A stretch of DNA of 64,000 nucleotides from an uncultured delta proteobacterium (GCA_963843145.1 CAWJJC010000012.1:160001-224000); one strand, 5' to 3'; counted from the stretch's first letter, positions 1 to 64,000 are shown. Notes: a model not told the origin generated them from the letters alone. Translations and numbers: made by a program.

Positions 1-1
1 C

Positions 2-1012
2 GACCGATATTCCCGGGATCTGAAGATTATTCTCACCGGCTCATCCAGTCTGGAACTGCTGGACAAAACGGCCGAGACCCTGGCCGGCCGCATTCAGTTT
101 TTGAGGATCTATCCGTTCACCTTGAGCGAAGCGGCCTTATACGAAGGCTTGGGCGAGGTCGATGGCCCGAGTTCCCTCTACGACCAGATTTTCTCCGGAA
201 CCGTCTCCCGGAAAAAAACCGGCCGGTTGATCGAGAACCGTACACCGAAAAGCGCCAAGAAGAAAAAGTTAATCGACCGTCTGCTGACCCGGAGCCTTTT
301 CCCGCCGACCTTTTCCCGGATAGAGGAGGCGGATATTCCCCGCTGGCTGAACGACTATATTGACACCTATGTGGAACGGGATATGCGCAGTCTGAAGGAC
401 ATTGGAAACATCGAGGGCTATCGCCGGGTAGTGGCCCAACTGGCCGCCCGGGTGGGGGTGCTCATGGATTTTCACGCCCTGGCGGCTGATTCCGGGGTAA
501 ACCAGATCACCGCAAAAAAATATGTGACGGTCTGGCAGGAAAGTCTGATCGGCTTTTTGTTGTCCCCGTTCTTCCTGAACCTGGCCACCCGCATTAAAAA
601 ATCCAAGAAAGTCTATTTCTTCGATAATGCCCTTTCCTGGGCCTTAGCAGGGTTTAAGGAGCGGCGGCTGCTGGATGCCGGCGGGGAAAGCGGTCATTAT
701 TTTGAAAACCTGATGATCAGCGATTTCCTCAAATGGGGAGCCAACCGGGAGAAGCCGGTCACTTTTACCTTCTGGGAGAAAAGTTCGGTCTGTGAAATAG
801 ACCTGGTGATCAGCACGCAGGGTCTGACCATTCCGGTGGAAATCAAGTATTCCCAGACCTGGGATAAGAAGTATCTCCATGCCATCCGGATGTTTAAGGA
901 AAACCACCGGGAGAAAAACCTGGAGATCCCTTTTTCGCTGGTGATTTATCGAGGCGATTTTGTGGCCCTCGATGAAAATATCTACGCCATTCCCGCCTGG
1001 GCCTTTGGCTAG
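2..1012 (+). CDS. AAA_14/DUF4143 ATP-binding protein (5'-truncated by window edge)
   Basis: Frame is open from base 2 (DRYSRDLKIILTGSSSL...ETLAGRI). It also has YIDTYVERD, KKSKKVYFFD and C-terminal EIDLV..PVEIK motifs typical of the family. Confidence 0.85.
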   Translation, partial: DRYSRDLKIILTGSSSLELLDKTAETLAGRIQFLRIYPFTLSEAALYEGLGEVDGPSSLYDQIFSGTVSRKKTGRLIENRTPKSAKKKKLIDRLLTRSLFPPTFSRIEEADIPRWLNDYIDTYVERDMRSLKDIGNIEGYRRVVAQLAARVGVLMDFHALAADSGVNQITAKKYVTVWQESLIGFLLSPFFLNLATRIKKSKKVYFFDNALSWALAGFKERRLLDAGGESGHYFENLMISDFLKWGANREKPVTFTFWEKSSVCEIDLVISTQGLTIPVEIKYSQTWDKKYLHAIRMFKENHREKNLEIPFSLVIYRGDFVALDENIYAIPAWAFG

Positions 1013-1226
1013 AAAGGCTTTCTACGCGAAGATTCTAAATTACGTAAGCATTTTGTCGGGCTTCTGAAAACCATTTTGTTACGTATTTACTAAAGATGAG
1101 GCAGTCCTTCCGCGGCAAATAAAAAGGGCCTTTTTGTCCGCCCCCCATCTTGACTCGCTCACATCCCGTCGGCAATGTGACCAGTTTCAGCAGTCTGTTA
1201 AGATGTCCGGTCCTTCCAAAAGTTTC

Positions 1227-1260
1227 CCTCCATATATGGAGGTTCCGCCACATATGGAGG
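1227..1260. promoter_or_regulatory. Tandem palindromic upstream activator sites (putative bEBP binding)
   Basis: Perfect 16-bp palindrome CCTCCATATATGGAGG (1227-1242) and near copy CCGCCACATATGGAGG (1245-1260), about 100-130 bp upstream of a sigma54 motif. Confidence 0.6.
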
Positions 1261-1357
1261 TCTGGCAGATTGCTTCAACCTCTTTTACTATTCTCTCCTA
1301 TTACCATAACCGTTCGATATCAGACCAGATTCAAAGTTCATTCTTTTCCCCCGGAAG

Positions 1358-1374
1358 TTGGCCAGCTAATTGCT
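1358..1374 (+). promoter_or_regulatory. sigma54 (-24/-12) promoter
   Basis: TTGGCCAGCTAATTGCT gives GG-N10-GC with TTGC at -12, about 45 bp upstream of the ATG at 1419. Confidence 0.7.
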
Positions 1375-1418
1375 ATGATATAATTAGTGTAAATTAAAAA
1401 AATAATAGGAGGTAGAAC

Positions 1419-1883
1419 ATGAAAAGTGGAATTTTAGTAGGGATCTTGGCTCTTGTACTTAGTATTAGCGTTTTAGCCTTTGCCCAGGGACCAGGGATGA
1501 TGGGTGGAGGTTACGGCGGTGGACCCGGCTATGGCGGAGGTTACGGAATGGGTCCAGGCATGATGGGTCCCGGCTATGGCGGAGGCTACGGCGGGGGACA
1601 AGGCTATGGTGGTGGTTACGGAATGGGTCCCGGCATGATGGGTCCTGGCTATGGCGGAGGTTACGGTGGGGGAGCAAGGCAAGGTTACGGCCTCAGCGAG
1701 GAATGCCAAAAATATTTTGACGAGTCCGCTGGAAAGAGAAAGGAATTGCATGTTAAACAGTTTGATTATTCTGAAGCCCTGCGAAATCCCAAGACAAAAC
1801 CAGAACATGTAACTAAGCTTGAAAAAGAGATTTGGGACCTGCAAAAGGAAATTTATACCAACACACCGCGAAATTGCCGTTAG
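1419..1883 (+). CDS. Gly/Met-rich periplasmic protein, ZraP/Spy/CpxP-like
   Basis: Signal peptide ending AFA, GYGMGPGMMG repeats, helical C-domain (RKELHVKQFDY..LRNP..LEKEI), RBS AGGAGG. Confidence 0.75.
   Translation: MKSGILVGILALVLSISVLAFAQGPGMMGGGYGGGPGYGGGYGMGPGMMGPGYGGGYGGGQGYGGGYGMGPGMMGPGYGGGYGGGARQGYGLSEECQKYFDESAGKRKELHVKQFDYSEALRNPKTKPEHVTKLEKEIWDLQKEIYTNTPRNCR
1527..1690 (+). repeat. Intragenic 75-nt (25-aa) tandem duplication
   Basis: GYGMGPGMMGPGYGGGYGGG is encoded at 1539 and again at 1614 with synonymous differences. Confidence 0.85.
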
Positions 1884-1912
1884 CTACGGCTGAAAATTAA
1901 AAATATGATGAA

Positions 1913-1948
1913 AGGCAGCCGGTTGAGAAGCCGGCTGTTTCTTTTTCT
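1913..1948 (+). terminator. Rho-independent terminator
   Basis: AGGCAGCCGGTT-GAGA-AGCCGGCTGTTT followed by CTTTTTCT. Confidence 0.7.
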
Positions 1949-2151
1949 AAAAGAGGAAGTCCTAAATATTTTTTGAAAAGTATCAAGCCAGTTCGCCGTA
2001 GCAGTCGAGAGAGTAGAAATCAAATTTATCGACGATTACGGTTTAAACTCTTGTCATTTTTCAACAATGGGAATTTGCGGACTACAGGAAGCAGTCTCTT
2101 CCGGAAGAATAAATCTCCTTCCCTTCCAGTGCGCATAGATAGGAATAACAG

Positions 2152-3441
2152 TTAAGGCCGCTCCAGTTTTCCTCCTACCATCCGCTGGGTGATCTCCCAG
2201 ATAACCTGTATTCCGGTTACCAAATCGCTGATCCGGATCCGTTCGTCTACACCGTGGATCCGCCCGGTATCTTCGGCCTCCAGCATGGCCGGGATCCAGC
2301 CATAACAAACCATCCCCAGGTCCCGAAAACAGCGCGAGTCGGTGAAGCCGGGGAAAATGCCGGGCAGAAAAAGGGCCTTGGGAAAAAATCGTTTAGCGGT
2401 ATCCTCCAGACACAGGAAAAATTCGTTTTCAACCGGGGAAAGTGAGGCCGGAAAGGACTGAATGGCCTGCAGGGAAAAGGGGCCGGGAGGAAGGGTTTCT
2501 TTGATTTCAGCCTTCACCGCCTCCAGGGACCGTCCGGGGAGGACCCGCACATCCAGGGTAGCCTCGGCCCGGGTAGGGATCACGTTGGGCTTAAAACCGG
2601 CCTGGAGCATGGTAATGCTCAGGGTGTCCTGGAACATGGCTCGCAGGTGCGGGATCTGAAGGAGGGGATGGCCGGCCAAGGCCTCCGGGGTCAATTCCGC
2701 CAGTCCCAGATTATTCAACAGGGTCTGCATCTCGGGGAGGACCCGCAAAGGGCGTCGGAGGGCTTTCAGAGCCGACAAGCCTTCCAGCAGGGTATCGCAG
2801 GGATTTTGTCCGTGAGGTACGGAACCATGGCCCGCTTTCCCTTCGGCGGCCAGCCGAAGCCACAGGGGCCCCTTCTCGCCGAAGCCCAGGATGACCGCCT
2901 CCCAGTCTCCCATTCTCCAGCCGGAACCCCCTTCGTTCAACAACCAGGCGGCTTCCAGTTCCGGGGCATGATGCTTCGTCAGATATTCCGCCCCGTTATG
3001 GCTCCCGGTCTCTTCATCGCAGCAGACGACCAGCACCAGGTCTTTGCGCAGGGGTAGTTTCTCCCGTTTGGCCAGGACGAAGGCCATCAGTTCCATGATC
3101 CCCATGCCTTTCATGTCCAAGGCGCCCCGGCCGTACAGATATCCGTCCTTGACAATCCCGCCAAAGGGCGGGATCGTCCATTCCTGGGGATCGGCGCCCA
3201 CCACGTCACAGTGGTGCAGGAGCATCAACCCCCGGGGATCTCGGGCGGAGGTCTGCCGGCAGATCAGGTTGGGCCGCTCCGGATGCTTCCCGAGCACCTT
3301 CGCTTCCAGTCCCGCATCCTTCAGGAAAAGTTTAAGAAACTCGATGGCTTTCCGTTCATTTCCCGGCGGGTTGCTGGTATCAAGGCGCAAGTACTCTGAA
3401 AGAAGGTCAACCGCTTCCCGTTCAATGGCTTTCCAATCCAT
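2152..3441 (-). CDS. M20/M25/M40 family metallopeptidase/deacylase
   Basis: HHCDVV, GRGALDMKG, DEETG, NEGG, GHGS, GFTDSR and HGVDERI motifs. Confidence 0.9.
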   Translation of the reverse strand: MDWKAIEREAVDLLSEYLRLDTSNPPGNERKAIEFLKLFLKDAGLEAKVLGKHPERPNLICRQTSARDPRGLMLLHHCDVVGADPQEWTIPPFGGIVKDGYLYGRGALDMKGMGIMELMAFVLAKREKLPLRKDLVLVVCCDEETGSHNGAEYLTKHHAPELEAAWLLNEGGSGWRMGDWEAVILGFGEKGPLWLRLAAEGKAGHGSVPHGQNPCDTLLEGLSALKALRRPLRVLPEMQTLLNNLGLAELTPEALAGHPLLQIPHLRAMFQDTLSITMLQAGFKPNVIPTRAEATLDVRVLPGRSLEAVKAEIKETLPPGPFSLQAIQSFPASLSPVENEFFLCLEDTAKRFFPKALFLPGIFPGFTDSRCFRDLGMVCYGWIPAMLEAEDTGRIHGVDERIRISDLVTGIQVIWEITQRMVGGKLERP

Positions 3442-3443
3442 AG

Positions 3444-3788
3444 TTATCCTTCCCGCACGAAATGGGGCATCTGCGCCGGAATTTCCAGGGATAGTTCAAT
3501 AAAACCGGCGTAGCGGCCGTCTTGATACCAGGGAGATTGACAGATCAACCGATGCCGGCCTTTTTTTTCAATAGTATAGACATTGGACCGGTGATCCTCC
3601 AGCATGCGGGCTAATTTGGTTTTGGCCGGCTCCGGATGGCAATCCAGGACATTGGTTCCAACCAACCGGCGTCCACCCTGGGCGCTAAAAACCGTTGCCG
3701 CTTGATCGTTCATAAAGAGGATGGCCCCGGCGGCATCGCAAACCAGGAGGGACCCCGGAAATTCCTTAACCCAATCCAGCGATTCCAT
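3444..3788 (-). CDS. PAS-domain protein
   Basis: Start at MESLDWVKEF (ATG 3788). ILFMN..A..F...G..LVGTNVLDCHP is a PAS signature. Confidence 0.75.
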   Translation of the reverse strand: MESLDWVKEFPGSLLVCDAAGAILFMNDQAATVFSAQGGRRLVGTNVLDCHPEPAKTKLARMLEDHRSNVYTIEKKGRHRLICQSPWYQDGRYAGFIELSLEIPAQMPHFVREG

Positions 3789-3795
3789 GCCGGCC

Positions 3796-4650
3796 CTACA
3801 TCTTCTTGAGTACTTGATAGATGGCTGAAAAATCCAGCGCATCCTGGTTCTGGGGAAAAGTCAGGCCGAACAGTTCCTTGGTCACCCCGGTAAGAAAGGC
3901 CGATTTTTTAACGCTCCGGGCCAGGTCCTGGAGATAATGAAGGTCCTTGTAGATCAGGGCGGAGGAAAAGTGGGCTGAAAAATCTTCGGTCAGCAGTTTT
4001 TCGCGCTTGGCGTTTAAGACCATGGATTGGCCGGCCCCTTCGTTTAGTATTTCCAGGACTTTTTTCTTGCTTAACCCGGAGGCTTCGCCCAGCACCAGGG
4101 CTTCAGCGATGGCCGCCATAAAAGCTCCCAACGCTAAGTTATTGATTAGTTTCATTTTGGTGGCCGACCCGGGTTCCTCCAGGTAGAATATCTTCCGGCT
4201 TATTTTTTCGAGGATGAATCGGGTGTCTTCGTAGGCTTTCTGGTCGCCGCAGACCAGAGAGACCAAGGACCCCTGAGAAGCAGGGACGACACTTCCCAGG
4301 ACCGGTGCTTCCAGATAATGCCCCCCTTGGCTTTTCAGGATGTCGTGAAACAAAAGGACCTCTTCGAAGTGATTGGTGGAAGTGTCAATGATGGTCTTGC
4401 CGGGTAGTCCTCCCTGAATGAGGCCGTCCTTCTTGAAAAAGACCGATTTGACCGCTCGGCTGTCAAATAGATTGATTATCAGCGTGTCGACCTTTTGGAC
4501 CAACTGGGCCGGAGATTCGGCAACCGGCACTCCCAGATCGGTTGCCTTTCCAACGGTTCGATTCCAGACCACCAATTCCAGCCCTTCGGAGATCAACCGC
4601 CTGGCCATCGCCTTTCCCAAATGGCCTAAACCGATGAAGCCTATTTTCAT
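3796..4650 (-). CDS. NAD(P)-dependent oxidoreductase, 3-hydroxyisobutyrate dehydrogenase family
   Basis: IGFIGLGHLG, WNRT, EAPVLGS and catalytic KLINN motifs. Confidence 0.9.
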   Translation of the reverse strand: MKIGFIGLGHLGKAMARRLISEGLELVVWNRTVGKATDLGVPVAESPAQLVQKVDTLIINLFDSRAVKSVFFKKDGLIQGGLPGKTIIDTSTNHFEEVLLFHDILKSQGGHYLEAPVLGSVVPASQGSLVSLVCGDQKAYEDTRFILEKISRKIFYLEEPGSATKMKLINNLALGAFMAAIAEALVLGEASGLSKKKVLEILNEGAGQSMVLNAKREKLLTEDFSAHFSSALIYKDLHYLQDLARSVKKSAFLTGVTKELFGLTFPQNQDALDFSAIYQVLKKM

Positions 4651-4888
4651 GTTTCTTCTCCTATTGATGATTGATGAATTTGGTCAAAACACGAAAATTC
4701 ATTCTCTCACAAACATCGAAAAGGATCAATTGGAACCTCCAATTTATAATTCAGAAAAAAAGTTTGAATAGATCGACATCTCGGAGAAAAATCGAAGGAC
4801 TTGGTTGACACTCTGGAAATACGATATATTATAAAAAAGATGATCTAAAGAAACACAGCCAAAGTTGAAACAAAAAGAGGTGGAATCA

Positions 4889-5080
4889 ATGAAAAACAAA
4901 ATCTGGATGACTGTTTTAGCCTTATCCTGTTTAATGGTTGTTCTGCTGAGCAGTGGGTGTGTGGGTCCACAGTTCGGCCAAAGAACTGAACGAGAAGAAC
5001 GACCAGTGATTGGAGTTTCTACCGAATTGCCGGCTGTTATCTACCAAAATGGCTCGGCCCGTCCCGCTTCAAATCCTTAA
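4889..5080 (+). CDS. Small putative lipoprotein
   Basis: RBS GAGGTG before ATG 4889, hydrophobic leader with lipobox LSSG-C, and TTGACA-N16-TATTAT at 4805-4832 upstream. Confidence 0.55.
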   Translation: MKNKIWMTVLALSCLMVVLLSSGCVGPQFGQRTEREERPVIGVSTELPAVIYQNGSARPASNP

Positions 5081-5118
5081 GAAGGAAGTGTTTTGAAATA
5101 ATTAAAGGAGGCGACCCA

Positions 5119-5781
5119 TTGGAATTTAGTGAAGCCGTCCGCAGACGGCGAAGCGTCCGTTTGTTTCTTCCTGACCCTGTTCCCCGTGATACCATCACGC
5201 GCATCGTCGATCTGGCGCGGTGGGCTCCTTCGTGGGGAAATACCCAACCCTGGGAGATCGTGGTTGCCGACGGGGACCAGGCCAGACATCTGGCCGAGGC
5301 CTTCGAGGCGGAAGGGAAGAAAGGCACCCCACCCCGTCCTGACCTGGCGATTCCCTTGGACTTCCCGGAAGTTAACAAGAAGCGTTATATGGGGCTGGGA
5401 AAAGAACTGCTGACTTTCATGGGCATCGCCCGCGATGACCAACAGGCGCGAGTGCGACACTACCTGAACATGTACCGATTCTTCGGGGCGCCGGCGGTAA
5501 TTTACCTCCTTATCGATGGGGCACTCAATGAGCCTTACGCTTGCCTCGATATCGGGTCCATCGGAACGAGCATTTGCTTCGCCGCCGTGCAGGAGGGTTT
5601 AGGGACCATTTATCTCGCGGCGTCCATGCATTATCCGGACATCGTCAAAAGGGTGCTGGGCATACCGGCTGACAAGAAGATCGTAATCGGAATCGCGCTG
5701 GGAACTCCGCACCCGACCGCGCCGGCCAGCCTGTTTCGGAGCAGCCGCGTCCCGGTTGAGGAGATTCTTCGATTCGCTTGA
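5119..5781 (+). CDS. Nitroreductase family protein
   Basis: RRRSVRLF, APSWGNTQPW and EGLGT motifs; RBS AAGGAGG with TTG start. Confidence 0.9.
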   Translation: MEFSEAVRRRRSVRLFLPDPVPRDTITRIVDLARWAPSWGNTQPWEIVVADGDQARHLAEAFEAEGKKGTPPRPDLAIPLDFPEVNKKRYMGLGKELLTFMGIARDDQQARVRHYLNMYRFFGAPAVIYLLIDGALNEPYACLDIGSIGTSICFAAVQEGLGTIYLAASMHYPDIVKRVLGIPADKKIVIGIALGTPHPTAPASLFRSSRVPVEEILRFA

Positions 5782-5798
5782 GGGGCAGAAATCTTTGG

Positions 5799-6992
5799 CT
5801 AGTGTTTGCTCATCATCTGAGTCACGGCCTTTTCCAGGCCGTCGAGGGTCAGTTCAAACATGGGGAAGATTTCCCGGATCTGCAGGATGGTGTGGGTGTA
5901 GGGCCAGCGTTCGGCCATGACCGGGTTGATCCAGACCGATCGCGGAAAGGTCTGGGCGATAAACTTCAGCCGTTCGAAGCTCGGCTTCCCTGACCGGTCC
6001 CCCACATAAATCGACCCGTCCATGCCCAGTAACTCGTAGGGGGCCATGCTGGCGTCTCCGAGGATGACGAAGCGGGTTTCCGGGTCTAGGCGGACCAACT
6101 GTTCCACCGGGAAAGGTTTGGTCCGGCGGGATGGATCTTCCCACAAGTAATCATAGATGGTGTTGTGGAAGAAAAAGGTCTTCAGGTCTTTAAACTGGGC
6201 CCGAGCGTAATTAAACAAGGTCTGACAAAGTTCGATATAGGGGTCCATGGACCAGCCGCCGTTGTCCACCGCCAGGATAACCTTTAAGCGGTCTTTTAAA
6301 CTACGGTCGAAGATGATTTCTATTTCTCCGGCGTTTTTCATGGTCTGGTAGATGGTCTTGTCCACATTGACCCGGTCCTTGGGGCCGGTAGGGATCAAGT
6401 TCCGCAACCGCTTCAAGGCCTCGCCGATCTGGGCCTGGGTCAAGGGCCCTTCCTGAGAGTAATCTCGATAGCGCCGCTCCATGGCTACCTTGACGGCCGA
6501 CTTGTTGCGCGACAGGCCTCCCACCCGCATCCCGCCGGGGTGGAATCCCGAATGCCCCACCGGCGAGGTTCCCCCCGTGCCGATCCACTTGCCGCCGCCG
6601 TGATGGGCCTCGGTCTGTTCCTTTAAACGGTCCATAAAATATTTCAGCAGTTCCTCGGGAGTCAATTTTTTGAGTTGATCTTCGTCGATTCCTAAAAAGT
6701 CGGCCAGGGTCTGGGGATCTTTCAACCAGTCTTCCAGCAGGGCGCGGGCCACTTCCGAAAGCTCGAAATCTTCGGGGGAGGTAAATTCCAGGCCCCTGAA
6801 ATGGTGGGCAAAGGCCCGGTCGTAGAGATCGAAATACCTTTCGCTCTTGATCAACAGCGTCCGAGCCCCAATGTAAAAATCATCCAGGGAGTTGATCAGT
6901 CCCTGACTTAAGGCCCGCTGTAACTTCAGAAAGGCCGTGGGACTTACCGGGATCCCGGCCTCCTTCAAAAAATAAAAAAATTGTACGAACAT
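5799..6992 (-). CDS. VWA/CoxE-like protein
   Basis: Likely start MFVQFFYFLK. It has KWIGTGGTSP, DNGGWSMDPY (MIDAS-like), FFHNTIYD and GDASMAPYE, and lies downstream of a MoxR ATPase. Confidence 0.85.
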   Translation of the reverse strand: MFVQFFYFLKEAGIPVSPTAFLKLQRALSQGLINSLDDFYIGARTLLIKSERYFDLYDRAFAHHFRGLEFTSPEDFELSEVARALLEDWLKDPQTLADFLGIDEDQLKKLTPEELLKYFMDRLKEQTEAHHGGGKWIGTGGTSPVGHSGFHPGGMRVGGLSRNKSAVKVAMERRYRDYSQEGPLTQAQIGEALKRLRNLIPTGPKDRVNVDKTIYQTMKNAGEIEIIFDRSLKDRLKVILAVDNGGWSMDPYIELCQTLFNYARAQFKDLKTFFFHNTIYDYLWEDPSRRTKPFPVEQLVRLDPETRFVILGDASMAPYELLGMDGSIYVGDRSGKPSFERLKFIAQTFPRSVWINPVMAERWPYTHTILQIREIFPMFELTLDGLEKAVTQMMSKH

Positions 6993-7032
6993 GGCGCCCC
7001 TTACTTGATGAACTCGCAAAAAGACGAATTAG

Positions 7033-7884
7033 CTATATCTTGAAACGAGTCACCCCTTTTTGGGCGACCGCGTAGTCGGGGCTTTTCTTGAACAATACCC
7101 CCAGATAGGGTACCTCACCCTTAACCAGGTCCTTGGGACGAAAATCAGGGTCGGAGCGCAGTGCCCGAATCCAGTTGATCAGTTCCCGGGTAGCCGGTTT
7201 TTTTTCAATGCCCCGGATTTCGCGCAGCCGGTAGAAGGCCTGCACGGTGCTGTCCAGCAGGTCCCGGCTGATTTCCGGGAAATGAACCTGGATGATTCGG
7301 CGCATCATGTCCGGATCCGGAAAGGCGATGTGGTGGAAGTTGCAGCGGCCTAGGAAGGGGTCGGACAGGTCTTTCTTGGCATTGGAGGTAATGACGATCA
7401 CCGGGCGATGTTTGGCCTTGACCGTTTTGTCGATTTCAATGATGTCGAACTCCATCTGGTCCAGCACATCGAGCATATCGTCCTGGAAGTCCGTATCGGC
7501 CTTGTCGATTTCATCGATCAGCAGGACCACTTTTTTATCGGTCACAAAGGACTGCCCAATTTTCCCCATTTTGATATATTCTTCGATATTGCTCACCTCC
7601 CGATTGGAGTCGCCGAAACGGCTGTCGTTCAACCGGGTCAGGGTGTCGTATTGATAAAGCGCATCAATCAACTTCATGCTCGATTTAACGTTGAGCACGA
7701 TCAGGCGCATCTTTAAGGCCTCGGAAATGGCGTAGGCCAGCATGGTTTTGCCGGTCCCCGGCTCACCCTTCAATAACAATGGCATCTCCAAGGACATGGA
7801 GATGTTGATGATCTTGGCCAATTCCTCGTCCAGGACATATTTGGACGCCCCGGAAAATTTTTGCGGTTCGGTTCCACTTGCCAT
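7033..7884 (-). CDS. MoxR family AAA+ ATPase
   Basis: Walker A GEPGTGKT, Walker B LLIDEIDKAD, ITSN. Confidence 0.9.
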   Translation of the reverse strand: MASGTEPQKFSGASKYVLDEELAKIINISMSLEMPLLLKGEPGTGKTMLAYAISEALKMRLIVLNVKSSMKLIDALYQYDTLTRLNDSRFGDSNREVSNIEEYIKMGKIGQSFVTDKKVVLLIDEIDKADTDFQDDMLDVLDQMEFDIIEIDKTVKAKHRPVIVITSNAKKDLSDPFLGRCNFHHIAFPDPDMMRRIIQVHFPEISRDLLDSTVQAFYRLREIRGIEKKPATRELINWIRALRSDPDFRPKDLVKGEVPYLGVLFKKSPDYAVAQKGVTRFKI

Positions 7885-7917
7885 GCTGTGACTCCTTCAT
7901 TTAATTTAACTGCTTAT

Positions 7918-7946
7918 AATATAAGAAAATTTAGGTTTCTGGTCAA
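7918..7946 (-). promoter_or_regulatory. sigma70-type promoter for moxR-vwa
   Basis: Minus strand TTGACC-N17-TATATT. Confidence 0.55.
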
Positions 7947-7972
7947 GGGTTTTATGAGAAAACGCGGTCTAT

Positions 7973-8188
7973 TCAATGTTTTCGGCGAGTATAAATTACC
8001 TGATACCGGTCGCAGGAGGCCATCAGGCAACTGGTGCATTCTCCGGCCAACTCCAGGGGGTCCAAAGGCTCCAGATGGACCTCGAAACCCATTGCCCGGT
8101 ATTCTTCCACCGCTTCACTCAATCGAGGTTCATCGGCGGTAAACTGTTTAGCCCAGCCCTCGCTTTCCAATTCCTCTTGACGTTTCAT
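7973..8188 (-). CDS. Small hypothetical protein with CxxC
   Basis: RBS GGAGG before ATG 8188; EGW.KQF.ADEPRLSEAVE.Y..GFEVHLEP..CTSC..IYTR. Confidence 0.7.
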   Translation of the reverse strand: MKRQEELESEGWAKQFTADEPRLSEAVEEYRAMGFEVHLEPLDPLELAGECTSCLMASCDRYQVIYTRRKH

Positions 8189-8410
8189 GAGAACCTCCAA
8201 AATGCGCCGACCGCCAAGCGCTGAGCGCGAAGCGCCAAAGGCGACCAGGGGAACAAAATATCCATTGCCCCCCCCACTTATCTTTTATAAGACGCTCCGC
8301 GCCCGGCGAGAAAAGAGGCCGTCCGATGCATCCAGACCGTCGGTATTTTTCATTTTACCACATTTCTACAAAGAGCGCTGGAGAAGTCTGCTTTCTCGCT
8401 TGGGGGCCTT

Positions 8411-8701
8411 TTACCAGGAATGCGCGATGGCTCCCAGCGTACAAGCAGCGATGCAGGGAAGTGGCGGCCGATCGACCACCGGCTTACAGGGGCCGCAGGC
8501 GTATTTGATTTTTCTGCGTTCCGAATCGCGAATTACCGCTACCGGGGTTTCACGAAAAGGATCGTTGGGGTCATCCTCCCGGACCTCAAAGGCCCTTGCC
8601 GGACAGGCCGAAACGCAGTCGCCGCAGCCGTTGCATTTATCGGTATCCAGACTGATAAAAAATTCGCCTGCCCCGTCTTGAAATCCGTAATTGGCAATCA
8701 T
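8411..8701 (-). CDS. 4Fe-4S ferredoxin associated with bzd-type benzoyl-CoA reductase genes
   Basis: CNGCGDCVSACP plus CGPC..PCIAAC; directly follows the bzdQ-like gene. Confidence 0.85.
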   Translation of the reverse strand: MIANYGFQDGAGEFFISLDTDKCNGCGDCVSACPARAFEVREDDPNDPFRETPVAVIRDSERRKIKYACGPCKPVVDRPPLPCIAACTLGAIAHSW

Positions 8702-8787
8702 AAGAATATGTTGGTTATCGATATTCGGAAACGGTTGACCTCCGGTAGAACCGCACCAGAGGCTTTGGCCCTGCGCCTTGGCCTTTT

Positions 8788-9648
8788 TTATTTTTTCCTT
8801 TCCGCCAGGGCCTTGGCAAACAGGGCGGCGCCGAGGGCCCCGGCGATCTGGGTATCGTACCTGGGCGTGAGGGCCTTGAGGCCCAATTCCTTTTCCAGCC
8901 GGGAAACCACTCCGCTATTTTTGGCAATACCGCCGGTGATGGCGAAGTCCGGCTCCAGGCCGATCCGTTTCAGCAGGGTAGCCACCCGGTGGGCCATGGC
9001 GGAGGTGTAGGCGGCGATGACTCTTTCCTTGGGCCACCCCTTCCGCAGAAGACCCGAAGCCTCGGACTTGGCGAAGACCACGCAGGTACTGCTCACCGGG
9101 GGCGGCTCTTCCTTCACCTGCAACGACAGTTCGCCTATCTCATTAATGGAGACCCCCAGCAGGTCGGCAAACACCTCCAGGCCCCGGCCGGTCCCGGCGG
9201 CGCATTTATCGTTCATTAGAAAATTGGTCACCTTGCCCTGTTCGTCGATATGGATGGCCTTGCAGTCCTGGCCGCCCATGTCCAGCACGGTGCGGACCGT
9301 GGGGCCGTACATAAAATTGGCGCCCCGTCCATGGCAGGCGATTTCCGTGACGGCCCGTTGAGAAAAAGGCACATTGACCCGGCCGTAGCCGGTTCCCACG
9401 ATATAGTGAATTTTATCCAAAGTCAGACCGGTCTTCTCCAACGCCCAGTTCATGGCATTAGCGGCGCTGTTAGGGCTGTCGGACCCGGTGCGCATGTTGG
9501 CATAGCAGTAGATTTCGCCGTCGGTCATCACTACCGCCTGGGAGCTTACTGAACCCACATCCACGCCGGCGGTAATGAGCGTAGCTTTCCTCCAATCTTT
9601 CTCCGGCGCGGTCCAGCGGGATTCGGTCCATCTCCAAAATTCGGCCAT
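8788..9648 (-). CDS. bzdQ: Benzoyl-CoA reductase bzd-type subunit Q (ASKHA ATPase/activase)
   Basis: N-terminal EFWRW.E..W...DWR, GVDVGSVSSQ, TGYGR, DMGGQDCK, NDKCAAGTG and STCVVFAKSE. Confidence 0.8.
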   Translation of the reverse strand: MAEFWRWTESRWTAPEKDWRKATLITAGVDVGSVSSQAVVMTDGEIYCYANMRTGSDSPNSAANAMNWALEKTGLTLDKIHYIVGTGYGRVNVPFSQRAVTEIACHGRGANFMYGPTVRTVLDMGGQDCKAIHIDEQGKVTNFLMNDKCAAGTGRGLEVFADLLGVSINEIGELSLQVKEEPPPVSSTCVVFAKSEASGLLRKGWPKERVIAAYTSAMAHRVATLLKRIGLEPDFAITGGIAKNSGVVSRLEKELGLKALTPRYDTQIAGALGAALFAKALAERKK

Positions 9649-9669
9649 AGTTATTTCTTCCCTGTTAAT

Positions 9670-10437
9670 TTATTCGCCGGCGGCCAATAGGGCCGCGCCA
9701 TAGGCGCCGACCGTTTCCGGGGTTTCCGGGATGAAGATTTCCGTATCCAGTTCCCGTCTCAACAATTCCACCAGACCCACGTTTCGGGCCACTCCGCCGA
9801 CGAGCAGCACTTCCTTTTCCATCCCTACCCTCCGGACCAGGGAGACGATCCGGTCGGCGATGGCCTCGTGAACGGCCCGGGCGATATCCGGCTTGGGAGT
9901 CTGGGAATGAATCAGAGTGACCAGCTCCGATTCGGCAAATACGGCGCATTGAGCGTTCATGGCCACGGCTCTGGTAGATAGCAACGAAAGCGGCCCTAAC
10001 TGTTCAATGGTCACTTCCAGCGCCCGGGCCATGGCTTCGGTAAAGGCCCCGGTCCCGGCAGCGCATTTTTCATTGATGGCGAAGTCCACCACCTTACCGC
10101 CGGCGTCGATCCTGATGGCCCGTGCTTCTTCGGCCCCCACGTCGATGACGGTTCGGATGCGCGACTCCAATCCGATAGCGCCTCTGGCCACTGCCGAAAC
10201 CTCGCTGACCTGGTCGTGGGCTTCGGAAACTTCTTTCCTCCCGGCGCCGGTGGAGAGGATCCGATCTATTTGATTTAACTGGACCCCGGCCTGGGGCAGG
10301 GCGTCCGCCCAGGCGGCCTGCGTCGATTCCTTGAGGTCATATCCAACCGGGATAATGGTTTGGCCTATAATCAGGTTATCCTTTAAAAGGATGATTTTGA
10401 TGGTTTTCGCGCCCACATCCACGCCCGCTGTAAACAT
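9670..10437 (-). CDS. bzdP: Benzoyl-CoA reductase subunit P-like / acyl-CoA dehydratase activase
   Basis: GVDVGAKTIK, TGAGR, DVGAEEAR, NEKCAAGTG and AQCAVFAESE; paired with bzdQ. Confidence 0.7.
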   Translation of the reverse strand: MFTAGVDVGAKTIKIILLKDNLIIGQTIIPVGYDLKESTQAAWADALPQAGVQLNQIDRILSTGAGRKEVSEAHDQVSEVSAVARGAIGLESRIRTVIDVGAEEARAIRIDAGGKVVDFAINEKCAAGTGAFTEAMARALEVTIEQLGPLSLLSTRAVAMNAQCAVFAESELVTLIHSQTPKPDIARAVHEAIADRIVSLVRRVGMEKEVLLVGGVARNVGLVELLRRELDTEIFIPETPETVGAYGAALLAAGE

Positions 10438-10457
10438 GATGTTCTTCCTCTTTTATT

Positions 10458-10535
10458 CAAAAGGTCTTCCGGCGGCACTATTTCCAGAAAGGCTTCCAGG
10501 CGAATTTCAAACTGGCCGATGTCTAGTTCCGGCAG
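10458..10535 (-). pseudogene. 3' remnant of a BzdN/BcrC/HgdB-family catalytic subunit
   Basis: Intergenic minus strand reads LPELDIGQFEIRLEAFLEIVPPEDLL. This matches the GQ...R.EAF.E C-terminal motif of the family and sits where such a gene would end, just before the bzdP RBS. Confidence 0.65.
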
Positions 10536-10714
10536 ACTACCATGCCTCTTATTGTTTTGTCCAGTGGTTGGGCAGGGTTATGGTAGGCGGGGACCACGGT
10601 CTGCGGTCCGAGGCGATGGACCGCTTCGGACCGATTTACGGATTTACGGAGGGCTGACGGACCAGGCGCATAATCCCGTTTTTGATTTTGTTCCGGAACG
10701 GTATGCAGCCTGGC

Positions 10715-11329
10715 CTATTCCTCTGATTCGGGTTCGGAGGAGGCCGGGGGAGATAGGAACGCTTGGGTCAGAACATAAGCGGCTTGAACGGCCTCAGTAG
10801 GACAAAGCGGAAAGCATTCTTTGCAGTTCCAGCACTCCTTAGCGGCTATTTCCGGAATAAAGCTGATCTCCTTCCATATACCCCGGTCAATAAACCCCAC
10901 GGCGTTCTTCTTCTTGACCTCGGCACAGTAGCGTACGCACAGACCACAATGAATGCAAAAGGAGGCCTCTTTTTCAAACCGGTCTTTGTCGGCCCCGTAC
11001 TCTCGAGCCAAATCCTGCAGATCAAAGGCATCCGGAGCATGAGCCAATAACAACTGCAGGATCATTTTGCGGATTCTATCCACTTTCGGAGACCTGGTTC
11101 TGACGACTAAATTTTTTTCCACCGGGTAAACGCAGGAAACAACCAGTCTGGTCCCACCGCGACTCTCCAATTCCACAAGGCACAGCCGGCAACCTCCAAA
11201 AGGCTCTAATTTTTCGTGGTAACAAAGTGTCGGAATCGAAATTCCCGCACTTCGGGCGGCTTCCAAAAGGGTCATTCCTTCCTGGGCGCTGACTTCTTTT
11301 CCGTCAATTTGCAATAGGATTTCGCTCAT
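10715..11329 (-). CDS. bamI: Class II BCR subunit I (NuoG-like 2Fe-2S/4Fe-4S)
   Basis: IPTLCYH, GGCRLC, VVSC, CIHCGLCVRYC and CWNCKECFPLCP; last gene of the bam operon. Confidence 0.85.
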   Translation of the reverse strand: MSEILLQIDGKEVSAQEGMTLLEAARSAGISIPTLCYHEKLEPFGGCRLCLVELESRGGTRLVVSCVYPVEKNLVVRTRSPKVDRIRKMILQLLLAHAPDAFDLQDLAREYGADKDRFEKEASFCIHCGLCVRYCAEVKKKNAVGFIDRGIWKEISFIPEIAAKECWNCKECFPLCPTEAVQAAYVLTQAFLSPPASSEPESEE

Positions 11330-13254
11330 TTTTTCTTACTCTCCCGGACTATCGTTCGCGCTTCTTCGGGAACAGGGGGCGGCACCGGCTCGCCGGAAAT
11401 CTTGTTCACCGAGCGAAAGCGAGGGGGGCAGACTTCAAAGCAGGTTCCGCATTTGGTGCACTTCTCCTGGTCAATGACATGGATCCGGTTCTTGCCCCCT
11501 TCAATCGCTCCGGCCGGGCACTTCTTCAGACAAATCATACAGGCCTGACACTTCGCCGGGTCTATATGGTAGGCAATCAGCTCCTTGCAGGACAAGGCCG
11601 GGCATCTTTTCTCCTTGATGTGGGCCTCGTACTCATCCCGGAAGTAGCGTAACGTGCTTAGAAACGGGTTCGGAGCGCTCTTGCCCAAAGCACAAAGGGC
11701 GGCTTCCTTGGCCGTCTCGGATAGCTCTTCCAGGAGCTCGATGTCACCCTCTTGGCCTTTTCCCTGGGTGATCTTCGTGAGAATCTTCAGCATCTGCCGC
11801 AGGCCTTCACGGCAGGGCACGCATTTGCCGCAGGATTCATCGGTGAGGAAGTTCATGAAGTACCTGGAAACATCCACCATGCAGGTAGTTTCATCCATCA
11901 CGATCATCCCACCGGATCCCATCATGGAACCGACCTGGGTGAGTTCATCAAAACCGACCGGCAGATCCAACAATTCCTCCGGGATGCAGCCGCCCGACGG
12001 TCCTCCGGTCTGCACGGCTTTGAAGCGCTTGCCGCCCGGAATGCCCCCGCCTATCTTGAAGATAATATCCCTCAGGGACGTGCCCATGGGTACTTCCACC
12101 AGGCCGGTATTGGTGATCTTGCCGACCAGGGAGAAAATCTTGGTGCCCTTGCTGCTCTCCGTACCATATTGGGTAAACCAGTCCGCCCCTTTATCGATGA
12201 TCAAGGGCACATTGGCCCAGGTCTCCACATTGTTCAAAACGCTGGGTTTACCCCAGAGGCCCACGATGTTGGAGCGGATATATTTCGGTCGGGGCTCTCC
12301 GACCCGGCCTTCCAGGGCCGTCATCAGCGCCGTTGATTCGCCACAGACAAAAGCTCCCGCCCCCTGATGCACGATCACTTTGAAATCAAAGCCCGTGCCC
12401 AGGATGTTCCGGCCCAGCAGGCCGTACTCCTCCGCCTGCCGGATGGCGAGAAAGACGTTTTCCACGGCTAAAGGGTATTCCTGTCGAACGTAGATATAGC
12501 CCTCGTGGGCGCCGACGGCATAGGCCCCGATGGTCAGCCCTTCGAGAACGGCGTGGGGATTCCCCTCGAGCAGGCTCCGGTCCATGTAGGCCCCCGGGTC
12601 CCCCTCGTCGGCATTGACGATTACATATTTAATCTCCTCCGGGGCATTGCGGGATCCTTCCCACTTGCGCCCGGCAGGAAAGCCGCCGCCCCCCCGCCCT
12701 CGCAGGTTGGCTTTCTTGACTTCCTGCAACACCTGATCGGAGGTCATTCCGGAAAGGGCTTTGGCCAAGGCGGAATACCCGCCAATAGCCAGATAATCAT
12801 CGATATTTTTGGGATCCACACTGCCGTTGGAACCGAAGACCAGCCGCTTCTGGTATTTGTAGAAGGGGATGTCTCCTTCATGAACGATCTTTTCCTGGGT
12901 GTCAGGGTCGGTATAGAGCAGACGTTCGATGACCTTCTTCTCTTTGATCGTCTGGGAGAGTATCTCCGGAACATCCTCCGGCTTTATCTGGAAATAACAT
13001 ATTTCCTCGGGATGGATAACGATAATGGGACCCCGCTCACAAAAACCGTGACAGCCGGTTTTCCGCAGGTCCACCGCAGCGCCTAAGCCTTGTTTCTCAA
13101 TCTCTTCTTCGATGCGCGCCGCGACTTCCCGGCTGCCGGAAGCATGGCAAGCCGATCCGGAGCAGAGGGTGATGCACGGTTTTTGGGGATCTCGGGTCGA
13201 AAGGATTTCCTTCCGGATTGCTTCCAATTCAGCGGGTGAATTTATCCGCGCCAT
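11326..13254 (-). CDS. bamH: Class II BCR subunit H (NuoF-like FMN/NADH-binding)
   Basis: LRGRGGGGF, NADEGDPGA, GAFVCGE, ESCGKCVPCREG and a C-terminal 2x[4Fe-4S] domain. Confidence 0.9.
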   Translation of the reverse strand: MARINSPAELEAIRKEILSTRDPQKPCITLCSGSACHASGSREVAARIEEEIEKQGLGAAVDLRKTGCHGFCERGPIIVIHPEEICYFQIKPEDVPEILSQTIKEKKVIERLLYTDPDTQEKIVHEGDIPFYKYQKRLVFGSNGSVDPKNIDDYLAIGGYSALAKALSGMTSDQVLQEVKKANLRGRGGGGFPAGRKWEGSRNAPEEIKYVIVNADEGDPGAYMDRSLLEGNPHAVLEGLTIGAYAVGAHEGYIYVRQEYPLAVENVFLAIRQAEEYGLLGRNILGTGFDFKVIVHQGAGAFVCGESTALMTALEGRVGEPRPKYIRSNIVGLWGKPSVLNNVETWANVPLIIDKGADWFTQYGTESSKGTKIFSLVGKITNTGLVEVPMGTSLRDIIFKIGGGIPGGKRFKAVQTGGPSGGCIPEELLDLPVGFDELTQVGSMMGSGGMIVMDETTCMVDVSRYFMNFLTDESCGKCVPCREGLRQMLKILTKITQGKGQEGDIELLEELSETAKEAALCALGKSAPNPFLSTLRYFRDEYEAHIKEKRCPALSCKELIAYHIDPAKCQACMICLKKCPAGAIEGGKNRIHVIDQEKCTKCGTCFEVCPPRFRSVNKISGEPVPPPVPEEARTIVRESKKK

Positions 13255-13263
13255 AATTCTTCC

Positions 13264-13716
13264 TTACTCATAATTTTTTAACACGTTGGCTGCCTCGGCC
13301 GGCGCCATCTTACCGTGGGTTTTTCCATCGATTTCCATCACCGGTCCCAAAGCACAGCAGCCGAGGCAGTTGACGGTCTGCAGGCTGAACTTCAAATCCA
13401 GGTCCGATTCCCCGGGGTGAATGCCGGTCAGGTCCTGCACCGTATCAAGAACCCTCTGGGCTCCACGGACATGACAGGCCGTCCCCAAGCAAATGTGAAT
13501 TTCATGACGCCCCTTCGGGACCAGGCTGAAGGCTTTATAAAAGGTGGCGATATGCTGGATGCGGGTCATGGGAACCTGTAGCCGTTCGGCGACCCGCCCC
13601 AAAATTTCCTGGGGAAGCCAATGTTTTTCGGCCTGAATCTCCAGCAGTACCTGAATGAGCGAACTGGGCTCACCGTGATGTTTATCGATGATTTGATCGA
13701 TTCTCTCGTTATCCAT
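13264..13716 (-). CDS. bamG: Class II BCR subunit G (NuoE-like 2Fe-2S)
   Basis: ATFY, CLGTACH and CLGCCALGP. Confidence 0.9.
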   Translation of the reverse strand: MDNERIDQIIDKHHGEPSSLIQVLLEIQAEKHWLPQEILGRVAERLQVPMTRIQHIATFYKAFSLVPKGRHEIHICLGTACHVRGAQRVLDTVQDLTGIHPGESDLDLKFSLQTVNCLGCCALGPVMEIDGKTHGKMAPAEAANVLKNYE

Positions 13717-13770
13717 AGCCTTTGTTCCTGATCTCCCTCTGGCTCTTAAGGCAACGCGCGCTCTTGCATC

Positions 13771-14538
13771 TCAGGAGAGCGCATAGCGCTTCAGGCTTTC
13801 ATCATACCGCACCAGTCGATGTTTGGATGAAATCCCCAGGTGTTTTGATACTTCAGACGGGGTAAGACCTATACCCTGGGCGATTTCTCCGGTGGTGAGG
13901 GGCCCTTTTCGCAGGAGCGACACAATCTGGCCTATAGCCAATTTTTCTATAATGGTCTCATCAAATATCCGCTTCAGTTCGTCACTGTCAAAAAACTTCT
14001 GGTACGCCTCTTCTGCCAGGGCGGGTAACCTCAGCCGCTCCCTTTCCACCAGTCTAATGTAGGGGATGAGTTCGGTCACCACCCCCAGCTTGAGCTGCAA
14101 TCCTTTGGCCTCCAGGCCTTCGCCTTCGCCGAGCGGTCCCAATTCCTTCACCTGCTTGATAAAATCATTGACCGATTCAACAAAAAGGCCTCCTTCGGCG
14201 CCGGACATAAATTGAATCTTTAACCTTTCCGGCCTCAACCCGAGGTGCTCCATAATTTTCTTGCTGATATGCACCATGGTCAAGGCATGGTAGTTCCCGT
14301 GGGTGATGTAGTTGCATTCATTGAGATGGCAGGCGCCAATAAATACGCCATCCGCTCCCCTGGAGAAAGCCCGGAAGACATGGGCCAGGTCGATCCTGCC
14401 GGAACACATGACGCGAATAAGCCTCATTTCGGTGGAATATTGCAGTCTGGAAACTCCAGCCAGGTCCGCGGCGCCGTAGGCTCACCAATGGCAGACAAAA
14501 CCCAATACTTTTGGCTTAAATCTAGGTCCGGCACTCAT
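13771..14538 (-). CDS. bamF: Class II BCR subunit F, MvhD-like selenoprotein (Sec19) with C-terminal HTH-like extension
   Basis: RBS GGAGGT and ATG 14538 give MSAGPRFKPKVLGFVCHW-TGA(14484-14482)-AYGAADLAGVSRLQY, in frame with ORF 13771-14427. The UGA occupies the conserved MvhD CxWC Cys position, with hairpin CTGGA-GTT-TCCAG downstream. Confidence 0.9.
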
Positions 14539-14556
14539 TCGTTCCTACCTCCGTAC

Positions 14557-14637
14557 TTAGATTCTTACCTCCGTTGTTCTGAGAATTTGTCTTTAACAAT
14601 GGAGGTAAGAATCTAAATTTCAAATATTTTTGGCTAG
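14557..14637 (-). repeat. Dispersed bipartite palindromic element, copy A (internally shortened)
   Basis: 60-bp inverted repeat TTAGATTCTTACCTCCRTTGTT..AACAATGGAGGTAAGAATCTAA plus a CTAGCCAAAAAT end; homologous to 37661 and 49752. Confidence 0.9.
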
Positions 14638-14666
14638 CCTTTCCGGCTTTAGTCCTGCACAGGCTT

Positions 14667-17600
14667 CTAGGCATTTACAGCCGCCGCCATAGGTTCAATG
14701 ATCATTTCATCGGAAATCGCCGCGTCAATTTCGCTCAAGATCTCTTCGTCGGTAAAGTGTTTTAGAAAAATGGCACTGGTGGCGCACTTGGTGTTGCAGA
14801 GGCCGTCGCCTTTACAGAGGACCGGATTCACCTTGGCCTTTCGGCCCTGCGGCGTCTCGTAAAACTCAATGGCGCCGTACGTGCAGGCAGTGATGCAGGC
14901 CCCGCAGGAAACACACTTCTCCTCATTCACCTCGCAGACGGCGCCGGAAGCGACAACGGTCTCATGGGAGAGGAGCGTTAAAACCCGGCCGGCGGCTCCA
15001 TAAGATTGGTTAATCGTTTCCGGAATAAACTTGGGATAATGGGCCAAACCGCAGAGGTAGACGCCGTCCGTGGCAAACTCCACCGGTCTTAATTTGACAT
15101 GGGCTTCTTTGAAGAAGCCGTCCGGGCTCAAGGTTACCTTGAAGAATCCGGCAATTTCTTTGGTGCTGGCGGAGGGAATAACCGCGGCCGCCAGGGCCAG
15201 GATATCGGCATCCAGTTCCAGCTTTTTGCCCAAGATGGAATCGGTCTGGGTAACTTTGAGAACGGGACGACCGTCCTCCGATGTCCCCGCTTCTACCTGA
15301 GGCGCATCCTGCGGCTCGTAGCGGATAAACTTGACGTCTTTATTCGAGGCTTCCCGGTAATAATCTTCTTTAAAGCCATAGGTCCTCATATCCCTGAAGA
15401 GTATGGTGATATCCATCTGCGGGTTAAGCTCTTTCAGTTTCAAGGCATGCTTGACGGACTGGCTGCAACAAATCCGGCTGCAATAATTCCGGTCTTGATT
15501 TCGGCAGCCGATGCATTGGATCATCACCAGACTCTGGGAGTTAATCACCCGTTCATCTCCTAGAGCGATCCGCCCTTCCAGCTCCAGGTGCGTCAGAACC
15601 CGGTCATCTTCTCCATACAAGTATTCCGTCGGTCGGTAAACCTCGGCCCCGGTGGCGATGACGGCGGCGCCATGTCGTATCTCGGTGACCCCTCGGTCGG
15701 ATTTCACTTTGGTGACGAAACTCCCGATATAGCCGGTCGCTTCGGTGATGGTCGCCTCGGTATAGACATGGATCAAGGGGTGCCGATACACCCGACTCAC
15801 CAGTTCCCGCACCTGGGCCTGGACGTCCAGGCCTTCCAGGGTATAATGGATTTTTCGGGCGATCCCCCCCAAATCGGTTTCCTTTTCCACCAGGTGCACC
15901 TCGTGCCCCTGTTCGGCAATGGAAAGCGCACAGGTCAGGCCGGCCAGACCCCCGCCGACCACCAAGGCCGCCCTGTTGACCGGCAGATCAAATTCCTGCA
16001 GCGGCTCCAGGTGACAGGCGCGGGCCACCGACATGCGGATGATATCTTTGGCTTTCTGGGTGGCTTCTTCCTTTTCCTTCGAGTGAACCCAGGAGTTATG
16101 CTCTCGGATATTCGCCATGTCTAAATAATATTGATTGATTCCCGCCTCCCGTAGGGTGTCCCGGAATAACGGTTCCAGGGTCCGGGGGGAGCAGGCAGCG
16201 ACAATGACGCGATTGAGCCCTTTTTCCCTGGTCAGGTCCGTTATTTCTTTGGCCGAATTCGTCGCACAGGAAAAAACCTGATTCTGAGCGTGGACCACAT
16301 TGGGCAGGGATTTGCAATACTCGACCGTGTCGGGAACATTTACCACGGAGGAGATATTCGCCCCGCAATGACAGACAAAGACTCCGATCCGCGGCTCCTC
16401 TTGGGAAACATCCCTTTCCGGGGGATAGATTCTTTCCCGGGTCAGCTTCCCGCGCCGGTAGTTCAGGAATTGGCCGCATTGGGAGCCGGCACCACTGGCG
16501 CTGAAAACCGCCTCCGGGATATCGACCGGCCCCTGGAGGGCGCCGCTGACAAAGATCCCGGGCCTGTTGGTCACCAGAGGATTGACCGGATCGAGCTTGC
16601 AAAAATTGTGGTGATTGAGTTCGATGCCGAATTTCTTGGCCAACCCCGATACCTCCGCCGGAGGGTTCAATCCGACGGATAGTACCACCATATCGAATTC
16701 TTCCTCTTGGACGCCGTCTTCGGGGGTGGCATACCGCAGGGTGACATTCTTGGTTTCCGGGATCTCTTTTCCTAGAGATACATAGCTTCTGATAAAGCGA
16801 ACCCCGGGGAGGTTCTCGGCCCTTTGGTAGTAGCGTTCGAAATCCTTCCCGAAGGAACGAATATCGTTATGGAATATGGTACATTCGGCCTCCGGGTGAT
16901 GATCCTTGGTCAAAATCACCTGTTTCTGGGTATAGGTGCAACAGACGGCGGAACAATAGCTGTTACCGCCCGGAGGGTTGATCTGTCTGGAACCGACGCA
17001 TTGGATCCAGGCGATTTTACGGGGATGCTTCAGGTCGGAAGCACGCAGTATCTCACCAGCGTAGGCCCCGGTGGAGGATAAGAGCCGTTCATAGTCCATA
17101 CTGGTCACCACGTTTTGGAACTCTCCGTAGTGATAATCTCCCCGTACCTTAGGGTCAAAGGGCTCGAGGCCGAGGGAGAGAATGATCGCCGCAACCTTCA
17201 GCTCCAGCTTCTCCGGCACTTGATGGAAATCGATGGCCTTATTTTCGCACACGCCTTCGCAGATACGACATTTCTTCTCCTTCAGATATAGACAGCTTTC
17301 GTCGATATAGGAGACCAGGGGAATGGCCTGGGAGAAGTAGATATGAACGGCTTTATTCTCCGATATTTCCTGATTAAATGGATCGGGGTATAATACCGGG
17401 CAGTATTTCACGCAAGTGGTACAACCCGTGCATTGATCCTCTTTGATATATCTTGGTTTTCTGGTCAGGGAGACCGTAAAATCTCCCGCTTCCCCTTCGA
17501 TACCGTTCACTTCAGTATACGTCAGGACCTCGATGTTGGGATGCCGGCCGACCTCGACCAGTTTGGGTGACAGGATTCACATGGAGCAGTCATTGGTGGG

Positions 17601-17792
17601 AAAGGTCTTGTCCAATTGGGCCATGTGGCCCCCGATGCTCGGTGCCTTCTCAACCAGGTAGACCCTAAAACCCGCCGTGGCCAGATCGAGTGAGGCTTGA
17701 ATACCGCTGATCCCTCCACCGACAACCAGGACGTCGCCGAAAGTCCCGGCGTCGAGACTATTCGCCTGCTGTTCCGTCTGTTCTTTTTCCAC
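14667..17792 (-). CDS. bamE: Class II BCR subunit E, HdrA-like flavo-Fe/S selenoprotein (Sec72)
   Basis: ORFs 17577-17792 and 14667-17510 share a frame and are joined by one TGA (17579-17577): [17 protein letters not shown]. The HdrA at 60294 has Cys at this site (DCSICIL). Two FAD-binding GGG motifs; hairpin CTGGTCG-AGGT-CGGCCGG starts 15 nt after the UGA. Confidence 0.92.
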
Positions 17793-17824
17793 TTCTCTTT
17801 CCCTCTTCAGGTTTCTCGGGTTAA

Positions 17825-18976
17825 TTATATTGTTTCATTAATGATTTCAGTGAGATCCTTCACCTCGAGGCGTTCGCTAAGCTCCAGAGTCAACCGGCTG
17901 TCTTCGAACATGGTAATGCAGTAGGGGCAGGCGGTCACCAGCACTTCGGCCCCAACCCCCAAGGCTTGTTCCAGGCGGAGTTCGGAAAATCGTTCACCCT
18001 TTGGCGTCTCCATCCAGATCCGGCCGCCGCCTCCTCCGCAACAGAGGCTGTCAACCCGTGAATCCGGCAGTTCCATCAGCTCCAACCCGGGGATTTTCTT
18101 TAAGGCCTCCCGGGGCTCGTCAAATATACCATTATGGCGACCCAGGTAGCAGGGGTCATGATACGCCACTTTTCTTCCATATTCCTTTTTGATCTCCAAC
18201 CTCCCTGTCTGAAGCAGCTCGAATAAATACTGGGAGATGTGAATGACCTCAAAATTCACCTGGAATTCCGGATACTCATTCTTGAAGGTATGGTAGCAGT
18301 GGGGGGAGGAAACCAGGATTTTTTTCACCCCATGATCGATGAAGGTTTTGATGTTTTCCCGGGCCAGGCGTTTGAATAATTCCTCATCGCCCGCCTTGCG
18401 GATGCTTTCTCCGCAGCAATTTTCCTTCGTGCCCAGTATCCCAAAGTCCACCCCGGCTTGATTGAGCAGAGCGGCTGTGGCCCGGGCCACCTTTTTTAAC
18501 CTGGGATCATAGCTGAGGTAACAACCGGGGAAATATAAAATTTCCATCCCCTCGGTGAAGGGTTTGACCGACAGTCCTTCCGCCCACTTGGCTCTGTCTT
18601 TTCGCGCTTCAGTCAAGGGGTTCCCTTCGTCAATGAGGCTGGCGCTGGCGGTACGCACCGGCTTGACGGCCTTCGGAAAAACTTGATATTCCGTGGCAAT
18701 CCGGCGCAGGGCGATCCCGGATTGTATCTGTTGGACGTCTCGGGGACAGCGCTGCGGGCAACGGCCGCAGGTCGTACAGCGCCAGATTTCTTCACTTTCT
18801 ATGTCCGTCAAACCGAACGTGGCCTCCCGAACGATCTTGCGTATACTGAAGTTTCTGACCCGGTTCCAGGGACAAACCGTATCGCATAATCCGCATTGAT
18901 AGCATCGCTTGAAGGCGTCTCCACCGCTCGCCTTGATGACTTCTATGATCTCTTGATAGGGGGCTACAGTCTCCAC
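17825..18976 (-). CDS. bamD: Class II BCR subunit D (HdrC/HdrB-like, CCG domains)
   Basis: [38 protein letters not shown] and LCCGGGGG. Confidence 0.9.
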
Positions 18977-19074
18977 GGTCTTTCTCAGTCCTTTTCCCGG
19001 GGCATAAGGGGATGTTTACCCTTTCTAATCCGAAAACGGTTCTCTAAATCGTTACCAGGCGGGCTTTTAATTTC

Positions 19075-19101
19075 AGCCAAAAATTGAAAATTTTTGGCTA
19101 G
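19075..19101. repeat. Short hairpin module of the dispersed element
   Basis: AGCCAAAAATT-GAA-AATTTTTGGCTAG; its CTAG end contains the bamC stop codon. Confidence 0.75.
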
Positions 19102-19649
19102 CCCTTCTTGGACACGGACAGTCGGGCCACAGTGTCCAGGACCTTCTCCAAGCCATATTTGTCTACCAATGATTCCAACCCGATTTCCACGTCCTCGGCC
19201 TTCACCTCTTCTTCGACTTCCTCTTCCCTTTCTTCGTACGACAGGGCATTCACCAGGCACCACTTGACGCACAAGGGCTCCTCCTCGCCTTCACACATAT
19301 CGCATTTCAGCGGAAGACCGGAATCGGGTTCCTTGAAAAGATCCCGGGAGGGGCAGGAAGAGCGGCAAAAAGCACATTCGTCGTATTCTTTACCGTCAAT
19401 CACATATTTGTCCCGCCCCATACACTCGGCTTTAGCATTTTCGCCGGCGTAAACGGGAACATAAACGTCTTTCAGCGGTTCACGAATCACTCGAATACGG
19501 GACCTGGCCGGATTATTGCTGCTATATTGGGGTGCCGCGTGAAAGGCGGAGCAGGCGACCTCGCAGGCTCGGCAACCGTTGCATTTATCCACATCGACCT
19601 TTATCGTTTTAACTATTTTCTTTTTCTTCTCACCCATGACGATACCCAC
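19098..19649 (-). CDS. bamC: Class II BCR subunit C (Fe-S electron transfer)
   Basis: CNGCRACEVACSAFH, CAFCRSSCP, KCDMC and LCVKWC; immediately after bamB. Confidence 0.9.
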   Translation of the reverse strand: MGIVMGEKKKKIVKTIKVDVDKCNGCRACEVACSAFHAAPQYSSNNPARSRIRVIREPLKDVYVPVYAGENAKAECMGRDKYVIDGKEYDECAFCRSSCPSRDLFKEPDSGLPLKCDMCEGEEEPLCVKWCLVNALSYEEREEEVEEEVKAEDVEIGLESLVDKYGLEKVLDTVARLSVSKKG

Positions 19650-19674
19650 CTCTTCACTTTATTTCTCCAGCCAT

Positions 19675-21666
19675 TTACGCCGAAGCCGCTTCAGATGGAG
19701 TCCCTTCGTTTTCCGTGTAGATCCCTCTCTTCTCAAAGTCTTCGCTCACGTAATCCAAACCCAATTCATGCAGGGACTCTTTCGTGGGAATTCCCTCACT
19801 ATTCCAGCCCTTAAATTGGTAATAGGTATCTAAAAGCTCCTTTTCCAAATCGGGAAATCTTTTTTTCCAATGGTCTTCCGGCGGCTTATCATCTTTTCTC
19901 CTCATGCCTCTGCGGATATTGATAGCCCTAACCAAAGTCCGGTACCTCTTGGTGGCTTGCGTCAGTTTGTCTTCATCCATTTCGATCCCAGCACCAGACG
20001 AGATAAATTTCGGGTAGTTATGTATATGATAAGGAGGCTTCAGGGGAAAGGATGACAAACCGGCGCACATCCCGAGGGCGTCATCGATGTAGTGCATCCG
20101 TTCCTGCCAATCGACAATGTCACAACACATTTGCACCGTGGGGTAGAAGGGCATGGATTTCTCCCCCCGGGGTTCCCAATCCAAAAAAATCTGCTTGAAC
20201 TTTTCGTCCGGAACGTGAAACCAATCCTGGACAAAGGCCTCCCGCTCCTCCCGCGTCGGAAAAGGCGCCTGGGGGAACTGCCCTTCAATTTGGGTGATGT
20301 TGATCTTTTCGCCGGTGGCATACATGAGGAAATAAATGGGATTGAGCATGGACAGCTTGAGGGGCAGTTGCTCGTGCTTTTTAATATTATTATGGGCATA
20401 GGCTTCCGCGCCCTTGCCGATCTGCCGGGCCGCCCAATAGGTGCCGTTGGCCAACACATCGCCGATCCCGTCCCGCCGAACGATGCGGTCCAATAACCAG
20501 TGAAATCTCCCTTCATTGTCGGAAGGCATTCCGGGAAAGTCCTGATCAGTCAAAATGCCGGCTTCATAAAGCTCCAGGGCGAAGGCCATGACCTGGGGGG
20601 CGGAGAAGGCGTCCACCCCATACTCCGTGGCACTTTGAGCGATACCCAACCCAAACTCCAGGTCGGACATGGCCGCCATGGTATAGGTAAGTTTCGAGAA
20701 GCATTTCATCATGTAGGTGGGCTGTCCCGGGGGCGCAATGGTGGCCCCGCAGGTCATCGGACAGTTGTAGCAACTGATCAGCCGCCTCCGCATACTATCC
20801 AGGGTCTCCGCCCACTGGCTGGCGATCTCCTCGTTCCAAAAATCTTTGCGGCGGGTGCGGGAATTCCCCCACATGAAATTTTCGGTGTGCCATTTTTCAT
20901 CATGGACTTTCATCTCTTGCGGCGACCCCAGCCCGGCTAAAATGGGCATGACCCCGGGAACCGGATTTTCATTTCGCCATTTTATGTAGGTCAAAACTTC
21001 GTTGCAAAGTCCCATGAATTCAGCCGGCCGGGCCACATTAATGTCCCTGGTTCCCCGAACGACTATGGCCTTGACGCCTTTGTCTCCCATCACGGCGCCT
21101 ATGCCGCCCCGGCTGGCACTGGACCGGCCCTGCTCGATGGAAGCAAAATAGACCCTGTTTTCCCCGGCCAGGCCGATAGCCGCCACCTGGGCCTTGGGCT
21201 CCTTCAACTCCTGCCGAATTAGTTCTGCCGTTTCCACGGCGCCTTTACCTTTCAAATGAGCGGCATCCCTTATTTCCACTTTGTCATTGTTTATCCAGAT
21301 ATAGACCAGATGGGGGGACTTGCCGCGCAGAACCACTTTGTCATAACCGGCATACTTCAATTCCGGCGCCCAAAATCCCCCCATCATGGAGTAGGCCATT
21401 AATTGCGTCTGAGGCGAAATGGTGGAAACGATGGTCCGATTACAACCGGTAGCCGGTGTTCCGCATAAAAGACCGGCGCCGAATATTAAGAGATTATCAG
21501 GGGAAAAGGGTTCGGTTTCGGGGGGAACCCTATCCCATAAAAGCTTGGCGTTAGTCCCAAGGCCCCCCAGATAAAGTTCCGTGTCTCTTGGGTCGGTTTC
21601 TACCCGCTCAATGTTTCCTCGGGATAGATCAATTTCTAAATTAAACCCCGTCTCGGCGTAACGCAT
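19675..21666 (-). CDS. bamB: Tungsten-dependent class II benzoyl-CoA reductase catalytic subunit (AOR family)
   Basis: N-terminus MRYAETG..LEIDL....ERVETDPRDTELYLGGLGTNAK, plus PQEM..HDEKWHTENF, SCYNCP..C, YMMKCF and TQIEG as in BamB; followed by the bamC-I gene order. Confidence 0.92.
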   Translation of the reverse strand: MRYAETGFNLEIDLSRGNIERVETDPRDTELYLGGLGTNAKLLWDRVPPETEPFSPDNLLIFGAGLLCGTPATGCNRTIVSTISPQTQLMAYSMMGGFWAPELKYAGYDKVVLRGKSPHLVYIWINNDKVEIRDAAHLKGKGAVETAELIRQELKEPKAQVAAIGLAGENRVYFASIEQGRSSASRGGIGAVMGDKGVKAIVVRGTRDINVARPAEFMGLCNEVLTYIKWRNENPVPGVMPILAGLGSPQEMKVHDEKWHTENFMWGNSRTRRKDFWNEEIASQWAETLDSMRRRLISCYNCPMTCGATIAPPGQPTYMMKCFSKLTYTMAAMSDLEFGLGIAQSATEYGVDAFSAPQVMAFALELYEAGILTDQDFPGMPSDNEGRFHWLLDRIVRRDGIGDVLANGTYWAARQIGKGAEAYAHNNIKKHEQLPLKLSMLNPIYFLMYATGEKINITQIEGQFPQAPFPTREEREAFVQDWFHVPDEKFKQIFLDWEPRGEKSMPFYPTVQMCCDIVDWQERMHYIDDALGMCAGLSSFPLKPPYHIHNYPKFISSGAGIEMDEDKLTQATKRYRTLVRAINIRRGMRRKDDKPPEDHWKKRFPDLEKELLDTYYQFKGWNSEGIPTKESLHELGLDYVSEDFEKRGIYTENEGTPSEAASA

Positions 21667-21773
21667 TTTTTTCCCCTTCTAGATTACCTGAACCCGTGAT
21701 GGAAGTTATTCTTTTTTCAAAATCAAGATCGTGAGTTCAGGGGCTAGTAAGCCTTTAATGTCGGATCAAAAAA

Positions 21774-22241
21774 TTACTCTTTCGGTTCCAATTTTTTATA
21801 TAAATTAATAAAGTTGCTCCGGTTAAACCCGATGGATTTAAAAAAGGAAAGTATATCCACCGCGTCCCAGCGGGCGGCCGTGTAAATCTCATTGATTTTA
21901 TTTTTCTTGAACAGTTTGAACAAATGGGTGATCAAGGACTGGCCGATGCCGGTCCCCATGTATTTGGGATGAACCCCTATGATCTTGATCCAGCCGCTCT
22001 GGTCCAGGCCAAAGCTATTGGTCATGATTTCGCTGATGATGAAGCCGACCACCTGATCCCCAGCCAAGGCCGCCAGACTCAGGCTGCTGTCATTCTGAAT
22101 GGTATCCCCCCATTGGGCAATTTTCTTGGGGCCGATCTTTTTTTTGGTAATAATCTCCTGAATATGTATCACCTGGGGCAGATCGGCGGTCAATAATTTT
22201 CGGAATTTAATCGTTTTCAAGGCCATCTCGCTCTCCATCAA
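21774..22241 (-). CDS. GNAT family acetyltransferase-fold protein
   Basis: VVGFI, GVHPKYMGTGIG acetyl-CoA-binding motif, FFKSIGF. Confidence 0.85.
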   Translation of the reverse strand: MMESEMALKTIKFRKLLTADLPQVIHIQEIITKKKIGPKKIAQWGDTIQNDSSLSLAALAGDQVVGFIISEIMTNSFGLDQSGWIKIIGVHPKYMGTGIGQSLITHLFKLFKKNKINEIYTAARWDAVDILSFFKSIGFNRSNFINLYKKLEPKE

Positions 22242-22438
22242 TCAATGCGAATGATTTTGACGTGTTTCCCCACCCATTCCGGGGGAAGATAAACCCGCCC
22301 GCTGTTTCCGCTTTGTTTGACCTCTTTTTCAATCATTTCTTCCCCAAAAACTTCAAATTTGGCCTTGAGTGATTTGCTGGTTTCTTCGATATTCTCAGGG
22401 AGTTCTCGGGGATAGTTTTCTCTTTTCAGGGGTACCAT
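22238..22438 (-). CDS. DUF2080 family (AbrB-like) small protein
   Basis: EMIEKEVKQSGNSGRVYLPPEWVGKHVKIIR; ATGA overlap with the GNAT gene. Confidence 0.8.
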   Translation of the reverse strand: MVPLKRENYPRELPENIEETSKSLKAKFEVFGEEMIEKEVKQSGNSGRVYLPPEWVGKHVKIIRID

Positions 22439-22569
22439 ATTATTCCCTTATCCGACTAAAAAGTCAAACCCGGTTTGATGGCGCCATCAGGTCATAATCC
22501 GTTGAATTAGTGATAGAAAATTAATATAATCGCCTCTTCCGTTGAACTCGCAGGAAGGAATGTCTATGG

Positions 22570-22630
22570 CTATAAATTAACTACAATTTAACTATAAAGT
22601 AGTTATAGGTATTTTTAAAATGTTTGTCAA
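22570..22630 (-). promoter_or_regulatory. sigma70 promoter of the DUF2080-GNAT-bam unit with overlapping phased repeats
   Basis: Minus strand TTGACA(22630-22625)-N17-TATAAC(22607-22602), with 11-bp units CTATAAATTAA/CTACAATTTAA/CTATAAAGTAG/TTATAG. Confidence 0.7.
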
Positions 22631-22671
22631 GGGAAAAATAATCAGGGGGGATTTTTTTATGGTCAGGGATT

Positions 22672-23520
22672 TTAAGTGGCGGGCGGCACGTTTTTAGCTC
22701 CCGTCCAGAATCCCTGGGGGTCGTAATGACGGATAATCGCCAATTCTTCCAAGCTAGGATCCGGGCTGACGGTGATTTTCGCGGAGGTTTTCAGCTTCCA
22801 ACCGGTTTGATCGACGACGGTTTTCGGGGAAATGCCGGGATGCACTTGGCTAAGATAGGCCTCGCGGGTAGTTGGATCGAAACGCAAGACCCCTAAAGTG
22901 GTGATGATCGCCGAGGGGCCTCCACGGACGAGTCCCTGGCGGCCGCGCCAATTCCCGCCGTCACCAAACCCGGACGAGGTGATATAAGCGACTCTTTCCA
23001 CAAAGCGGCGTTTCTCATGGGCCATGATAATCAATAACTTGCGGGCCAACGAGGCGATATCCCCGCCGCCGCCGCTGCCGGGGAGGCGAATCGGGCCTTT
23101 TGGCCCGTCCACCTGGGTGGTGTTTAAATTGCCGAACTTATCCACCTCCGCTCCGCCGATAAAGCCGATATCTACCCTCCCTTTTTGCAAGAAACCCATG
23201 ACCGTCAACATATCGCAACACATGGTGGCCTGGAAGATATTGGGGGGATCCCCCATGGTGACCATGGGGTCGGCGGCTGGGATTTCTCTGATGACGCCGT
23301 TTTCAAAAAGACCGATCGCTCTCGGGGCATGGGTTATTTTGGCTAAAATAAAGGCCAGCAAGGGCAGCCGCATACCGACGAAAACCACGTCCCCGTCGGA
23401 GATTTCCCGGGCGGCGATGGTGACCATCAGCTCGGCGGGAGTGTAGTCCCGTGGGACGGGAGAAGCAAGGCGCGGGGCGGTTGGTTCGAGGTTTTGTGGT
23501 TTCTGGGTATTGGTCAGCAT
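22672..23520 (-). CDS. Family I CoA-transferase beta subunit (glutaconate CoA-transferase B-like)
   Basis: VFVGMRLP, catalytic FENG, GGAEVDKFGNLN and RLPGSGG. Confidence 0.88.
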   Translation of the reverse strand: MLTNTQKPQNLEPTAPRLASPVPRDYTPAELMVTIAAREISDGDVVFVGMRLPLLAFILAKITHAPRAIGLFENGVIREIPAADPMVTMGDPPNIFQATMCCDMLTVMGFLQKGRVDIGFIGGAEVDKFGNLNTTQVDGPKGPIRLPGSGGGGDIASLARKLLIIMAHEKRRFVERVAYITSSGFGDGGNWRGRQGLVRGGPSAIITTLGVLRFDPTTREAYLSQVHPGISPKTVVDQTGWKLKTSAKITVSPDPSLEELAIIRHYDPQGFWTGAKNVPPAT

Positions 23521-23600
23521 AAGCCTAACTGCCTGGCCTCAATAATTAATAATCAATTGTTAATTAGTAACTGTTATTGAATGCCTTGTGGTGCCGAGCT

Positions 23601-24074
23601 CTATTTTCGTGCTACTCCGGGTACTGGCTTTATTTGGTTGCGGTGAACGGAAATGAGGGTCACCAGGGCCTTCGCGGCCAGGACTTCCCCGGTGGGCCTT
23701 TGGTCAAAGACCTCGGATTCCCCCACCAGGATCCGACTTCCCTCCCGGAGGATCCGGGATTTACAAATCAAGCCCTGGCCGTATGCCGGCTGCATAAAAT
23801 TGATTTTAAATTCAATGGTCAAAATGCGGTGTACTTCATCGATCAGGCTGAAGGCGGCGTACCCGGCCGTATGATCGGCCATGGCGGCCAGGACCCCCGC
23901 ATGGATGTACTGATCCTGCTGGCGATGGCGGTCCAGCACCTGCAGCCGGGATTCCAGGTAGCCTCTGCGGTATTCCTGGACCCGGTAGCCCACATCTCCA
24001 ATAAAGCCCCGGGAATAGTCCCGGGTCAAAAAATCCCGGCGTTCCGGCGAAAATTCTTTACTCGCTCCGACCAT
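23601..24074 (-). CDS. PaaI family (hotdog) thioesterase
   Basis: HRQQDQYIHAGVLAAMADH and LTIEFKINF; likely start MVGASKEF. Confidence 0.85.
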   Translation of the reverse strand: MVGASKEFSPERRDFLTRDYSRGFIGDVGYRVQEYRRGYLESRLQVLDRHRQQDQYIHAGVLAAMADHTAGYAAFSLIDEVHRILTIEFKINFMQPAYGQGLICKSRILREGSRILVGESEVFDQRPTGEVLAAKALVTLISVHRNQIKPVPGVARK

Positions 24075-24885
24075 CGTTTTGCCCCAATAGGGTGAACCAG
24101 GTATGATCCGTTTCCCATTCCCCGAGCAGGGAAAAACCCGGGTGGTCAAGACGCCGTTTGATCTCGATGTATTCGCTTCTCAGCAGCCCGGAAAGAACGG
24201 CCCATTTTTTTTCGAAAAATGCCGGTTGCTCAATCAGTTCCCGGACGACCGCGAAATGCAAATTGGCAAAGAGTAGATCGGCCTTCTGCTGGAGGTATTC
24301 CTCGGCCAGCCCTTCTTCCACCCGAATTCGGGAGGATAATCCGTTCAATTCGATGTTTTTCCGGGCGGTGGCCACACAGGCCGGGTTCCAGTCGATCCCC
24401 AAGACTTCCCGGGACCCCAGCTTGACGGCGGCAATGGCCAGGATCCCGGTCCCCGTTCCCAGGTCCAGGACCATTTCGGGCGTTTCTCGGTCAAAAATCG
24501 AGAGCAGGGCCTTGAGGCAATCCTGGGTGGTGGGGTGCTGTCCGGAGCCGAAGACCACCCCGGGGTCGATAATCAGGGGAATCCGGTCCCCGTCCTCCGA
24601 GACCGGGTGACCCAGGGGGATGATCCGCAGTCGGCCTATGGACAGCGGTTCCAAATTTTCTCCGGCCTGCCAGTCCCGGTAACTGATCTCGTGGGTCCGG
24701 ACCCAGGAGAGGCCGGGGCGGTCGGTCAAAAAGGTCTGAAGGTCAGCCGCCGAGGGACGAGAGAAAAAGAGAAACGTGCTCTCCCCTTCCCGCCAGTGGG
24801 CGATCAGGCTGTCTTGAAAAAAGGATTCCGGCCGGGCCACCGTCCCCGACAGTTCATAAATATACAGGCGGTCTTCGGGGTTCAT
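24058..24885 (-). CDS. PrmA-like (ribosomal protein L11-type) methyltransferase
   Basis: IDPGVVFGSGQHPTT, VLDLGTGTGILAIAA and LSGLL; divergent N-terminus. Confidence 0.8.
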   Translation of the reverse strand: MNPEDRLYIYELSGTVARPESFFQDSLIAHWREGESTFLFFSRPSAADLQTFLTDRPGLSWVRTHEISYRDWQAGENLEPLSIGRLRIIPLGHPVSEDGDRIPLIIDPGVVFGSGQHPTTQDCLKALLSIFDRETPEMVLDLGTGTGILAIAAVKLGSREVLGIDWNPACVATARKNIELNGLSSRIRVEEGLAEEYLQQKADLLFANLHFAVVRELIEQPAFFEKKWAVLSGLLRSEYIEIKRRLDHPGFSLLGEWETDHTWFTLLGQNDGRSE

Positions 24886-25069
24886 TCTTGAATGACTTTT
24901 TGTGAAACCTTCCTCGTGATAGGATCGTCCGACCCGAAGTCAAAACAACCCGGCCCCTGGAATAACTCCTGGTTCCAGGGGCCGAAGTCTGAATCCTGCA
25001 CCGCGGCTACCCGCGGTCCTTTCGATCGCTGCGGCAGTCGGTACAACCTGAGTGCCGCCCCAGAGGGGC

Positions 25070-25570
25070 TTACTCTACCGGGACCCAATAATAATCGAGT
25101 ACGGTGTTCGTAGGTTTAGCGGTCCGGAACTCAGCCTTGACCTTCATTCCGATGAAGGGTTTCCCGTGTAAGAGATAGCTCTTGGGGATGGTCGCCAGTT
25201 CTGGGATTTCCACGTCGATCTGCCAGTAGGGGGTGGAAAGCTCTATCCCGATCCCGGCATAGACCACTTCGGTAAAGGCATAGACCTGACCGATGACCGG
25301 ATTGCGCAGGGCCTTCCATTTCATTTCCGTATGGCAGTCGGGACAGTGCGCCCGCGGGGGTATCCAGAGGCGGTTCTCAGCACATTGCTTATTGGGACAA
25401 AAGGTGGCCATCAGTTTTCCTTCCGTCAGTCCCTTGAAGAAAGGGGATAGCAGCCCATAGGTATGCACATGGGTTAAGCTTCGGGGCCACTCAATAACCG
25501 TCTGGGGTTCGGTCTGCCGAATTTTAGTCGTCTGACCAATGAATTTGGTCTGCAGTTGTTTTTTAGCCAT
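25070..25570 (-). CDS. Zn-ribbon/OB-fold (DUF35) protein
   Basis: FFKGL.EGKL.ATFC....C....WIPPRAHCPDC and IGMKVKAEF; RBS GAGGAAG; directly after the thiolase-like gene. Confidence 0.85.
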   Translation of the reverse strand: MAKKQLQTKFIGQTTKIRQTEPQTVIEWPRSLTHVHTYGLLSPFFKGLTEGKLMATFCPNKQCAENRLWIPPRAHCPDCHTEMKWKALRNPVIGQVYAFTEVVYAGIGIELSTPYWQIDVEIPELATIPKSYLLHGKPFIGMKVKAEFRTAKPTNTVLDYYWVPVE

Positions 25571-25584
25571 GGTTTCTTCCTCCT

Positions 25585-26955
25585 TTACCAGCTCTTCCTG
25601 AGAATACCGACGGTCACATGCGATCCGACCCCTGCATGGGAGACCCAGAGGGCCTGCTTGCTTTTTTTCGGAATCTGCAGGCTCTTCCAGTCCCGGGGTT
25701 TGGTCTTGCCCCATTTTTTCCAGATCTTCGAGTCACCGTGAAACTGATCGTATTTCTGCTGCAACTGCCAGAGGCACTCCACAGCCTGGAAGATGCCGGT
25801 GGCGCCCACGGCATGCATGGTCCCCAGCAATCCGCCGGACAGGTTGGAGGGACATTTCCCGCCGTAGTAGGCATCTCCCGATTCGATATACTCCTGCTCC
25901 TGGCCGTAAGGCCGGAGGCCGATATCGCCGTAGGTCTGAAGATCGCTGATGGTGAAGGCGTCATGGAGTTCCACCAAATCCAATTCTTCAAGTGGGTCAT
26001 GAATTCCGGCCATGCGGTAAGCTAAGTAAGCGGCAAAGCGGGCGGCCAGAAAACTCTCGAATCCCGGATAGCGGCTCCCTTCCTTCAGATAATTTTTATA
26101 CATTCCCGGTTTTTCGTTGGGCAGCAGGGGGATTTCCATGTGGCGCCGGTCAGCCACCCGCAGGGTGTGGGAACCGCCGCAAATAAAGACCTCCACCGGG
26201 TGGTCGGTCAACTTGTAGGCCGTTTTTTCATCGCAGAGCAGGGCGCAAGCCGAACCGACGCTCATGGCGCAGCATTCCAGGAAGCGCAGGGGATAGGCCG
26301 ACATGGGGCTGGCCAAGACCTCTTCCACGGTGTGCTTACCCGGTTGTTGCGCATAGGGGGAAGAGCAGGCATAGAGACGGTTTTTGACGGCGATCTTAGC
26401 CCGGGTGGTTTCCGAAACATCGAAAGCCCAAGCAAAGCGGTTGGCCATGGCGGCATAATAAGCAGAATAGATGCGGGCCAGCCGGGTTTCAAAATCCTTG
26501 CAGGCGGCGGTAGCGATATAGAAATTCCCCGTCCGGGTATCGACTTCGTCCATCCGTTCCCAGCCGGCGGCCAGAGCCACGTCGGCATAGCCCGAAGCGA
26601 CGGCCATGGCGGCGTTCAGGATGGTGGTTCCGCCGGTGGCCCCTCCGGTTTTGACACCGACGTTAAACATGGGGTCCAGACCGAGATAATCATGAACCTT
26701 GGCCTCGCAGAGCAGTTGATCTTGGAAGTGATCGGCAAATTCGCCATAGGCGGCATAGTTGATCAGGCCCTTGACTTCCAGGGGGTCCATTTTAAGATTG
26801 TTATTTTCGAGCATTTGTTTGAAGGCCATCATGACCAGCTCTTCCAGTCTGTATTCCGGAAAATACTTTTTGTAGGCCGTCGTACCCCCGGCGACCAAGA
26901 AGACCTTGCGATTCCACTTGGGAATCCTCAAATTACCCTTCTTGAATGTAATCAT
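25585..26955 (-). CDS. Thiolase-superfamily protein lacking the canonical catalytic cysteines
   Basis: ELHDAF, SGGLLG..HAVGATG and AAGWERM present; TGGATGG replaces the ACASG motif. Confidence 0.85.
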   Translation of the reverse strand: MITFKKGNLRIPKWNRKVFLVAGGTTAYKKYFPEYRLEELVMMAFKQMLENNNLKMDPLEVKGLINYAAYGEFADHFQDQLLCEAKVHDYLGLDPMFNVGVKTGGATGGTTILNAAMAVASGYADVALAAGWERMDEVDTRTGNFYIATAACKDFETRLARIYSAYYAAMANRFAWAFDVSETTRAKIAVKNRLYACSSPYAQQPGKHTVEEVLASPMSAYPLRFLECCAMSVGSACALLCDEKTAYKLTDHPVEVFICGGSHTLRVADRRHMEIPLLPNEKPGMYKNYLKEGSRYPGFESFLAARFAAYLAYRMAGIHDPLEELDLVELHDAFTISDLQTYGDIGLRPYGQEQEYIESGDAYYGGKCPSNLSGGLLGTMHAVGATGIFQAVECLWQLQQKYDQFHGDSKIWKKWGKTKPRDWKSLQIPKKSKQALWVSHAGVGSHVTVGILRKSW

Positions 26956-27120
26956 CCCCGATCCTCCTCCAATTTTAATAAGGTTTTAATTTCATTACCT
27001 AAATTCGTTTCAGATCGGCATTTTGAGCCTGATGAACCGAATCGTCTGTCATTTCAGGCTTGTAACCCGAATAGAAGCTACGTTATAATTGAAATTTGAA
27101 CGCTGTCAAGTTTTTTAATC

Positions 27121-27987
27121 ATGATCGCTTCCCTCCATCCCTGCATTCGTAAAGAGATTAATATCCTCTGCGCCGGCCGGTCCCTCACAGACCGGGAGAG
27201 AAAACGGCTTCAAAAAGCTCGGGCGGTTATCCTCCCCCAGGGTGTAACCGCAGAAGTTTACCGGGAGTGTCGCCGTCTGGTACCCCGGGTCTTTCCCAAT
27301 TACGATCTGCGATTCGGTTTGGAAGGCAAAGTCGGCGACGCCCTTCTTTTTGAATATTTCCAGGTCCCCCATCCCCGGACTCTGGCTTTTGGCGACCGGG
27401 AATCGTTCCATAAGGCCTTTCCTGACCCCGACCTGCCGCCCGCCCTCCTTTCCGGCTATCCCCTGGTCATGAAAGGGAATGAAGGAGGGGAGGGGTCCCT
27501 GGTCTTTCGGATTGAATCCACTCGGGATCTTGAGGACAAACTGGACCTATTGCGCTGTTCAGCAGTCCGGGATCAGGGGTTTGTCCTCCAGGAGTTTATT
27601 GACCATGGAGGGCGTGATTTGCGGGTGGTGATTCTCTATGATCAACTGTTCGCCTATTGGCGGGTTCAGCCGGACCCCAGCCGGTTCCGGACTAATCAAA
27701 GGCAGGGCGGAACGATTGACCATGGTGGAGATTCAAGGCTGAGAGAGAAGGCCATAAAGTCGGTGGAACGGTTTTGTCGCCGCGCAGGGATCCAGGTGGC
27801 CGGAATTGATATCCTCTTCAATCGGAAACGCGATCCGGACACTCCTTTATTTTTGGAAATAAATTATTACTTCGGAAGAAGGGGACTGGGTGGATCTTTA
27901 CGTTTTTATGAACTTTTCGAGCAAGCCGCGGACCGCTGGCTGGCCTCCGGAGAACCAATTGAAAAACAAGGGTTAATACGAGAATAA
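27121..27987 (+). CDS. ATP-grasp (RimK-like) protein
   Basis: YPLVMK...GGEG..VF, LQEFI...GRDLRV, AGIDIL and FLEIN. Confidence 0.8.
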   Translation: MIASLHPCIRKEINILCAGRSLTDRERKRLQKARAVILPQGVTAEVYRECRRLVPRVFPNYDLRFGLEGKVGDALLFEYFQVPHPRTLAFGDRESFHKAFPDPDLPPALLSGYPLVMKGNEGGEGSLVFRIESTRDLEDKLDLLRCSAVRDQGFVLQEFIDHGGRDLRVVILYDQLFAYWRVQPDPSRFRTNQRQGGTIDHGGDSRLREKAIKSVERFCRRAGIQVAGIDILFNRKRDPDTPLFLEINYYFGRRGLGGSLRFYELFEQAADRWLASGEPIEKQGLIRE

Positions 27988-28168
27988 CTTCTGGCCCTCC
28001 TGTCATTGCTGGCAACTCTTTGTAGTTTATAGCTTTACGGCGCCCGCCCCGGGCCTGAAGGTTTCGCCTGAAAACAGGTTTTCTAAATCTCCATGATACA
28101 GGTTGTATTTGCACCGCCGGTAAAGTAAGATCCCAACAGCAAGTAAAAGGAGGCTTCAGTTAAAACCC

Positions 28169-28405
28169 ATGTGCTTAGCCATACCGATGGAAGTCAAAGA
28201 GATCAGAGAGAACTGGGCCCTGGTGGAATATGAGGGGACCCGCCGGGAGATTCGGCTGGATATTGTGGACCAGCGTCCGGAGGTGGGTGATTATGTGATC
28301 ATTCACGCCGGGTTCGCCCTGCACCGGATTGATGAAGACGAAGCCAAAATCAGTTTAGCCTACTGGAAGGAAATCCTGGCCCATGCCCCTGAAGCATTTG
28401 AGTGA
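28169..28405 (+). CDS. hypC: Hydrogenase maturation chaperone HypC
   Basis: MCLAIP N-terminus and VGDYVIIHAGFA. Confidence 0.95.
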   Translation: MCLAIPMEVKEIRENWALVEYEGTRREIRLDIVDQRPEVGDYVIIHAGFALHRIDEDEAKISLAYWKEILAHAPEAFE

Positions 28406-29471
28406 ATACCGGGATAAAGACCTGGCACAGAAACTGATCGCCGCCATCCGGTCCGAATCCCGTAAACCGGCTCGGTTGATGGAGGTTTGCGGCACCCATA
28501 CGGTTTCCATCTTTCGGCACGGGATTCGGCAGTTGCTGCCGCCTACGATTCAGCTTATTTCCGGCCCCGGCTGTCCGGTCTGTGTGACCGCCACCGAGGA
28601 TATTGATCAGGCGATCAAGTTGGCGCGATTCCCGGAGGTGACGGTGACCTCCTTCGGCGATCTGCTCCGGGTCCCGGGTTCGAATTCCTCCCTGCAGCAG
28701 GAAAGGGCCGTCGGGGCCGATATCCGTATCGTTTATTCCACCTTTGACGCCTTGAAATTGGCTCGGGAAAATCCATCGAAGAAAGTTGTTTTCCTGGCCA
28801 TCGGGTTTGAAACCACGGCGCCCACCATTGCCGCCGCGGTGGCTGAGGCGGATCGCTTGGACCTAAAGAATTTTTATATTCTGGCCGCTCACAAGCTGCT
28901 CCCCCCGGCCTTGGGAGCATTGCTGGGCATGGGGGAGCTGAACCTCCAGGGATTCATTTATCCGGGGCATGTGACCACCATTATCGGCACGGAAGCTTAT
29001 GAAGGGGTGGCCCGTAAGTTTGGAATTCCCGGGGTGGTCTGCGGATTTGAGCCGGTGGATATCCTGGAGACGATCCTGATGCTGGTCCAACAGATCGAAA
29101 AGGATGAAGCCCGGGTGGAGATCCAATATAATAGGGGGGCCACGGCCCAGGGAAATCCTAAGGCCAGGGAACTGTTGAATCAGGTCTTCGAACCTTGTTC
29201 AGCCATCTGGCGGGGTCTGGGCCCTATCCCGGAAAGCGGCCTGACCCTAAAACCGGCCTATCGCCGGTTTGCCGCCGAAGACGTTTTTGACTTGCAGGTG
29301 CCTCCAGCCCAGGACCACCCCGGTTGCGGCTGTGGAGAAGTGCTCCGCGGGATTAAAACGCCTCTGGAATGCGCGCTCTTTCGAAAAGCCTGCACCCCTG
29401 AATCCCCCATCGGCCCCTGCATGGTCTCCACCGAGGGCACCTGCGCCGCCTATTTCAAATACCACCAGTAA
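28383..29471 (+). CDS. hypD: Hydrogenase maturation protein HypD
   Basis: MEVCGTHT, GPGCPVC, GFETTAP, PGHV and GPCMVSTEGTCAA. Confidence 0.97.
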   Translation: MPLKHLSEYRDKDLAQKLIAAIRSESRKPARLMEVCGTHTVSIFRHGIRQLLPPTIQLISGPGCPVCVTATEDIDQAIKLARFPEVTVTSFGDLLRVPGSNSSLQQERAVGADIRIVYSTFDALKLARENPSKKVVFLAIGFETTAPTIAAAVAEADRLDLKNFYILAAHKLLPPALGALLGMGELNLQGFIYPGHVTTIIGTEAYEGVARKFGIPGVVCGFEPVDILETILMLVQQIEKDEARVEIQYNRGATAQGNPKARELLNQVFEPCSAIWRGLGPIPESGLTLKPAYRRFAAEDVFDLQVPPAQDHPGCGCGEVLRGIKTPLECALFRKACTPESPIGPCMVSTEGTCAAYFKYHQ

Positions 29472-29499
29472 AATCCTCCAACGTCCTGGAAGAACGGGT

Positions 29500-30273
29500 T
29501 TATTTCGGCAGTTCGTTGACGAAGGCCTCAATGGCCTCGTTGACTTCCCGTGGCTTTTCCATCATGACCAGGTGCCCGGCGTCGGGGACCACCACCAGGC
29601 GGGAAGAGAGGATCTTTTGATTCAGGCCTTGGGAAAATGCGGGGGGGGTCATTTTGTCCTTTTCGCCGACGATGATCAGGGCGGGCAGGGTGATGGTTGA
29701 AATGTTTTCCGAGCGGTCGAAACGGTTGCAGGCTATGAAATCATTGGTGATGATTGGGATAGGAGTCTGTTTCAGAAGCTGAAGCGATTGTTGAATCAGC
29801 AGGGGATCGGTGTTTTTGGGGAAACACCACTGGTTGATTAAAGTCAGGGTCTGATCCGGTTCTGTAAACAGGTTCTCCAGGATCTGGGGTGAGACGTTAA
29901 GTTCTTCTCCGGTGGAAATCAGGATGAGTCCTTCTAAAGGCAGGGACGAAGAAAAGGCCAATTCCTGGCAGATGGCGCCGCCCATGGAGTGACCGCCCAG
30001 GAAATAGGAAGAGATAATAAAATTGGACAACGCTTGTTCCACCCAGTTCGCATAGGCGCTGATGTTATCCCGCCCCGGCCCGAAACTGCCGCCGTGACCC
30101 GGAAGATCCAAGGCCAGGACATTCATTGTCCGATCGAGCCGGCGAAGCTGATGGAGAAATGTTTGGGCGCTGCTCCCGGCGCCGTGGATGAGAAGCAGGG
30201 TAGGGCGTTCCGGTAAAATTCCCTTTTCTCCGGTTTTGTAACCAATATCGGAAGACAAACCAAATATATTCAT
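29500..30273 (-). CDS. Alpha/beta hydrolase
   Basis: LIHGAG, DLPGHG, GHSMGG, GEKD and AGH motifs. Probable own start is MNIFGL (30273); the ORF track fuses it to etfA because of a frameshift. Confidence 0.8.
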   Translation of the reverse strand: MNIFGLSSDIGYKTGEKGILPERPTLLLIHGAGSSAQTFLHQLRRLDRTMNVLALDLPGHGGSFGPGRDNISAYANWVEQALSNFIISSYFLGGHSMGGAICQELAFSSSLPLEGLILISTGEELNVSPQILENLFTEPDQTLTLINQWCFPKNTDPLLIQQSLQLLKQTPIPIITNDFIACNRFDRSENISTITLPALIIVGEKDKMTPPAFSQGLNQKILSSRLVVVPDAGHLVMMEKPREVNEAIEAFVNELPK

Positions 30274-30377
30274 AGGGCAATGGAAAAAAATCCGAAAGGC
30301 AAACCGGGAGCGTGACGGCAGGTCGCCGCCACGCTGTCCGTGTGGGTCAGTGGCAAAAAAAATTCTATTGAAATTTT

Positions 30378-31365
30378 TTAAGATAGGATTTTTTTGAATT
30401 CTTCTTTTAACACCGGGACGATCTCGAAAAGGTCCCCGACGATCCCGTAATCCGCCTTCTGAAATATAGGGGCGTCCGGGTCCTTGTTGACGGCCACGAT
30501 GATCTTGGAGGAGCCCATGCCGGCCAGGTGCTGGATGGCGCCGGAGATGCCGCAGGCGATGTACATATTGGGGCAGACCACCTTCCCGGTCTGGCCCACC
30601 TGGTCGGTGTGAGGACCGCCAGCCGGCATCGACTGCCGAACGGGAGGCCCCCACGCTGGCGCCGATGACGCCGGCCAACTCTTCCAGGACCTGAAAGTTT
30701 TCACCCGACTTCATGCCTCGGCCACCGGAGACGATAAAGGTGGCCTCCGTCAGGTCGACCTTGCCGCTGGCATCAGGTAATGATTCCACCAGGGCCGTTC
30801 GTAAATCATCCGGTTTCAGCTCGACCGGGACGGCGACGATCTCGGCTTGGCGGCCGGGGTCCGGCTCCGCCACGGCCAACACATTGGGCCGGGCCGCGGC
30901 CATCTGAGGCCGGGCGGTTTCACAGGCCACGTCGGCATATACCTTTCCGGCATACAGAGGCCGCTTGGCGATCAATAGACCGTTTTCCATCCGGAAGGAC
31001 ACGCAGTCCTGAGCCATTCCGGTCTCCAGACGGGCGGCCAGTTTGGCGGCCAGTTCTTTTCCCTGGGCGCTGGCCCCCAGGAGGACGATATCAGGCCCCT
31101 GTTTCTTAATCAAGTCGGCCAGGACGGCCGTATAGGTTTCCGGGGTATAATCGGCCAGGGCCGGATCATCGGCCACATAAAGGGTGTCGGGACCGTAGGG
31201 GATCAACTTCTTGGCCTCTTCCCCGATCTGGGCGCCGACGACGACGGCCGCCAAAGGCTGGCCCGACTGATCGGCCAACCGACGACCCTCGCTGGCTAAT
31301 TCATACGATATCTTACGCAGGGTTCCCCCGCGTTGTTCGGCTATAATCCAAATTCCGTTTGCCAT
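30378..31365 (-). pseudogene. etfA: Electron transfer flavoprotein alpha subunit with a 1-nt frameshift (or sequence error)
   Basis: N-terminal part runs to [12 protein letters not shown]. The conserved continuation [29 protein letters not shown] lies in another frame, with one extra base at 30615-30617. Confidence 0.85.
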
Positions 31366-31380
31366 GGTTTCTTCTCCTTG

Positions 31381-32178
31381 CTAAATAATTTTGGCTTCTT
31401 CCCGCAACAGCTTGACCAGACCGGCGCCTTTTTCCTGAGGCGTTTCCCCGGAAACGATCTGGCCGGCTTTCCGTTCCGGCGGCGGGGTTAACCCCAGGAT
31501 CTTGATTTTGGAACCGGCTTCCCCGGCCTGGCTGGGATCCAACGCTAAATCAGCTAATTTTTTAGCGGCCAGGGGTTTCTTTTTGGCTTTCATGATCCCG
31601 GGAAGGGAGGCATAGCGGGGTTCGTTTAAGCCTTTCTGGGTGGTAATCAGGGCCGGCAGGGTGGATTCCAAGACCCAGTTGGCGCCCTCAACGGAACGCA
31701 GGATGCGGACCTTGGTCTTGTCTTCGGAAAGGTCCACTTTGGTGGCTACCGATAACAAAGGGATATTCAATAATTCGGACAAGGCCGCCCCGACTTGGCC
31801 ATTGTCATGGTCCACGGCCCTTTGTCCGCAGAAGACCAGGTCAAAAGGGACCGTTTTAATAGCGGCGGCCAAGGCCCGGGCGGTGGCCAGGGAATCCCCG
31901 CCGTCGGCGGCCGGGTCGTCGATATGAATGGCTTCATCGGCCCCCATGGCCAGGGCGGTGCGCAGGGATTCTACCACCCGCTGAGGTCCTAATCCGACGA
32001 CGGTGACTTTTCCTCCGCCCGCCTTCTCTTTAAGACGCAGGGCTTCTTCCACCCCGAATTCATCGTAGGGGTTCATCACCCATTTAATGTCGGCGGTTTG
32101 AATGCCCTTCCCTCCGGAATCGATCTTGATTTGCGCTTCCGTGTCCGGGACTTGTTTAATGCAGGCCAGTATGTTCAC
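31381..32178 (-). CDS. etfB: Electron transfer flavoprotein beta subunit
   Basis: IKQVPD, MNPYDE, ALAMGAD and NEPRYASLPGIMKAKKK. Confidence 0.95.
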   Translation of the reverse strand: MNILACIKQVPDTEAQIKIDSGGKGIQTADIKWVMNPYDEFGVEEALRLKEKAGGGKVTVVGLGPQRVVESLRTALAMGADEAIHIDDPAADGGDSLATARALAAAIKTVPFDLVFCGQRAVDHDNGQVGAALSELLNIPLLSVATKVDLSEDKTKVRILRSVEGANWVLESTLPALITTQKGLNEPRYASLPGIMKAKKKPLAAKKLADLALDPSQAGEAGSKIKILGLTPPPERKAGQIVSGETPQEKGAGLVKLLREEAKII

Positions 32179-32827
32179 GTTTTCCTCCTTTCCGTGTCCT
32201 GCCGCTGTGAGGAGCAGGACCGGGTTGTTTTGTTGTTGGGGGATCAGGGGTCACCATCCCCTGCAGGAAATAGCCGCTGATCTGCCGGGCGGCCAGGGGG
32301 ATGGAGTGTTTTTTTATTGGGGAAAGGACTAGGAGTCGGGAGATCTCGTCCAGGGCCCCAAAAAAAGCCCTTTTGGCAATCCCGGGATGGATATCGGACC
32401 GAAAAACCCCCTGGTCTTGTCCTTCCCGGATGATGGCGGAGATCAGGTCCAGGTACTGGGCAAATTGTTGATTATCATATTCCTTCATGAATTTGCTGCT
32501 TTGGCGGACCTCCACCTGAATGACCTCGGCCAATTCTTTATTTTTTTGAACCAACCCCAGGTGGGCTTGGGCAAATTGTTCCATCATTCGGACCGGATCG
32601 TTCTCCCGGGCGATGACGGTTTTCATTTCCTTAATGATGTTGGTCATCTCCTCCTCGAAGAGGTTGATCAGAATATCGTCCTTGTTGTGAAAATAGAGAT
32701 AGATCGTCCCATCGGCCACTTCGGCTTCCCGGGCGATTTCGGCAACCTTGGACTGATAGAACCCGTTCCGGGCAAAGATCCGAACGGCGGCCTCCAGGAT
32801 TTTCTTGCGCTTGTTGGTGTCTCTCAT
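32156..32827 (-). CDS. TetR family regulator, FadR(YsiA)-like
   Basis: KILEAA..FARNGF...VAEIAREAEVADGTIYLYF.NKDDIL; heads the etfBA unit. Confidence 0.9.
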   Translation of the reverse strand: MRDTNKRKKILEAAVRIFARNGFYQSKVAEIAREAEVADGTIYLYFHNKDDILINLFEEEMTNIIKEMKTVIARENDPVRMMEQFAQAHLGLVQKNKELAEVIQVEVRQSSKFMKEYDNQQFAQYLDLISAIIREGQDQGVFRSDIHPGIAKRAFFGALDEISRLLVLSPIKKHSIPLAARQISGYFLQGMVTPDPPTTKQPGPAPHSGRTRKGGKREHTGLH

Positions 32828-32886
32828 GGGTGTCGGCGAACGCGAAAACGGTGAGGACAGCTATGTCCCCCGGGGCCGTCTTCTTT

Positions 32887-32935
32887 CTGAATGAAGCGTC
32901 ATTCAGGATATAAATGAAAGAATGGCCGCTGTCAA
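32887..32935 (-). promoter_or_regulatory. TetR/FadR operator overlapping a sigma70 promoter
   Basis: Palindrome CTGAATGA-AGCG-TCATTCAG (32887-32906), immediately downstream of minus-strand TTGACA(32935-32930)-N17-TATATC. Confidence 0.75.
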
Positions 32936-33211
32936 GCATTTAATTGGGCAGAGATCTTTCCGTTGCCAATGATCAGGATAGGGAATAAAATATATTAAGA
33001 AAACAGCATAACTATAGAGGTTATTCTGAGGACGATTCAGATGACTCTTGACAGGGAGGGAAGGCCAATGGACTGCGCCGTAAATTTGGATCATATCCAG
33101 ACCGTTTCCAATGGTAAAATCGGCCCAGTGATCACCACCATTTCCTCGGATAAATTAGAGAAAGTCGCCGAGGCTATTCGATTTGCACTCACTATTTAAG
33201 AGGATTTACCC

Positions 33212-33766
33212 ATGGATTTGATCGCCAAATGGCAGCGCACCGGCCGGAAGGTTCTGCATTCCTTTCGAATTTTTTCAATCCGGGAAGACCGCTATCGCCT
33301 TCCCCGAAACGGTCGGGAGGTCCCTTTTTATGTCTTGGAAAGCTCCGACTGGGTGAATGTCATCCCCCTGACGGATTCGGGAGAGGTTATCCTGATTCGA
33401 CAATTCCGGTTTGGTACGGAAAGTGTCACTCTGGAAATCCCGGGTGGTATTGTGGAGCCGGGGATGACACCCTTGGAAGCCGCGCAGAGAGAGCTGTTGG
33501 AGGAAACGGGATATCAATCCGGTGAATGGGACTATTTGGGATACGTACACCCCAATCCGGCCTTTTTAAACAACCGTTGTCACAGTTTTGTGGCCCGGGG
33601 GGTGAAGAAGACGGGGGAAATCGACTTGGACGAGAGCGAGGAAATCGAGGTCACAACGACGCCCCTGAAGAACATACCGGATTTAATCGCCGCGGGGGAA
33701 ATCACCCATTCCCTGGTGGTTTGCGCCTTTCATTGGCTGGGGCTAAAAAAATTCAACCCCCAATGA
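33212..33766 (+). CDS. NUDIX hydrolase (ADP-ribose pyrophosphatase-like)
   Basis: Nudix box GGIVEPG.TPLEAAQRELLEETG. Confidence 0.92.
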   Translation: MDLIAKWQRTGRKVLHSFRIFSIREDRYRLPRNGREVPFYVLESSDWVNVIPLTDSGEVILIRQFRFGTESVTLEIPGGIVEPGMTPLEAAQRELLEETGYQSGEWDYLGYVHPNPAFLNNRCHSFVARGVKKTGEIDLDESEEIEVTTTPLKNIPDLIAAGEITHSLVVCAFHWLGLKKFNPQ

Positions 33767-33790
33767 ATTGGTCTTGGGAGTTGATTTTTT

Positions 33791-34450
33791 TTAACCGTCC
33801 GCCATCTTTGCCCTGAAAGTATTTATCGTCTTCTTGTAGTCCGGGGTGTGAAAAACGGCCGATCCGGCCACGAAAATATCCGCCCCGGCCCTGACCAGAG
33901 TGCCTACGTTGTCCGGGGTCACCCCGCCATCCACTTCGATGTCCACCTCCAGGTTTCTTTCCGTAATCATTTTTTTTAGGTCCCGGATTTTCTGAACGCT
34001 GCTGGGGATGAATTTCTGCCCACCGAAACCCGGGTTGACGCTCATGATCATCACCATATCCACCTCCTCCAGGATTTGATCCAGCAGAACCAGAGGAGTC
34101 GCAGGGTTCAGGACCACCGCCGGAATCATTCCGCATTCTCGGATCAGGTTTATCGTCCGGTTCAGGTGGGGACAAACCTCGATCTGGACCGCCAGGACAT
34201 CGGCCCCAGCCCGGGCAAAATCCGGGATGTATTGATCCGGGTTCTGGATCATCAAATGGACATCCAAGGGCAGGCAACTGATCTTCCGGGCGGCTTCTAC
34301 CATGACCGGCCCGAAGGTAATGTTGGGGACGAAATGGCCGTCCATCACATCGATGTGGAGGTAGTCGGCGCCGGCGGCTTCCACGGCCTGGATTTCCTCG
34401 CCCAGACGGCCGAAATCGGCGGAGAGGATAGAAGGGGCAATTCGTTTCAT
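33791..34450 (-). CDS. rpe: Ribulose-phosphate 3-epimerase
   Basis: APSILSADF, HIDVMDGHFVPN, SVNPGFGGQ and VDGG. Confidence 0.97.
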   Translation of the reverse strand: MKRIAPSILSADFGRLGEEIQAVEAAGADYLHIDVMDGHFVPNITFGPVMVEAARKISCLPLDVHLMIQNPDQYIPDFARAGADVLAVQIEVCPHLNRTINLIRECGMIPAVVLNPATPLVLLDQILEEVDMVMIMSVNPGFGGQKFIPSSVQKIRDLKKMITERNLEVDIEVDGGVTPDNVGTLVRAGADIFVAGSAVFHTPDYKKTINTFRAKMADG

Positions 34451-34518
34451 AAGGAATCCTTTAATTTTTATTCAGTCTGTAGGGAGGGGGAGTCCCACCG
34501 CCGCCGGTATCCGAAGGC

Positions 34519-34603
34519 TGTAGGTTGGGTAGATCAACGCGAAACCCAAGGGAGAGATCCCCGCCCTGGTGTGGGGTTTCGTTTTACTCTACCCAAATCT
34601 ACA
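34519..34603. repeat. Inverted pair of GTAG-type REP-like sequences (REPIN-like)
   Basis: TGTAGGTTGGGTAGA..CGAAACCC and inverted GGGTTTCG..TCTACCCAAATCTACA in the rsmB-rpe spacer. Confidence 0.7.
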
Positions 34604-34659
34604 TCTACTTTAGGGGGTACCATGGGTCGGTCCTTTTAACCAGCAACCTGCAACAGTTA

Positions 34660-36012
34660 TTATTTTCGGATCATCCGGGCGGCGAAGAAGCCGTCGGTGC
34701 CGTGTCGGTGCGGCCAGGCGTAATAATAACCCCGGGGATCAGCTAACTTTCTCGCTGGTCCCGGCAGATAGGGAGCTACCGAATCAAGGAAAAATTCGGT
34801 GTGCCTGGCCAGGAACCGTTCTATCACCCTTTCGTTTTCAAGCGGGCATAAGGTGCAGGTCGAATAAACCAACGTTCCCTTGGGTTTAAGGTATTCAGCC
34901 GCCTTTTGCAAGAATTTAATTTGCTGTTCTGCCAGGTGCTCGCTGTCTTCCAGGCGGATTCGCCATTTAAGGTCCGGGTGACGCCGGATCACCCCCCAGC
35001 CGCTGCAGGGGGCGTCGACCAGGATGCGGTCAAAGGCTGGTTGATCTTTCTGGAAAAAGTCCGGTTGCAGGAAATCCCCGGTCCGGAAGCGGATATTTTT
35101 TATTCCCATCCTGAGGGCATTTTTCCATAAATCCCGGACCTTCCGGGGGTTGGAGTCGACCGCTAAAACCGATCCCCGGTTTTCAAGGAACTGGGCCAGA
35201 TGGGTGGTTTTTCCCCCGACGCCCGCGCAAAGATCCAGGACCCTTTCTCCGGGCCGGGGATGGAGGAGATAAGCGATCAACTGGGAAGCCTCATCCTGGA
35301 TCTGGTAAAGCCCTTCCCGGTAAGGTCCCGAGGCATGGAGCGGGGCCTGAGGACGAAGGATACGGAGGCCCACCGGTGAGAAGGGCGTGGGGGCCAGCGG
35401 TCCGACCTCCCTTTCCAGACGAGGGCGCAATTCTTCCCGGCTGCCCTTGAGGGTGTTGACCCGCAAGTCCAGGGGCGGGATTTGATTGTCGGCCTCGCAG
35501 AGGGAAACGGTTTCCTTTGGTCCCAAGGTATCCAGCCAGTAGTTCGCCAGCCAGACGGGGTGGGATTGGGTAATGGTTAAGTAACCCGGGAGATCGTCGG
35601 GAGTGGGAAAGGCTAAAGATTCCTGCATGCGGCACAAAGCCCGAAGGGTCCCGTTGATCAACCCGCCGGTCCACGGCTCGGGCCCGGACTTGGCCAATTT
35701 GACCGATTCGTTCACGGCGGCCGAGGCCGGCACCCGGTCCAGGAGAAGAAGCTGAAAGGCCCCCAGGCGCAGGATGGACAGGGCCCGGAAAGAAAGTTTC
35801 TTCAGGGGGGCGTGAAGGCACTGTTCCAGCGCCCAGTCGATCCTGGACCGCCAGCGATAGACTCCAAAAAACAGTTGCTGGATAAAGGCGCGGTCGATCG
35901 GGGGGATGTCCGGGTGCTTTTCGTAGAGTTCCCAGAGCATTCGATCCGGAAAGAGGTCGGTTTTTTGACCATGAAGCAGGAGGGTCAGGGCCCAATCACG
36001 GGCGGAGGGCAT
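34660..36012 (-). CDS. rsmB: 16S rRNA m5C967 methyltransferase
   Basis: NusB-like N-domain, QDEASQ, DLCAGVGGKT, DAPCSG and YSTCT; follows fmt. Confidence 0.95.
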   Translation of the reverse strand: MPSARDWALTLLLHGQKTDLFPDRMLWELYEKHPDIPPIDRAFIQQLFFGVYRWRSRIDWALEQCLHAPLKKLSFRALSILRLGAFQLLLLDRVPASAAVNESVKLAKSGPEPWTGGLINGTLRALCRMQESLAFPTPDDLPGYLTITQSHPVWLANYWLDTLGPKETVSLCEADNQIPPLDLRVNTLKGSREELRPRLEREVGPLAPTPFSPVGLRILRPQAPLHASGPYREGLYQIQDEASQLIAYLLHPRPGERVLDLCAGVGGKTTHLAQFLENRGSVLAVDSNPRKVRDLWKNALRMGIKNIRFRTGDFLQPDFFQKDQPAFDRILVDAPCSGWGVIRRHPDLKWRIRLEDSEHLAEQQIKFLQKAAEYLKPKGTLVYSTCTLCPLENERVIERFLARHTEFFLDSVAPYLPGPARKLADPRGYYYAWPHRHGTDGFFAARMIRK

Positions 36013-36963
36013 TTATGGACCTAATTTTTCCCCAACCCGAAGGGGAAAACCAATCAGGAAATCCTGACTGTTCAGGCGGCGATGACCTTCCAACTGGACT
36101 TCCAATAAAGACAGCGTTCCCTCCCCGGTGAAGACCTGAATTTGGGCATTCTCAAAGGAAACTATGGTGCCCGGCTCACCGGAGGTCCTTTCTTCCAGGG
36201 GTTGAGCACGGTGGAGGATCAATCGTTTCCCCTGCAAAAAAGTATAGGCTCCCGGCCAGGGCGTTAAGCCCCGTATCCAGAAATCCAATTCCGGCGCGGA
36301 AAGCTGCCAGTCGATCCGGCCTTGGGATTTTTTTAAAGGGGGAGCATAACTGGCCTGTTCCGGGCCCTGGGGGCGGGCCTCTAAGGTCCCGGCCCGCAAC
36401 GACTGGAGGGTCTTGATCAACAGATCGGCCCCCAGATCGGCCAACCGGTCATGGAGGGTCTGGGCCGTGTCGGTTGTCGAAATAGGAGTCGTTTGCTGGA
36501 GCAGCAGATCGCCGGTATCCAGACCCGCGTCCAGGCGCATGGTAGTGATCCCGGTTTCTTTTTCCCCCGAAATCAGTGCCCATTGAATGGGAGCCGCCCC
36601 GCGAAATTTGGGGAGCAGGGAGGCATGAACGTTGATGGACCCCCAGGCCGGAATATCCAGAACAGGTTGAGGCAGGATCAAGCCATAGGCCACGACGATC
36701 AATAGATCCGGGCGAAAGGCGGATAGGGTTTCCCTCACGACGGGATCTTTAAGTGATTTTGGCTGCACCAGAGGGAGCCCGTAAGCCAGGGCCGTTTCTT
36801 TTATCGGGGAAAGGGCCAAACGCTGTCCGCGTCCTTTGGGGCGGTCCGGCTGGGTAAAAACGGCCAACACCTGTTCGTTGTGATCCAGTAATTTTTTCAG
36901 GGAGGGCAAGGCAAAGCCAGGGGTGCCCATAAAAACCAGACGGGAATAATCAGACGAGTCCAC
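36013..36963 (-). CDS. fmt: Methionyl-tRNA formyltransferase
   Basis: FMGTPGFA, TQPDRPKGRG and NVHASLLP.FRGAAPI. Confidence 0.97.
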   Translation of the reverse strand: MDSSDYSRLVFMGTPGFALPSLKKLLDHNEQVLAVFTQPDRPKGRGQRLALSPIKETALAYGLPLVQPKSLKDPVVRETLSAFRPDLLIVVAYGLILPQPVLDIPAWGSINVHASLLPKFRGAAPIQWALISGEKETGITTMRLDAGLDTGDLLLQQTTPISTTDTAQTLHDRLADLGADLLIKTLQSLRAGTLEARPQGPEQASYAPPLKKSQGRIDWQLSAPELDFWIRGLTPWPGAYTFLQGKRLILHRAQPLEERTSGEPGTIVSFENAQIQVFTGEGTLSLLEVQLEGHRRLNSQDFLIGFPLRVGEKLGP

Positions 36964-37096
36964 TAATAATAACCTCGCAAAAAGTCAAGAAACGACTTTC
37001 TGCTCGGCGGGGGAGGGTTTCCCACTCCCCCGCCATTGGAAATGAATTCCAATGGTGCCACCCCCACCCCAGCCCGGCGCTTAATCGCGCTCGGGC

Positions 37097-37627
37097 TTAT
37101 GATGGACTTTGAACGAGTCCATCATTTGACTTCAGTTGTTTTTGGCGCCGTTTTTTGTAAAGGGCCCTTTTCAGGGCGCTGATGCGGTCCAGCATGAGGA
37201 CTCCTTCGAGGTGGTCAATCTCATGCTGCAGGACCACGGCCAGCATCCCTTCTCCGCAGATTTCCACCGGTTCTCCCTGGGCGTTTAATCCCCGAACGGT
37301 AACCCGGGCGTGCCTTTTCACCTCCGTATAATACTCGGGAACGCTGAGACAACCCTCTTCCTGAGTTTGAGAGCCATCGGCGGAGATGATTTCCGGATTG
37401 ATCAACGCCTCGGGGTTTCGGGGCTGATCCTTGGGAGTGATATCATAAACGATGAGCCGCAGCGGTTTTCCCACCTGGTTGGCGGCCAGCCCGATTCCCG
37501 GCGCTTGGTACATGGTCTCAATCATATCCTCGACCAATTGAAGGACGGAGTCGTCAATGGCCGTTATGGGAACAGCTTTTTGCTTCAGGACCGGGTTGGG
37601 GTAGGTACAAATGTTTAAAACAGCCAT
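37097..37627 (-). CDS. def: Peptide deformylase
   Basis: GIGLAANQ, EGCLS and QHEIDH. Probable start is MAVLNI (37627), since the longer ORF reads through a repeat element. Confidence 0.95.
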   Translation of the reverse strand: MAVLNICTYPNPVLKQKAVPITAIDDSVLQLVEDMIETMYQAPGIGLAANQVGKPLRLIVYDITPKDQPRNPEALINPEIISADGSQTQEEGCLSVPEYYTEVKRHARVTVRGLNAQGEPVEICGEGMLAVVLQHEIDHLEGVLMLDRISALKRALYKKRRQKQLKSNDGLVQSPS

Positions 37628-37660
37628 ACCATAAAATAACAATTTATACGCCAAATGCAA

Positions 37661-37792
37661 TAGATTCTTACATCCATTGTTCTGAGAATTTGTCTCTAAC
37701 AATGGATGTAAGAATCTATATAAAAGACCTCGTCTTTCCATATATTTTGGTGGTTTTTTTTATAGCCAAAAATTTCAATAATTTTTGGCTAG
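37661..37792 (-). repeat. Dispersed bipartite palindromic element, copy B
   Basis: CTAGCCAAAAAT hairpin, spacer, then the long palindrome TAGATTCTTACATCCATTGTT..AACAATGGATGTAAGAATCTA. Confidence 0.9.
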
Positions 37793-37794
37793 TT

Positions 37795-40206
37795 TTACAA
37801 CATATCCACCGGATCCACATCCAGAATCAGTTGGACTCCGGAGCCCCTGAGGAACCGCTTGCTGTTTTCCAGAACCCAGGCGGAGACCTGATGCAGCATC
37901 CGGGGGTCTTTCCCTTTCAGTAAAATCTGCCAGCGGTACCGACCTTTGATTTTATTGATCGGAGCCGGTACCGGACCCAATAGCGTCAGGGAGGGGATCA
38001 GATTTCGTTTTTCTCTTTCCAGAGACAGCAGGATACCGATTTCCTGGGCCTTCTCTCGGACCCCCGTTTCCGGGTTGCCCTGAATAAGTATATGGACCAG
38101 CCGGGTGAAGGGGGGATATTCAAATTCACGGCGGAATTTGAGTTCCTGGCGGTAGAAACCCAGGTAATCGTGACGACGGACATATTCAAAGATATAATGA
38201 TCGGGGTTATAGGTCTGGATGAATACCTTTCCCGGATAGGGGCCCCGTCCGGCCCGGCCGGCGACCTGGGCCAAGAGCTGGAAGGTCCGCTCCCCTGATC
38301 GGAAATCCGGCCAATTGAGGGATAGATCGGCGCACAACACGCCGATCAGGGTTACTCCGGGGAAATCGTGCCCTTTGGTGATCATCTGGGTGCCGACCAG
38401 GATCTGGGTTTTTCGATCCTGAAAACGTTTGAGGATCTGGTAATGAGCATTTTTCTTGGACACCGTATCCCGGTCGAGTCGATCGATAACGGTTTCCGGG
38501 AAAAGCATTTTAAGTTCTTTTTCAACTTTTTCGGTGCCCCAGCCGATGGTTTTGATCCCCTCTCGCCCGCAGGCCGGGCAAAGAGGAAGCAAGGGCTGGT
38601 GAAAACCGCAGAGATGGCAGAGCAATTCCTGAGAAGCCGCGTGGAAGGTTAAGGAAACCGAACAGTTTCGGCAGCGGACCGGAGCTCCGCAGAGAGTGCA
38701 TAAGGTCAGCGGTTCGAACCCCCGTCGGTTTAGGAAAAAGAGGATCTGGTGTCCCGCTTCCACCTGGGTCCTGACGGCTTCCAACAAAGGAGGCGACAGC
38801 GGCGTACCCTGACGCCCTTTTCTGAACTGCTTAAGATCGATCAGGCTGATCTCAGGCATGGCCCGCTGACGAACCCGACGGGTCAACGGGAGATAAGCCA
38901 TTTTTTTCCGGTCTTGAAGGTGAAGGGTGGTCAGGGAAGGAGTGGCAGAACCCAAGACGGCTACTGCCTGGGCCAGTTGGGCCCGGACCAGGGCCAGATC
39001 CCGGGCATGGTATCTCAAGGATTCCTGCTGTTTCAAGGAGGGATCATGCTCCTCGTCCACGACGATCAACCCCAGGGCTTCCAGGGGGGCAAAAATCGCG
39101 GATCGGGTCCCCACCACGATCGGGGTTTCCCCCACTTGGATGCGCCTCCATTGATCCAATCGTTCCCTGGGGGAAAGACCGCTGTGGAGGACGGCAATTT
39201 TTTCACCAAACCGGGTACGGAACCGTCCTTCCATTTGGGGCACCAGACCGATTTCCGGTACCAGGATCAGGGCTTGACGGTTCCGGACCAGGGTATCCTC
39301 CGCCGCCCGCAAATAAACTTCCGTTTTCCCCGAACCGGTGACTCCGTGAAGAAGTAGAGACCGGTATTGCCCGTCGGACAGTGCCCGCTTTATTTTTTCC
39401 AGGGCCTGCTCCTGCTCAGCGGTCAAATCAACCGGCCTTTCTTCAACGCAAAAAATTTCCCCCAGCGGGTTTTGAATACAGGGTTGTTCCCGGATCTCCA
39501 GCAGGCCTTTCCGACACCATTGGTTTAGCCGCCGGGACGAAAGGGGGAAAAAAAGGCGCAAATCCGTTAAGGGCATTCCTTCCGGTCCTGGCAGAAAAGC
39601 ATGGAGAGGCCGATCCTTTTCAGAAAAAGCCTCCTCCGAAAAACCGGGACCGGGATAGATCCATTTGATCTTTTTGGTGCGGGTCTTCTCTTTCGACAGG
39701 TCTTTTTTTCTGCTGATCAAACCCTGGGCCTGCAACCGGGCGGCCAATTTTTTTTGTTCTACGTCCAACTTATCCCAGGGCCGCCTTTTTTGAGTAAGAT
39801 CGTTCAGTAATTCCCGCTCCAGCCGGGACAATGGGACCGTTTTAAGGGTTTCCACGCCGCGGGGGGTGATTTCAATCACCTCCCGACTATTCACGGCCAG
39901 TCCAGGGGGCAGAGCCGCTTTGATCACCTGTCCCAGAGGGTGGTGGTAATATCGGGAAATCCAGCTTAAAAAGGCCCGCAGGGAGGGACTGAAAAAGGGT
40001 TGAGGGTCGAGGATCTGTTCGATCATTTTTATGGATTGGTCGGGACCGGGGTCCGGGACCCGCTCCCAGAGATAACCGGTAACCCGTTGGTTCCGTAAGG
40101 GGACCAGGACCCGTTGCCCTATTTCCGGAGGAATAGGGGAGGGCATTGGGAGTTGATAAACATAGGGCTGGTCTAAAGGTGGGATGACTACCTGGAAAAA
40201 AGACAT
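37795..40206 (-). CDS. priA: Primosomal protein N' helicase
   Basis: GVTGSGKTEVY, DEEH, LNRRG, four CxxC motifs and GTQMITKGHDF. Confidence 0.97.
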   Translation of the reverse strand: MSFFQVVIPPLDQPYVYQLPMPSPIPPEIGQRVLVPLRNQRVTGYLWERVPDPGPDQSIKMIEQILDPQPFFSPSLRAFLSWISRYYHHPLGQVIKAALPPGLAVNSREVIEITPRGVETLKTVPLSRLERELLNDLTQKRRPWDKLDVEQKKLAARLQAQGLISRKKDLSKEKTRTKKIKWIYPGPGFSEEAFSEKDRPLHAFLPGPEGMPLTDLRLFFPLSSRRLNQWCRKGLLEIREQPCIQNPLGEIFCVEERPVDLTAEQEQALEKIKRALSDGQYRSLLLHGVTGSGKTEVYLRAAEDTLVRNRQALILVPEIGLVPQMEGRFRTRFGEKIAVLHSGLSPRERLDQWRRIQVGETPIVVGTRSAIFAPLEALGLIVVDEEHDPSLKQQESLRYHARDLALVRAQLAQAVAVLGSATPSLTTLHLQDRKKMAYLPLTRRVRQRAMPEISLIDLKQFRKGRQGTPLSPPLLEAVRTQVEAGHQILFFLNRRGFEPLTLCTLCGAPVRCRNCSVSLTFHAASQELLCHLCGFHQPLLPLCPACGREGIKTIGWGTEKVEKELKMLFPETVIDRLDRDTVSKKNAHYQILKRFQDRKTQILVGTQMITKGHDFPGVTLIGVLCADLSLNWPDFRSGERTFQLLAQVAGRAGRGPYPGKVFIQTYNPDHYIFEYVRRHDYLGFYRQELKFRREFEYPPFTRLVHILIQGNPETGVREKAQEIGILLSLEREKRNLIPSLTLLGPVPAPINKIKGRYRWQILLKGKDPRMLHQVSAWVLENSKRFLRGSGVQLILDVDPVDML

Positions 40207-40447
40207 GGGGACAGGTTTTTTACCTTTATTTATCGGATGGTTAATTGTAGCATACGGGTTGGTTAAGGTACCGTCGGTTAAAAGGACAGACCTGCAAAAT
40301 GTCTGTCATCAGAGACTAAGTGTTTCGATTCGCAAAAATGATAATGAGTGTTTTATGAGCCTAACCAGTGCAATTGCTCACTCAACACTTAGTCCCGAGT
40401 GAATAAAAACGTTATCGAATTTATGAATCGAGGGACTAAGGATTCCA

Positions 40448-41356
40448 ATGCGTTCCATTGAGCAAATCATTTCGGCCTTGGAAAAACATCATTATATAAC
40501 GGATCGGCCTCTGGCCACAGTTTTATTTCTGGCCCAGGCCCTTAAGAAACCTGTTTTTCTCGAGGGGGAGCCCGGAGTAGGGAAGACCGAGGTGGCCTTG
40601 GTGCTTTCCCGGATATTAAAAACCCGGCTGATTCGCCTTCAATGTTACGAGGGGTTGGACGTCCAGACCGCCTTGTATGAGTGGAATTACCCGAAACAGA
40701 TCTTAAGCATCCGCCTGGCGGAAGCCGCCGGCCGGGGTTCGAATGACCTGGAAAAACATATTTTTAGCGAGGAATTTCTGATAAAGAGGCCCTTGCTCGA
40801 AGCGATTCTCAGTTCGGAACCCCGACCGCCGGTCCTCTTGATCGACGAACTGGACCGGGCTGACGAAGAATTCGAAGCTTTTTTGTTGGAAATACTTTCC
40901 GATTTCCAGGTATCTATCCCCGAAATCGGGACCCTCAAGGCCAAAAAGCGTCCTTGGGTGATCATTACCTCCAATCGGACCAGGGATATCCACGACGCCC
41001 TTAAGCGGCGGTGTCTCTACCACTGGATTGAGTACCCATCGATGGAAAAGGAATTTCAGATCATCCTCTCCCGCATACCTAAGATCGACCACTCCCTGGC
41101 AGGGAAAATCGCCCGGTTTATGTCCAGGCTGCGCAGCCAGGATCTTCAAAAAATGCCGGGGATCTCCGAGAGTCTCGACTGGGCCTGGGCCCTGATTCAC
41201 TTGCACAAGCCGACCCTGGATGAACAAACCGTGGAAGAAACGTTGGGCTGTATCCTGAAATACCAGGAGGACCAACGTTTTTTTCGGGAAAAAGTGCTGG
41301 GGGATGAAGGACGGCGGCAAGCCTTTTTTGGCACCGATGCCGGGGCCCCGGGTTAA
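40448..41356 (+). CDS. CoxD-like MoxR AAA+ ATPase
   Basis: EGEPGVGKT, RLQCYEGLD, LIDELDRADEEFEA and DALKRRC. Confidence 0.9.
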   Translation: MRSIEQIISALEKHHYITDRPLATVLFLAQALKKPVFLEGEPGVGKTEVALVLSRILKTRLIRLQCYEGLDVQTALYEWNYPKQILSIRLAEAAGRGSNDLEKHIFSEEFLIKRPLLEAILSSEPRPPVLLIDELDRADEEFEAFLLEILSDFQVSIPEIGTLKAKKRPWVIITSNRTRDIHDALKRRCLYHWIEYPSMEKEFQIILSRIPKIDHSLAGKIARFMSRLRSQDLQKMPGISESLDWAWALIHLHKPTLDEQTVEETLGCILKYQEDQRFFREKVLGDEGRRQAFFGTDAGAPG

Positions 41357-42512
41357 CCCGCCCGGATGCGCCGGACCGGGTCCTCTGCCCGGGGTCCTGA
41401 ACCAAGAGCGGCTCTCCGGCAGGGTCCATCGTTTTGGCCGCCGTTTGAAATCCTTGGGCATACCGGTGACCCTTTCCGGGATCCGAGATGCCCTGCGTTC
41501 TCTGCTCTATGTGGATATAACCCGAAAAGCCGATTTCGAGATCGCCCTGCGGGCCAATTTAATTTTCCGAAAGGAGGATCTGGGTCTTTTCGAGGCCGAA
41601 TTCGATCATTTCTGGTATTCCCTGGAAATCCCGGAAGAACAGAGGCCCAGCGAGGAGTCCGGGATCGGCCCCAGCCTTTGGCCGGCAGATCGAGGGATGG
41701 GGGAGGAAGAATTGTGCGCCGTCGAAGAGAAGACCGGAGGTCTTTTTAGCCGGGCCGAGGTGCTGGCCGAAAAAGATTTCCGGGCCTGGGAGGAGGACGA
41801 CTGGCAGGAGGTCTTCCGCTGGGTGCAGCATTGGATCCGTCCGTTGATTAAACGCCATTCCCTTCGTTTTCGATCCTCCCATCGCGGATCGAGGCTCGAA
41901 ATCCGAAAAATGCTTCGCCGGAGCCTGCGGGTGGGGGGGGATTTGACGGCCCTGGCCTATCGCCGGAAGAAAATCAAACCGCGGCGGTTGATTTTTCTGG
42001 CCGATGTGAGCGGGTCCATGGAGCAGTACGGACGGTATTTCTTTCTTTTTCTGCAGGCCTGGCTGCAGGACCGTTTTCCGGTGGAGGTTTTTGCCTTTTC
42101 TACCCGTTTGACCTATTTAACCCCTTTGATTAAATCAAAAAAGAGGGAAGAGGTGAGGGAGATCGTTTCCGCTCACGTCCCTCAATGGTCAAGCGGAACC
42201 CGGATCGGGGAGTCTTTAGGGCAGTTTTTTCGGATTTACGGCAAAAAACTTTTGGGGACCCGAAGTCTGGTCCTGATTTTCAGTGACGGCTGGGACTTGG
42301 GGGAGACGGAGGTATTGCGGGAGGCCATGCGTAGAATTCACCGGCGGTCTCATAAGATCCTCTGGTTGAATCCTCTGATGGGGTGCGCCGATTACCAACC
42401 CATCTGCCGGGGCATGGCCGCGGCCCTACCCTGGGTGGATCGCTTGCTTCCGGCCCATAACTTAAACGCCCTGGTGGGAATCGTGGAGACGGTAGAGGAG
42501 TTGGCGGTCTAA
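41304..42512 (+). CDS. CoxE-like VWA protein (start uncertain)
   Basis: DVSGSM, FSTRLT, GTRIG, SDGWD and WLNP motifs. Confidence 0.88.
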   Translation: MKDGGKPFLAPMPGPRVNPPGCAGPGPLPGVLNQERLSGRVHRFGRRLKSLGIPVTLSGIRDALRSLLYVDITRKADFEIALRANLIFRKEDLGLFEAEFDHFWYSLEIPEEQRPSEESGIGPSLWPADRGMGEEELCAVEEKTGGLFSRAEVLAEKDFRAWEEDDWQEVFRWVQHWIRPLIKRHSLRFRSSHRGSRLEIRKMLRRSLRVGGDLTALAYRRKKIKPRRLIFLADVSGSMEQYGRYFFLFLQAWLQDRFPVEVFAFSTRLTYLTPLIKSKKREEVREIVSAHVPQWSSGTRIGESLGQFFRIYGKKLLGTRSLVLIFSDGWDLGETEVLREAMRRIHRRSHKILWLNPLMGCADYQPICRGMAAALPWVDRLLPAHNLNALVGIVETVEELAV

Positions 42513-42522
42513 GTTACCCCTG

Positions 42523-43716
42523 TTGGACAGCAGGGCGGAACGACCAGAAAAACCGGATTGGAAAATGACCTTGAAGAGACCGCTTCATGTTTGTTATTTT
42601 GGGACCTATCGGGCCGGGTATTCTCGCAATCAAATTTTAATTGAGGGACTGCGCAGAAACGGGGTAAAGGTTACCGAATGCCAGCAATCGCTTTGGCGGG
42701 GCATTGAGGACCGGATAAAGGTCATCGGCGGGGGGTGGAGTAATCCTAAATTTTGGGGGAGGGTCATCCAGACCTATTTTCGATTACTGATCAAGTATTC
42801 AAGAATACCGGATTACGATCTTCTGATGGTCGGGTATCCGGGTCAATTTGATGTCTTTCTTGCCCGAATTCTTTCCCTCTTGAAGGGAAGGCCTTTAGGC
42901 TGGGACGTATTCATGTCCATTTACTTAATCGCCCTGGAGCGGGGCCTGGGCAGGAAACACCCCAGGATCCTCAAGATATTGCGGCGGATAGAAGGTTGGG
43001 CCTTGCGGTTGCCCCACCTTTTAGTCATAGACACCCGGGACTATGCCCTCTGGATGCAGGAGACCCATGGGATGAAGGCCGACCGTTTTAGTCTGGTTCC
43101 AACCGGGGCGGATGATCGAATATTCCATCGGCGGGCGATTCCCCCCAAAACGGACCGGTCTTTCCTGGTGCTGTATTACGGGACCTTCATCCCCAATCAC
43201 GGGGTGGAATTCATCGTTGAGGCGGCTTATCTATTAAGGGAGCAGGAAGGCCTGCGATTCGAATTCATCGGGGATGGACCGGACCGGCCAAGGGTTCGGG
43301 AGCAGGCCCTAAAGTACCGATTAAAGAACCTGTCCTTTGTCGATTGGTTGGATAAAGAAGCGTTGGTCCTCAGAATTCACCAGGCTGATATCTGCCTGGG
43401 AGCCTTTGGGACGACACCCCAGTCGATCATGACCGTACAGAATAAGATCTATGAAGGGCTGGCCATGGCCAAGCCGGTAATTACCGGGGATTCGCCGGCG
43501 GTCCGCCGGAACCTGACCCATGGTGAGGACATCTGGGTCTGCCCGCGGGCGGACCCGCAGGCCCTGGCGGAAGCGATTCGGACACTCTGCACCAACCCGG
43601 CCCTGGCCGAGCAATTAGCGGAAAGGGGGCAGGAGACATTTATAAACACCTATGACTTGAAGCATATCGGTCAAACCCTCTCCCGGGCCATTGAAAGAGA
43701 GATCCGTTCCCAATGA
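42523..43716 (+). CDS. Glycosyltransferase family 4
   Basis: YYGTFIPNHG and NKIYEGLAMAKPVI; the true start may be the downstream ATG (MTLKRP). Confidence 0.85.
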   Translation: MDSRAERPEKPDWKMTLKRPLHVCYFGTYRAGYSRNQILIEGLRRNGVKVTECQQSLWRGIEDRIKVIGGGWSNPKFWGRVIQTYFRLLIKYSRIPDYDLLMVGYPGQFDVFLARILSLLKGRPLGWDVFMSIYLIALERGLGRKHPRILKILRRIEGWALRLPHLLVIDTRDYALWMQETHGMKADRFSLVPTGADDRIFHRRAIPPKTDRSFLVLYYGTFIPNHGVEFIVEAAYLLREQEGLRFEFIGDGPDRPRVREQALKYRLKNLSFVDWLDKEALVLRIHQADICLGAFGTTPQSIMTVQNKIYEGLAMAKPVITGDSPAVRRNLTHGEDIWVCPRADPQALAEAIRTLCTNPALAEQLAERGQETFINTYDLKHIGQTLSRAIEREIRSQ

Positions 43717-44690
43717 AAGGTTGGTCTGAAGCTTTTATGGGCCAGAGAGCAATAGCCCTGAAGGGGCGCCCTTCCTCCGTAACTCCACTGGTCTCGGCCG
43801 TGATCGTAAATTGGAACCGGGGGGAGGATACGTTGGAGTGCCTTCATTCACTGGAACGGCAAACCTATCCGCGAATGGCTATTATTGTGGTCGATAACGG
43901 ATCCGAGGATGGTTCGCCGGTGTCGATCCAACGAAATTTCCCTGAAGTGGAATTGATTGGCCTGAGCCGCAACACCGGATTTGCGGGCGGGTTTAACCGG
44001 GGTATTGAAAGAGCCCTTTCCCAAGGCGGGGATTATATTTTAATCTTGAATAACGACACGGTCTCCGATCGACTGATGGTTGAAAAATTAGTGGGCAGCA
44101 TTCGGCCGGGGGTCGGCGTTGCCTTTCCAAAAATATATTATTATGATGATCCCGAACGCATCTGGTCGGTAGGCGCCCAGCGTCAGTTCCTGACCTTGGA
44201 GATGACCGATCAAGCGACCGGGCAAATGGATCGGGGACAATGGGATGAAATTCAGGAAAGGGATTATGTAACCGGTTGCGCTCTCCTGATTCCGCGGGAG
44301 GTATTTGAGAAAGTCGGATTATTTGATGAACGGTATTTTGCCTATTATGAGGATTTGGATTTTTCTTTCCGAGTAACTGAGGCCGGATTTGGGATGTTAT
44401 TGGTTCCGGAAGCCCGTCTCTGGCATAAGGTGGCCCAAACCAGTGGAGGCTTGGATTCACCGCTGGAACGTTACCTCATGGCCAAGGGAAGCGTGCTGTT
44501 CTTTGGCCGGCACGGCGGGGGCTGGCGTCGCCTTTTTATTGTCCCCTACCGACTGGGAAGCGCCGCCAAGACCACGTTTAAGTTGCTGGCCCGTCGAAAA
44601 TTCAAGTCGGTTCAGGCCTATTGGAAGGGGTTGTTCGAGGGCCTAAAATTGGTTTTCCAGGGCAACCAGAATGAATTCGAAAGCGGATGA
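43713..44690 (+). CDS. Glycosyltransferase family 2
   Basis: IVNWN, VVDNGS, N.GFAGG.N, LNND and GLFDERYFAYYED. Confidence 0.9.
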   Translation: MKGWSEAFMGQRAIALKGRPSSVTPLVSAVIVNWNRGEDTLECLHSLERQTYPRMAIIVVDNGSEDGSPVSIQRNFPEVELIGLSRNTGFAGGFNRGIERALSQGGDYILILNNDTVSDRLMVEKLVGSIRPGVGVAFPKIYYYDDPERIWSVGAQRQFLTLEMTDQATGQMDRGQWDEIQERDYVTGCALLIPREVFEKVGLFDERYFAYYEDLDFSFRVTEAGFGMLLVPEARLWHKVAQTSGGLDSPLERYLMAKGSVLFFGRHGGGWRRLFIVPYRLGSAAKTTFKLLARRKFKSVQAYWKGLFEGLKLVFQGNQNEFESG

Positions 44691-45871
44691 AAAGGCCGAT
44701 TAAGCTATTGTTGATAGTTTTTAACCAGGCGGGGAAGGGAACCTATTGGCGGGCCTTCCATTGGGGCAGAATGCTTGCCCGTTGGGGGCATGAGGTCACC
44801 TTAATGGCCACCGCTCCGCAGGCCAGGTTTTTCTTTCGCCTAAGCCAACCGGCGGGTCTCCGTTTGGTGGAAACCCCCGATCTTTTTTCAGGGGCTTTGC
44901 GTTCCGGATGGGATCCCTGGAATACGTTGAAGCGGATCGCCTGGCTCGGACGAGAGGACTTTGATCTGGTCCATGCCTTCGAGGGAAGGCCGGTGGTCCT
45001 GTTCCCGGCCTTGTTTGAAAAGAAAAGAGGGGCCAAGTTGATCATGGACTGGTGCGACTGGTTTGGACGCGGCGGGTCGGTCGAGGAGAGACCCCAGCCC
45101 CTGGTCAGGTGGCTGCTACGGCCGATAGAGACCCATTTTGAAGAGGCTTACCGGCGTCGGGCGGATGGAACAACGGTGATCAATGCCTTACTGAGGGAAA
45201 AGGCCATTGGGTTGGGCGTGGACCCGGCCACCATTTTGTTGATTCAAAACGGCTCGGATCCGGGCAGACCACAGCAGCTTCGGGAAGAAGCGAGAAAAAA
45301 AATCGGCTGGGGAAAAGAAGGACAATTGATCGGTTTTGTGGGCGGGACTTTCTCCGAAGATGCCCGATTCATGGCGGAGGCCTTCAATCGGGTCATTGCT
45401 CAAAACAACAAGGTGAAGTTGTTATTGATCGGGTATTTTAATCGGGAAATTGAAAAGGGATTGACCGATCCCTCCAAAGTGGTCAGGACGGGTCGCTTAC
45501 CCTATGATCGAGTCTTTGATTATTTGTCCGCCTGCGATATCTGCTGGTTGCCGTTGTGCGATAACAGCGCCAATCGTGGGCGCTGGCCGCTGAAGTTCAA
45601 TGACTATCTGACCGTTGGGCGACCGGTGGTGGCTACCGATGTGGGGAATCTGAGGGAAGTCATTGAACGTCATCAGGTGGGATTGGTCACCGGGAATCGT
45701 TCCGCTGATTTCGCCCAAAGGACGTTGGAATTATTGGAACAGCCCACGCTGCAGGAAGAATTGGGCAAAAAAGCGAGGGTGGCCGCAGAGACGGCATTCA
45801 GTTGGGAAAAGATGACTCGGGATCTGGAATCGTTTTATTTAAGGATTTTAGATAAGGCCGGACCGAACTAA
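44687..45871 (+). CDS. Glycosyltransferase family 4
   Basis: GHEVT, PLKFNDYL..GRPVVATDVG and FSWE. Confidence 0.85.
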   Translation: MKRPIKLLLIVFNQAGKGTYWRAFHWGRMLARWGHEVTLMATAPQARFFFRLSQPAGLRLVETPDLFSGALRSGWDPWNTLKRIAWLGREDFDLVHAFEGRPVVLFPALFEKKRGAKLIMDWCDWFGRGGSVEERPQPLVRWLLRPIETHFEEAYRRRADGTTVINALLREKAIGLGVDPATILLIQNGSDPGRPQQLREEARKKIGWGKEGQLIGFVGGTFSEDARFMAEAFNRVIAQNNKVKLLLIGYFNREIEKGLTDPSKVVRTGRLPYDRVFDYLSACDICWLPLCDNSANRGRWPLKFNDYLTVGRPVVATDVGNLREVIERHQVGLVTGNRSADFAQRTLELLEQPTLQEELGKKARVAAETAFSWEKMTRDLESFYLRILDKAGPN

Positions 45872-46822
45872 ATGGAATCCACTGCTTGTCCTATTTGTGC
45901 CGCTGACGATTTCGAAGCGGTCTTTGAAGGCCCCGATTGGATTTCCCATTTGCCCGGATTATTTCGAATGGTTCATTGTCTCCGTTGCGGGCTGTATTAC
46001 CTCAATCCCCGTCCGGACCAAAATGAAATTCACCGTTTTTATCCCAATGATTATCTGGCCTTCCAGCAATCTATCGAGGAAGAAAACGGTTTCCTGAAAA
46101 GAGTGGACCGGCGCTACGGAATCTATAAACGGGTCCGATCGGTCATTAAAGTCCTGCCAGGACCCGGGAGAATTCTGGACATCGGCTGCGCCACGGGTTT
46201 GTTTCTTTCGGGGATGAGGGAGCGGGGCTGGGAAGCCCTGGGGATTGAACTGAATGAACAGGCGGCGGCCTATGCCCGAGATCGGATGGGACTCAATATT
46301 ATTACCGGGGATCTTCTGGCGGCGGATCTTCCCAGTCATTATTTTGACGTGATAACCCTCTGGGACGTCCTGGAACACCTGCCCGATCCTTTGCCGGTCC
46401 TCAAAAAATTGTCGGAAATTATCCGCCCGGGCGGCCTGCTGCTCCTCAACCTGCCGAACCCTGAAAGCTGGGAGGCCAGGCGGTTTGGCCCCCTCTGGAT
46501 CGGCTGGGACCTGCCCCGGCACCTTAACCTTTTCCCCCTGCCGCTATTGACCTCTTTGCTGGAAAAGGTCGGATTTGCACGCCCCAAGGTCAAATCACTG
46601 ACGGGAAATCATTTCGTACTTAAGTTCAGCCTCGGTCTGGTCCTGAATGAGAAGATCCCTCACCGGGCGGCGGCCTTGAAGATGCTCAGGCTGTTGATAA
46701 ACTCCCCTCTGTCGCGACTGGTCGCCTTTCCGCTGTATGCCCTGTCGGATCCCCTCAAGCTGGGGAGTTGTCTGGCCCTGTTTTCCCGGTTTGAAGCCGG
46801 ATCTAATGCTGGGGGTAAATAA
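45872..46822 (+). CDS. Class I SAM methyltransferase with N-terminal Zn motif
   Basis: CPIC..C.RCGL, LDIGCATG and DVLEHL.DP. Confidence 0.88.
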   Translation: MESTACPICAADDFEAVFEGPDWISHLPGLFRMVHCLRCGLYYLNPRPDQNEIHRFYPNDYLAFQQSIEEENGFLKRVDRRYGIYKRVRSVIKVLPGPGRILDIGCATGLFLSGMRERGWEALGIELNEQAAAYARDRMGLNIITGDLLAADLPSHYFDVITLWDVLEHLPDPLPVLKKLSEIIRPGGLLLLNLPNPESWEARRFGPLWIGWDLPRHLNLFPLPLLTSLLEKVGFARPKVKSLTGNHFVLKFSLGLVLNEKIPHRAAALKMLRLLINSPLSRLVAFPLYALSDPLKLGSCLALFSRFEAGSNAGGK

Positions 46823-47548
46823 ATGCTGGAAATTCGCCTGACGGAACATGGGAATACCAAAGAGGAATATGAAAAAATCTATGCGGACGAAGGAATCTGC
46901 CATCTGGATTCTTTTTATAAATGGCTGCTGGGGCATTTGGCGCCCCAACCGGGGAAGATGTTCTTAGACGTAGCCTGCGGAGAGGGCCGCTTATCCGGAT
47001 GGGCCCAGGCCCGGGGATTAAAGAGCCACGGTGTCGATTTCTCGGAGGGGGCCGCTCGCCTCGCTTCCTCCGGGTGCAGGGGGTCTTTCACCGTGGGGGA
47101 CGGGGAAGCCCTTCCCTACAAGAGCGGCACTTTCGATTATATCACCAGCATCGGCAGCCTGGAGCATTACCTGGACCCTTTAAAAGGTATTGAAGAGATT
47201 GTCCGGCTTTTGGCCCCGAAGGGACAGGCGTTGATTTTATTGCCGAACACCTTCGGTGTCATGCACAATGTCTGGACTGCCTTACGTACCGGCAGACCCG
47301 CTATGGATAAACAGCCCATCCAACGGTACGCCACGGTTAGGGAATGGGAAGAACTGCTGATCCAGGGTGGTCTGCGCGTCACGAGGACTTTCAAATATGA
47401 ACGGGAATTTCCGACTTCCTGGAAAGACGCCTGGTGGTATCTGGGGCATCGAAAAAATCTGGTTCGGTTGCTTTTGACCCCCGTGATTCCTCTTAATTGG
47501 GCGTGTTGTTTTGTATATAAATGTCTGAAGGACGACAAGAATCCATGA
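46823..47548 (+). CDS. Class I SAM methyltransferase
   Basis: LDVACGEG, GDGEALPY..GTFD and GSLEH. Confidence 0.88.
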   Translation: MLEIRLTEHGNTKEEYEKIYADEGICHLDSFYKWLLGHLAPQPGKMFLDVACGEGRLSGWAQARGLKSHGVDFSEGAARLASSGCRGSFTVGDGEALPYKSGTFDYITSIGSLEHYLDPLKGIEEIVRLLAPKGQALILLPNTFGVMHNVWTALRTGRPAMDKQPIQRYATVREWEELLIQGGLRVTRTFKYEREFPTSWKDAWWYLGHRKNLVRLLLTPVIPLNWACCFVYKCLKDDKNP

Positions 47549-47563
47549 GGAGTTAGCTGAAAC

Positions 47564-47600
47564 AAAAAAAGGCGTCCTGGTAAGGGACGCCCTTTTTTGT
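47564..47600. terminator. Bidirectional Rho-independent terminator
   Basis: A7-GGCGTCCT-GGTA-AGGGACGCCC-T6 between convergent genes. Confidence 0.75.
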
Positions 47601-47626
47601 GTTTCGGGAAAGAGCCCGGCTATTAA

Positions 47627-48961
47627 TTAATTGGCAGCCAAAGCTTGATAGGTCATAAATTCATCCCCGGGGCCAAAGGCCAGTTCGTTAACGATGGAGG
47701 CCAGCTTGCAGGTTGCTCCGGTTCCGGTGATGGTGGCCGATCCCACATAGGTAGAAGGCCAGCTCGCCCCGGTCTGGAGGAAGGTATTGGAGGAGCTCGG
47801 GGTCAGGCCGGGAAAGCTTTCGTTGGTAGGAGTGAAACTCCCCGCCAGATTAGGGCCATAGGTAACGGCGATGTCACAATTCCCGGTCCCCACGTTTTGA
47901 ACCTGGATGCCGGTAAAGAACCCGCTGTTATGGGCCATCACCAGAGGGGCGACTACACTGGTCCCAGCGGCTGTAGGGTCAAACCCTTCATAGGCCGTAC
48001 CCTGCCCCACCAAACTGAGCTGGTTGACAATAGCCACTAAGTTTTGGGAAGCGGAATTGGTGATGGTCGCCCCGCCCACGTAAGTGGAAGCCCACTGTCC
48101 ATTGAGTTGGAGCTTGGTGCAGGATTGTCCGACGGCTAAAGCAAGGCAGGTGTCGGCGGTGGGGGCTAAAGACCCCGCGGTGTTGGCCCCATAAGTAATG
48201 GTCACGTCCGTGGGGGCGGAACCGACATTCATAACCTGGATACCGCTGAAGAAGCCGGAGTTCTTAGCCATCACCAGGGGAGCCGTAATGGTTTGGGAGC
48301 CGGCGCCGAAACTGTTATACCCCAGCAGGGCCTTGGTACTCCCGGTGCCGACCTGCATCACCGTAGCTACTATGGGTTGACTGCCCGTGCTGGTCACAAC
48401 AGCCGATCCGACAAAAGGGGACGGCAACGCGGCGTTGGTGGCCTGATCGAAGGTCTTGGACGCTCCGGGAAGGATGGTGAACGGACCTTCGGTTGTTCCG
48501 TTACTATAAGTCGCGGTAACATCCGTGCTGGCCGTCCCCGTGTTTTGAACGTTATACCAGGTGTCGAATCCCGAGTTTCCTTTCATCAGCAAGGGCAGGT
48601 TGATACTGCTGGCCCCTGAAGAAAAGCCGGTGGTGGAAGCAAAATAGATCCCGTCGCCTACGGTATTGACGATGGCCACGACCTGCTGGTCGGACTCGAT
48701 GATCACGGAACCATTAAAACCGGAAGGAGCATCGATGGGATAGTAGGTTTTTGAACTATTGGCCGGAATGGTGTCCGTTGGACTGTTCACCACAGTTCCA
48801 GCCTGGTCGATGTACTTAATTTGGATGTTAGCGGTCGTGGCGCTCAAATTCTGAACCTGAAAGCCTGAAGAATAAGTAAGTGCGTTAACCGGATTGCCCA
48901 TCGACAACAATACGAATACTCCCAAGAAAACGATGGCTGAAATTTGGCTGACTCTTTTCAT
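47627..48961 (-). CDS. Secreted Ser/Thr/Gly-rich protein with four ~105-aa beta-sandwich-like repeats
   Basis: Signal peptide ending VNA. Repeats begin YSSGFQVQN / FDTWYNVQN / FFSGIQVMN / FFTGIQVQN and end G(S/G)..(I/V)....(V/L)A.(I/T)V. RBS AAGGAG. Confidence 0.8.
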   Translation of the reverse strand: MKRVSQISAIVFLGVFVLLSMGNPVNALTYSSGFQVQNLSATTANIQIKYIDQAGTVVNSPTDTIPANSSKTYYPIDAPSGFNGSVIIESDQQVVAIVNTVGDGIYFASTTGFSSGASSINLPLLMKGNSGFDTWYNVQNTGTASTDVTATYSNGTTEGPFTILPGASKTFDQATNAALPSPFVGSAVVTSTGSQPIVATVMQVGTGSTKALLGYNSFGAGSQTITAPLVMAKNSGFFSGIQVMNVGSAPTDVTITYGANTAGSLAPTADTCLALAVGQSCTKLQLNGQWASTYVGGATITNSASQNLVAIVNQLSLVGQGTAYEGFDPTAAGTSVVAPLVMAHNSGFFTGIQVQNVGTGNCDIAVTYGPNLAGSFTPTNESFPGLTPSSSNTFLQTGASWPSTYVGSATITGTGATCKLASIVNELAFGPGDEFMTYQALAAN

Positions 48962-49452
48962 ACACGGCTCCTTCCCTTTTTGAAAATTAGTTAGAGAATT
49001 TAGTCATTAATTTTGGGGCTCTTTAAAGAATTTGTCAATATAAAAAGTAGGTCTATTTGTAAGACAGATGATGATTTCATTCTAACATAGATATTATCGG
49101 CAAGATAATGAAAAAGTTAAGTCTTTTTTTCTCCTTTCTGTGTCAAAAAGAATAAAGCGGTTTTTATAAAAAAAAAATGGGGTAAACCATGTATTTTGGC
49201 TCGCCAAACAACCTAATTTATCGGACGAAAAAAGGACATCGGGCTCCACCGTTGTTCGTCTCCCGTTTCCTGGTTTCGCAAAAAGCCTGTAGAGATTACG
49301 ACTGGCCAGGGCGAATAGAAACAAGATATGGGGGTATAAGTACTCCTTAGGCCCTCCACTTGGTGCCGGCCATCGGGGAGGGAGGCCGGCATCCTTGGCC
49401 GCTCGGAAACGTAAAACCTCTCTGAAAGCTGCGAAGCCCTCCCCTGCAAAAG

Positions 49453-49719
49453 TCAGAGTTCCAAAACGAGGTCCGATTTAGGGAGGGCCACGCAAGGGAG
49501 GATCAGGTTATGGCCGGGTGGTTCCTCGTCCAGACCGTCATCCACCTCCATGAATACTTCACCGGAAAGCAGCTTCACTTTGCAGGACCCGCAAACCCCC
49601 ACATGGCATTCGTTTTCAAGGTGTATTCCGTGTTCTTCCGCGAAATCCATAATATTTTCAAAACGTTCATCCCATTTCAGGACTTTCCCGCTCTTTTTGA
49701 ATTCAATGGTATAGGCCAC
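49453..49719 (-). CDS. Plant-type 2Fe-2S ferredoxin
   Basis: CHVGVCGSC ... LPCVALP. Confidence 0.85.
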   Translation of the reverse strand: MAYTIEFKKSGKVLKWDERFENIMDFAEEHGIHLENECHVGVCGSCKVKLLSGEVFMEVDDGLDEEPPGHNLILPCVALPKSDLVLEL

Positions 49720-49751
49720 GGGGTCAGGTTCCTTTCTTTGGTGAGCAACCG

Positions 49752-49877
49752 CTAGCCAAAAATATTTTTGGCTGTAATAAAAACCGCTTAACAGACTTAA
49801 AAATAACGTCTTTTAATTTAGATTCTTACCTCCATTGTTAGAGACAGATTCTCAGAACAATGGAGGTAAGAATCTAA
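49752..49877 (+). repeat. Dispersed bipartite palindromic element, copy C
   Basis: CTAGCCAAAAATATTTTTGGCT, spacer, then TTAGATTCTTACCTCCATTGTT..AACAATGGAGGTAAGAATCTAA; its end supplies the TAG stop of ORF 49874-50062. Confidence 0.9.
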
Positions 49878-50062
49878 GTTCCGGCCGGCCGAGTAAAAAA
49901 ATTAACCAGAAAATTGCATTCCTTAGGCGAAAGGTCAAAGTGTTTTCCTGCCTCATCGATCAATTCGATCAGGGGAGGCGGTGAAATCAGCTCCCGTTGT
50001 TCACTGATCCAACGAATGGCCCGTCTGAGAAGCTCGCCTTCGGGTAAATCCGGGTGTGTCAT
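49874..50062 (-). CDS. Small hypothetical protein
   Basis: RBS GGAGG; GE.LRRAIRWISE..LIDEA..FDLSPKE..FL pattern, which I recall from small deltaproteobacterial proteins. Confidence 0.65.
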   Translation of the reverse strand: MTHPDLPEGELLRRAIRWISEQRELISPPPLIELIDEAGKHFDLSPKECNFLVNFFTRPAGT

Positions 50063-50302
50063 AGGGGGGGTAACCTCCGGGTATATTGACCTAATCGGCC
50101 ATAAAAACGAATAGATAACACTGAATTCAGAATGTTGAAGGGGTTGGGGCGACCTTAGCCGACCCGCCCAGGGAGGCTGGAACCTCTCGGGCCCTATCTT
50201 TTCAGGCTGCGCGGGAGCCCGCCCGCTGGTTAAAGCGTCACTTTCTTTCTCCTATTATAATGGAAATCAGGGGGCGGGTCAATAAAACAACTTCTTTTGA
50301 GG

Positions 50303-50337
50303 TTGACAGACTGAAAGTTGATTATTAATTTTATAAT
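50303..50337 (+). promoter_or_regulatory. sigma70 promoter of sod with overlapping Fur/PerR-like AT-rich box
   Basis: TTGACA-N17-TAATTT with adjacent TATAAT; TTATTAATTTTATAA resembles PerR/Fur boxes with mismatches. Confidence 0.45.
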
Positions 50338-50476
50338 ATTTAACAAGGCTTAGGTAGTTAACCCGGCCTATGATCGACGGCGGATCGTTTGTAGCTATAT
50401 CCGGCCCGAAATGGATGGCGGCTGACAATAGGCCGGTCAATCCTGCCTGGCCCCAATCTAAAAGGAGGTAAAAAGC

Positions 50477-51055
50477 ATGTCTTATGCAGCCAAGGATTAC
50501 TCCAAGTTGATCGGGATGGAAGGATTCAGTGAAACCCTCTTGAAGAACCATTTTACCCTCTACCAGGGCTATGTGACCAACACCAACAAGGTCCTGGATA
50601 CCCTTAGCCAGATGCTCAAAGACGGCAAAGCCGGCAGCTACGAATTCGCCGAATTAAAAAGGAGGCTGGGCTGGGAATTCAACGGGATGCGACTCCATGA
50701 ATATTATTTTGAAAACCTGGGTGGGAAAGGCGGCCTAAACCAGGGAGGAAAGCTGGCGAAGAAGTTAGTCGAGGACTTCGGCGGCTACGAGGCTTGGGAA
50801 AAGGATTTTAAAGCCACCGGTGCGATGCGGGGTATCGGCTGGGTGGTCCTTTACCAGGACCCGGCCAATGGGAAGCTGGTTAATTTCTGGATCAACGAGC
50901 ACGATGTCTCCCACCCGGTCGGCGGCAATCCCCTTTTAATCCTGGATGTCTTTGAGCATGCCTTCATGATCGATTATGGGCTGAAACGTGCGGATTATCT
51001 CGAGGCCTTCATCAAAAATATTCACTGGGACGCCGTGGAAGCTCGCTTGAAGTAA
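50477..51055 (+). CDS. Fe/Mn superoxide dismutase
   Basis: H..LY.GYV, LHEYYF, GIGW and DVFEHAF metal-ligand motifs; RBS AGGAGG. Confidence 0.92.
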   Translation: MSYAAKDYSKLIGMEGFSETLLKNHFTLYQGYVTNTNKVLDTLSQMLKDGKAGSYEFAELKRRLGWEFNGMRLHEYYFENLGGKGGLNQGGKLAKKLVEDFGGYEAWEKDFKATGAMRGIGWVVLYQDPANGKLVNFWINEHDVSHPVGGNPLLILDVFEHAFMIDYGLKRADYLEAFIKNIHWDAVEARLK

Positions 51056-51090
51056 CCACCGAATGGTGACTTTTCCCCAATTTCGTATCT

Positions 51091-51140
51091 AAAGGGCGTT
51101 GCCTTATCACCGGATGGTGATACGGGGCGCCTTTTTTTTC
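51091..51140 (+). terminator. Rho-independent terminator after sod
   Basis: GGGCGTT..ATCACC-GGAT-GGTGAT..GGCGCC followed by T8. Confidence 0.6.
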
Positions 51141-51151
51141 GGTCAAAAGGC

Positions 51152-52288
51152 TCAGGTCCTCATCACCGTATCCGGATCGATGGTGGCCGCCCGCCAGGAA
51201 GGGATGATAGTGGCCGCCAGGTAGGGAATAACCGTGAGGAAAAAAAGGGTCACCACCTGGTAGGGATCGACAAAAGGAGTCAGCCGGAATTCCGGGTAGA
51301 GGATGGCCCAACCCTTCAACGCGTGTTCGAAAAGAACGGCCGAGGTGAAGAATACATGGGCATAGGCCAGGATGAAACCCAATAAAAATGAAGAAAAGGC
51401 CAGGACCGTTCCTTCCCAAAACTTCAGCAGCAGCACGTCCGAGGTCTCCCAGCCGAGGGCTTTCAAAATGCCGATTTCCCGCCTCTCCCCGGCGCTCAAG
51501 CCCGAGGCTTTTTCCCAGGCTAAGATGATAAAGGCCAGGGCCGAGGCCGTAAAAATAACCACGATCATCCCGCTCCGCCAGTCGAACAGCGAGTCGTAGG
51601 TCCGCAGGATTTCGTCCCGGAGGATCGACCGGGTGTCCGGCAACAGTTCGCTAATTTTAAAAGCAATGGTGTTCAATTCCCGCGAATTGCTGACCCGAAG
51701 GGCAAAGTCGGTGACATAAGGAGAGGCCAGGCCGGAAAAACTCCGGAAATCCCGTTCGGAGAGTAAGATCAAGTCTGAGCTGATCAGTTCCGATTCGGCG
51801 GCCAGGAGGCCTTTAACCTGGAAGATGGCCGGTTCTCCCCGGTAGTTGCGAAAGGAAAGGAGATCGCCCGGAAAGACCTGCCGGCTTCGTGAAATCCCCG
51901 GTCCAATGAGGATTTCCCCTGCGGCCAAAGGCTTCCGGTTCGAGACCATTAAGGTGTAATTAGCCTTCACCGCGGGATCGTAATAGTAACCCCAAAGCCT
52001 CGGGGTCAAAGAGGTGACCCCGCGGATTTGCCGGATTCTATCTGCATAGGCCAGAGGCATCAGGTCATGCCGGCCGGCAATCATCCGCTGGACCAATATC
52101 TCCGGTGTGCCTTTCAGGATGAGGGCGGCTTCCTTTTTCAGGGCTTGGGTAAATAGGATCACCGAACCCAGGAAGAAGACCACTGTCGTAAAGGTCAGTA
52201 CCAGGGCGATGTTTTTTCCCCGGCGACGTCTCAATGAGGAAAGGGTGAAGTCGATCAGGTTTCGTTGTTTTTCAATCCAGATTCGCAT
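51152..52288 (-). CDS. FtsX/LolE-like ABC transporter permease
   Basis: ERREIGILKALGW, 1+3 transmembrane layout and PSWRAA..DP C-terminus. Confidence 0.88.
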   Translation of the reverse strand: MRIWIEKQRNLIDFTLSSLRRRRGKNIALVLTFTTVVFFLGSVILFTQALKKEAALILKGTPEILVQRMIAGRHDLMPLAYADRIRQIRGVTSLTPRLWGYYYDPAVKANYTLMVSNRKPLAAGEILIGPGISRSRQVFPGDLLSFRNYRGEPAIFQVKGLLAAESELISSDLILLSERDFRSFSGLASPYVTDFALRVSNSRELNTIAFKISELLPDTRSILRDEILRTYDSLFDWRSGMIVVIFTASALAFIILAWEKASGLSAGERREIGILKALGWETSDVLLLKFWEGTVLAFSSFLLGFILAYAHVFFTSAVLFEHALKGWAILYPEFRLTPFVDPYQVVTLFFLTVIPYLAATIIPSWRAATIDPDTVMRT

Positions 52289-52580
52289 GAGGTGGCCTTA
52301 ACCTCTGGGGCGGCAGGACGAAAGAGCCGCTGGGAAAGTGCTCAAACGACAAGGGATGATCCTGGAAAGGAGAATGCAGGTCCGCTTGCGAGAGGTGACG
52401 GGTATAGCGGGCCTCGGTAAAAAGGCAGAGATCGGTCAGGGTCAGGTCTTCCACCATTCGGCCCATTCGCGTCAGCCTCTCCTGATCCGACACCGGCTGG
52501 GTCAGGAGGTGCAGGCCGATCAGGATCAGGGCCAGCGCACAGGCTGCCAAAAAACAAAAGAAAGAGGAGGAAGGACGCAT
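52272..52580 (-). CDS. Small membrane-anchored hypothetical protein
   Basis: N-terminal hydrophobic segment and LTDLCLFTEARYTRH..FQDHP..EHFPSG; overlaps the permease start. Confidence 0.7.
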   Translation of the reverse strand: MRPSSSFFCFLAACALALILIGLHLLTQPVSDQERLTRMGRMVEDLTLTDLCLFTEARYTRHLSQADLHSPFQDHPLSFEHFPSGSFVLPPQRLRPPHANLD

Positions 52581-52587
52581 GGGGCGC

Positions 52588-53061
52588 TCAATCCAGTGTT
52601 TTCAGCATCTCGGGGGTAATCTCCTGAAAACGAAGAATTCTTTTTCCTTTATGATCTTTAAGAAATTCCTGAGCTTCGGATTCTCTTTCGAAAGGGATCA
52701 ATTCCTTACCCATCGGCCCGAAAATGTCGCTCCCGATGACGAAAAAGGCCCGGGTTCCATCGATGCTTTCCAGGGAATAGTAGTCCTTCACGAAAAAGGC
52801 GGCTTTCTCCAGCCGGGATCTGGATGACGCGAAGGAGGAAGGGTTCAGGAAAAATTTCATCATGTCCTTCACCCCGTCGAAAAACAGGCGGCTGCCATCC
52901 CGAAAAACCCCCTGGGCCACCCAGTCCGGGTATTTGGAGACGAACATCCCGCAGACCGGGCATTTGTCCTTGGGCGTGGGCTTAAGTGGTTTGGGGTCGC
53001 CGGCCCAGGCCCCGGTAACCAGGAGAAAGAAAACAGCTAAGAAGAAAGAGGTCTTTTTCAC
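52588..53061 (-). CDS. NosL family metal-binding protein
   Basis: Signal peptide, CPVCGM, FFDGVKDM and GPMG.ELIPF...A.EF..DH.G. Confidence 0.88.
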   Translation of the reverse strand: MKKTSFFLAVFFLLVTGAWAGDPKPLKPTPKDKCPVCGMFVSKYPDWVAQGVFRDGSRLFFDGVKDMMKFFLNPSSFASSRSRLEKAAFFVKDYYSLESIDGTRAFFVIGSDIFGPMGKELIPFERESEAQEFLKDHKGKRILRFQEITPEMLKTLD

Positions 53062-53206
53062 GAAATCCTCCTTTGGCTTTAGGACTCACCCGGGCGCGAG
53101 GGTTCAGGGAGGGGAAAGGTGCCTGAAGCAACAATAAAAACTGAAGCCTCCTTTTCCCGACCCAACCCTGCGCTCCGGGGTTGGCATTGGACTTCTTGAA
53201 GAACGG

Positions 53207-53719
53207 CTATTTCTTTTCCATCGTTTTTTGACGCTTCATGCGCCGCCGTTCTCGAATCATCTTGGTGTCTTCGGCGATATCTTCATAGGCCGCCTTCAAG
53301 GCGCCGTCGAAGTCCGTAAGATTTCCTCCGCTTTCTTTCAGAAACCGATCAGCCTCTTCTTTTTGAGCGAAGGCCCACTTGGCCCTTTTGGTCATAACCC
53401 CTGGTTTGGCCCCCCCGATCACCCAAACGGCCTTCTCGGCGTTGATCAGGGTTTTGGTTGAATAGTCGCCGACCCATAACAGCTTAGGTGTTTTATCGAG
53501 GTTTAGGGCCAGATCGATCGCCGCACAGTGCAGGCTGCAGGTGCCGACCTGGGTACCGTCGTCATACTCGATGAGCATCCGGCTGTGGGCGAACTTCTCA
53601 CGATCCATCCCGCAATATTTGCAGGAGGAGTGCTTCTGGGTATCCTCGTGGGCCCATAGCCTGGTGGATAAGGACAAAATGAAAAGTACCGAAACCAAAA
53701 GTAGTAAGATTTTTTTCAT
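53207..53719 (-). CDS. NosL family metal-binding protein
   Basis: Start MKKILL after RBS GGAGG; CKYCGM, CSLHC and GVMT.RAKWAF. Confidence 0.85.
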   Translation of the reverse strand: MKKILLLLVSVLFILSLSTRLWAHEDTQKHSSCKYCGMDREKFAHSRMLIEYDDGTQVGTCSLHCAAIDLALNLDKTPKLLWVGDYSTKTLINAEKAVWVIGGAKPGVMTKRAKWAFAQKEEADRFLKESGGNLTDFDGALKAAYEDIAEDTKMIRERRRMKRQKTMEKK

Positions 53720-53931
53720 AAAACCTCCTGAGATAAATACCCCTCTCCTTGCGGGGGGGCATAGCAGCGCAGACGCTGCCGATTTAGTCAAATTCTTTCC
53801 AGGCCCGGCTCTCTCGCCGGCGCAGCGGTTTAATCCTCGCTGAGTCGGTTCAGTTCGCTGGATTTTTTCGCGGTAAAGCCCGTGGGCTACCGTCCGGGAG
53901 CTCGTTGGGCCGCAAAAATGCGGGTCGGGAA

Positions 53932-54276
53932 TTACAGGAGGAAAGGGGGTGGTTTTTGAGGGGTACTCCCGAAAAAAGACCGGCTAACCGGGTTCGGGGT
54001 ATCTATAGCTCCGGTCGCCCCCAGGCGTAACTCTAAAAAGGTCAGGGCCATAATAAGGTCCTGGTCAAAGGAGGAGAATAGTTCCGATCCGGGACAGGGG
54101 CAGGGGCAAGGGCAAGGAGATAAGGCCTCCCCGGTTGGCCGAGGTCCTTGAGGGGCGCAACAGGTACAGCCCAACCCGTTCTGTCCGAAACAGGCCATCC
54201 CCCGGGCATCCCCCCGAGAGGGCAGAAGGCCGATTAAAAGGGCGGTCAAGAGCAGAAGTATCGAGAGTTGTTTCAT
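53932..54276 (-). CDS. Cys-rich secreted-type peptide ending in a Pro-rich motif (DUF2946-like)
   Basis: Signal-like N-terminus, CTCC, CPCPCPCP and terminal TPQKPPP; ATGA overlap with the tlpA-like gene. Confidence 0.55.
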   Translation of the reverse strand: MKQLSILLLLTALLIGLLPSRGDARGMACFGQNGLGCTCCAPQGPRPTGEALSPCPCPCPCPGSELFSSFDQDLIMALTFLELRLGATGAIDTPNPVSRSFFGSTPQKPPPFLL

Positions 54277-54821
54277 TTGACCATCAAGGCGGATACCCGT
54301 TTATTCAATTCGTCTTTATTGATTTCGCCCAGGATCTTAATCCGGATCAGGCCTCCCCGGTCCACGATGAAGGTGCTGGGGATCCCGGTAATTCCGTACC
54401 GTTTGGCGGTCGAGGAATCGGCATCCAGGGGGATGGAATAGGAGACCTTGAGGCTGGCCAGATAGGCCTCAACGGCCGCGGTGTTTTCCCCCACGTTAAT
54501 GGAATAAGGGAGAAATCCTTTGCTTTTAAATTGTTGGAATAGGGATTCGATGGCCAGAATTTCCTTCCGGCAATAGGGACACCAACTGGCCCAAAAATGC
54601 ACCAGACCCACCCGGCCCTTCAGATCGTCCGGCAGGGAAACCTTCCTGCCTTTCAGGTCCAGCAGGTCGGCCCGGGGGGGGATATCTCCGATCTTAACGG
54701 CCCCTTCGGCTGCTCCCTGCGGCCCCTCTAGACTCAGCCCCAGGCCGCCTAACCCGATGAACAATCCCTTAAGGAGGGCTCTCCTCGTCAGTGAACGGGG
54801 AAATGAGAAATCACCAGTCAT
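54273..54821 (-). CDS. TlpA/ResA-like thiol-disulfide oxidoreductase with Tat-like signal
   Basis: TRRALLK leader, FWASWCPYC and GIPSTFIVD. Confidence 0.88.
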   Translation of the reverse strand: MTGDFSFPRSLTRRALLKGLFIGLGGLGLSLEGPQGAAEGAVKIGDIPPRADLLDLKGRKVSLPDDLKGRVGLVHFWASWCPYCRKEILAIESLFQQFKSKGFLPYSINVGENTAAVEAYLASLKVSYSIPLDADSSTAKRYGITGIPSTFIVDRGGLIRIKILGEINKDELNKRVSALMVK

Positions 54822-54837
54822 TATATCTCTCGGGTTG

Positions 54838-55848
54838 TTAACAGATGCGCGGCAGTTGCTCCCCGGTCAACATGTCGATCAGCCGCCGTCCGCCGATGGC
54901 GGTTTTCATAAATACCAGGCCGGGGTTATCCCCGAGCACCCGCCCGATCAGGGCGGCTCCCTGACCATAGGGGTGCCGCCGCATGGCTGTCAATAATCGA
55001 TCCGCTTCGGTCGGGGGGACGACGGCCACCAATTTCCCCTCATTGGCCAGGTACAAGGGGTCCAATCCCAGTATTTCGGCCGCGGCCTGGACCTCATTGC
55101 TGACGGGCAGGGCGTCTTCCCATATTTCCATGGATACCTGAGATTGCTGGGCGATTTCGTTTAAAGTGGTGGCCAATCCCCCGCGGGTGGGATCCCGGAG
55201 GACATGAAGGTCCGGGCAAACGGCCAGGAGGGCCTTAACCAGGCCGTTTAAGGGGGCCACATCGCTTTGCAGCGAAGATTCAAAGGCCAATCCTTCCCGC
55301 TTGGAAAGAATGGTCATTCCGTGGTCTCCCAGAGTCCCGCTGACCAGGAGAACGTCCCCTGCCCGGGCATTCTGGCCGGCCACCTCGACGCCCGGGGGGA
55401 TCAGGCCGATCCCGGCGGTGTTAATGAAAATCTTGTCGGCATTGCCTTTGGGAACCACCTTGGTGTCCCCGGTGACCACCTGGACTCCGGCCTGCCGGGC
55501 TGCCTCAGCCATGGACCGCAGGAGGCGCTCCAGATCAGACAATAAGAAACCCTCCTCCAGGATGAAGGCCAGGCTCAAATAACGGGGATCGGCTCCACGC
55601 ATAGCCAGGTCGTTTACCGTACCGCAGACAGCCAGAGAGCCGATGTCTCCGCCCGGGAAGAAGATGGGGTCCACCACGTAACTATCGGTGGTGAAAGCCA
55701 GACGGACGCCCCCTAGGTCCAGAGAGGCGCTGTCGTTTAAATCATTCAGAAAAACGTTTTGAAAATAAGGGAGAACGGTTTGGGCAATCAAGTCGTGAGA
55801 AGAGCGGCCCCCGCTGCCATGGTCAAGCATTATTCTATTTCCAGGCAT
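54838..55848 (-). CDS. hypE: Hydrogenase maturation protein HypE
   Basis: HGSGG, TTDSYVV, GTVNDLA, RDPTRGG and C-terminal PRIC. Confidence 0.97.
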   Translation of the reverse strand: MPGNRIMLDHGSGGRSSHDLIAQTVLPYFQNVFLNDLNDSASLDLGGVRLAFTTDSYVVDPIFFPGGDIGSLAVCGTVNDLAMRGADPRYLSLAFILEEGFLLSDLERLLRSMAEAARQAGVQVVTGDTKVVPKGNADKIFINTAGIGLIPPGVEVAGQNARAGDVLLVSGTLGDHGMTILSKREGLAFESSLQSDVAPLNGLVKALLAVCPDLHVLRDPTRGGLATTLNEIAQQSQVSMEIWEDALPVSNEVQAAAEILGLDPLYLANEGKLVAVVPPTEADRLLTAMRRHPYGQGAALIGRVLGDNPGLVFMKTAIGGRRLIDMLTGEQLPRIC

Positions 55849-56006
55849 TGGTCATTCCTTCAAATTCCGATAACGGGCCTTGAATCTCCGGGTTCGGCCC
55901 TGGATTCTTAAAAAGGATGGTCGTCCACGGCTTCGGAATGAGCGGGTGATAAAGAACGCTTAAAGAAATTAGAACAGTTCCAAATTGATCGGCAGGCAAA
56001 AGGGAC

Positions 56007-57734
56007 CTATTCGGATTCCCTGGGTCCTTTGGCCAAGGTTCGGAGCCGTTTGCCGGAATGTTTTTTAGGGGATGGCGTTTTAAGGGACCGATCGGCTCGG
56101 ACCAGGGATCTGCGTTGGGAGCCTTTGATCTTTTTCCCGGTTTCCGGTTTGCTTTTTTCTTCTCCGTTTTCTTTGGACACAAAAAGATTCAAGGTCCGTC
56201 CGGCGTGCATTCTTTTGCTTTCCTGAGGATTCCATTTTCTGATCTGATCGACGGTGATCTCATAGCTGTGGGCGATGGAAACCAAGGTGTCTCCCTTTTT
56301 GACCCGGTAGCGAAGGGGTTGCCGACCGGCGGACTGATTTTTGTTCTCCACCCGGTTTGAACGTTTAGCCGTTTTGGAATTCGCCGATCGCTTGGCTTTT
56401 AAAGACGATCCGCTTCCGATATCTTTATCTAAGTCTCCCTCGGGGATTTCCTCGGCCAACCCCTTCCGGGGGATCAGCAGGAGGGTCCCGGCGGCGGGAT
56501 AGGCGGTCAATTTAACCCGATTCACCCTGGCGATGGTAGCGGCTTTGACCCCGTATTTTCGGGCAATGGTGGAGAATCGTTCTCCCTTCTTGACCTTGTG
56601 GTGGGCGTAGACGGCCCGAGGTTTGGGTTTGGTCAACTGGGCGTAATTATCCATCAGGCGTTCCTTGGACCCGCGGGGGATGCGCAACCGGTATTCGGAT
56701 TCACCCGGGGGGGTGATCCATCGTTTTAATTCCGGATTTAAGTCCACCAATTGGCTGACTTCCACCCCGGCGGCGGCGGCCACATCTTTTAATTCTATGG
56801 CCGCGGGGAGGGTCACCTCCTCATAAGACAACGGAGGCTGATAAGAGACGTCGTGAAAACCGTATTTTTCCGGCTCCTTGGCAATCAGGGCGGCCGCGAT
56901 CATTTTGGGCACGTACTGCTTCGTCTCGTCCTTGATGTAATTGCAATGCTCGGCGGTGATATCCCAATAAGTCTGGGCATCATACATGGCCAGGGCCTTG
57001 GTGATCTTCCCTTCCCCGGCATTGTAACCGGCGGCGGCCAAATACCAGGAACCGAATCGTTTGAATAAATCGGACAAATGCCTGGCGGCGGCCTGCGTGG
57101 ATTTAAGCGGGTCTTTTCGTTCATCCACCCAGGAATTGACTTTAAGTCCGTACCGTTGACCGGTTTCCCGGATGAATTGCCACATGCCCGCGGCCTGAGC
57201 CCGGGAATAAGCTTTGTTGCTGAAGCCGCTTTCGATCATGGCCAGATAGATTAGATCTTCCGGAAGGCCCTGTTCGTTCAATATTTTCTTGATCAAGGGG
57301 ACATAACGGCCGGATCGGGAAAGCCAGAGCGAAAATCGTTTCGGTATCTTGGTCTGGAAGTAGTCCAGGAAATATTCCACCTGATCATTAATGACGAGGG
57401 GAATATCATTGGAAACTTCGGATTCCAAAGCGAGGCCTTTTTGCAGTTCTTTCCACTCTAAAATGACCTTTTTTCGGATTTCCTCCTGAGAGGGCCGGAT
57501 CACCGGAGGGATTTCATTCACCGGTTCATCCAATAAGGCTTCTTCCAGGGCGGGGTCATTTTCGGGCCCGGCGAGCGCCGGGGAGGGCTTGAGGGTTTCC
57601 AACGGTTCGGTTAAAATAGAGGGAGAGCCAACACGGGCGGGTACGGAAGCGGCCGAAAGATAGGCCTCCGGGAACAGGAGCAAGGCAAAAAAAACAACCC
57701 ACGAGAAACAGCCGATCCTTGGCCATTGATTCAT
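56007..57734 (-). CDS. mltD: Lytic transglycosylase with LysM domains (MltD-like)
   Basis: LAMIESGF, AAGMWQF, AAGYNAG, ETKQYVPK and LysM repeats (VKKG..). Confidence 0.9.
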   Translation of the reverse strand: MNQWPRIGCFSWVVFFALLLFPEAYLSAASVPARVGSPSILTEPLETLKPSPALAGPENDPALEEALLDEPVNEIPPVIRPSQEEIRKKVILEWKELQKGLALESEVSNDIPLVINDQVEYFLDYFQTKIPKRFSLWLSRSGRYVPLIKKILNEQGLPEDLIYLAMIESGFSNKAYSRAQAAGMWQFIRETGQRYGLKVNSWVDERKDPLKSTQAAARHLSDLFKRFGSWYLAAAGYNAGEGKITKALAMYDAQTYWDITAEHCNYIKDETKQYVPKMIAAALIAKEPEKYGFHDVSYQPPLSYEEVTLPAAIELKDVAAAAGVEVSQLVDLNPELKRWITPPGESEYRLRIPRGSKERLMDNYAQLTKPKPRAVYAHHKVKKGERFSTIARKYGVKAATIARVNRVKLTAYPAAGTLLLIPRKGLAEEIPEGDLDKDIGSGSSLKAKRSANSKTAKRSNRVENKNQSAGRQPLRYRVKKGDTLVSIAHSYEITVDQIRKWNPQESKRMHAGRTLNLFVSKENGEEKSKPETGKKIKGSQRRSLVRADRSLKTPSPKKHSGKRLRTLAKGPRESE

Positions 57735-57844
57735 TCGTCCATCCTTTGCCGTTTTGGTATGAATTCGGTTAACCTGTATTTCAGCGGATTAAAGGATAAA
57801 ATTATCTTTTGATTATCACGTCTTGAAAAAAATTACAACCCCTA

Positions 57845-57927
57845 AAAAATTTTAGGAGCCTTTCCGGTTAATAATTGCTGGAACACCCGGAGTGATGGTT
57901 AAAACCGGGAAGGCTCCTAAAATTTTT
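57845..57927. repeat. 25-bp inverted repeat with 33-bp spacer
   Basis: AAAAATTTTAGGAGCCTTTCCGGTT ... AACCGGGAAGGCTCCTAAAATTTTT; one mismatch, which is G-U compatible. Confidence 0.8.
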
Positions 57928-57956
57928 AAAAACGGCCGGGGAGGGAAAAGGGATGG

Positions 57957-58271
57957 CTAGAATTTTACGCCGGTGACCAGATTCTCTTTCTGCAGGGCGT
58001 CAAAATTTTTTAAATCCCATATGGCTTGTCCGATATGGGTGAGATGCTCCGCCAGTTCTCCAGCGGCCTCTTCCAGGCCGGGCAGGGCGCGGATTTGTCG
58101 GACCAGGTTCTCACCCCTGGCCAGCGGGGACTTGATTCGTTCAGTGGAGACCTCCTCTCCTTTCTTGAATTGTTCCTGGGTTTGTCGCAATTGATTCATG
58201 ACATCCAGGATTTCATTTTTTACCGCGATTAATGGGCTAAGCTGTTCTTCGGTGTATTCCGGTTCATTCAT
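57957..58271 (-). CDS. Hypothetical helical protein
   Basis: ATG 58271 after GAGGGGGAG; amphipathic helical pattern; no family recognised. Confidence 0.55.
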   Translation of the reverse strand: MNEPEYTEEQLSPLIAVKNEILDVMNQLRQTQEQFKKGEEVSTERIKSPLARGENLVRQIRALPGLEEAAGELAEHLTHIGQAIWDLKNFDALQKENLVTGVKF

Positions 58272-58518
58272 CCAAGTGCTCCCCCTCTTGAAGCCCGGCA
58301 TACGGGGACTAGGGGATCACCTGCGGTCCGGGCCAAATGGGCTGAATGTATTGGCTACCTTCCCGTTGGTCAAGGTTTTTTGGTTGCGAATATGCATGAA
58401 ACAGTAATAATTTCGAGGCGTTATTATCAAGGGCCGACGGGCTGAAAATAGAAAGCAAATAAAAAAGCCGAAAATCTGCCTTTTCCGACAGACTTCGGCT
58501 TTATTTGATGAGATCAGG

Positions 58519-58839
58519 CTAACAACTACAAGAAGTACCGCAGGTTCCTCCGCCGCCCAAGCTGGCATCCGAAGTAACCATAAATCCTGAACGTCCCCAT
58601 TGGTCTACAAAATCCACTTTTATTTCTTTGGCCTGCTCCTCCAAACTCTTATCGACTACATAGGTCAGGCCGTTAATTTCAAATACGTTATCCGTCTCTT
58701 TAGACTCATCCAGAGCCAAGGCCAATGAAGGCCCTGATCAGCCACCTTGACTTAAAAAAATACGGATGGGCGAGTTTACATTTTGTTTGGAAAAATAATC
58801 TTTAAATGCGCTTTGAGCCTGTTCGGTTACCGTTAACAT
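58519..58839 (-). CDS. IscA/HesB-like selenoprotein (Sec34)
   Basis: MLTVTEQA...PIRIFLSQGG-TGA(58740-58738)-SGPSLALALDE is in frame with ORF 58519-58725. GGUxGP motif, hairpin GGCTC-TGGAT-GAGTC downstream and C-terminal CGTSCSC. Confidence 0.9.
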
Positions 58840-58932
58840 AATTAACCCCTCTTTTCTCAATGATATTTCGTTTTGTTTATACTACTTAAACGATTTTCTT
58901 TAATAAGAAATTAGTCACCAGAGCACTCTTTG

Positions 58933-59832
58933 TCAAGAACTGGAAGCGATTTGTTTTAAAATCGGCTCCAAACTGATTCGGTGGTCATTAAGCCCCAATA
59001 GGTTTCTATCCAGGCCGAAGGCCAGTCCGATAAGCTGGGAGATATGGAAAGCGGGGAGATTAAACCCGTCGTGATACTTACGTTCCAACATCATTTGCCC
59101 CCGATCAAACTGGGAAAAACAGGAGGGGCAGCCCACGGCGATGGCCTGGATATGATGCTTTCTCATGTGGCTGAGTTTTTCCCGGGTAATTTCATTGGCC
59201 GCTTCCTGATCAATATTGGTCCCTAAGGCCGATCCGCAGCAGAGGAATTTTCGGGAATATTCTACCGGTTCGGCGTCTAACAAAGACAGGATCTGGTCCA
59301 TGCTTTTGGGTACATAACTATCGGCTTCTGATAAATTTTCCGGGTACATCAGCCGGGGCGGGCGGTAGAGGTGACAGCCGTAATGGCAGCCGATCCGGAT
59401 CCGACTCAACGAGTGAACGGCCCGCTCGCCCAGTCGAGCCAGGCCCAGGTCGTCAACCAGGACGTCCAGGAGGTGCTTGACTTTAATGGTTCCTTGATAG
59501 CTATGACCGAATTCCTGCAGCAGGCCGTTGACCTGGTTTTTTCGCTGGGGATCCTTTTTTAAGGCCAGGTTGGCCTCCTTCAAGGTATTCACGCAACCGT
59601 TGCAGATGGAGACGATGTTGACTCCGGCCTCTTCGGCCAGACAGAGATTTCGGGCCGCTAAGGCCAGCCAACTGTCGAAGTGGACCAGTTTCAGTTGGGT
59701 CGGAGCCGGGCAGCAGGAAAAAGGCAGGTCCAGCAGTTCCACGTCCAAGGCCTTGAACACCTCGCGGGTGGCCTTCTCAAAGCCCGGATACTTCACCGGG
59801 ATCACACAGCCTAAAAAGAGTGCATATTTCAT
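58933..59832 (-). CDS. hdrB: Heterodisulfide reductase subunit B-like
   Basis: FLGC, SCCP, CNGC, HYGCH, LCCG and CPSC..QFD. Confidence 0.92.
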   Translation of the reverse strand: MKYALFLGCVIPVKYPGFEKATREVFKALDVELLDLPFSCCPAPTQLKLVHFDSWLALAARNLCLAEEAGVNIVSICNGCVNTLKEANLALKKDPQRKNQVNGLLQEFGHSYQGTIKVKHLLDVLVDDLGLARLGERAVHSLSRIRIGCHYGCHLYRPPRLMYPENLSEADSYVPKSMDQILSLLDAEPVEYSRKFLCCGSALGTNIDQEAANEITREKLSHMRKHHIQAIAVGCPSCFSQFDRGQMMLERKYHDGFNLPAFHISQLIGLAFGLDRNLLGLNDHRISLEPILKQIASSS

Positions 59833-59833
59833 C

Positions 59834-60319
59834 TTAACTCAGTTCGATGACCTCGTTTAATCCGGTTTTTCTGAGAAGGCCCTCAATTTCGTCCACCGCC
59901 AGAGGACCCAGGGGGGGCAGGGCCAGCCTCTTCCGGTCGCGATGAACCTTGTCCGATATCACCAGGGTCCGGCCGGTCTTGGCCACCAGATCCACGCCAA
60001 ATTTAATTTTTTCGGGCAGATTCCCCCGTTGAGCGGCCAGGTTACAAATGGCCGTCAGCAGATCGGAGATATGAATTTCCTGGGGACAGCGGTCTTCGCA
60101 AACCTGGCAGGTAGTACAGTACCAGACGCGTTCATCGTTGATCACCGCCTCCTGACCCAGATTCAAGCAGCGCAACAGGGTCTCCCGGGGGCCATAGGAA
60201 TGGTCCAGGACCATGGCCGCAGGACAGCTCCCGGTACACCGGGCGCACTGATAGCATTCAAAGAGGTCTTCCTTGTTAAACATTTCCCAGATGCTATTGA
60301 TCACCTTTTGTTCCCTCAC
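59834..60319 (-). CDS. hdrC: Heterodisulfide reductase subunit C-like
   Basis: CYQCARCTGSCP and WYCTTCQVCEDRCP. Confidence 0.92.
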   Translation of the reverse strand: MREQKVINSIWEMFNKEDLFECYQCARCTGSCPAAMVLDHSYGPRETLLRCLNLGQEAVINDERVWYCTTCQVCEDRCPQEIHISDLLTAICNLAAQRGNLPEKIKFGVDLVAKTGRTLVISDKVHRDRKRLALPPLGPLAVDEIEGLLRKTGLNEVIELS

Positions 60320-62753
60320 TCGTCTTTTTCTCTTTTTTTTCGGGGATCAGAACGGCCTTGGTTTTTTCAATTTCCTCCCGGGTGACCGTCCCGATAATTT
60401 CGTCCATTTCTTTGATCTTTTTGGAAAACTGAATGCCTTCGGCCGCGCTGATCCAGGCCAGTTGGAGACGGTTCTGGTCCAGGCCCAGGCGCTCCATTTT
60501 TTTCCAGACCTTCTTCACCCGCTTTTCGGTCTGCTGGTTGGCATTGATATAGTGGCAGTCCCCGATATGGCATCCGGAAACCAGAACGGCGGCCGCACCC
60601 CGGCGAAAGGCGGTTTCAATAAAACGGGTGCTGATGCGACCGGAACACATGGTGCGGATGATGCGCACCGACGGTGGATACTGCATGCGGCTGACGCCGG
60701 CAAAATCGGCGCCGGCGTAGGAGCACCAGTTACAGCAGAAGGCCACCGCCTTTTTCTCCGGATCTTCTTCGGTGATGGCCTCGATTTGGGCCAGGATTTG
60801 CGCATCGGTAAAATGCCGCTGGCTGAGCGCCCCGAAAGGACACTCGGCCACGCAGGTCCCGCAGCCGGCGCAGGAGGCCTGGGTGACGGCCACGATTTTG
60901 GTTTCCGGGTCCTGGCGGATGGCGGAATAAGGGCAGACCTTGACGCACATCCCGCAGCCCTGGCACAGATCCTCATCGACCTGGGCGGTAATGGCCTCCA
61001 CCATGACCTTGCCCTGGGACATGAGAATGTTGGCCCGGGAAGCGGCGGCACAAGCCTGGGTGACGGAATCCTTGATGTCCTTGGGGCCTTCGGCGCAACC
61101 GGCCAAAAAGATGCCGCCGGTGGGCGTGTCCACCGGCCGCAACTTGGGATGGGCCTCCAGAAAAAAACCGTCCGAACCGGTAGACAGATTCAAAAGCCGC
61201 TGGATAACCGGGCTGTCCTTGCGCGGTTCGATCCCTACGGAAAGTATAGCTAGGTCCGCTTCATAGCGGTAGAGCTGGGAAAGAAGGGTGTTCTCCCCGA
61301 TGAGCGTCAGGTTATGAGATTCGGGGTCCTCGATGATTTCCCCGGGGACCCCCCGAATGAAGGAGATCCCCTCCCGGCGCGCCCGCTGAAATAAATCCTC
61401 AAAGCCTTTGCCGAAGGCCCGAATATCAATATAAAAAACGACGACCTTGGTTTCGGGCCAGTGTTCCTTGATCAGCAGGGCGTCCTTAATGGTGTTCATG
61501 CAACAGATATTGCTGCAGTAGATATTGGAACGCTTGGAGCGGGAACCGATGCATTGCAGGAAGGCCACCGTCTTGGGGATCCGCCGGTCGGAGGGACGGA
61601 TGAGATTACCCCCGGAGGGACCCCCGGCGTTGATCAGCCGTTCGAACTCCAGGCTGGTGATGACATTGGGGAACTTCCGGTAACCGAATTCGGTCAGGGA
61701 AGTGGGGTCGTACACGTCCACGCCGGTGGCGACGATGATGGTGCCCACCTCCAGGTGCAGGATGCGGTCTTTATCGGCATAGTCGATGCACCGCTTTTGA
61801 CAAGCCTGGGAACAACGGTCACAGGCCACGATGCCGTGTTTGTTCAGGCAGAGGTCCATGTCGATCAGGAAGGTGGAAGGGACGGCCTGGGCAAAGGAGC
61901 GGTAGACGGCCCGACGCATGGACAGACCGGCATTGAACTCATCCGGAGCCACCTGGGGGCAGACCTGGGTGCAATCCCCGCAGGAAGTACAGGCATCCTT
62001 CACATAACGGGCCTTCCGCCGGATCTGGACTTGAAAATTGCCCACATAGCCGTCCACCTGTTCCACGTCGCTTAAGGTCAATAATTCGATATTGGGGTGG
62101 CGGCCGACCTCCGACATCTTGGGGGCCAAAATACAGATGGAGCAGTCCATGGTGGGGAAGGTCTTGTCGATCTGGGCCATGCGCCCGCCGATGCTGGATT
62201 CCTTTTCCACCAGATACACCTGATAACCGCTGTTGGCCAAATCCAGGGCCGCCTGGATCCCGGCCACTCCACCCCCGATCACCAGGGCCTTGCGGTGCAC
62301 CGCTACTTCCAGTTCCTGCTGGGGGGCCAGGAGCCGGGCTCGGGCCACCGCCATTTTGACCAAATCCTGCGCTTTGAGGGTCGCCCCTTCCTTGTCGTGG
62401 AGATGTACCCAGGAGCAATGTTCCCGGATATTGGCCATTTCAAACAGGTAGGGATTCAAGCCGGCGTCCTGGCAGGCGGTTCGAAAGGTGGGTTCATGGA
62501 GGCGCGGCGTGCAAGAGGCCACCACCACCCGGTTGAGCCGCTGTTCGCGGATATCCTGCTTGATTTCTTCCTGGCCCGGATCGGAGCAGGTGTATAAATT
62601 ACTCTTGGAGAGAACCACGCCGGGCAGGGCGGCCGCGTATTCAGCCACCCGAGCACAGTCCACCACGGCGCCGATATTCAGGCCGCATTGGCAGACGTAC
62701 ACCCCGACCCGCGGTTCTTCCTTGTCTTTTCTGTGAACTTTCTTGGCGGCCAA
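60294..62753 (-). CDS. hdrA: HdrA fused to a C-terminal MvhD domain (Cys-type)
   Basis: VYVCQCG.NI, IGGGVAG, KTFPTMDCSIC, QCIGSR and EAHPKLRPV; C-terminal FCCNWCSYAGAD..MCSGR..GCHIGDCHY is an MvhD domain. Confidence 0.93.
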   Translation of the reverse strand: MAAKKVHRKDKEEPRVGVYVCQCGLNIGAVVDCARVAEYAAALPGVVLSKSNLYTCSDPGQEEIKQDIREQRLNRVVVASCTPRLHEPTFRTACQDAGLNPYLFEMANIREHCSWVHLHDKEGATLKAQDLVKMAVARARLLAPQQELEVAVHRKALVIGGGVAGIQAALDLANSGYQVYLVEKESSIGGRMAQIDKTFPTMDCSICILAPKMSEVGRHPNIELLTLSDVEQVDGYVGNFQVQIRRKARYVKDACTSCGDCTQVCPQVAPDEFNAGLSMRRAVYRSFAQAVPSTFLIDMDLCLNKHGIVACDRCSQACQKRCIDYADKDRILHLEVGTIIVATGVDVYDPTSLTEFGYRKFPNVITSLEFERLINAGGPSGGNLIRPSDRRIPKTVAFLQCIGSRSKRSNIYCSNICCMNTIKDALLIKEHWPETKVVVFYIDIRAFGKGFEDLFQRARREGISFIRGVPGEIIEDPESHNLTLIGENTLLSQLYRYEADLAILSVGIEPRKDSPVIQRLLNLSTGSDGFFLEAHPKLRPVDTPTGGIFLAGCAEGPKDIKDSVTQACAAASRANILMSQGKVMVEAITAQVDEDLCQGCGMCVKVCPYSAIRQDPETKIVAVTQASCAGCGTCVAECPFGALSQRHFTDAQILAQIEAITEEDPEKKAVAFCCNWCSYAGADFAGVSRMQYPPSVRIIRTMCSGRISTRFIETAFRRGAAAVLVSGCHIGDCHYINANQQTEKRVKKVWKKMERLGLDQNRLQLAWISAAEGIQFSKKIKEMDEIIGTVTREEIEKTKAVLIPEKKEKKTSEGTKGDQ

Positions 62754-62783
62754 CCCGGTAACTCCTTTAATAAAGCCTTGGTA

Positions 62784-63365
62784 TTAGCTGACTGGCGACT
62801 GATCGCCGCCGGCTGCAGTCAATTGTTTTCCGTAGGCATACCCTTTTTCGAAGGCCTTGAGGTTCAATTCCTCGGTTCCCCGGGGGATGGAATCGAAAAG
62901 GGCCTGTTTCATGGCCTCGTAGCCGACCACCTCGGTCACGGAGGTGATAAACCCCAGCATGACGATATTGGCCACGATCTTCCGCCCCAGTTTTTCGGCA
63001 AACCGGGTGGCGGGGATTTTGAACAAGCGGGAGCCCTCCGGGGCCGAATCCAACTGGACCAGATCCTCATCGATCAGGACCGTGGAATGACCCGATAACC
63101 CGCTTCCGTAGGTATTTTTGGCCTCTTCGGACATGAGGACCAGAATCTCCGGGTGGGTCACCCGGGGATAATGAATCTCCCCCCGGGAGAGGACCACATC
63201 GGCGCTGCAGGCGCCTCCCCGGGCCTCCGGGCCGTAACTCTGGGTAAAAACCGCATTGAGGTGCTCGAACAAGGCGGCGGCCTTGCCCAGGACCTGGCCG
63301 GCCAGGACGATCCCCTGGCCGCCGAAGCCCGCCAGTCGGATTTCTGTTTTTGTATCGGTACTCAT
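62784..63365 (-). CDS. 2-oxoacid:ferredoxin oxidoreductase gamma subunit
   Basis: AGFGGQG, QSYGPEARGG, ANIVMLG and NLKAFEKG. Confidence 0.92.
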   Translation of the reverse strand: MSTDTKTEIRLAGFGGQGIVLAGQVLGKAAALFEHLNAVFTQSYGPEARGGACSADVVLSRGEIHYPRVTHPEILVLMSEEAKNTYGSGLSGHSTVLIDEDLVQLDSAPEGSRLFKIPATRFAEKLGRKIVANIVMLGFITSVTEVVGYEAMKQALFDSIPRGTEELNLKAFEKGYAYGKQLTAAGGDQSPVS

Positions 63366-63421
63366 TGGAATAAGTCGCCCGTAGTTAGGATCTAACCATC
63401 CGAAATTCGGCTTTCTCTGTG

Positions 63422-63450
63422 CTAACCAAAAGTCAACTATTTTTGGTTAG
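63422..63450. repeat. Variant short hairpin module of the dispersed element
   Basis: CTAACCAAAA-GTCAACTAT-TTTTGGTTAG; contains the TAA stop of the beta subunit gene. Confidence 0.6.
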
Positions 63451-64000
63451 TTTTCCCGTTTAAATTTGCTTAAAATATTTTCCTGATAGAGTTCGTCGAA
63501 GGTCGGCCGGCTTTGATCAATAAATTTTCCGACGATGATTTTTCCCTTCAGGCTAATGTCCGCTTCACGGGGGTCCGTGTCGTTTTGAACCAGGCTGTTC
63601 TCCCGATAAAACTTCATCTCGTCCAGGCCGCTGCCCAGTTTGTTCGGTCGCCCGTACCCGATGGGGCAGGGGGAGATGACTTCAATGAAGGTAAACCCCT
63701 TTTTGGTCAGGCTTTCCGCGATGGCGGTGACCAGATGCCGGGCATGAAAGGTGGTCCAGCGGGCCACGTATACCGCCCCGCTGGCATAAGCCAGAAAGGG
63801 CAGGTTGAAGGAATGCTCGAAATTGCCGTAGGGGGTGGTGGTGGTCCGGGCCGTCACCGGGGTCGTGGGGGCCGCCTGGCCGCCGGTCATGCCGTAATTG
63901 AAATTGTTGACGCAGATGATCTTCAGATTGATGTTTCGCCGGGCGGCATGAATGAAGTGATTGCCGCCGATGGCGAAGAGGTCCCCGTCACCGCTGAAGA
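63447..64000 (-). CDS. 2-oxoacid:ferredoxin oxidoreductase beta subunit (5'-truncated by window edge)
   Basis: Frame is open to the edge: FSGDGDLFAIGGNHFIHAARRN..NNFNYGMTGGQ..PTT (TPP motif) and EVISPCP. Confidence 0.93.
   Translation of the reverse strand, partial: FSGDGDLFAIGGNHFIHAARRNINLKIICVNNFNYGMTGGQAAPTTPVTARTTTTPYGNFEHSFNLPFLAYASGAVYVARWTTFHARHLVTAIAESLTKKGFTFIEVISPCPIGYGRPNKLGSGLDEMKFYRENSLVQNDTDPREADISLKGKIIVGKFIDQSRPTFDELYQENILSKFKREN

Follow-up and report, generated by a model that had tools for sequence, protein, structure and literature searches.

The window, that is, the whole 64,000-nt stretch of DNA from an uncultured delta proteobacterium that was analyzed here, carries a full operon for a class II benzoyl-CoA reductase, the tungsten-containing, electron-bifurcating kind. 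Behind it lies, also complete, the electron-activating half of a class I reductase of the Azoarcus type, whose BzdN/BzdO catalytic half has been deleted in place (Table 1). Purifying selection maintains this module of ATPases and ferredoxin throughout the order to which the window belongs and, across the phylum, the module is found mostly without BzdN/O, mostly in genomes that have BamB and often beside bam, so that the class I and class II "alternative" systems may work together. Gene calls and profile scores bear out the arrangement described in an earlier note, with bamBCDEFGHI followed on one strand by intact bzdP- and bzdQ-like ATPase genes and a ferredoxin; no description of such a bam-bzdPQ linkage was found in the literature searched.

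Table 1. Features of the bam-bzdPQ locus and its flanks, in window coordinates.
Feature	Position	Strand	Evidence or remark
GNAT acetyltransferase gene	21774..22241	-	PF00583 E 1.2e-8; directly 5' of bamB
bamB, tungsten-pterin catalytic subunit of class II benzoyl-CoA reductase	19675..21666	-	AFOR_N and AFOR_C domains
bamC, Fe-S subunit	19098..19649	-	Fer4 domains
bamD, HdrC/HdrB-like with CCG domains	17825..18976	-	PF02754 E 3.9e-39, Fer4_8
bamE, HdrA-like	14667..17792	-	HdrA2 model 779.5 bits; one in-frame TGA
bamF, MvhD-like, winged-helix-like C-terminal part	13771..14538	-	FlpD E 7e-31, HTH_5; one in-frame TGA
bamG, NuoE/HoxE-like 2Fe-2S subunit	13264..13716	-	PF01257 E 1.2e-48
bamH, NuoF/HydB-like FMN subunit	11326..13254	-	PF01512, PF10589, Fer4; nuoF_fam 469.7 bits
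bamI, NuoG N-terminal-like 2Fe-2S/4Fe-4S subunit	10715..11329	-	Fer2_4 E 5.4e-20
bamI-bzdP gap, 277 nt	10438..10714		
bzdN 3'-end remnant (deletion scar), inside bamI-bzdP gap	10458..10520	-	tblastn of gap
bzdP-like ASKHA ATPase, second subunit of electron-activating heterodimer, 255 aa	9670..10437	-	PF01869 E 1e-45; TIGR00241 226.6 bits
bzdQ ASKHA ATPase, 286 aa	8788..9648	-	TIGR03192 417.8 bits (cut-off 380.2)
BzdM-like 2[4Fe-4S] ferredoxin, 96 aa	8411..8701	-	Fer4 domains
Terminator-like hairpin and T-run, 75 nt past ferredoxin stop	8321..8337	-	pattern scan, sequence
AAA+ ATPase gene directly downstream of cluster	7033..7884	-	AAA/AAA_5 domains
406-aa protein gene, next to AAA+ ATPase gene	5799..7019	-	no Pfam or NCBIfam match

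The class II operon and its flanks

By domain content, a BamB orthologue and BamC-I lie in one cluster of eight genes, the order of which is the same in relatives. BamB aligns over its full length (residues 1-651, 1263.4 bits) with PDB 4Z3W chain A, the solved G. metallireducens BamB, and the bamC product is 64-93% identical to that of the bamB-adjoining gene in 20 related loci. The locus matches Geobacter metallireducens Bam[(BC)2DEFGHI]2 in having all eight genes, in the same order and with a close BamB orthologue, and resembles it also in the in-frame TGA codons of bamE and bamF, Geobacter Bam being a selenocysteine-containing complex. Read as selenocysteine, TGA 17577-17579 gives a BamE of 1041 aa (motif CSM-U-ILSPK, with the upstream frame open) and TGA 14482-14484 a BamF of 255 aa (upstream frame MSAGPRFKPKVLGFVCHW-U-AYG). 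Geobacter Bam has been characterized as an ATP-independent complex that is self-sufficient when supplied with ferredoxin and NADH, and the accessible part of that description mentions no adjoining ATPase; the available sections of Butler et al. (PMC1924859) report G. metallireducens to be without class I-type genes except an unrelated activase, Gmet_0544. Because an ATPase module adjoins the operon, the ATP-independence of the class II reductase is open to question in the window's lineage.

A GNAT gene precedes bamB not only here but also in other families, and many bzdNOPQ loci of the canonical kind have one directly 5' of bzdN. At the other end, the number of hairpin-type sites in the region is not above that of shuffled sequences, so that the hairpin past the ferredoxin gene can at most hint at the end of the unit. 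The AAA+/406-aa gene pair also follows the cluster, at 96-98% identity, in loci L034 and L125; the pair of L126 (84-90% identical) comes after a lone bzdN.

The ATPase-ferredoxin module

P, Q and the ferredoxin are intact, true BzdP/BzdQ/BzdM-type genes. BzdQ passes TIGR03192, an NCBIfam equivalog, over profile positions 11-291 of 293 (417.6 bits in the whole-genome search), and both ATPases align full-length to HadI and to MbdQ (218.9 bits for BzdQ, 179.0 bits for BzdP), the latter a subunit of the solved 3-methylbenzoyl-CoA reductase 9GAI. The ATPase-family motifs are found in BzdQ as DVGS, DMGGQD, NDKCAAGTGR and SSTCVVFAKSE and in BzdP as DVGA, DVGAEE (as in canonical BzdP), NEKCAAGTG and NAQCAVFAESE; each protein has the two cluster cysteines, which we take to be [4Fe-4S] ligands because they align with HadI/HgdC, in whose known structures such cysteines bind the cluster. 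The BzdP/BzdQ heterodimer has a bridging [4Fe-4S] cluster and drives an electron to very low potential by ATP hydrolysis. Compared with Azoarcus/Aromatoleum BzdNOPQ and BzdM, the window has the canonical P-Q-ferredoxin order and the same motifs, with Q 71-81% and P 44-62% identical to the proteins of loci that have true BzdN/O; it differs in that both the locus and the genome are without BzdN/BzdO, a 21-codon scar standing in their place and bamI upstream. Fold and cluster cysteines are likewise shared with HgdC/HadI activators and the double-cubane cluster protein reductase (1HUX and 4EHT; Q 183-204 bits, P 158-191 bits). However, an HgdC/HadI-type activator is a homodimer, specified by one gene that accompanies its dehydratase, and its partners have the HGD-D fold. 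The window instead encodes, in two distinct adjoining genes, a heterodimer of P and Q that belongs to the stoichiometric-reductase type, and it contains no HGD-D gene.

Selection on bzdPQ, the relaxation of which would have told against the earlier note's proposal, is purifying (dN/dS 0.13 for P and 0.07 for Q, or more exactly 0.128 and 0.067), with values of 0.094 for the ferredoxin and 0.09-0.35 for the Bam subunits. Of the alignment columns with a conservation of at least 90% in 56 N/O-linked sequences (145 in Q, 74 in P), 107 and 50, respectively, keep that level in 30 N/O-less ones, and bam-linked P/Q do not differ from the canonical proteins in their cluster helices and cysteines. In most loci, canonical as well as bam-linked, bzdQ is followed by a homologue of the ferredoxin gene (44-78% identity).

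Loss of the class I catalytic genes

As had been noted from the sequence, the window holds no class I catalytic gene, and an intact bzdNO pair that might have been encoded elsewhere was not found either: across the whole 5.3-Mb genome, nothing matches the BzdN or BzdO profile at cut-off, beside P/Q or apart from them. The best scores (BzdN 186.4 bits, cut-off 453.8; BzdO 113.8 bits, cut-off 448.6) both come from a separate four-gene cluster on contig C10, which includes two ATPases of its own. The genome also encodes an HGD-D pair at C27:370042-372363, which is HadB/HadC-like (279 and 162 bits, far under the cut-offs) and shares its contig with no PF01869 gene, as well as a solitary activase at C12:143381-144136. 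BzdO also fails to reach its cut-off in any of 10 other genomes whose PQ loci have no N/O, and it passes in 4/4 controls, which are genomes with a canonical locus. G015 and G056, both of them complete and equipped with PQ-ferredoxin, each contain only three lone HGD-D genes and no N/O-type pair.

The bamI-bzdP gap matches residues 353-367 of canonical BzdN (67% over 15 aa, E 1.2e-4) and residues 339-359 of the lone BzdN of the same genus at L034 (52% over 21 aa, E 1.1e-4) in tblastn searches. On these alignments, the gap retains, as a deletion scar directly before bzdP, the last ~21 codons of bzdN. In two genomes of the same genus, G017 (L034) and G019 (L125), bamI and bzdP are separated by a lone bzdN that scores below threshold, and one other relative, G020 (L126), has kept the lone bzdN and lost P/Q. 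Together with the scar, the lone genes of G017 and G019 support, as history, the suggestion that the locus captures one reductase class replacing the other. A misassembly at 10.5-10.7 kb, which had also been considered, finds no support: the bamI-P junction is the same in independent assemblies of relatives (L029, L030 and L032, with matching spacing in G018), and the bzdN remnant and a composition profile without a break at that point argue against it.

Within the order, BzdQ was detected at cut-off with an intact reading frame in 15 of 21 genomes; five of the others have no match above 305 bits and the sixth reaches 379 against the required 380.2. Neither BzdO nor BzdN reaches its cut-off in any of the 21, a lone sub-threshold bzdN occurs in three, and BamB is present in 20. 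The bam-bzdPQ synteny is conserved: in all 11 genomes that have both genes on one contig, bzdQ is found downstream of bamB and in the same orientation.

In a sample of 401 genomes of the phylum, BzdQ is present in 64. BzdN and/or BzdO accompany it in 11, none of which has BamB, while both are absent from the remaining 53, 44 of which do; BamB is also found in 74 of the 337 Q-less genomes, these being counts from related genomes and hence not independent. N/O-less Q occurs in 14 families, 12 of which had BamB in such a genome (G330 not yet being in the canonical group). In 22 genomes from at least eight families, no more than 20 kb separate Q from bamB or from a paralogue with 57-59% identity, and PQ there follows bamI, directly precedes bamB or is divergent; in about half of the genomes with both Q and BamB, the two are on different contigs or far apart, and several PQ-ferredoxin loci away from bam have unrelated neighbors. 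At least three changes of the bam-linked state are forced by well-supported branches of a P+Q tree (IQ-TREE, 76 rows) and at least six are needed on a larger one (FastTree, 93 rows), including one Chloroflexota and one Acidobacteriota locus. Among the nearest described cases is the genome of Desulfotomaculum gibsoniae, which combines class II clusters with scattered bzdNOPQ-like genes; there, however, all four subunits are reported, and neither a P/Q-bam linkage nor a loss of N/O is described.

Possible roles of BzdPQ-ferredoxin

Our leading interpretation, to which we give somewhat less than an even chance, makes BzdPQ-ferredoxin an accessory of the class II pathway, for which it would act as an electron donor or reactivator driven by ATP. 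Reduced ferredoxin would load BzdPQ, and ATP hydrolysis would pass an electron of low potential on to Bam. Its use would most plausibly be catalytic, for reductive (re-)activation of the tungsten/Fe-S centers or start-up of bifurcation, by analogy with HgdC/HadI, which activate dehydratases and provide a precedent for catalytic "priming" by ATP-driven electron injection. Stoichiometric delivery of electrons to Bam seems less likely. To our knowledge, no experiment or structure ties a BcrAD-type ATPase to a tungsten enzyme, and the partners of such ATPases known to us so far are all HGD-D-fold proteins. Against an accessory of Bam stand the 74 BamB genomes without Q, the genomes of the order that lack Q, the loss of P/Q in G020, the many genomes in which Q and bamB lie apart and the unchanged cluster helices and cysteines of P/Q, the last of which would be expected if the partner were still of the HGD-D type. 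Moreover, Bam functions without BzdPQ, the G. metallireducens complex having been reconstituted with ferredoxin and NADH (bioRxiv 10.64898/2026.04.10.717634).

The docking-side motifs of P/Q, which match the canonical ones, favor a different assignment, which we consider somewhat unlikely: the module would serve, in trans, an HGD-D-fold dehydratase or a non-canonical aryl-CoA reductase, its adjacency to bam being a leftover or a matter of shared regulation. The activase-less pair on C27, the lone HGD-D genes without adjoining activase in G015 and G056, and the divergent N/O-like genes beside PQ in L131 and L132, loci of genomes that are N/O-less by threshold, all fit such a partner. No conserved candidate emerges, however, as C27-type matches, which span BzdO-profile positions 51/52-294 or 32-294 in ORFs of ~411-460 aa, occur in three of the five clearly Q-less genomes of the order and are missing at E <= 1e-25 from several Q-bearing ones, such as G026 and G033, so that the pair does not track BzdQ; the lone genes of G015 lie among unrelated genes, dehydratase activators are normally homodimers and the genome already has a solitary activase, and it is bam, not an HGD-D gene, that recurs as the neighbor of PQ. 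Decidedly unlikely, in our estimate, is a general supply of ATP-driven low-potential electrons to another step in the breakdown of aromatics, where the partner would be neither Bam nor an HGD-D protein and co-regulation with bam would arise because both systems are needed on aromatics. Co-occurrence with BamB at the level of genomes as well as loci is consistent with such a supply, as are the association of the GNAT gene with both operon classes and the PQ loci of some families that are followed, apart from bam, by a BzdV-like NAD(P)H:ferredoxin-oxidoreductase-type gene (L130, L139); yet no such partner is known for the BcrAD-type ATPase family, and stand-alone PQ loci have no recurring neighbor.

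That the P, Q and ferredoxin genes are a non-functional class I remnant under replacement by class II is highly improbable. Stepwise loss of the catalytic genes in the order, culminating in the scar, and the loss of P/Q themselves in some relatives are what it would predict, but frames that stay intact in most of the order, dN/dS values of 0.07-0.13, as low as those of Bam subunits, intact catalytic and cluster motifs and the spread of the N/O-less state through the phylum sample speak against it, and the selection and conservation data largely refute it.

A bolder possibility, which we regard as doubtful, is a third, hybrid benzoyl-CoA reductase, in which BamBC, the tungsten catalytic module, together with its HdrA-like core would be fed ATP-energized electrons by BzdPQ-ferredoxin; if it existed, the term "ATP-independent" would fail for class II reductases in much of the phylum. 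In bamB-I type clusters such as that of the window, BzdPQ could be a built-in reductive activase, and in bamBCDEF clusters without adjoining bamGHI it could form a true electron-input module. The latter gene content, comprising bamBCDEF with a ferredoxin-domain BamF and bzdPQ-ferredoxin, is seen in L082, L092, L095, L097 and L120-L123.

Composition of the locus and its missing catalytic half

The window carries a class II (W-type) bam operon that is followed, on one strand, by intact genes for the ATP-driven activating half of class I benzoyl-CoA reductase, namely the BzdP- and BzdQ-type ATPases and a BzdM-like ferredoxin (P, Q and ferredoxin below). This arrangement, described in an earlier note on the same DNA, is confirmed by domain content and by the matches of BamB and Q, and is found well beyond the window. 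BamB aligns over its whole length with the solved Geobacter metallireducens BamB (4Z3W) at 1263.4 bits and is thus a true class II catalytic subunit, not any aldehyde-oxidoreductase relative; Q scores above the NCBIfam equivalog cut-off for BzdQ (417.8 versus 380.2 bits). Moreover, P and Q each align end to end with HadI, HgdC and the MbdQ/MbdP of the solved 3-methylbenzoyl-CoA reductase 9GAI, and both bridging-cluster cysteines are present in P as in Q.

Coordinates of the features discussed (window positions unless a contig or locus is named)
Feature	Position	Strand	Remark
GNAT acetyltransferase	21774-22241	-	first gene, 5' of bamB
bamB	19675-21666	-	AFOR-type class II catalytic subunit
bamC, bamD, bamE, bamF, bamG, bamH, bamI	to 10715	-	in this order after bamB
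In-frame TGA in bamE	17577-17579	-	CSM-U-ILSPK
In-frame TGA in bamF	14482-14484	-	FVCHW-U-AYG
bamI-bzdP gap	10438-10714	-	277 nt
BcrAD_BadFG ATPase, BzdP-type	9670-10437	-	255 aa
BzdQ ATPase	8788-9648	-	286 aa
2[4Fe-4S] ferredoxin	8411-8701	-	96 aa
AAA+ (AAA_5/MoxR-like) ATPase and 406-aa protein	5799-7884	-	right after ferredoxin gene
Class I-like four-gene cluster	C10:216968-221303 (L018:8951-13313)		same genome
HadB/HadC-like pair	C27:370042-372363 (L017:8926-11379)		same genome
Unrelated genes between bam and bzdP	L031:926-8755; L033:526-8710		two relatives

The in-frame TGA codons of bamE and bamF fall at cysteine-motif positions; read as selenocysteine, they give a BamE of 1041 aa and a BamF of 255 aa, both of which are shortened by table-11 ORF calls. 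A promoter and terminator scan of positions 7700-11500 returned counts not above those of shuffles, the sole item noted being a hairpin after the ferredoxin gene. Two wetland metatranscriptome runs, the only ones with 0.05 of the sampled words, gave short low-depth pieces on bzdP (10172-10422), bzdQ (9067-9208) and several bam genes, none of which spans the bamI-bzdP gap and all of which may reflect DNA carry-over.

In agreement with the earlier note, the window lacks class I catalytic genes (BzdN and BzdO, or N and O): it holds no gene of the HGD-D fold, which these share with 2-hydroxyacyl-CoA dehydratases. The whole genome (5.35 Mb in 32 contigs, with a tool-estimated completeness of 97.9%) contains 10 HGD-D and 11 BcrAD_BadFG matches, and none reaches the BzdN or BzdO cut-off (about 450 bits; best 186.4 and 113.8 bits), so an intact bzdNO elsewhere in it was not found; the N and O of a canonical locus, L036, scored 486.4 and 588.7 bits as positive control. 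The best matches belong to a separate cluster on contig C10, complete with an N-like, an O-like and two ATPase genes of its own. All four lie far under the Bzd/Bcr cut-offs and adjoin CoA-ligase and MaoC-like genes; the cluster probably encodes an aryl- or alicyclic-CoA reductase. Contig C27 carries a HadB/HadC-like HGD-D pair, far below every cut-off, with no activase gene on the contig and flanked by a divergent AFOR-family gene, a branched-chain-type ABC transporter and an acyl-CoA ligase.

Association with class II genes in Desulfobacterota

Among the 21 genomes of the window's order, all of one family, BzdQ exceeds its cut-off in 15 and reaches 379 bits in a sixteenth, neither BzdO nor BzdN does so in any of the 21, and BamB is found in 20, at least 80% identical where listed. 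The synteny extends likewise: bzdQ lies 3' of bamB on the same strand in all 11 order genomes that have both on one contig, and the linkage is also present in other families.

In a phylum sample of 401 genomes (thresholds E <= 1e-110 for BzdQ, 1e-100 for BzdO, 1e-80 for BzdN and 1e-180 for BamB), BzdQ was matched in 64, BzdO in 12, BzdN in 17 and BamB in 118. Complete class I and class II never occur together in one genome of this sample, BamB being present in 0/11 genomes that combine Q with N and/or O and in 0/12 with a BzdO match. The other 53 of the 64 Q genomes lack N/O (counting G019, which has a lone relic N), and 44 of these 53 encode BamB, against a background of 74/337 in Q-less genomes (tally adjusted for one genome, G330), counts that are not phylogenetically independent. 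By family, BamB occurs in such a genome in 12 of the 14 with N/O-less Q (tallied before G330 was moved). Among the nine N/O-less Q genomes without BamB, G422 and G029 show either bam genes on a contig edge or a bamB that is split, the contig of G303 stops right after P-Q-ferredoxin-GNAT, G049 and G368 carry divergent N/O-like genes adjoining P and Q, and two are 61-79% complete; G096 and G401 have no such explanation.

Metagenome surveys use bzdQ as a marker of ATP-dependent ring reduction. With 53 of 64 BzdQ-positive genomes devoid of BzdN/O, the step from bzdQ to class I use fails in this phylum sample, and within the phylum BzdQ marks class I benzoyl-CoA reductase poorly. In the available text of a Guaymas Basin study, BzdQ in Desulfatiglandales MAGs is taken as ATP-dependent class I use (PMC10570749).

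The association recurs at the level of the locus. In three families (f25, f50, f22), bzdP-bzdQ-(ferredoxin)-(GNAT) stands directly 5' of bamB on the same strand, with bzdQ-bamB gaps down to 265-455 nt in three f25 loci; in f71 and f14 the module lies 3' of bamF, and in f34 it is divergent from bamB. Altogether, Q is within 20 kb of bamB or a 57-59% paralogue in 22 genomes of 8 families, and a canonical N/O was not found in any of these bam-linked loci, L125 and L126 with their lone N excepted. On a concatenated P+Q tree the bam-linked sequences fall into more than one group, with at least three state changes forced by well-supported branches in IQ-TREE quick (76 rows) and at least six in FastTree (93 rows), and one bam-linked pair unites a locus from Chloroflexota with one from Acidobacteriota. 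This pattern reflects either repeated origins of the linkage or joint movement of cluster and module. Roughly half of the genomes with both Q and BamB show no Q-BamB adjacency on assembled contigs. The neighbours of seven stand-alone PQ loci are mixed and unrelated (NifU-like, MoeA-like, BzdV-like and others), with no conserved alternative partner found. Two complete genomes, G015 and G056, demonstrate the existence of organisms with bam and bzdPQ-ferredoxin and without bzdNO; the lone HGD-D genes of G015 are set among unrelated genes.

The module accompanies two cluster architectures. In 8/8 examined bam loci without bamGHI beside bamF (L082, L095, L092, L097, L120, L121, L122, L123), BamF consists of MvhD plus a C-terminal 2[4Fe-4S] ferredoxin domain, which is missing from the BamF of the window and of 4/4 examined bamGHI-containing loci (L109, L113, L114, L117); a winged-helix-like BamF tail is found in the window and two of these four. 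In five genomes with bamGHI-less clusters, the best BamH-like matches are 41-59% identical, versus 74-97% inside bam clusters. Both types are found with P, Q and ferredoxin.

In situ loss of bzdN and bzdO

When the 80 best genome loci with a BzdQ relative (71-89% identical) were sorted by neighbouring genes, 56 had N/O-like genes directly 5' of P, their canonical arrangement being (GNAT)-N-O-P-Q-ferredoxin with a BamI-like gene next, and their hosts being spread over many bacterial and archaeal phyla; 11 were cut by a contig end, 9 had bam genes upstream in place of N/O, and 4 had neither. The nearest relatives of the window among these 80 are all in the bam-upstream category or the one with neither.

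Two same-genus loci (L034, L125) have no bzdO but retain, between bamI and bzdP, a lone bzdN that is intact though below threshold (308-320 bits), and another genome, G020 (L126), has kept a lone N (372 bits) and lost P and Q. In the window itself, the final 63 nt of the gap between bamI and bzdP encode a remnant of the BzdN C-terminus (21 aa at 52% identity with the same-genus N; E 1e-4 in a small search). The lone bzdN genes and this remnant indicate that a canonical class I operon formerly stood beside the bam operon and lost first bzdO and later bzdN, P-Q-ferredoxin being kept. As history, the replacement of one class by the other envisaged by the earlier note is thus supported, and the misassembly it had considered at about 10.5-10.7 kb is disfavoured by the remnant and by the same bamI-P junctions in independent assemblies.

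In two relatives (L031, L033), about 8-9 kb of unrelated genes, including DISARM/BREX-like helicase and methyltransferase genes, separate bam from an intact P-Q-ferredoxin. On a Dehalococcoidia MAG contig (L057), parts of the two classes are mixed in a different way: BamE-, BamF- and BamD-like (HdrA/MvhD/HdrC-like) genes stand on either side of a canonical bzdN-O-P-Q-ferredoxin set.

Selection on the module, its possible role and flanking genes

Median pairwise Nei-Gojobori dN/dS, computed on at most eight sequences from the window's clade, is 0.128 for P, 0.067 for Q, 0.094 for the ferredoxin and 0.09-0.35 for Bam subunits, values that are rough with dS of about 0.9-1.5, near saturation. The three genes are under purifying selection, relaxation not being allowed by these values, and that they are a pure relic of the lost operon is very unlikely. 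Comparison of 56 N/O-linked with 30 N/O-less P/Q sequences (7 contig-edge rows excluded) agrees: of 145 Q columns at least 90% conserved in the N/O-linked set, 107 remain so in the N/O-less set and 4 fall under 60%, the figures for P being 74, 50 and 3.

We infer that BzdPQ-ferredoxin now serves the class II pathway. The main rival holds that the module still acts on an enzyme of the HGD-D fold encoded at another locus, in line with unchanged P/Q docking motifs, cluster helices that are canonical letter for letter in the N/O-less set, and the activase-less C27 pair; however, no such partner is conserved together with BzdQ. For service to class II, a catalytic, HgdC-like role is favoured, in which the module would drive ATP-dependent reductive activation or re-activation of Bam metal centres, or start up bifurcation, since Geobacter Bam runs without BzdPQ (bioRxiv 10.64898/2026.04.10.717634, available text), some close relatives lack P/Q, and the module is inherently a donor that docks transiently. 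The union may represent a new class II accessory or, with lower probability, a hybrid reductase. The new role proposed by the earlier note is partly supported: the module is intact and under selection, and it may prime Bam or serve a dehydratase or reductase elsewhere.

Class I (ATP-driven) and class II (bifurcation-driven) enzymes appear in textbooks as unrelated, mutually exclusive solutions to one energetic problem. The class I ATPase half nevertheless has an independent life, mostly accompanying class II when N/O are missing, and the start-up or reduced state (about -0.6 V) of the class II enzymes of sulfate reducers and fermenters becomes testable with a defined three-gene candidate. The parts are of known families, whereas their conserved combination with class II operons in the absence of N/O seems not to have been described: full-text searching of openly readable papers found no account of bzdPQ linked to bam clusters, an earlier mention elsewhere being possible. 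In the literature as available, both classes are handled as alternatives; the accessible text of the D. gibsoniae genome note records bzdNOPQ-like genes scattered beside bam clusters (PMC4148979), that of the D. multivorans and NaphS2 papers describes bam clusters and does not mention such ATPases, and that of a 2025 Nat Commun BzdNO structure paper and a 2026 Bam-structure preprint does not mention bam-linked BzdPQ.

A GNAT gene immediately precedes bzdN in class I loci of canonical type and, in several families, bamB in class II loci. BadL, a GNAT of Rhodopseudomonas palustris, synthesises the inducer for the bad operon. The 406-aa protein encoded downstream of the ferredoxin gene has no Pfam or NCBIfam match; together with the adjacent AAA+ ATPase it also lies 3' of the cluster in three other loci, at 96-98% identity in L034 and L125 and at 84-90% in L126, though the last lacks P/Q, and the two could be a metalloenzyme maturation pair.
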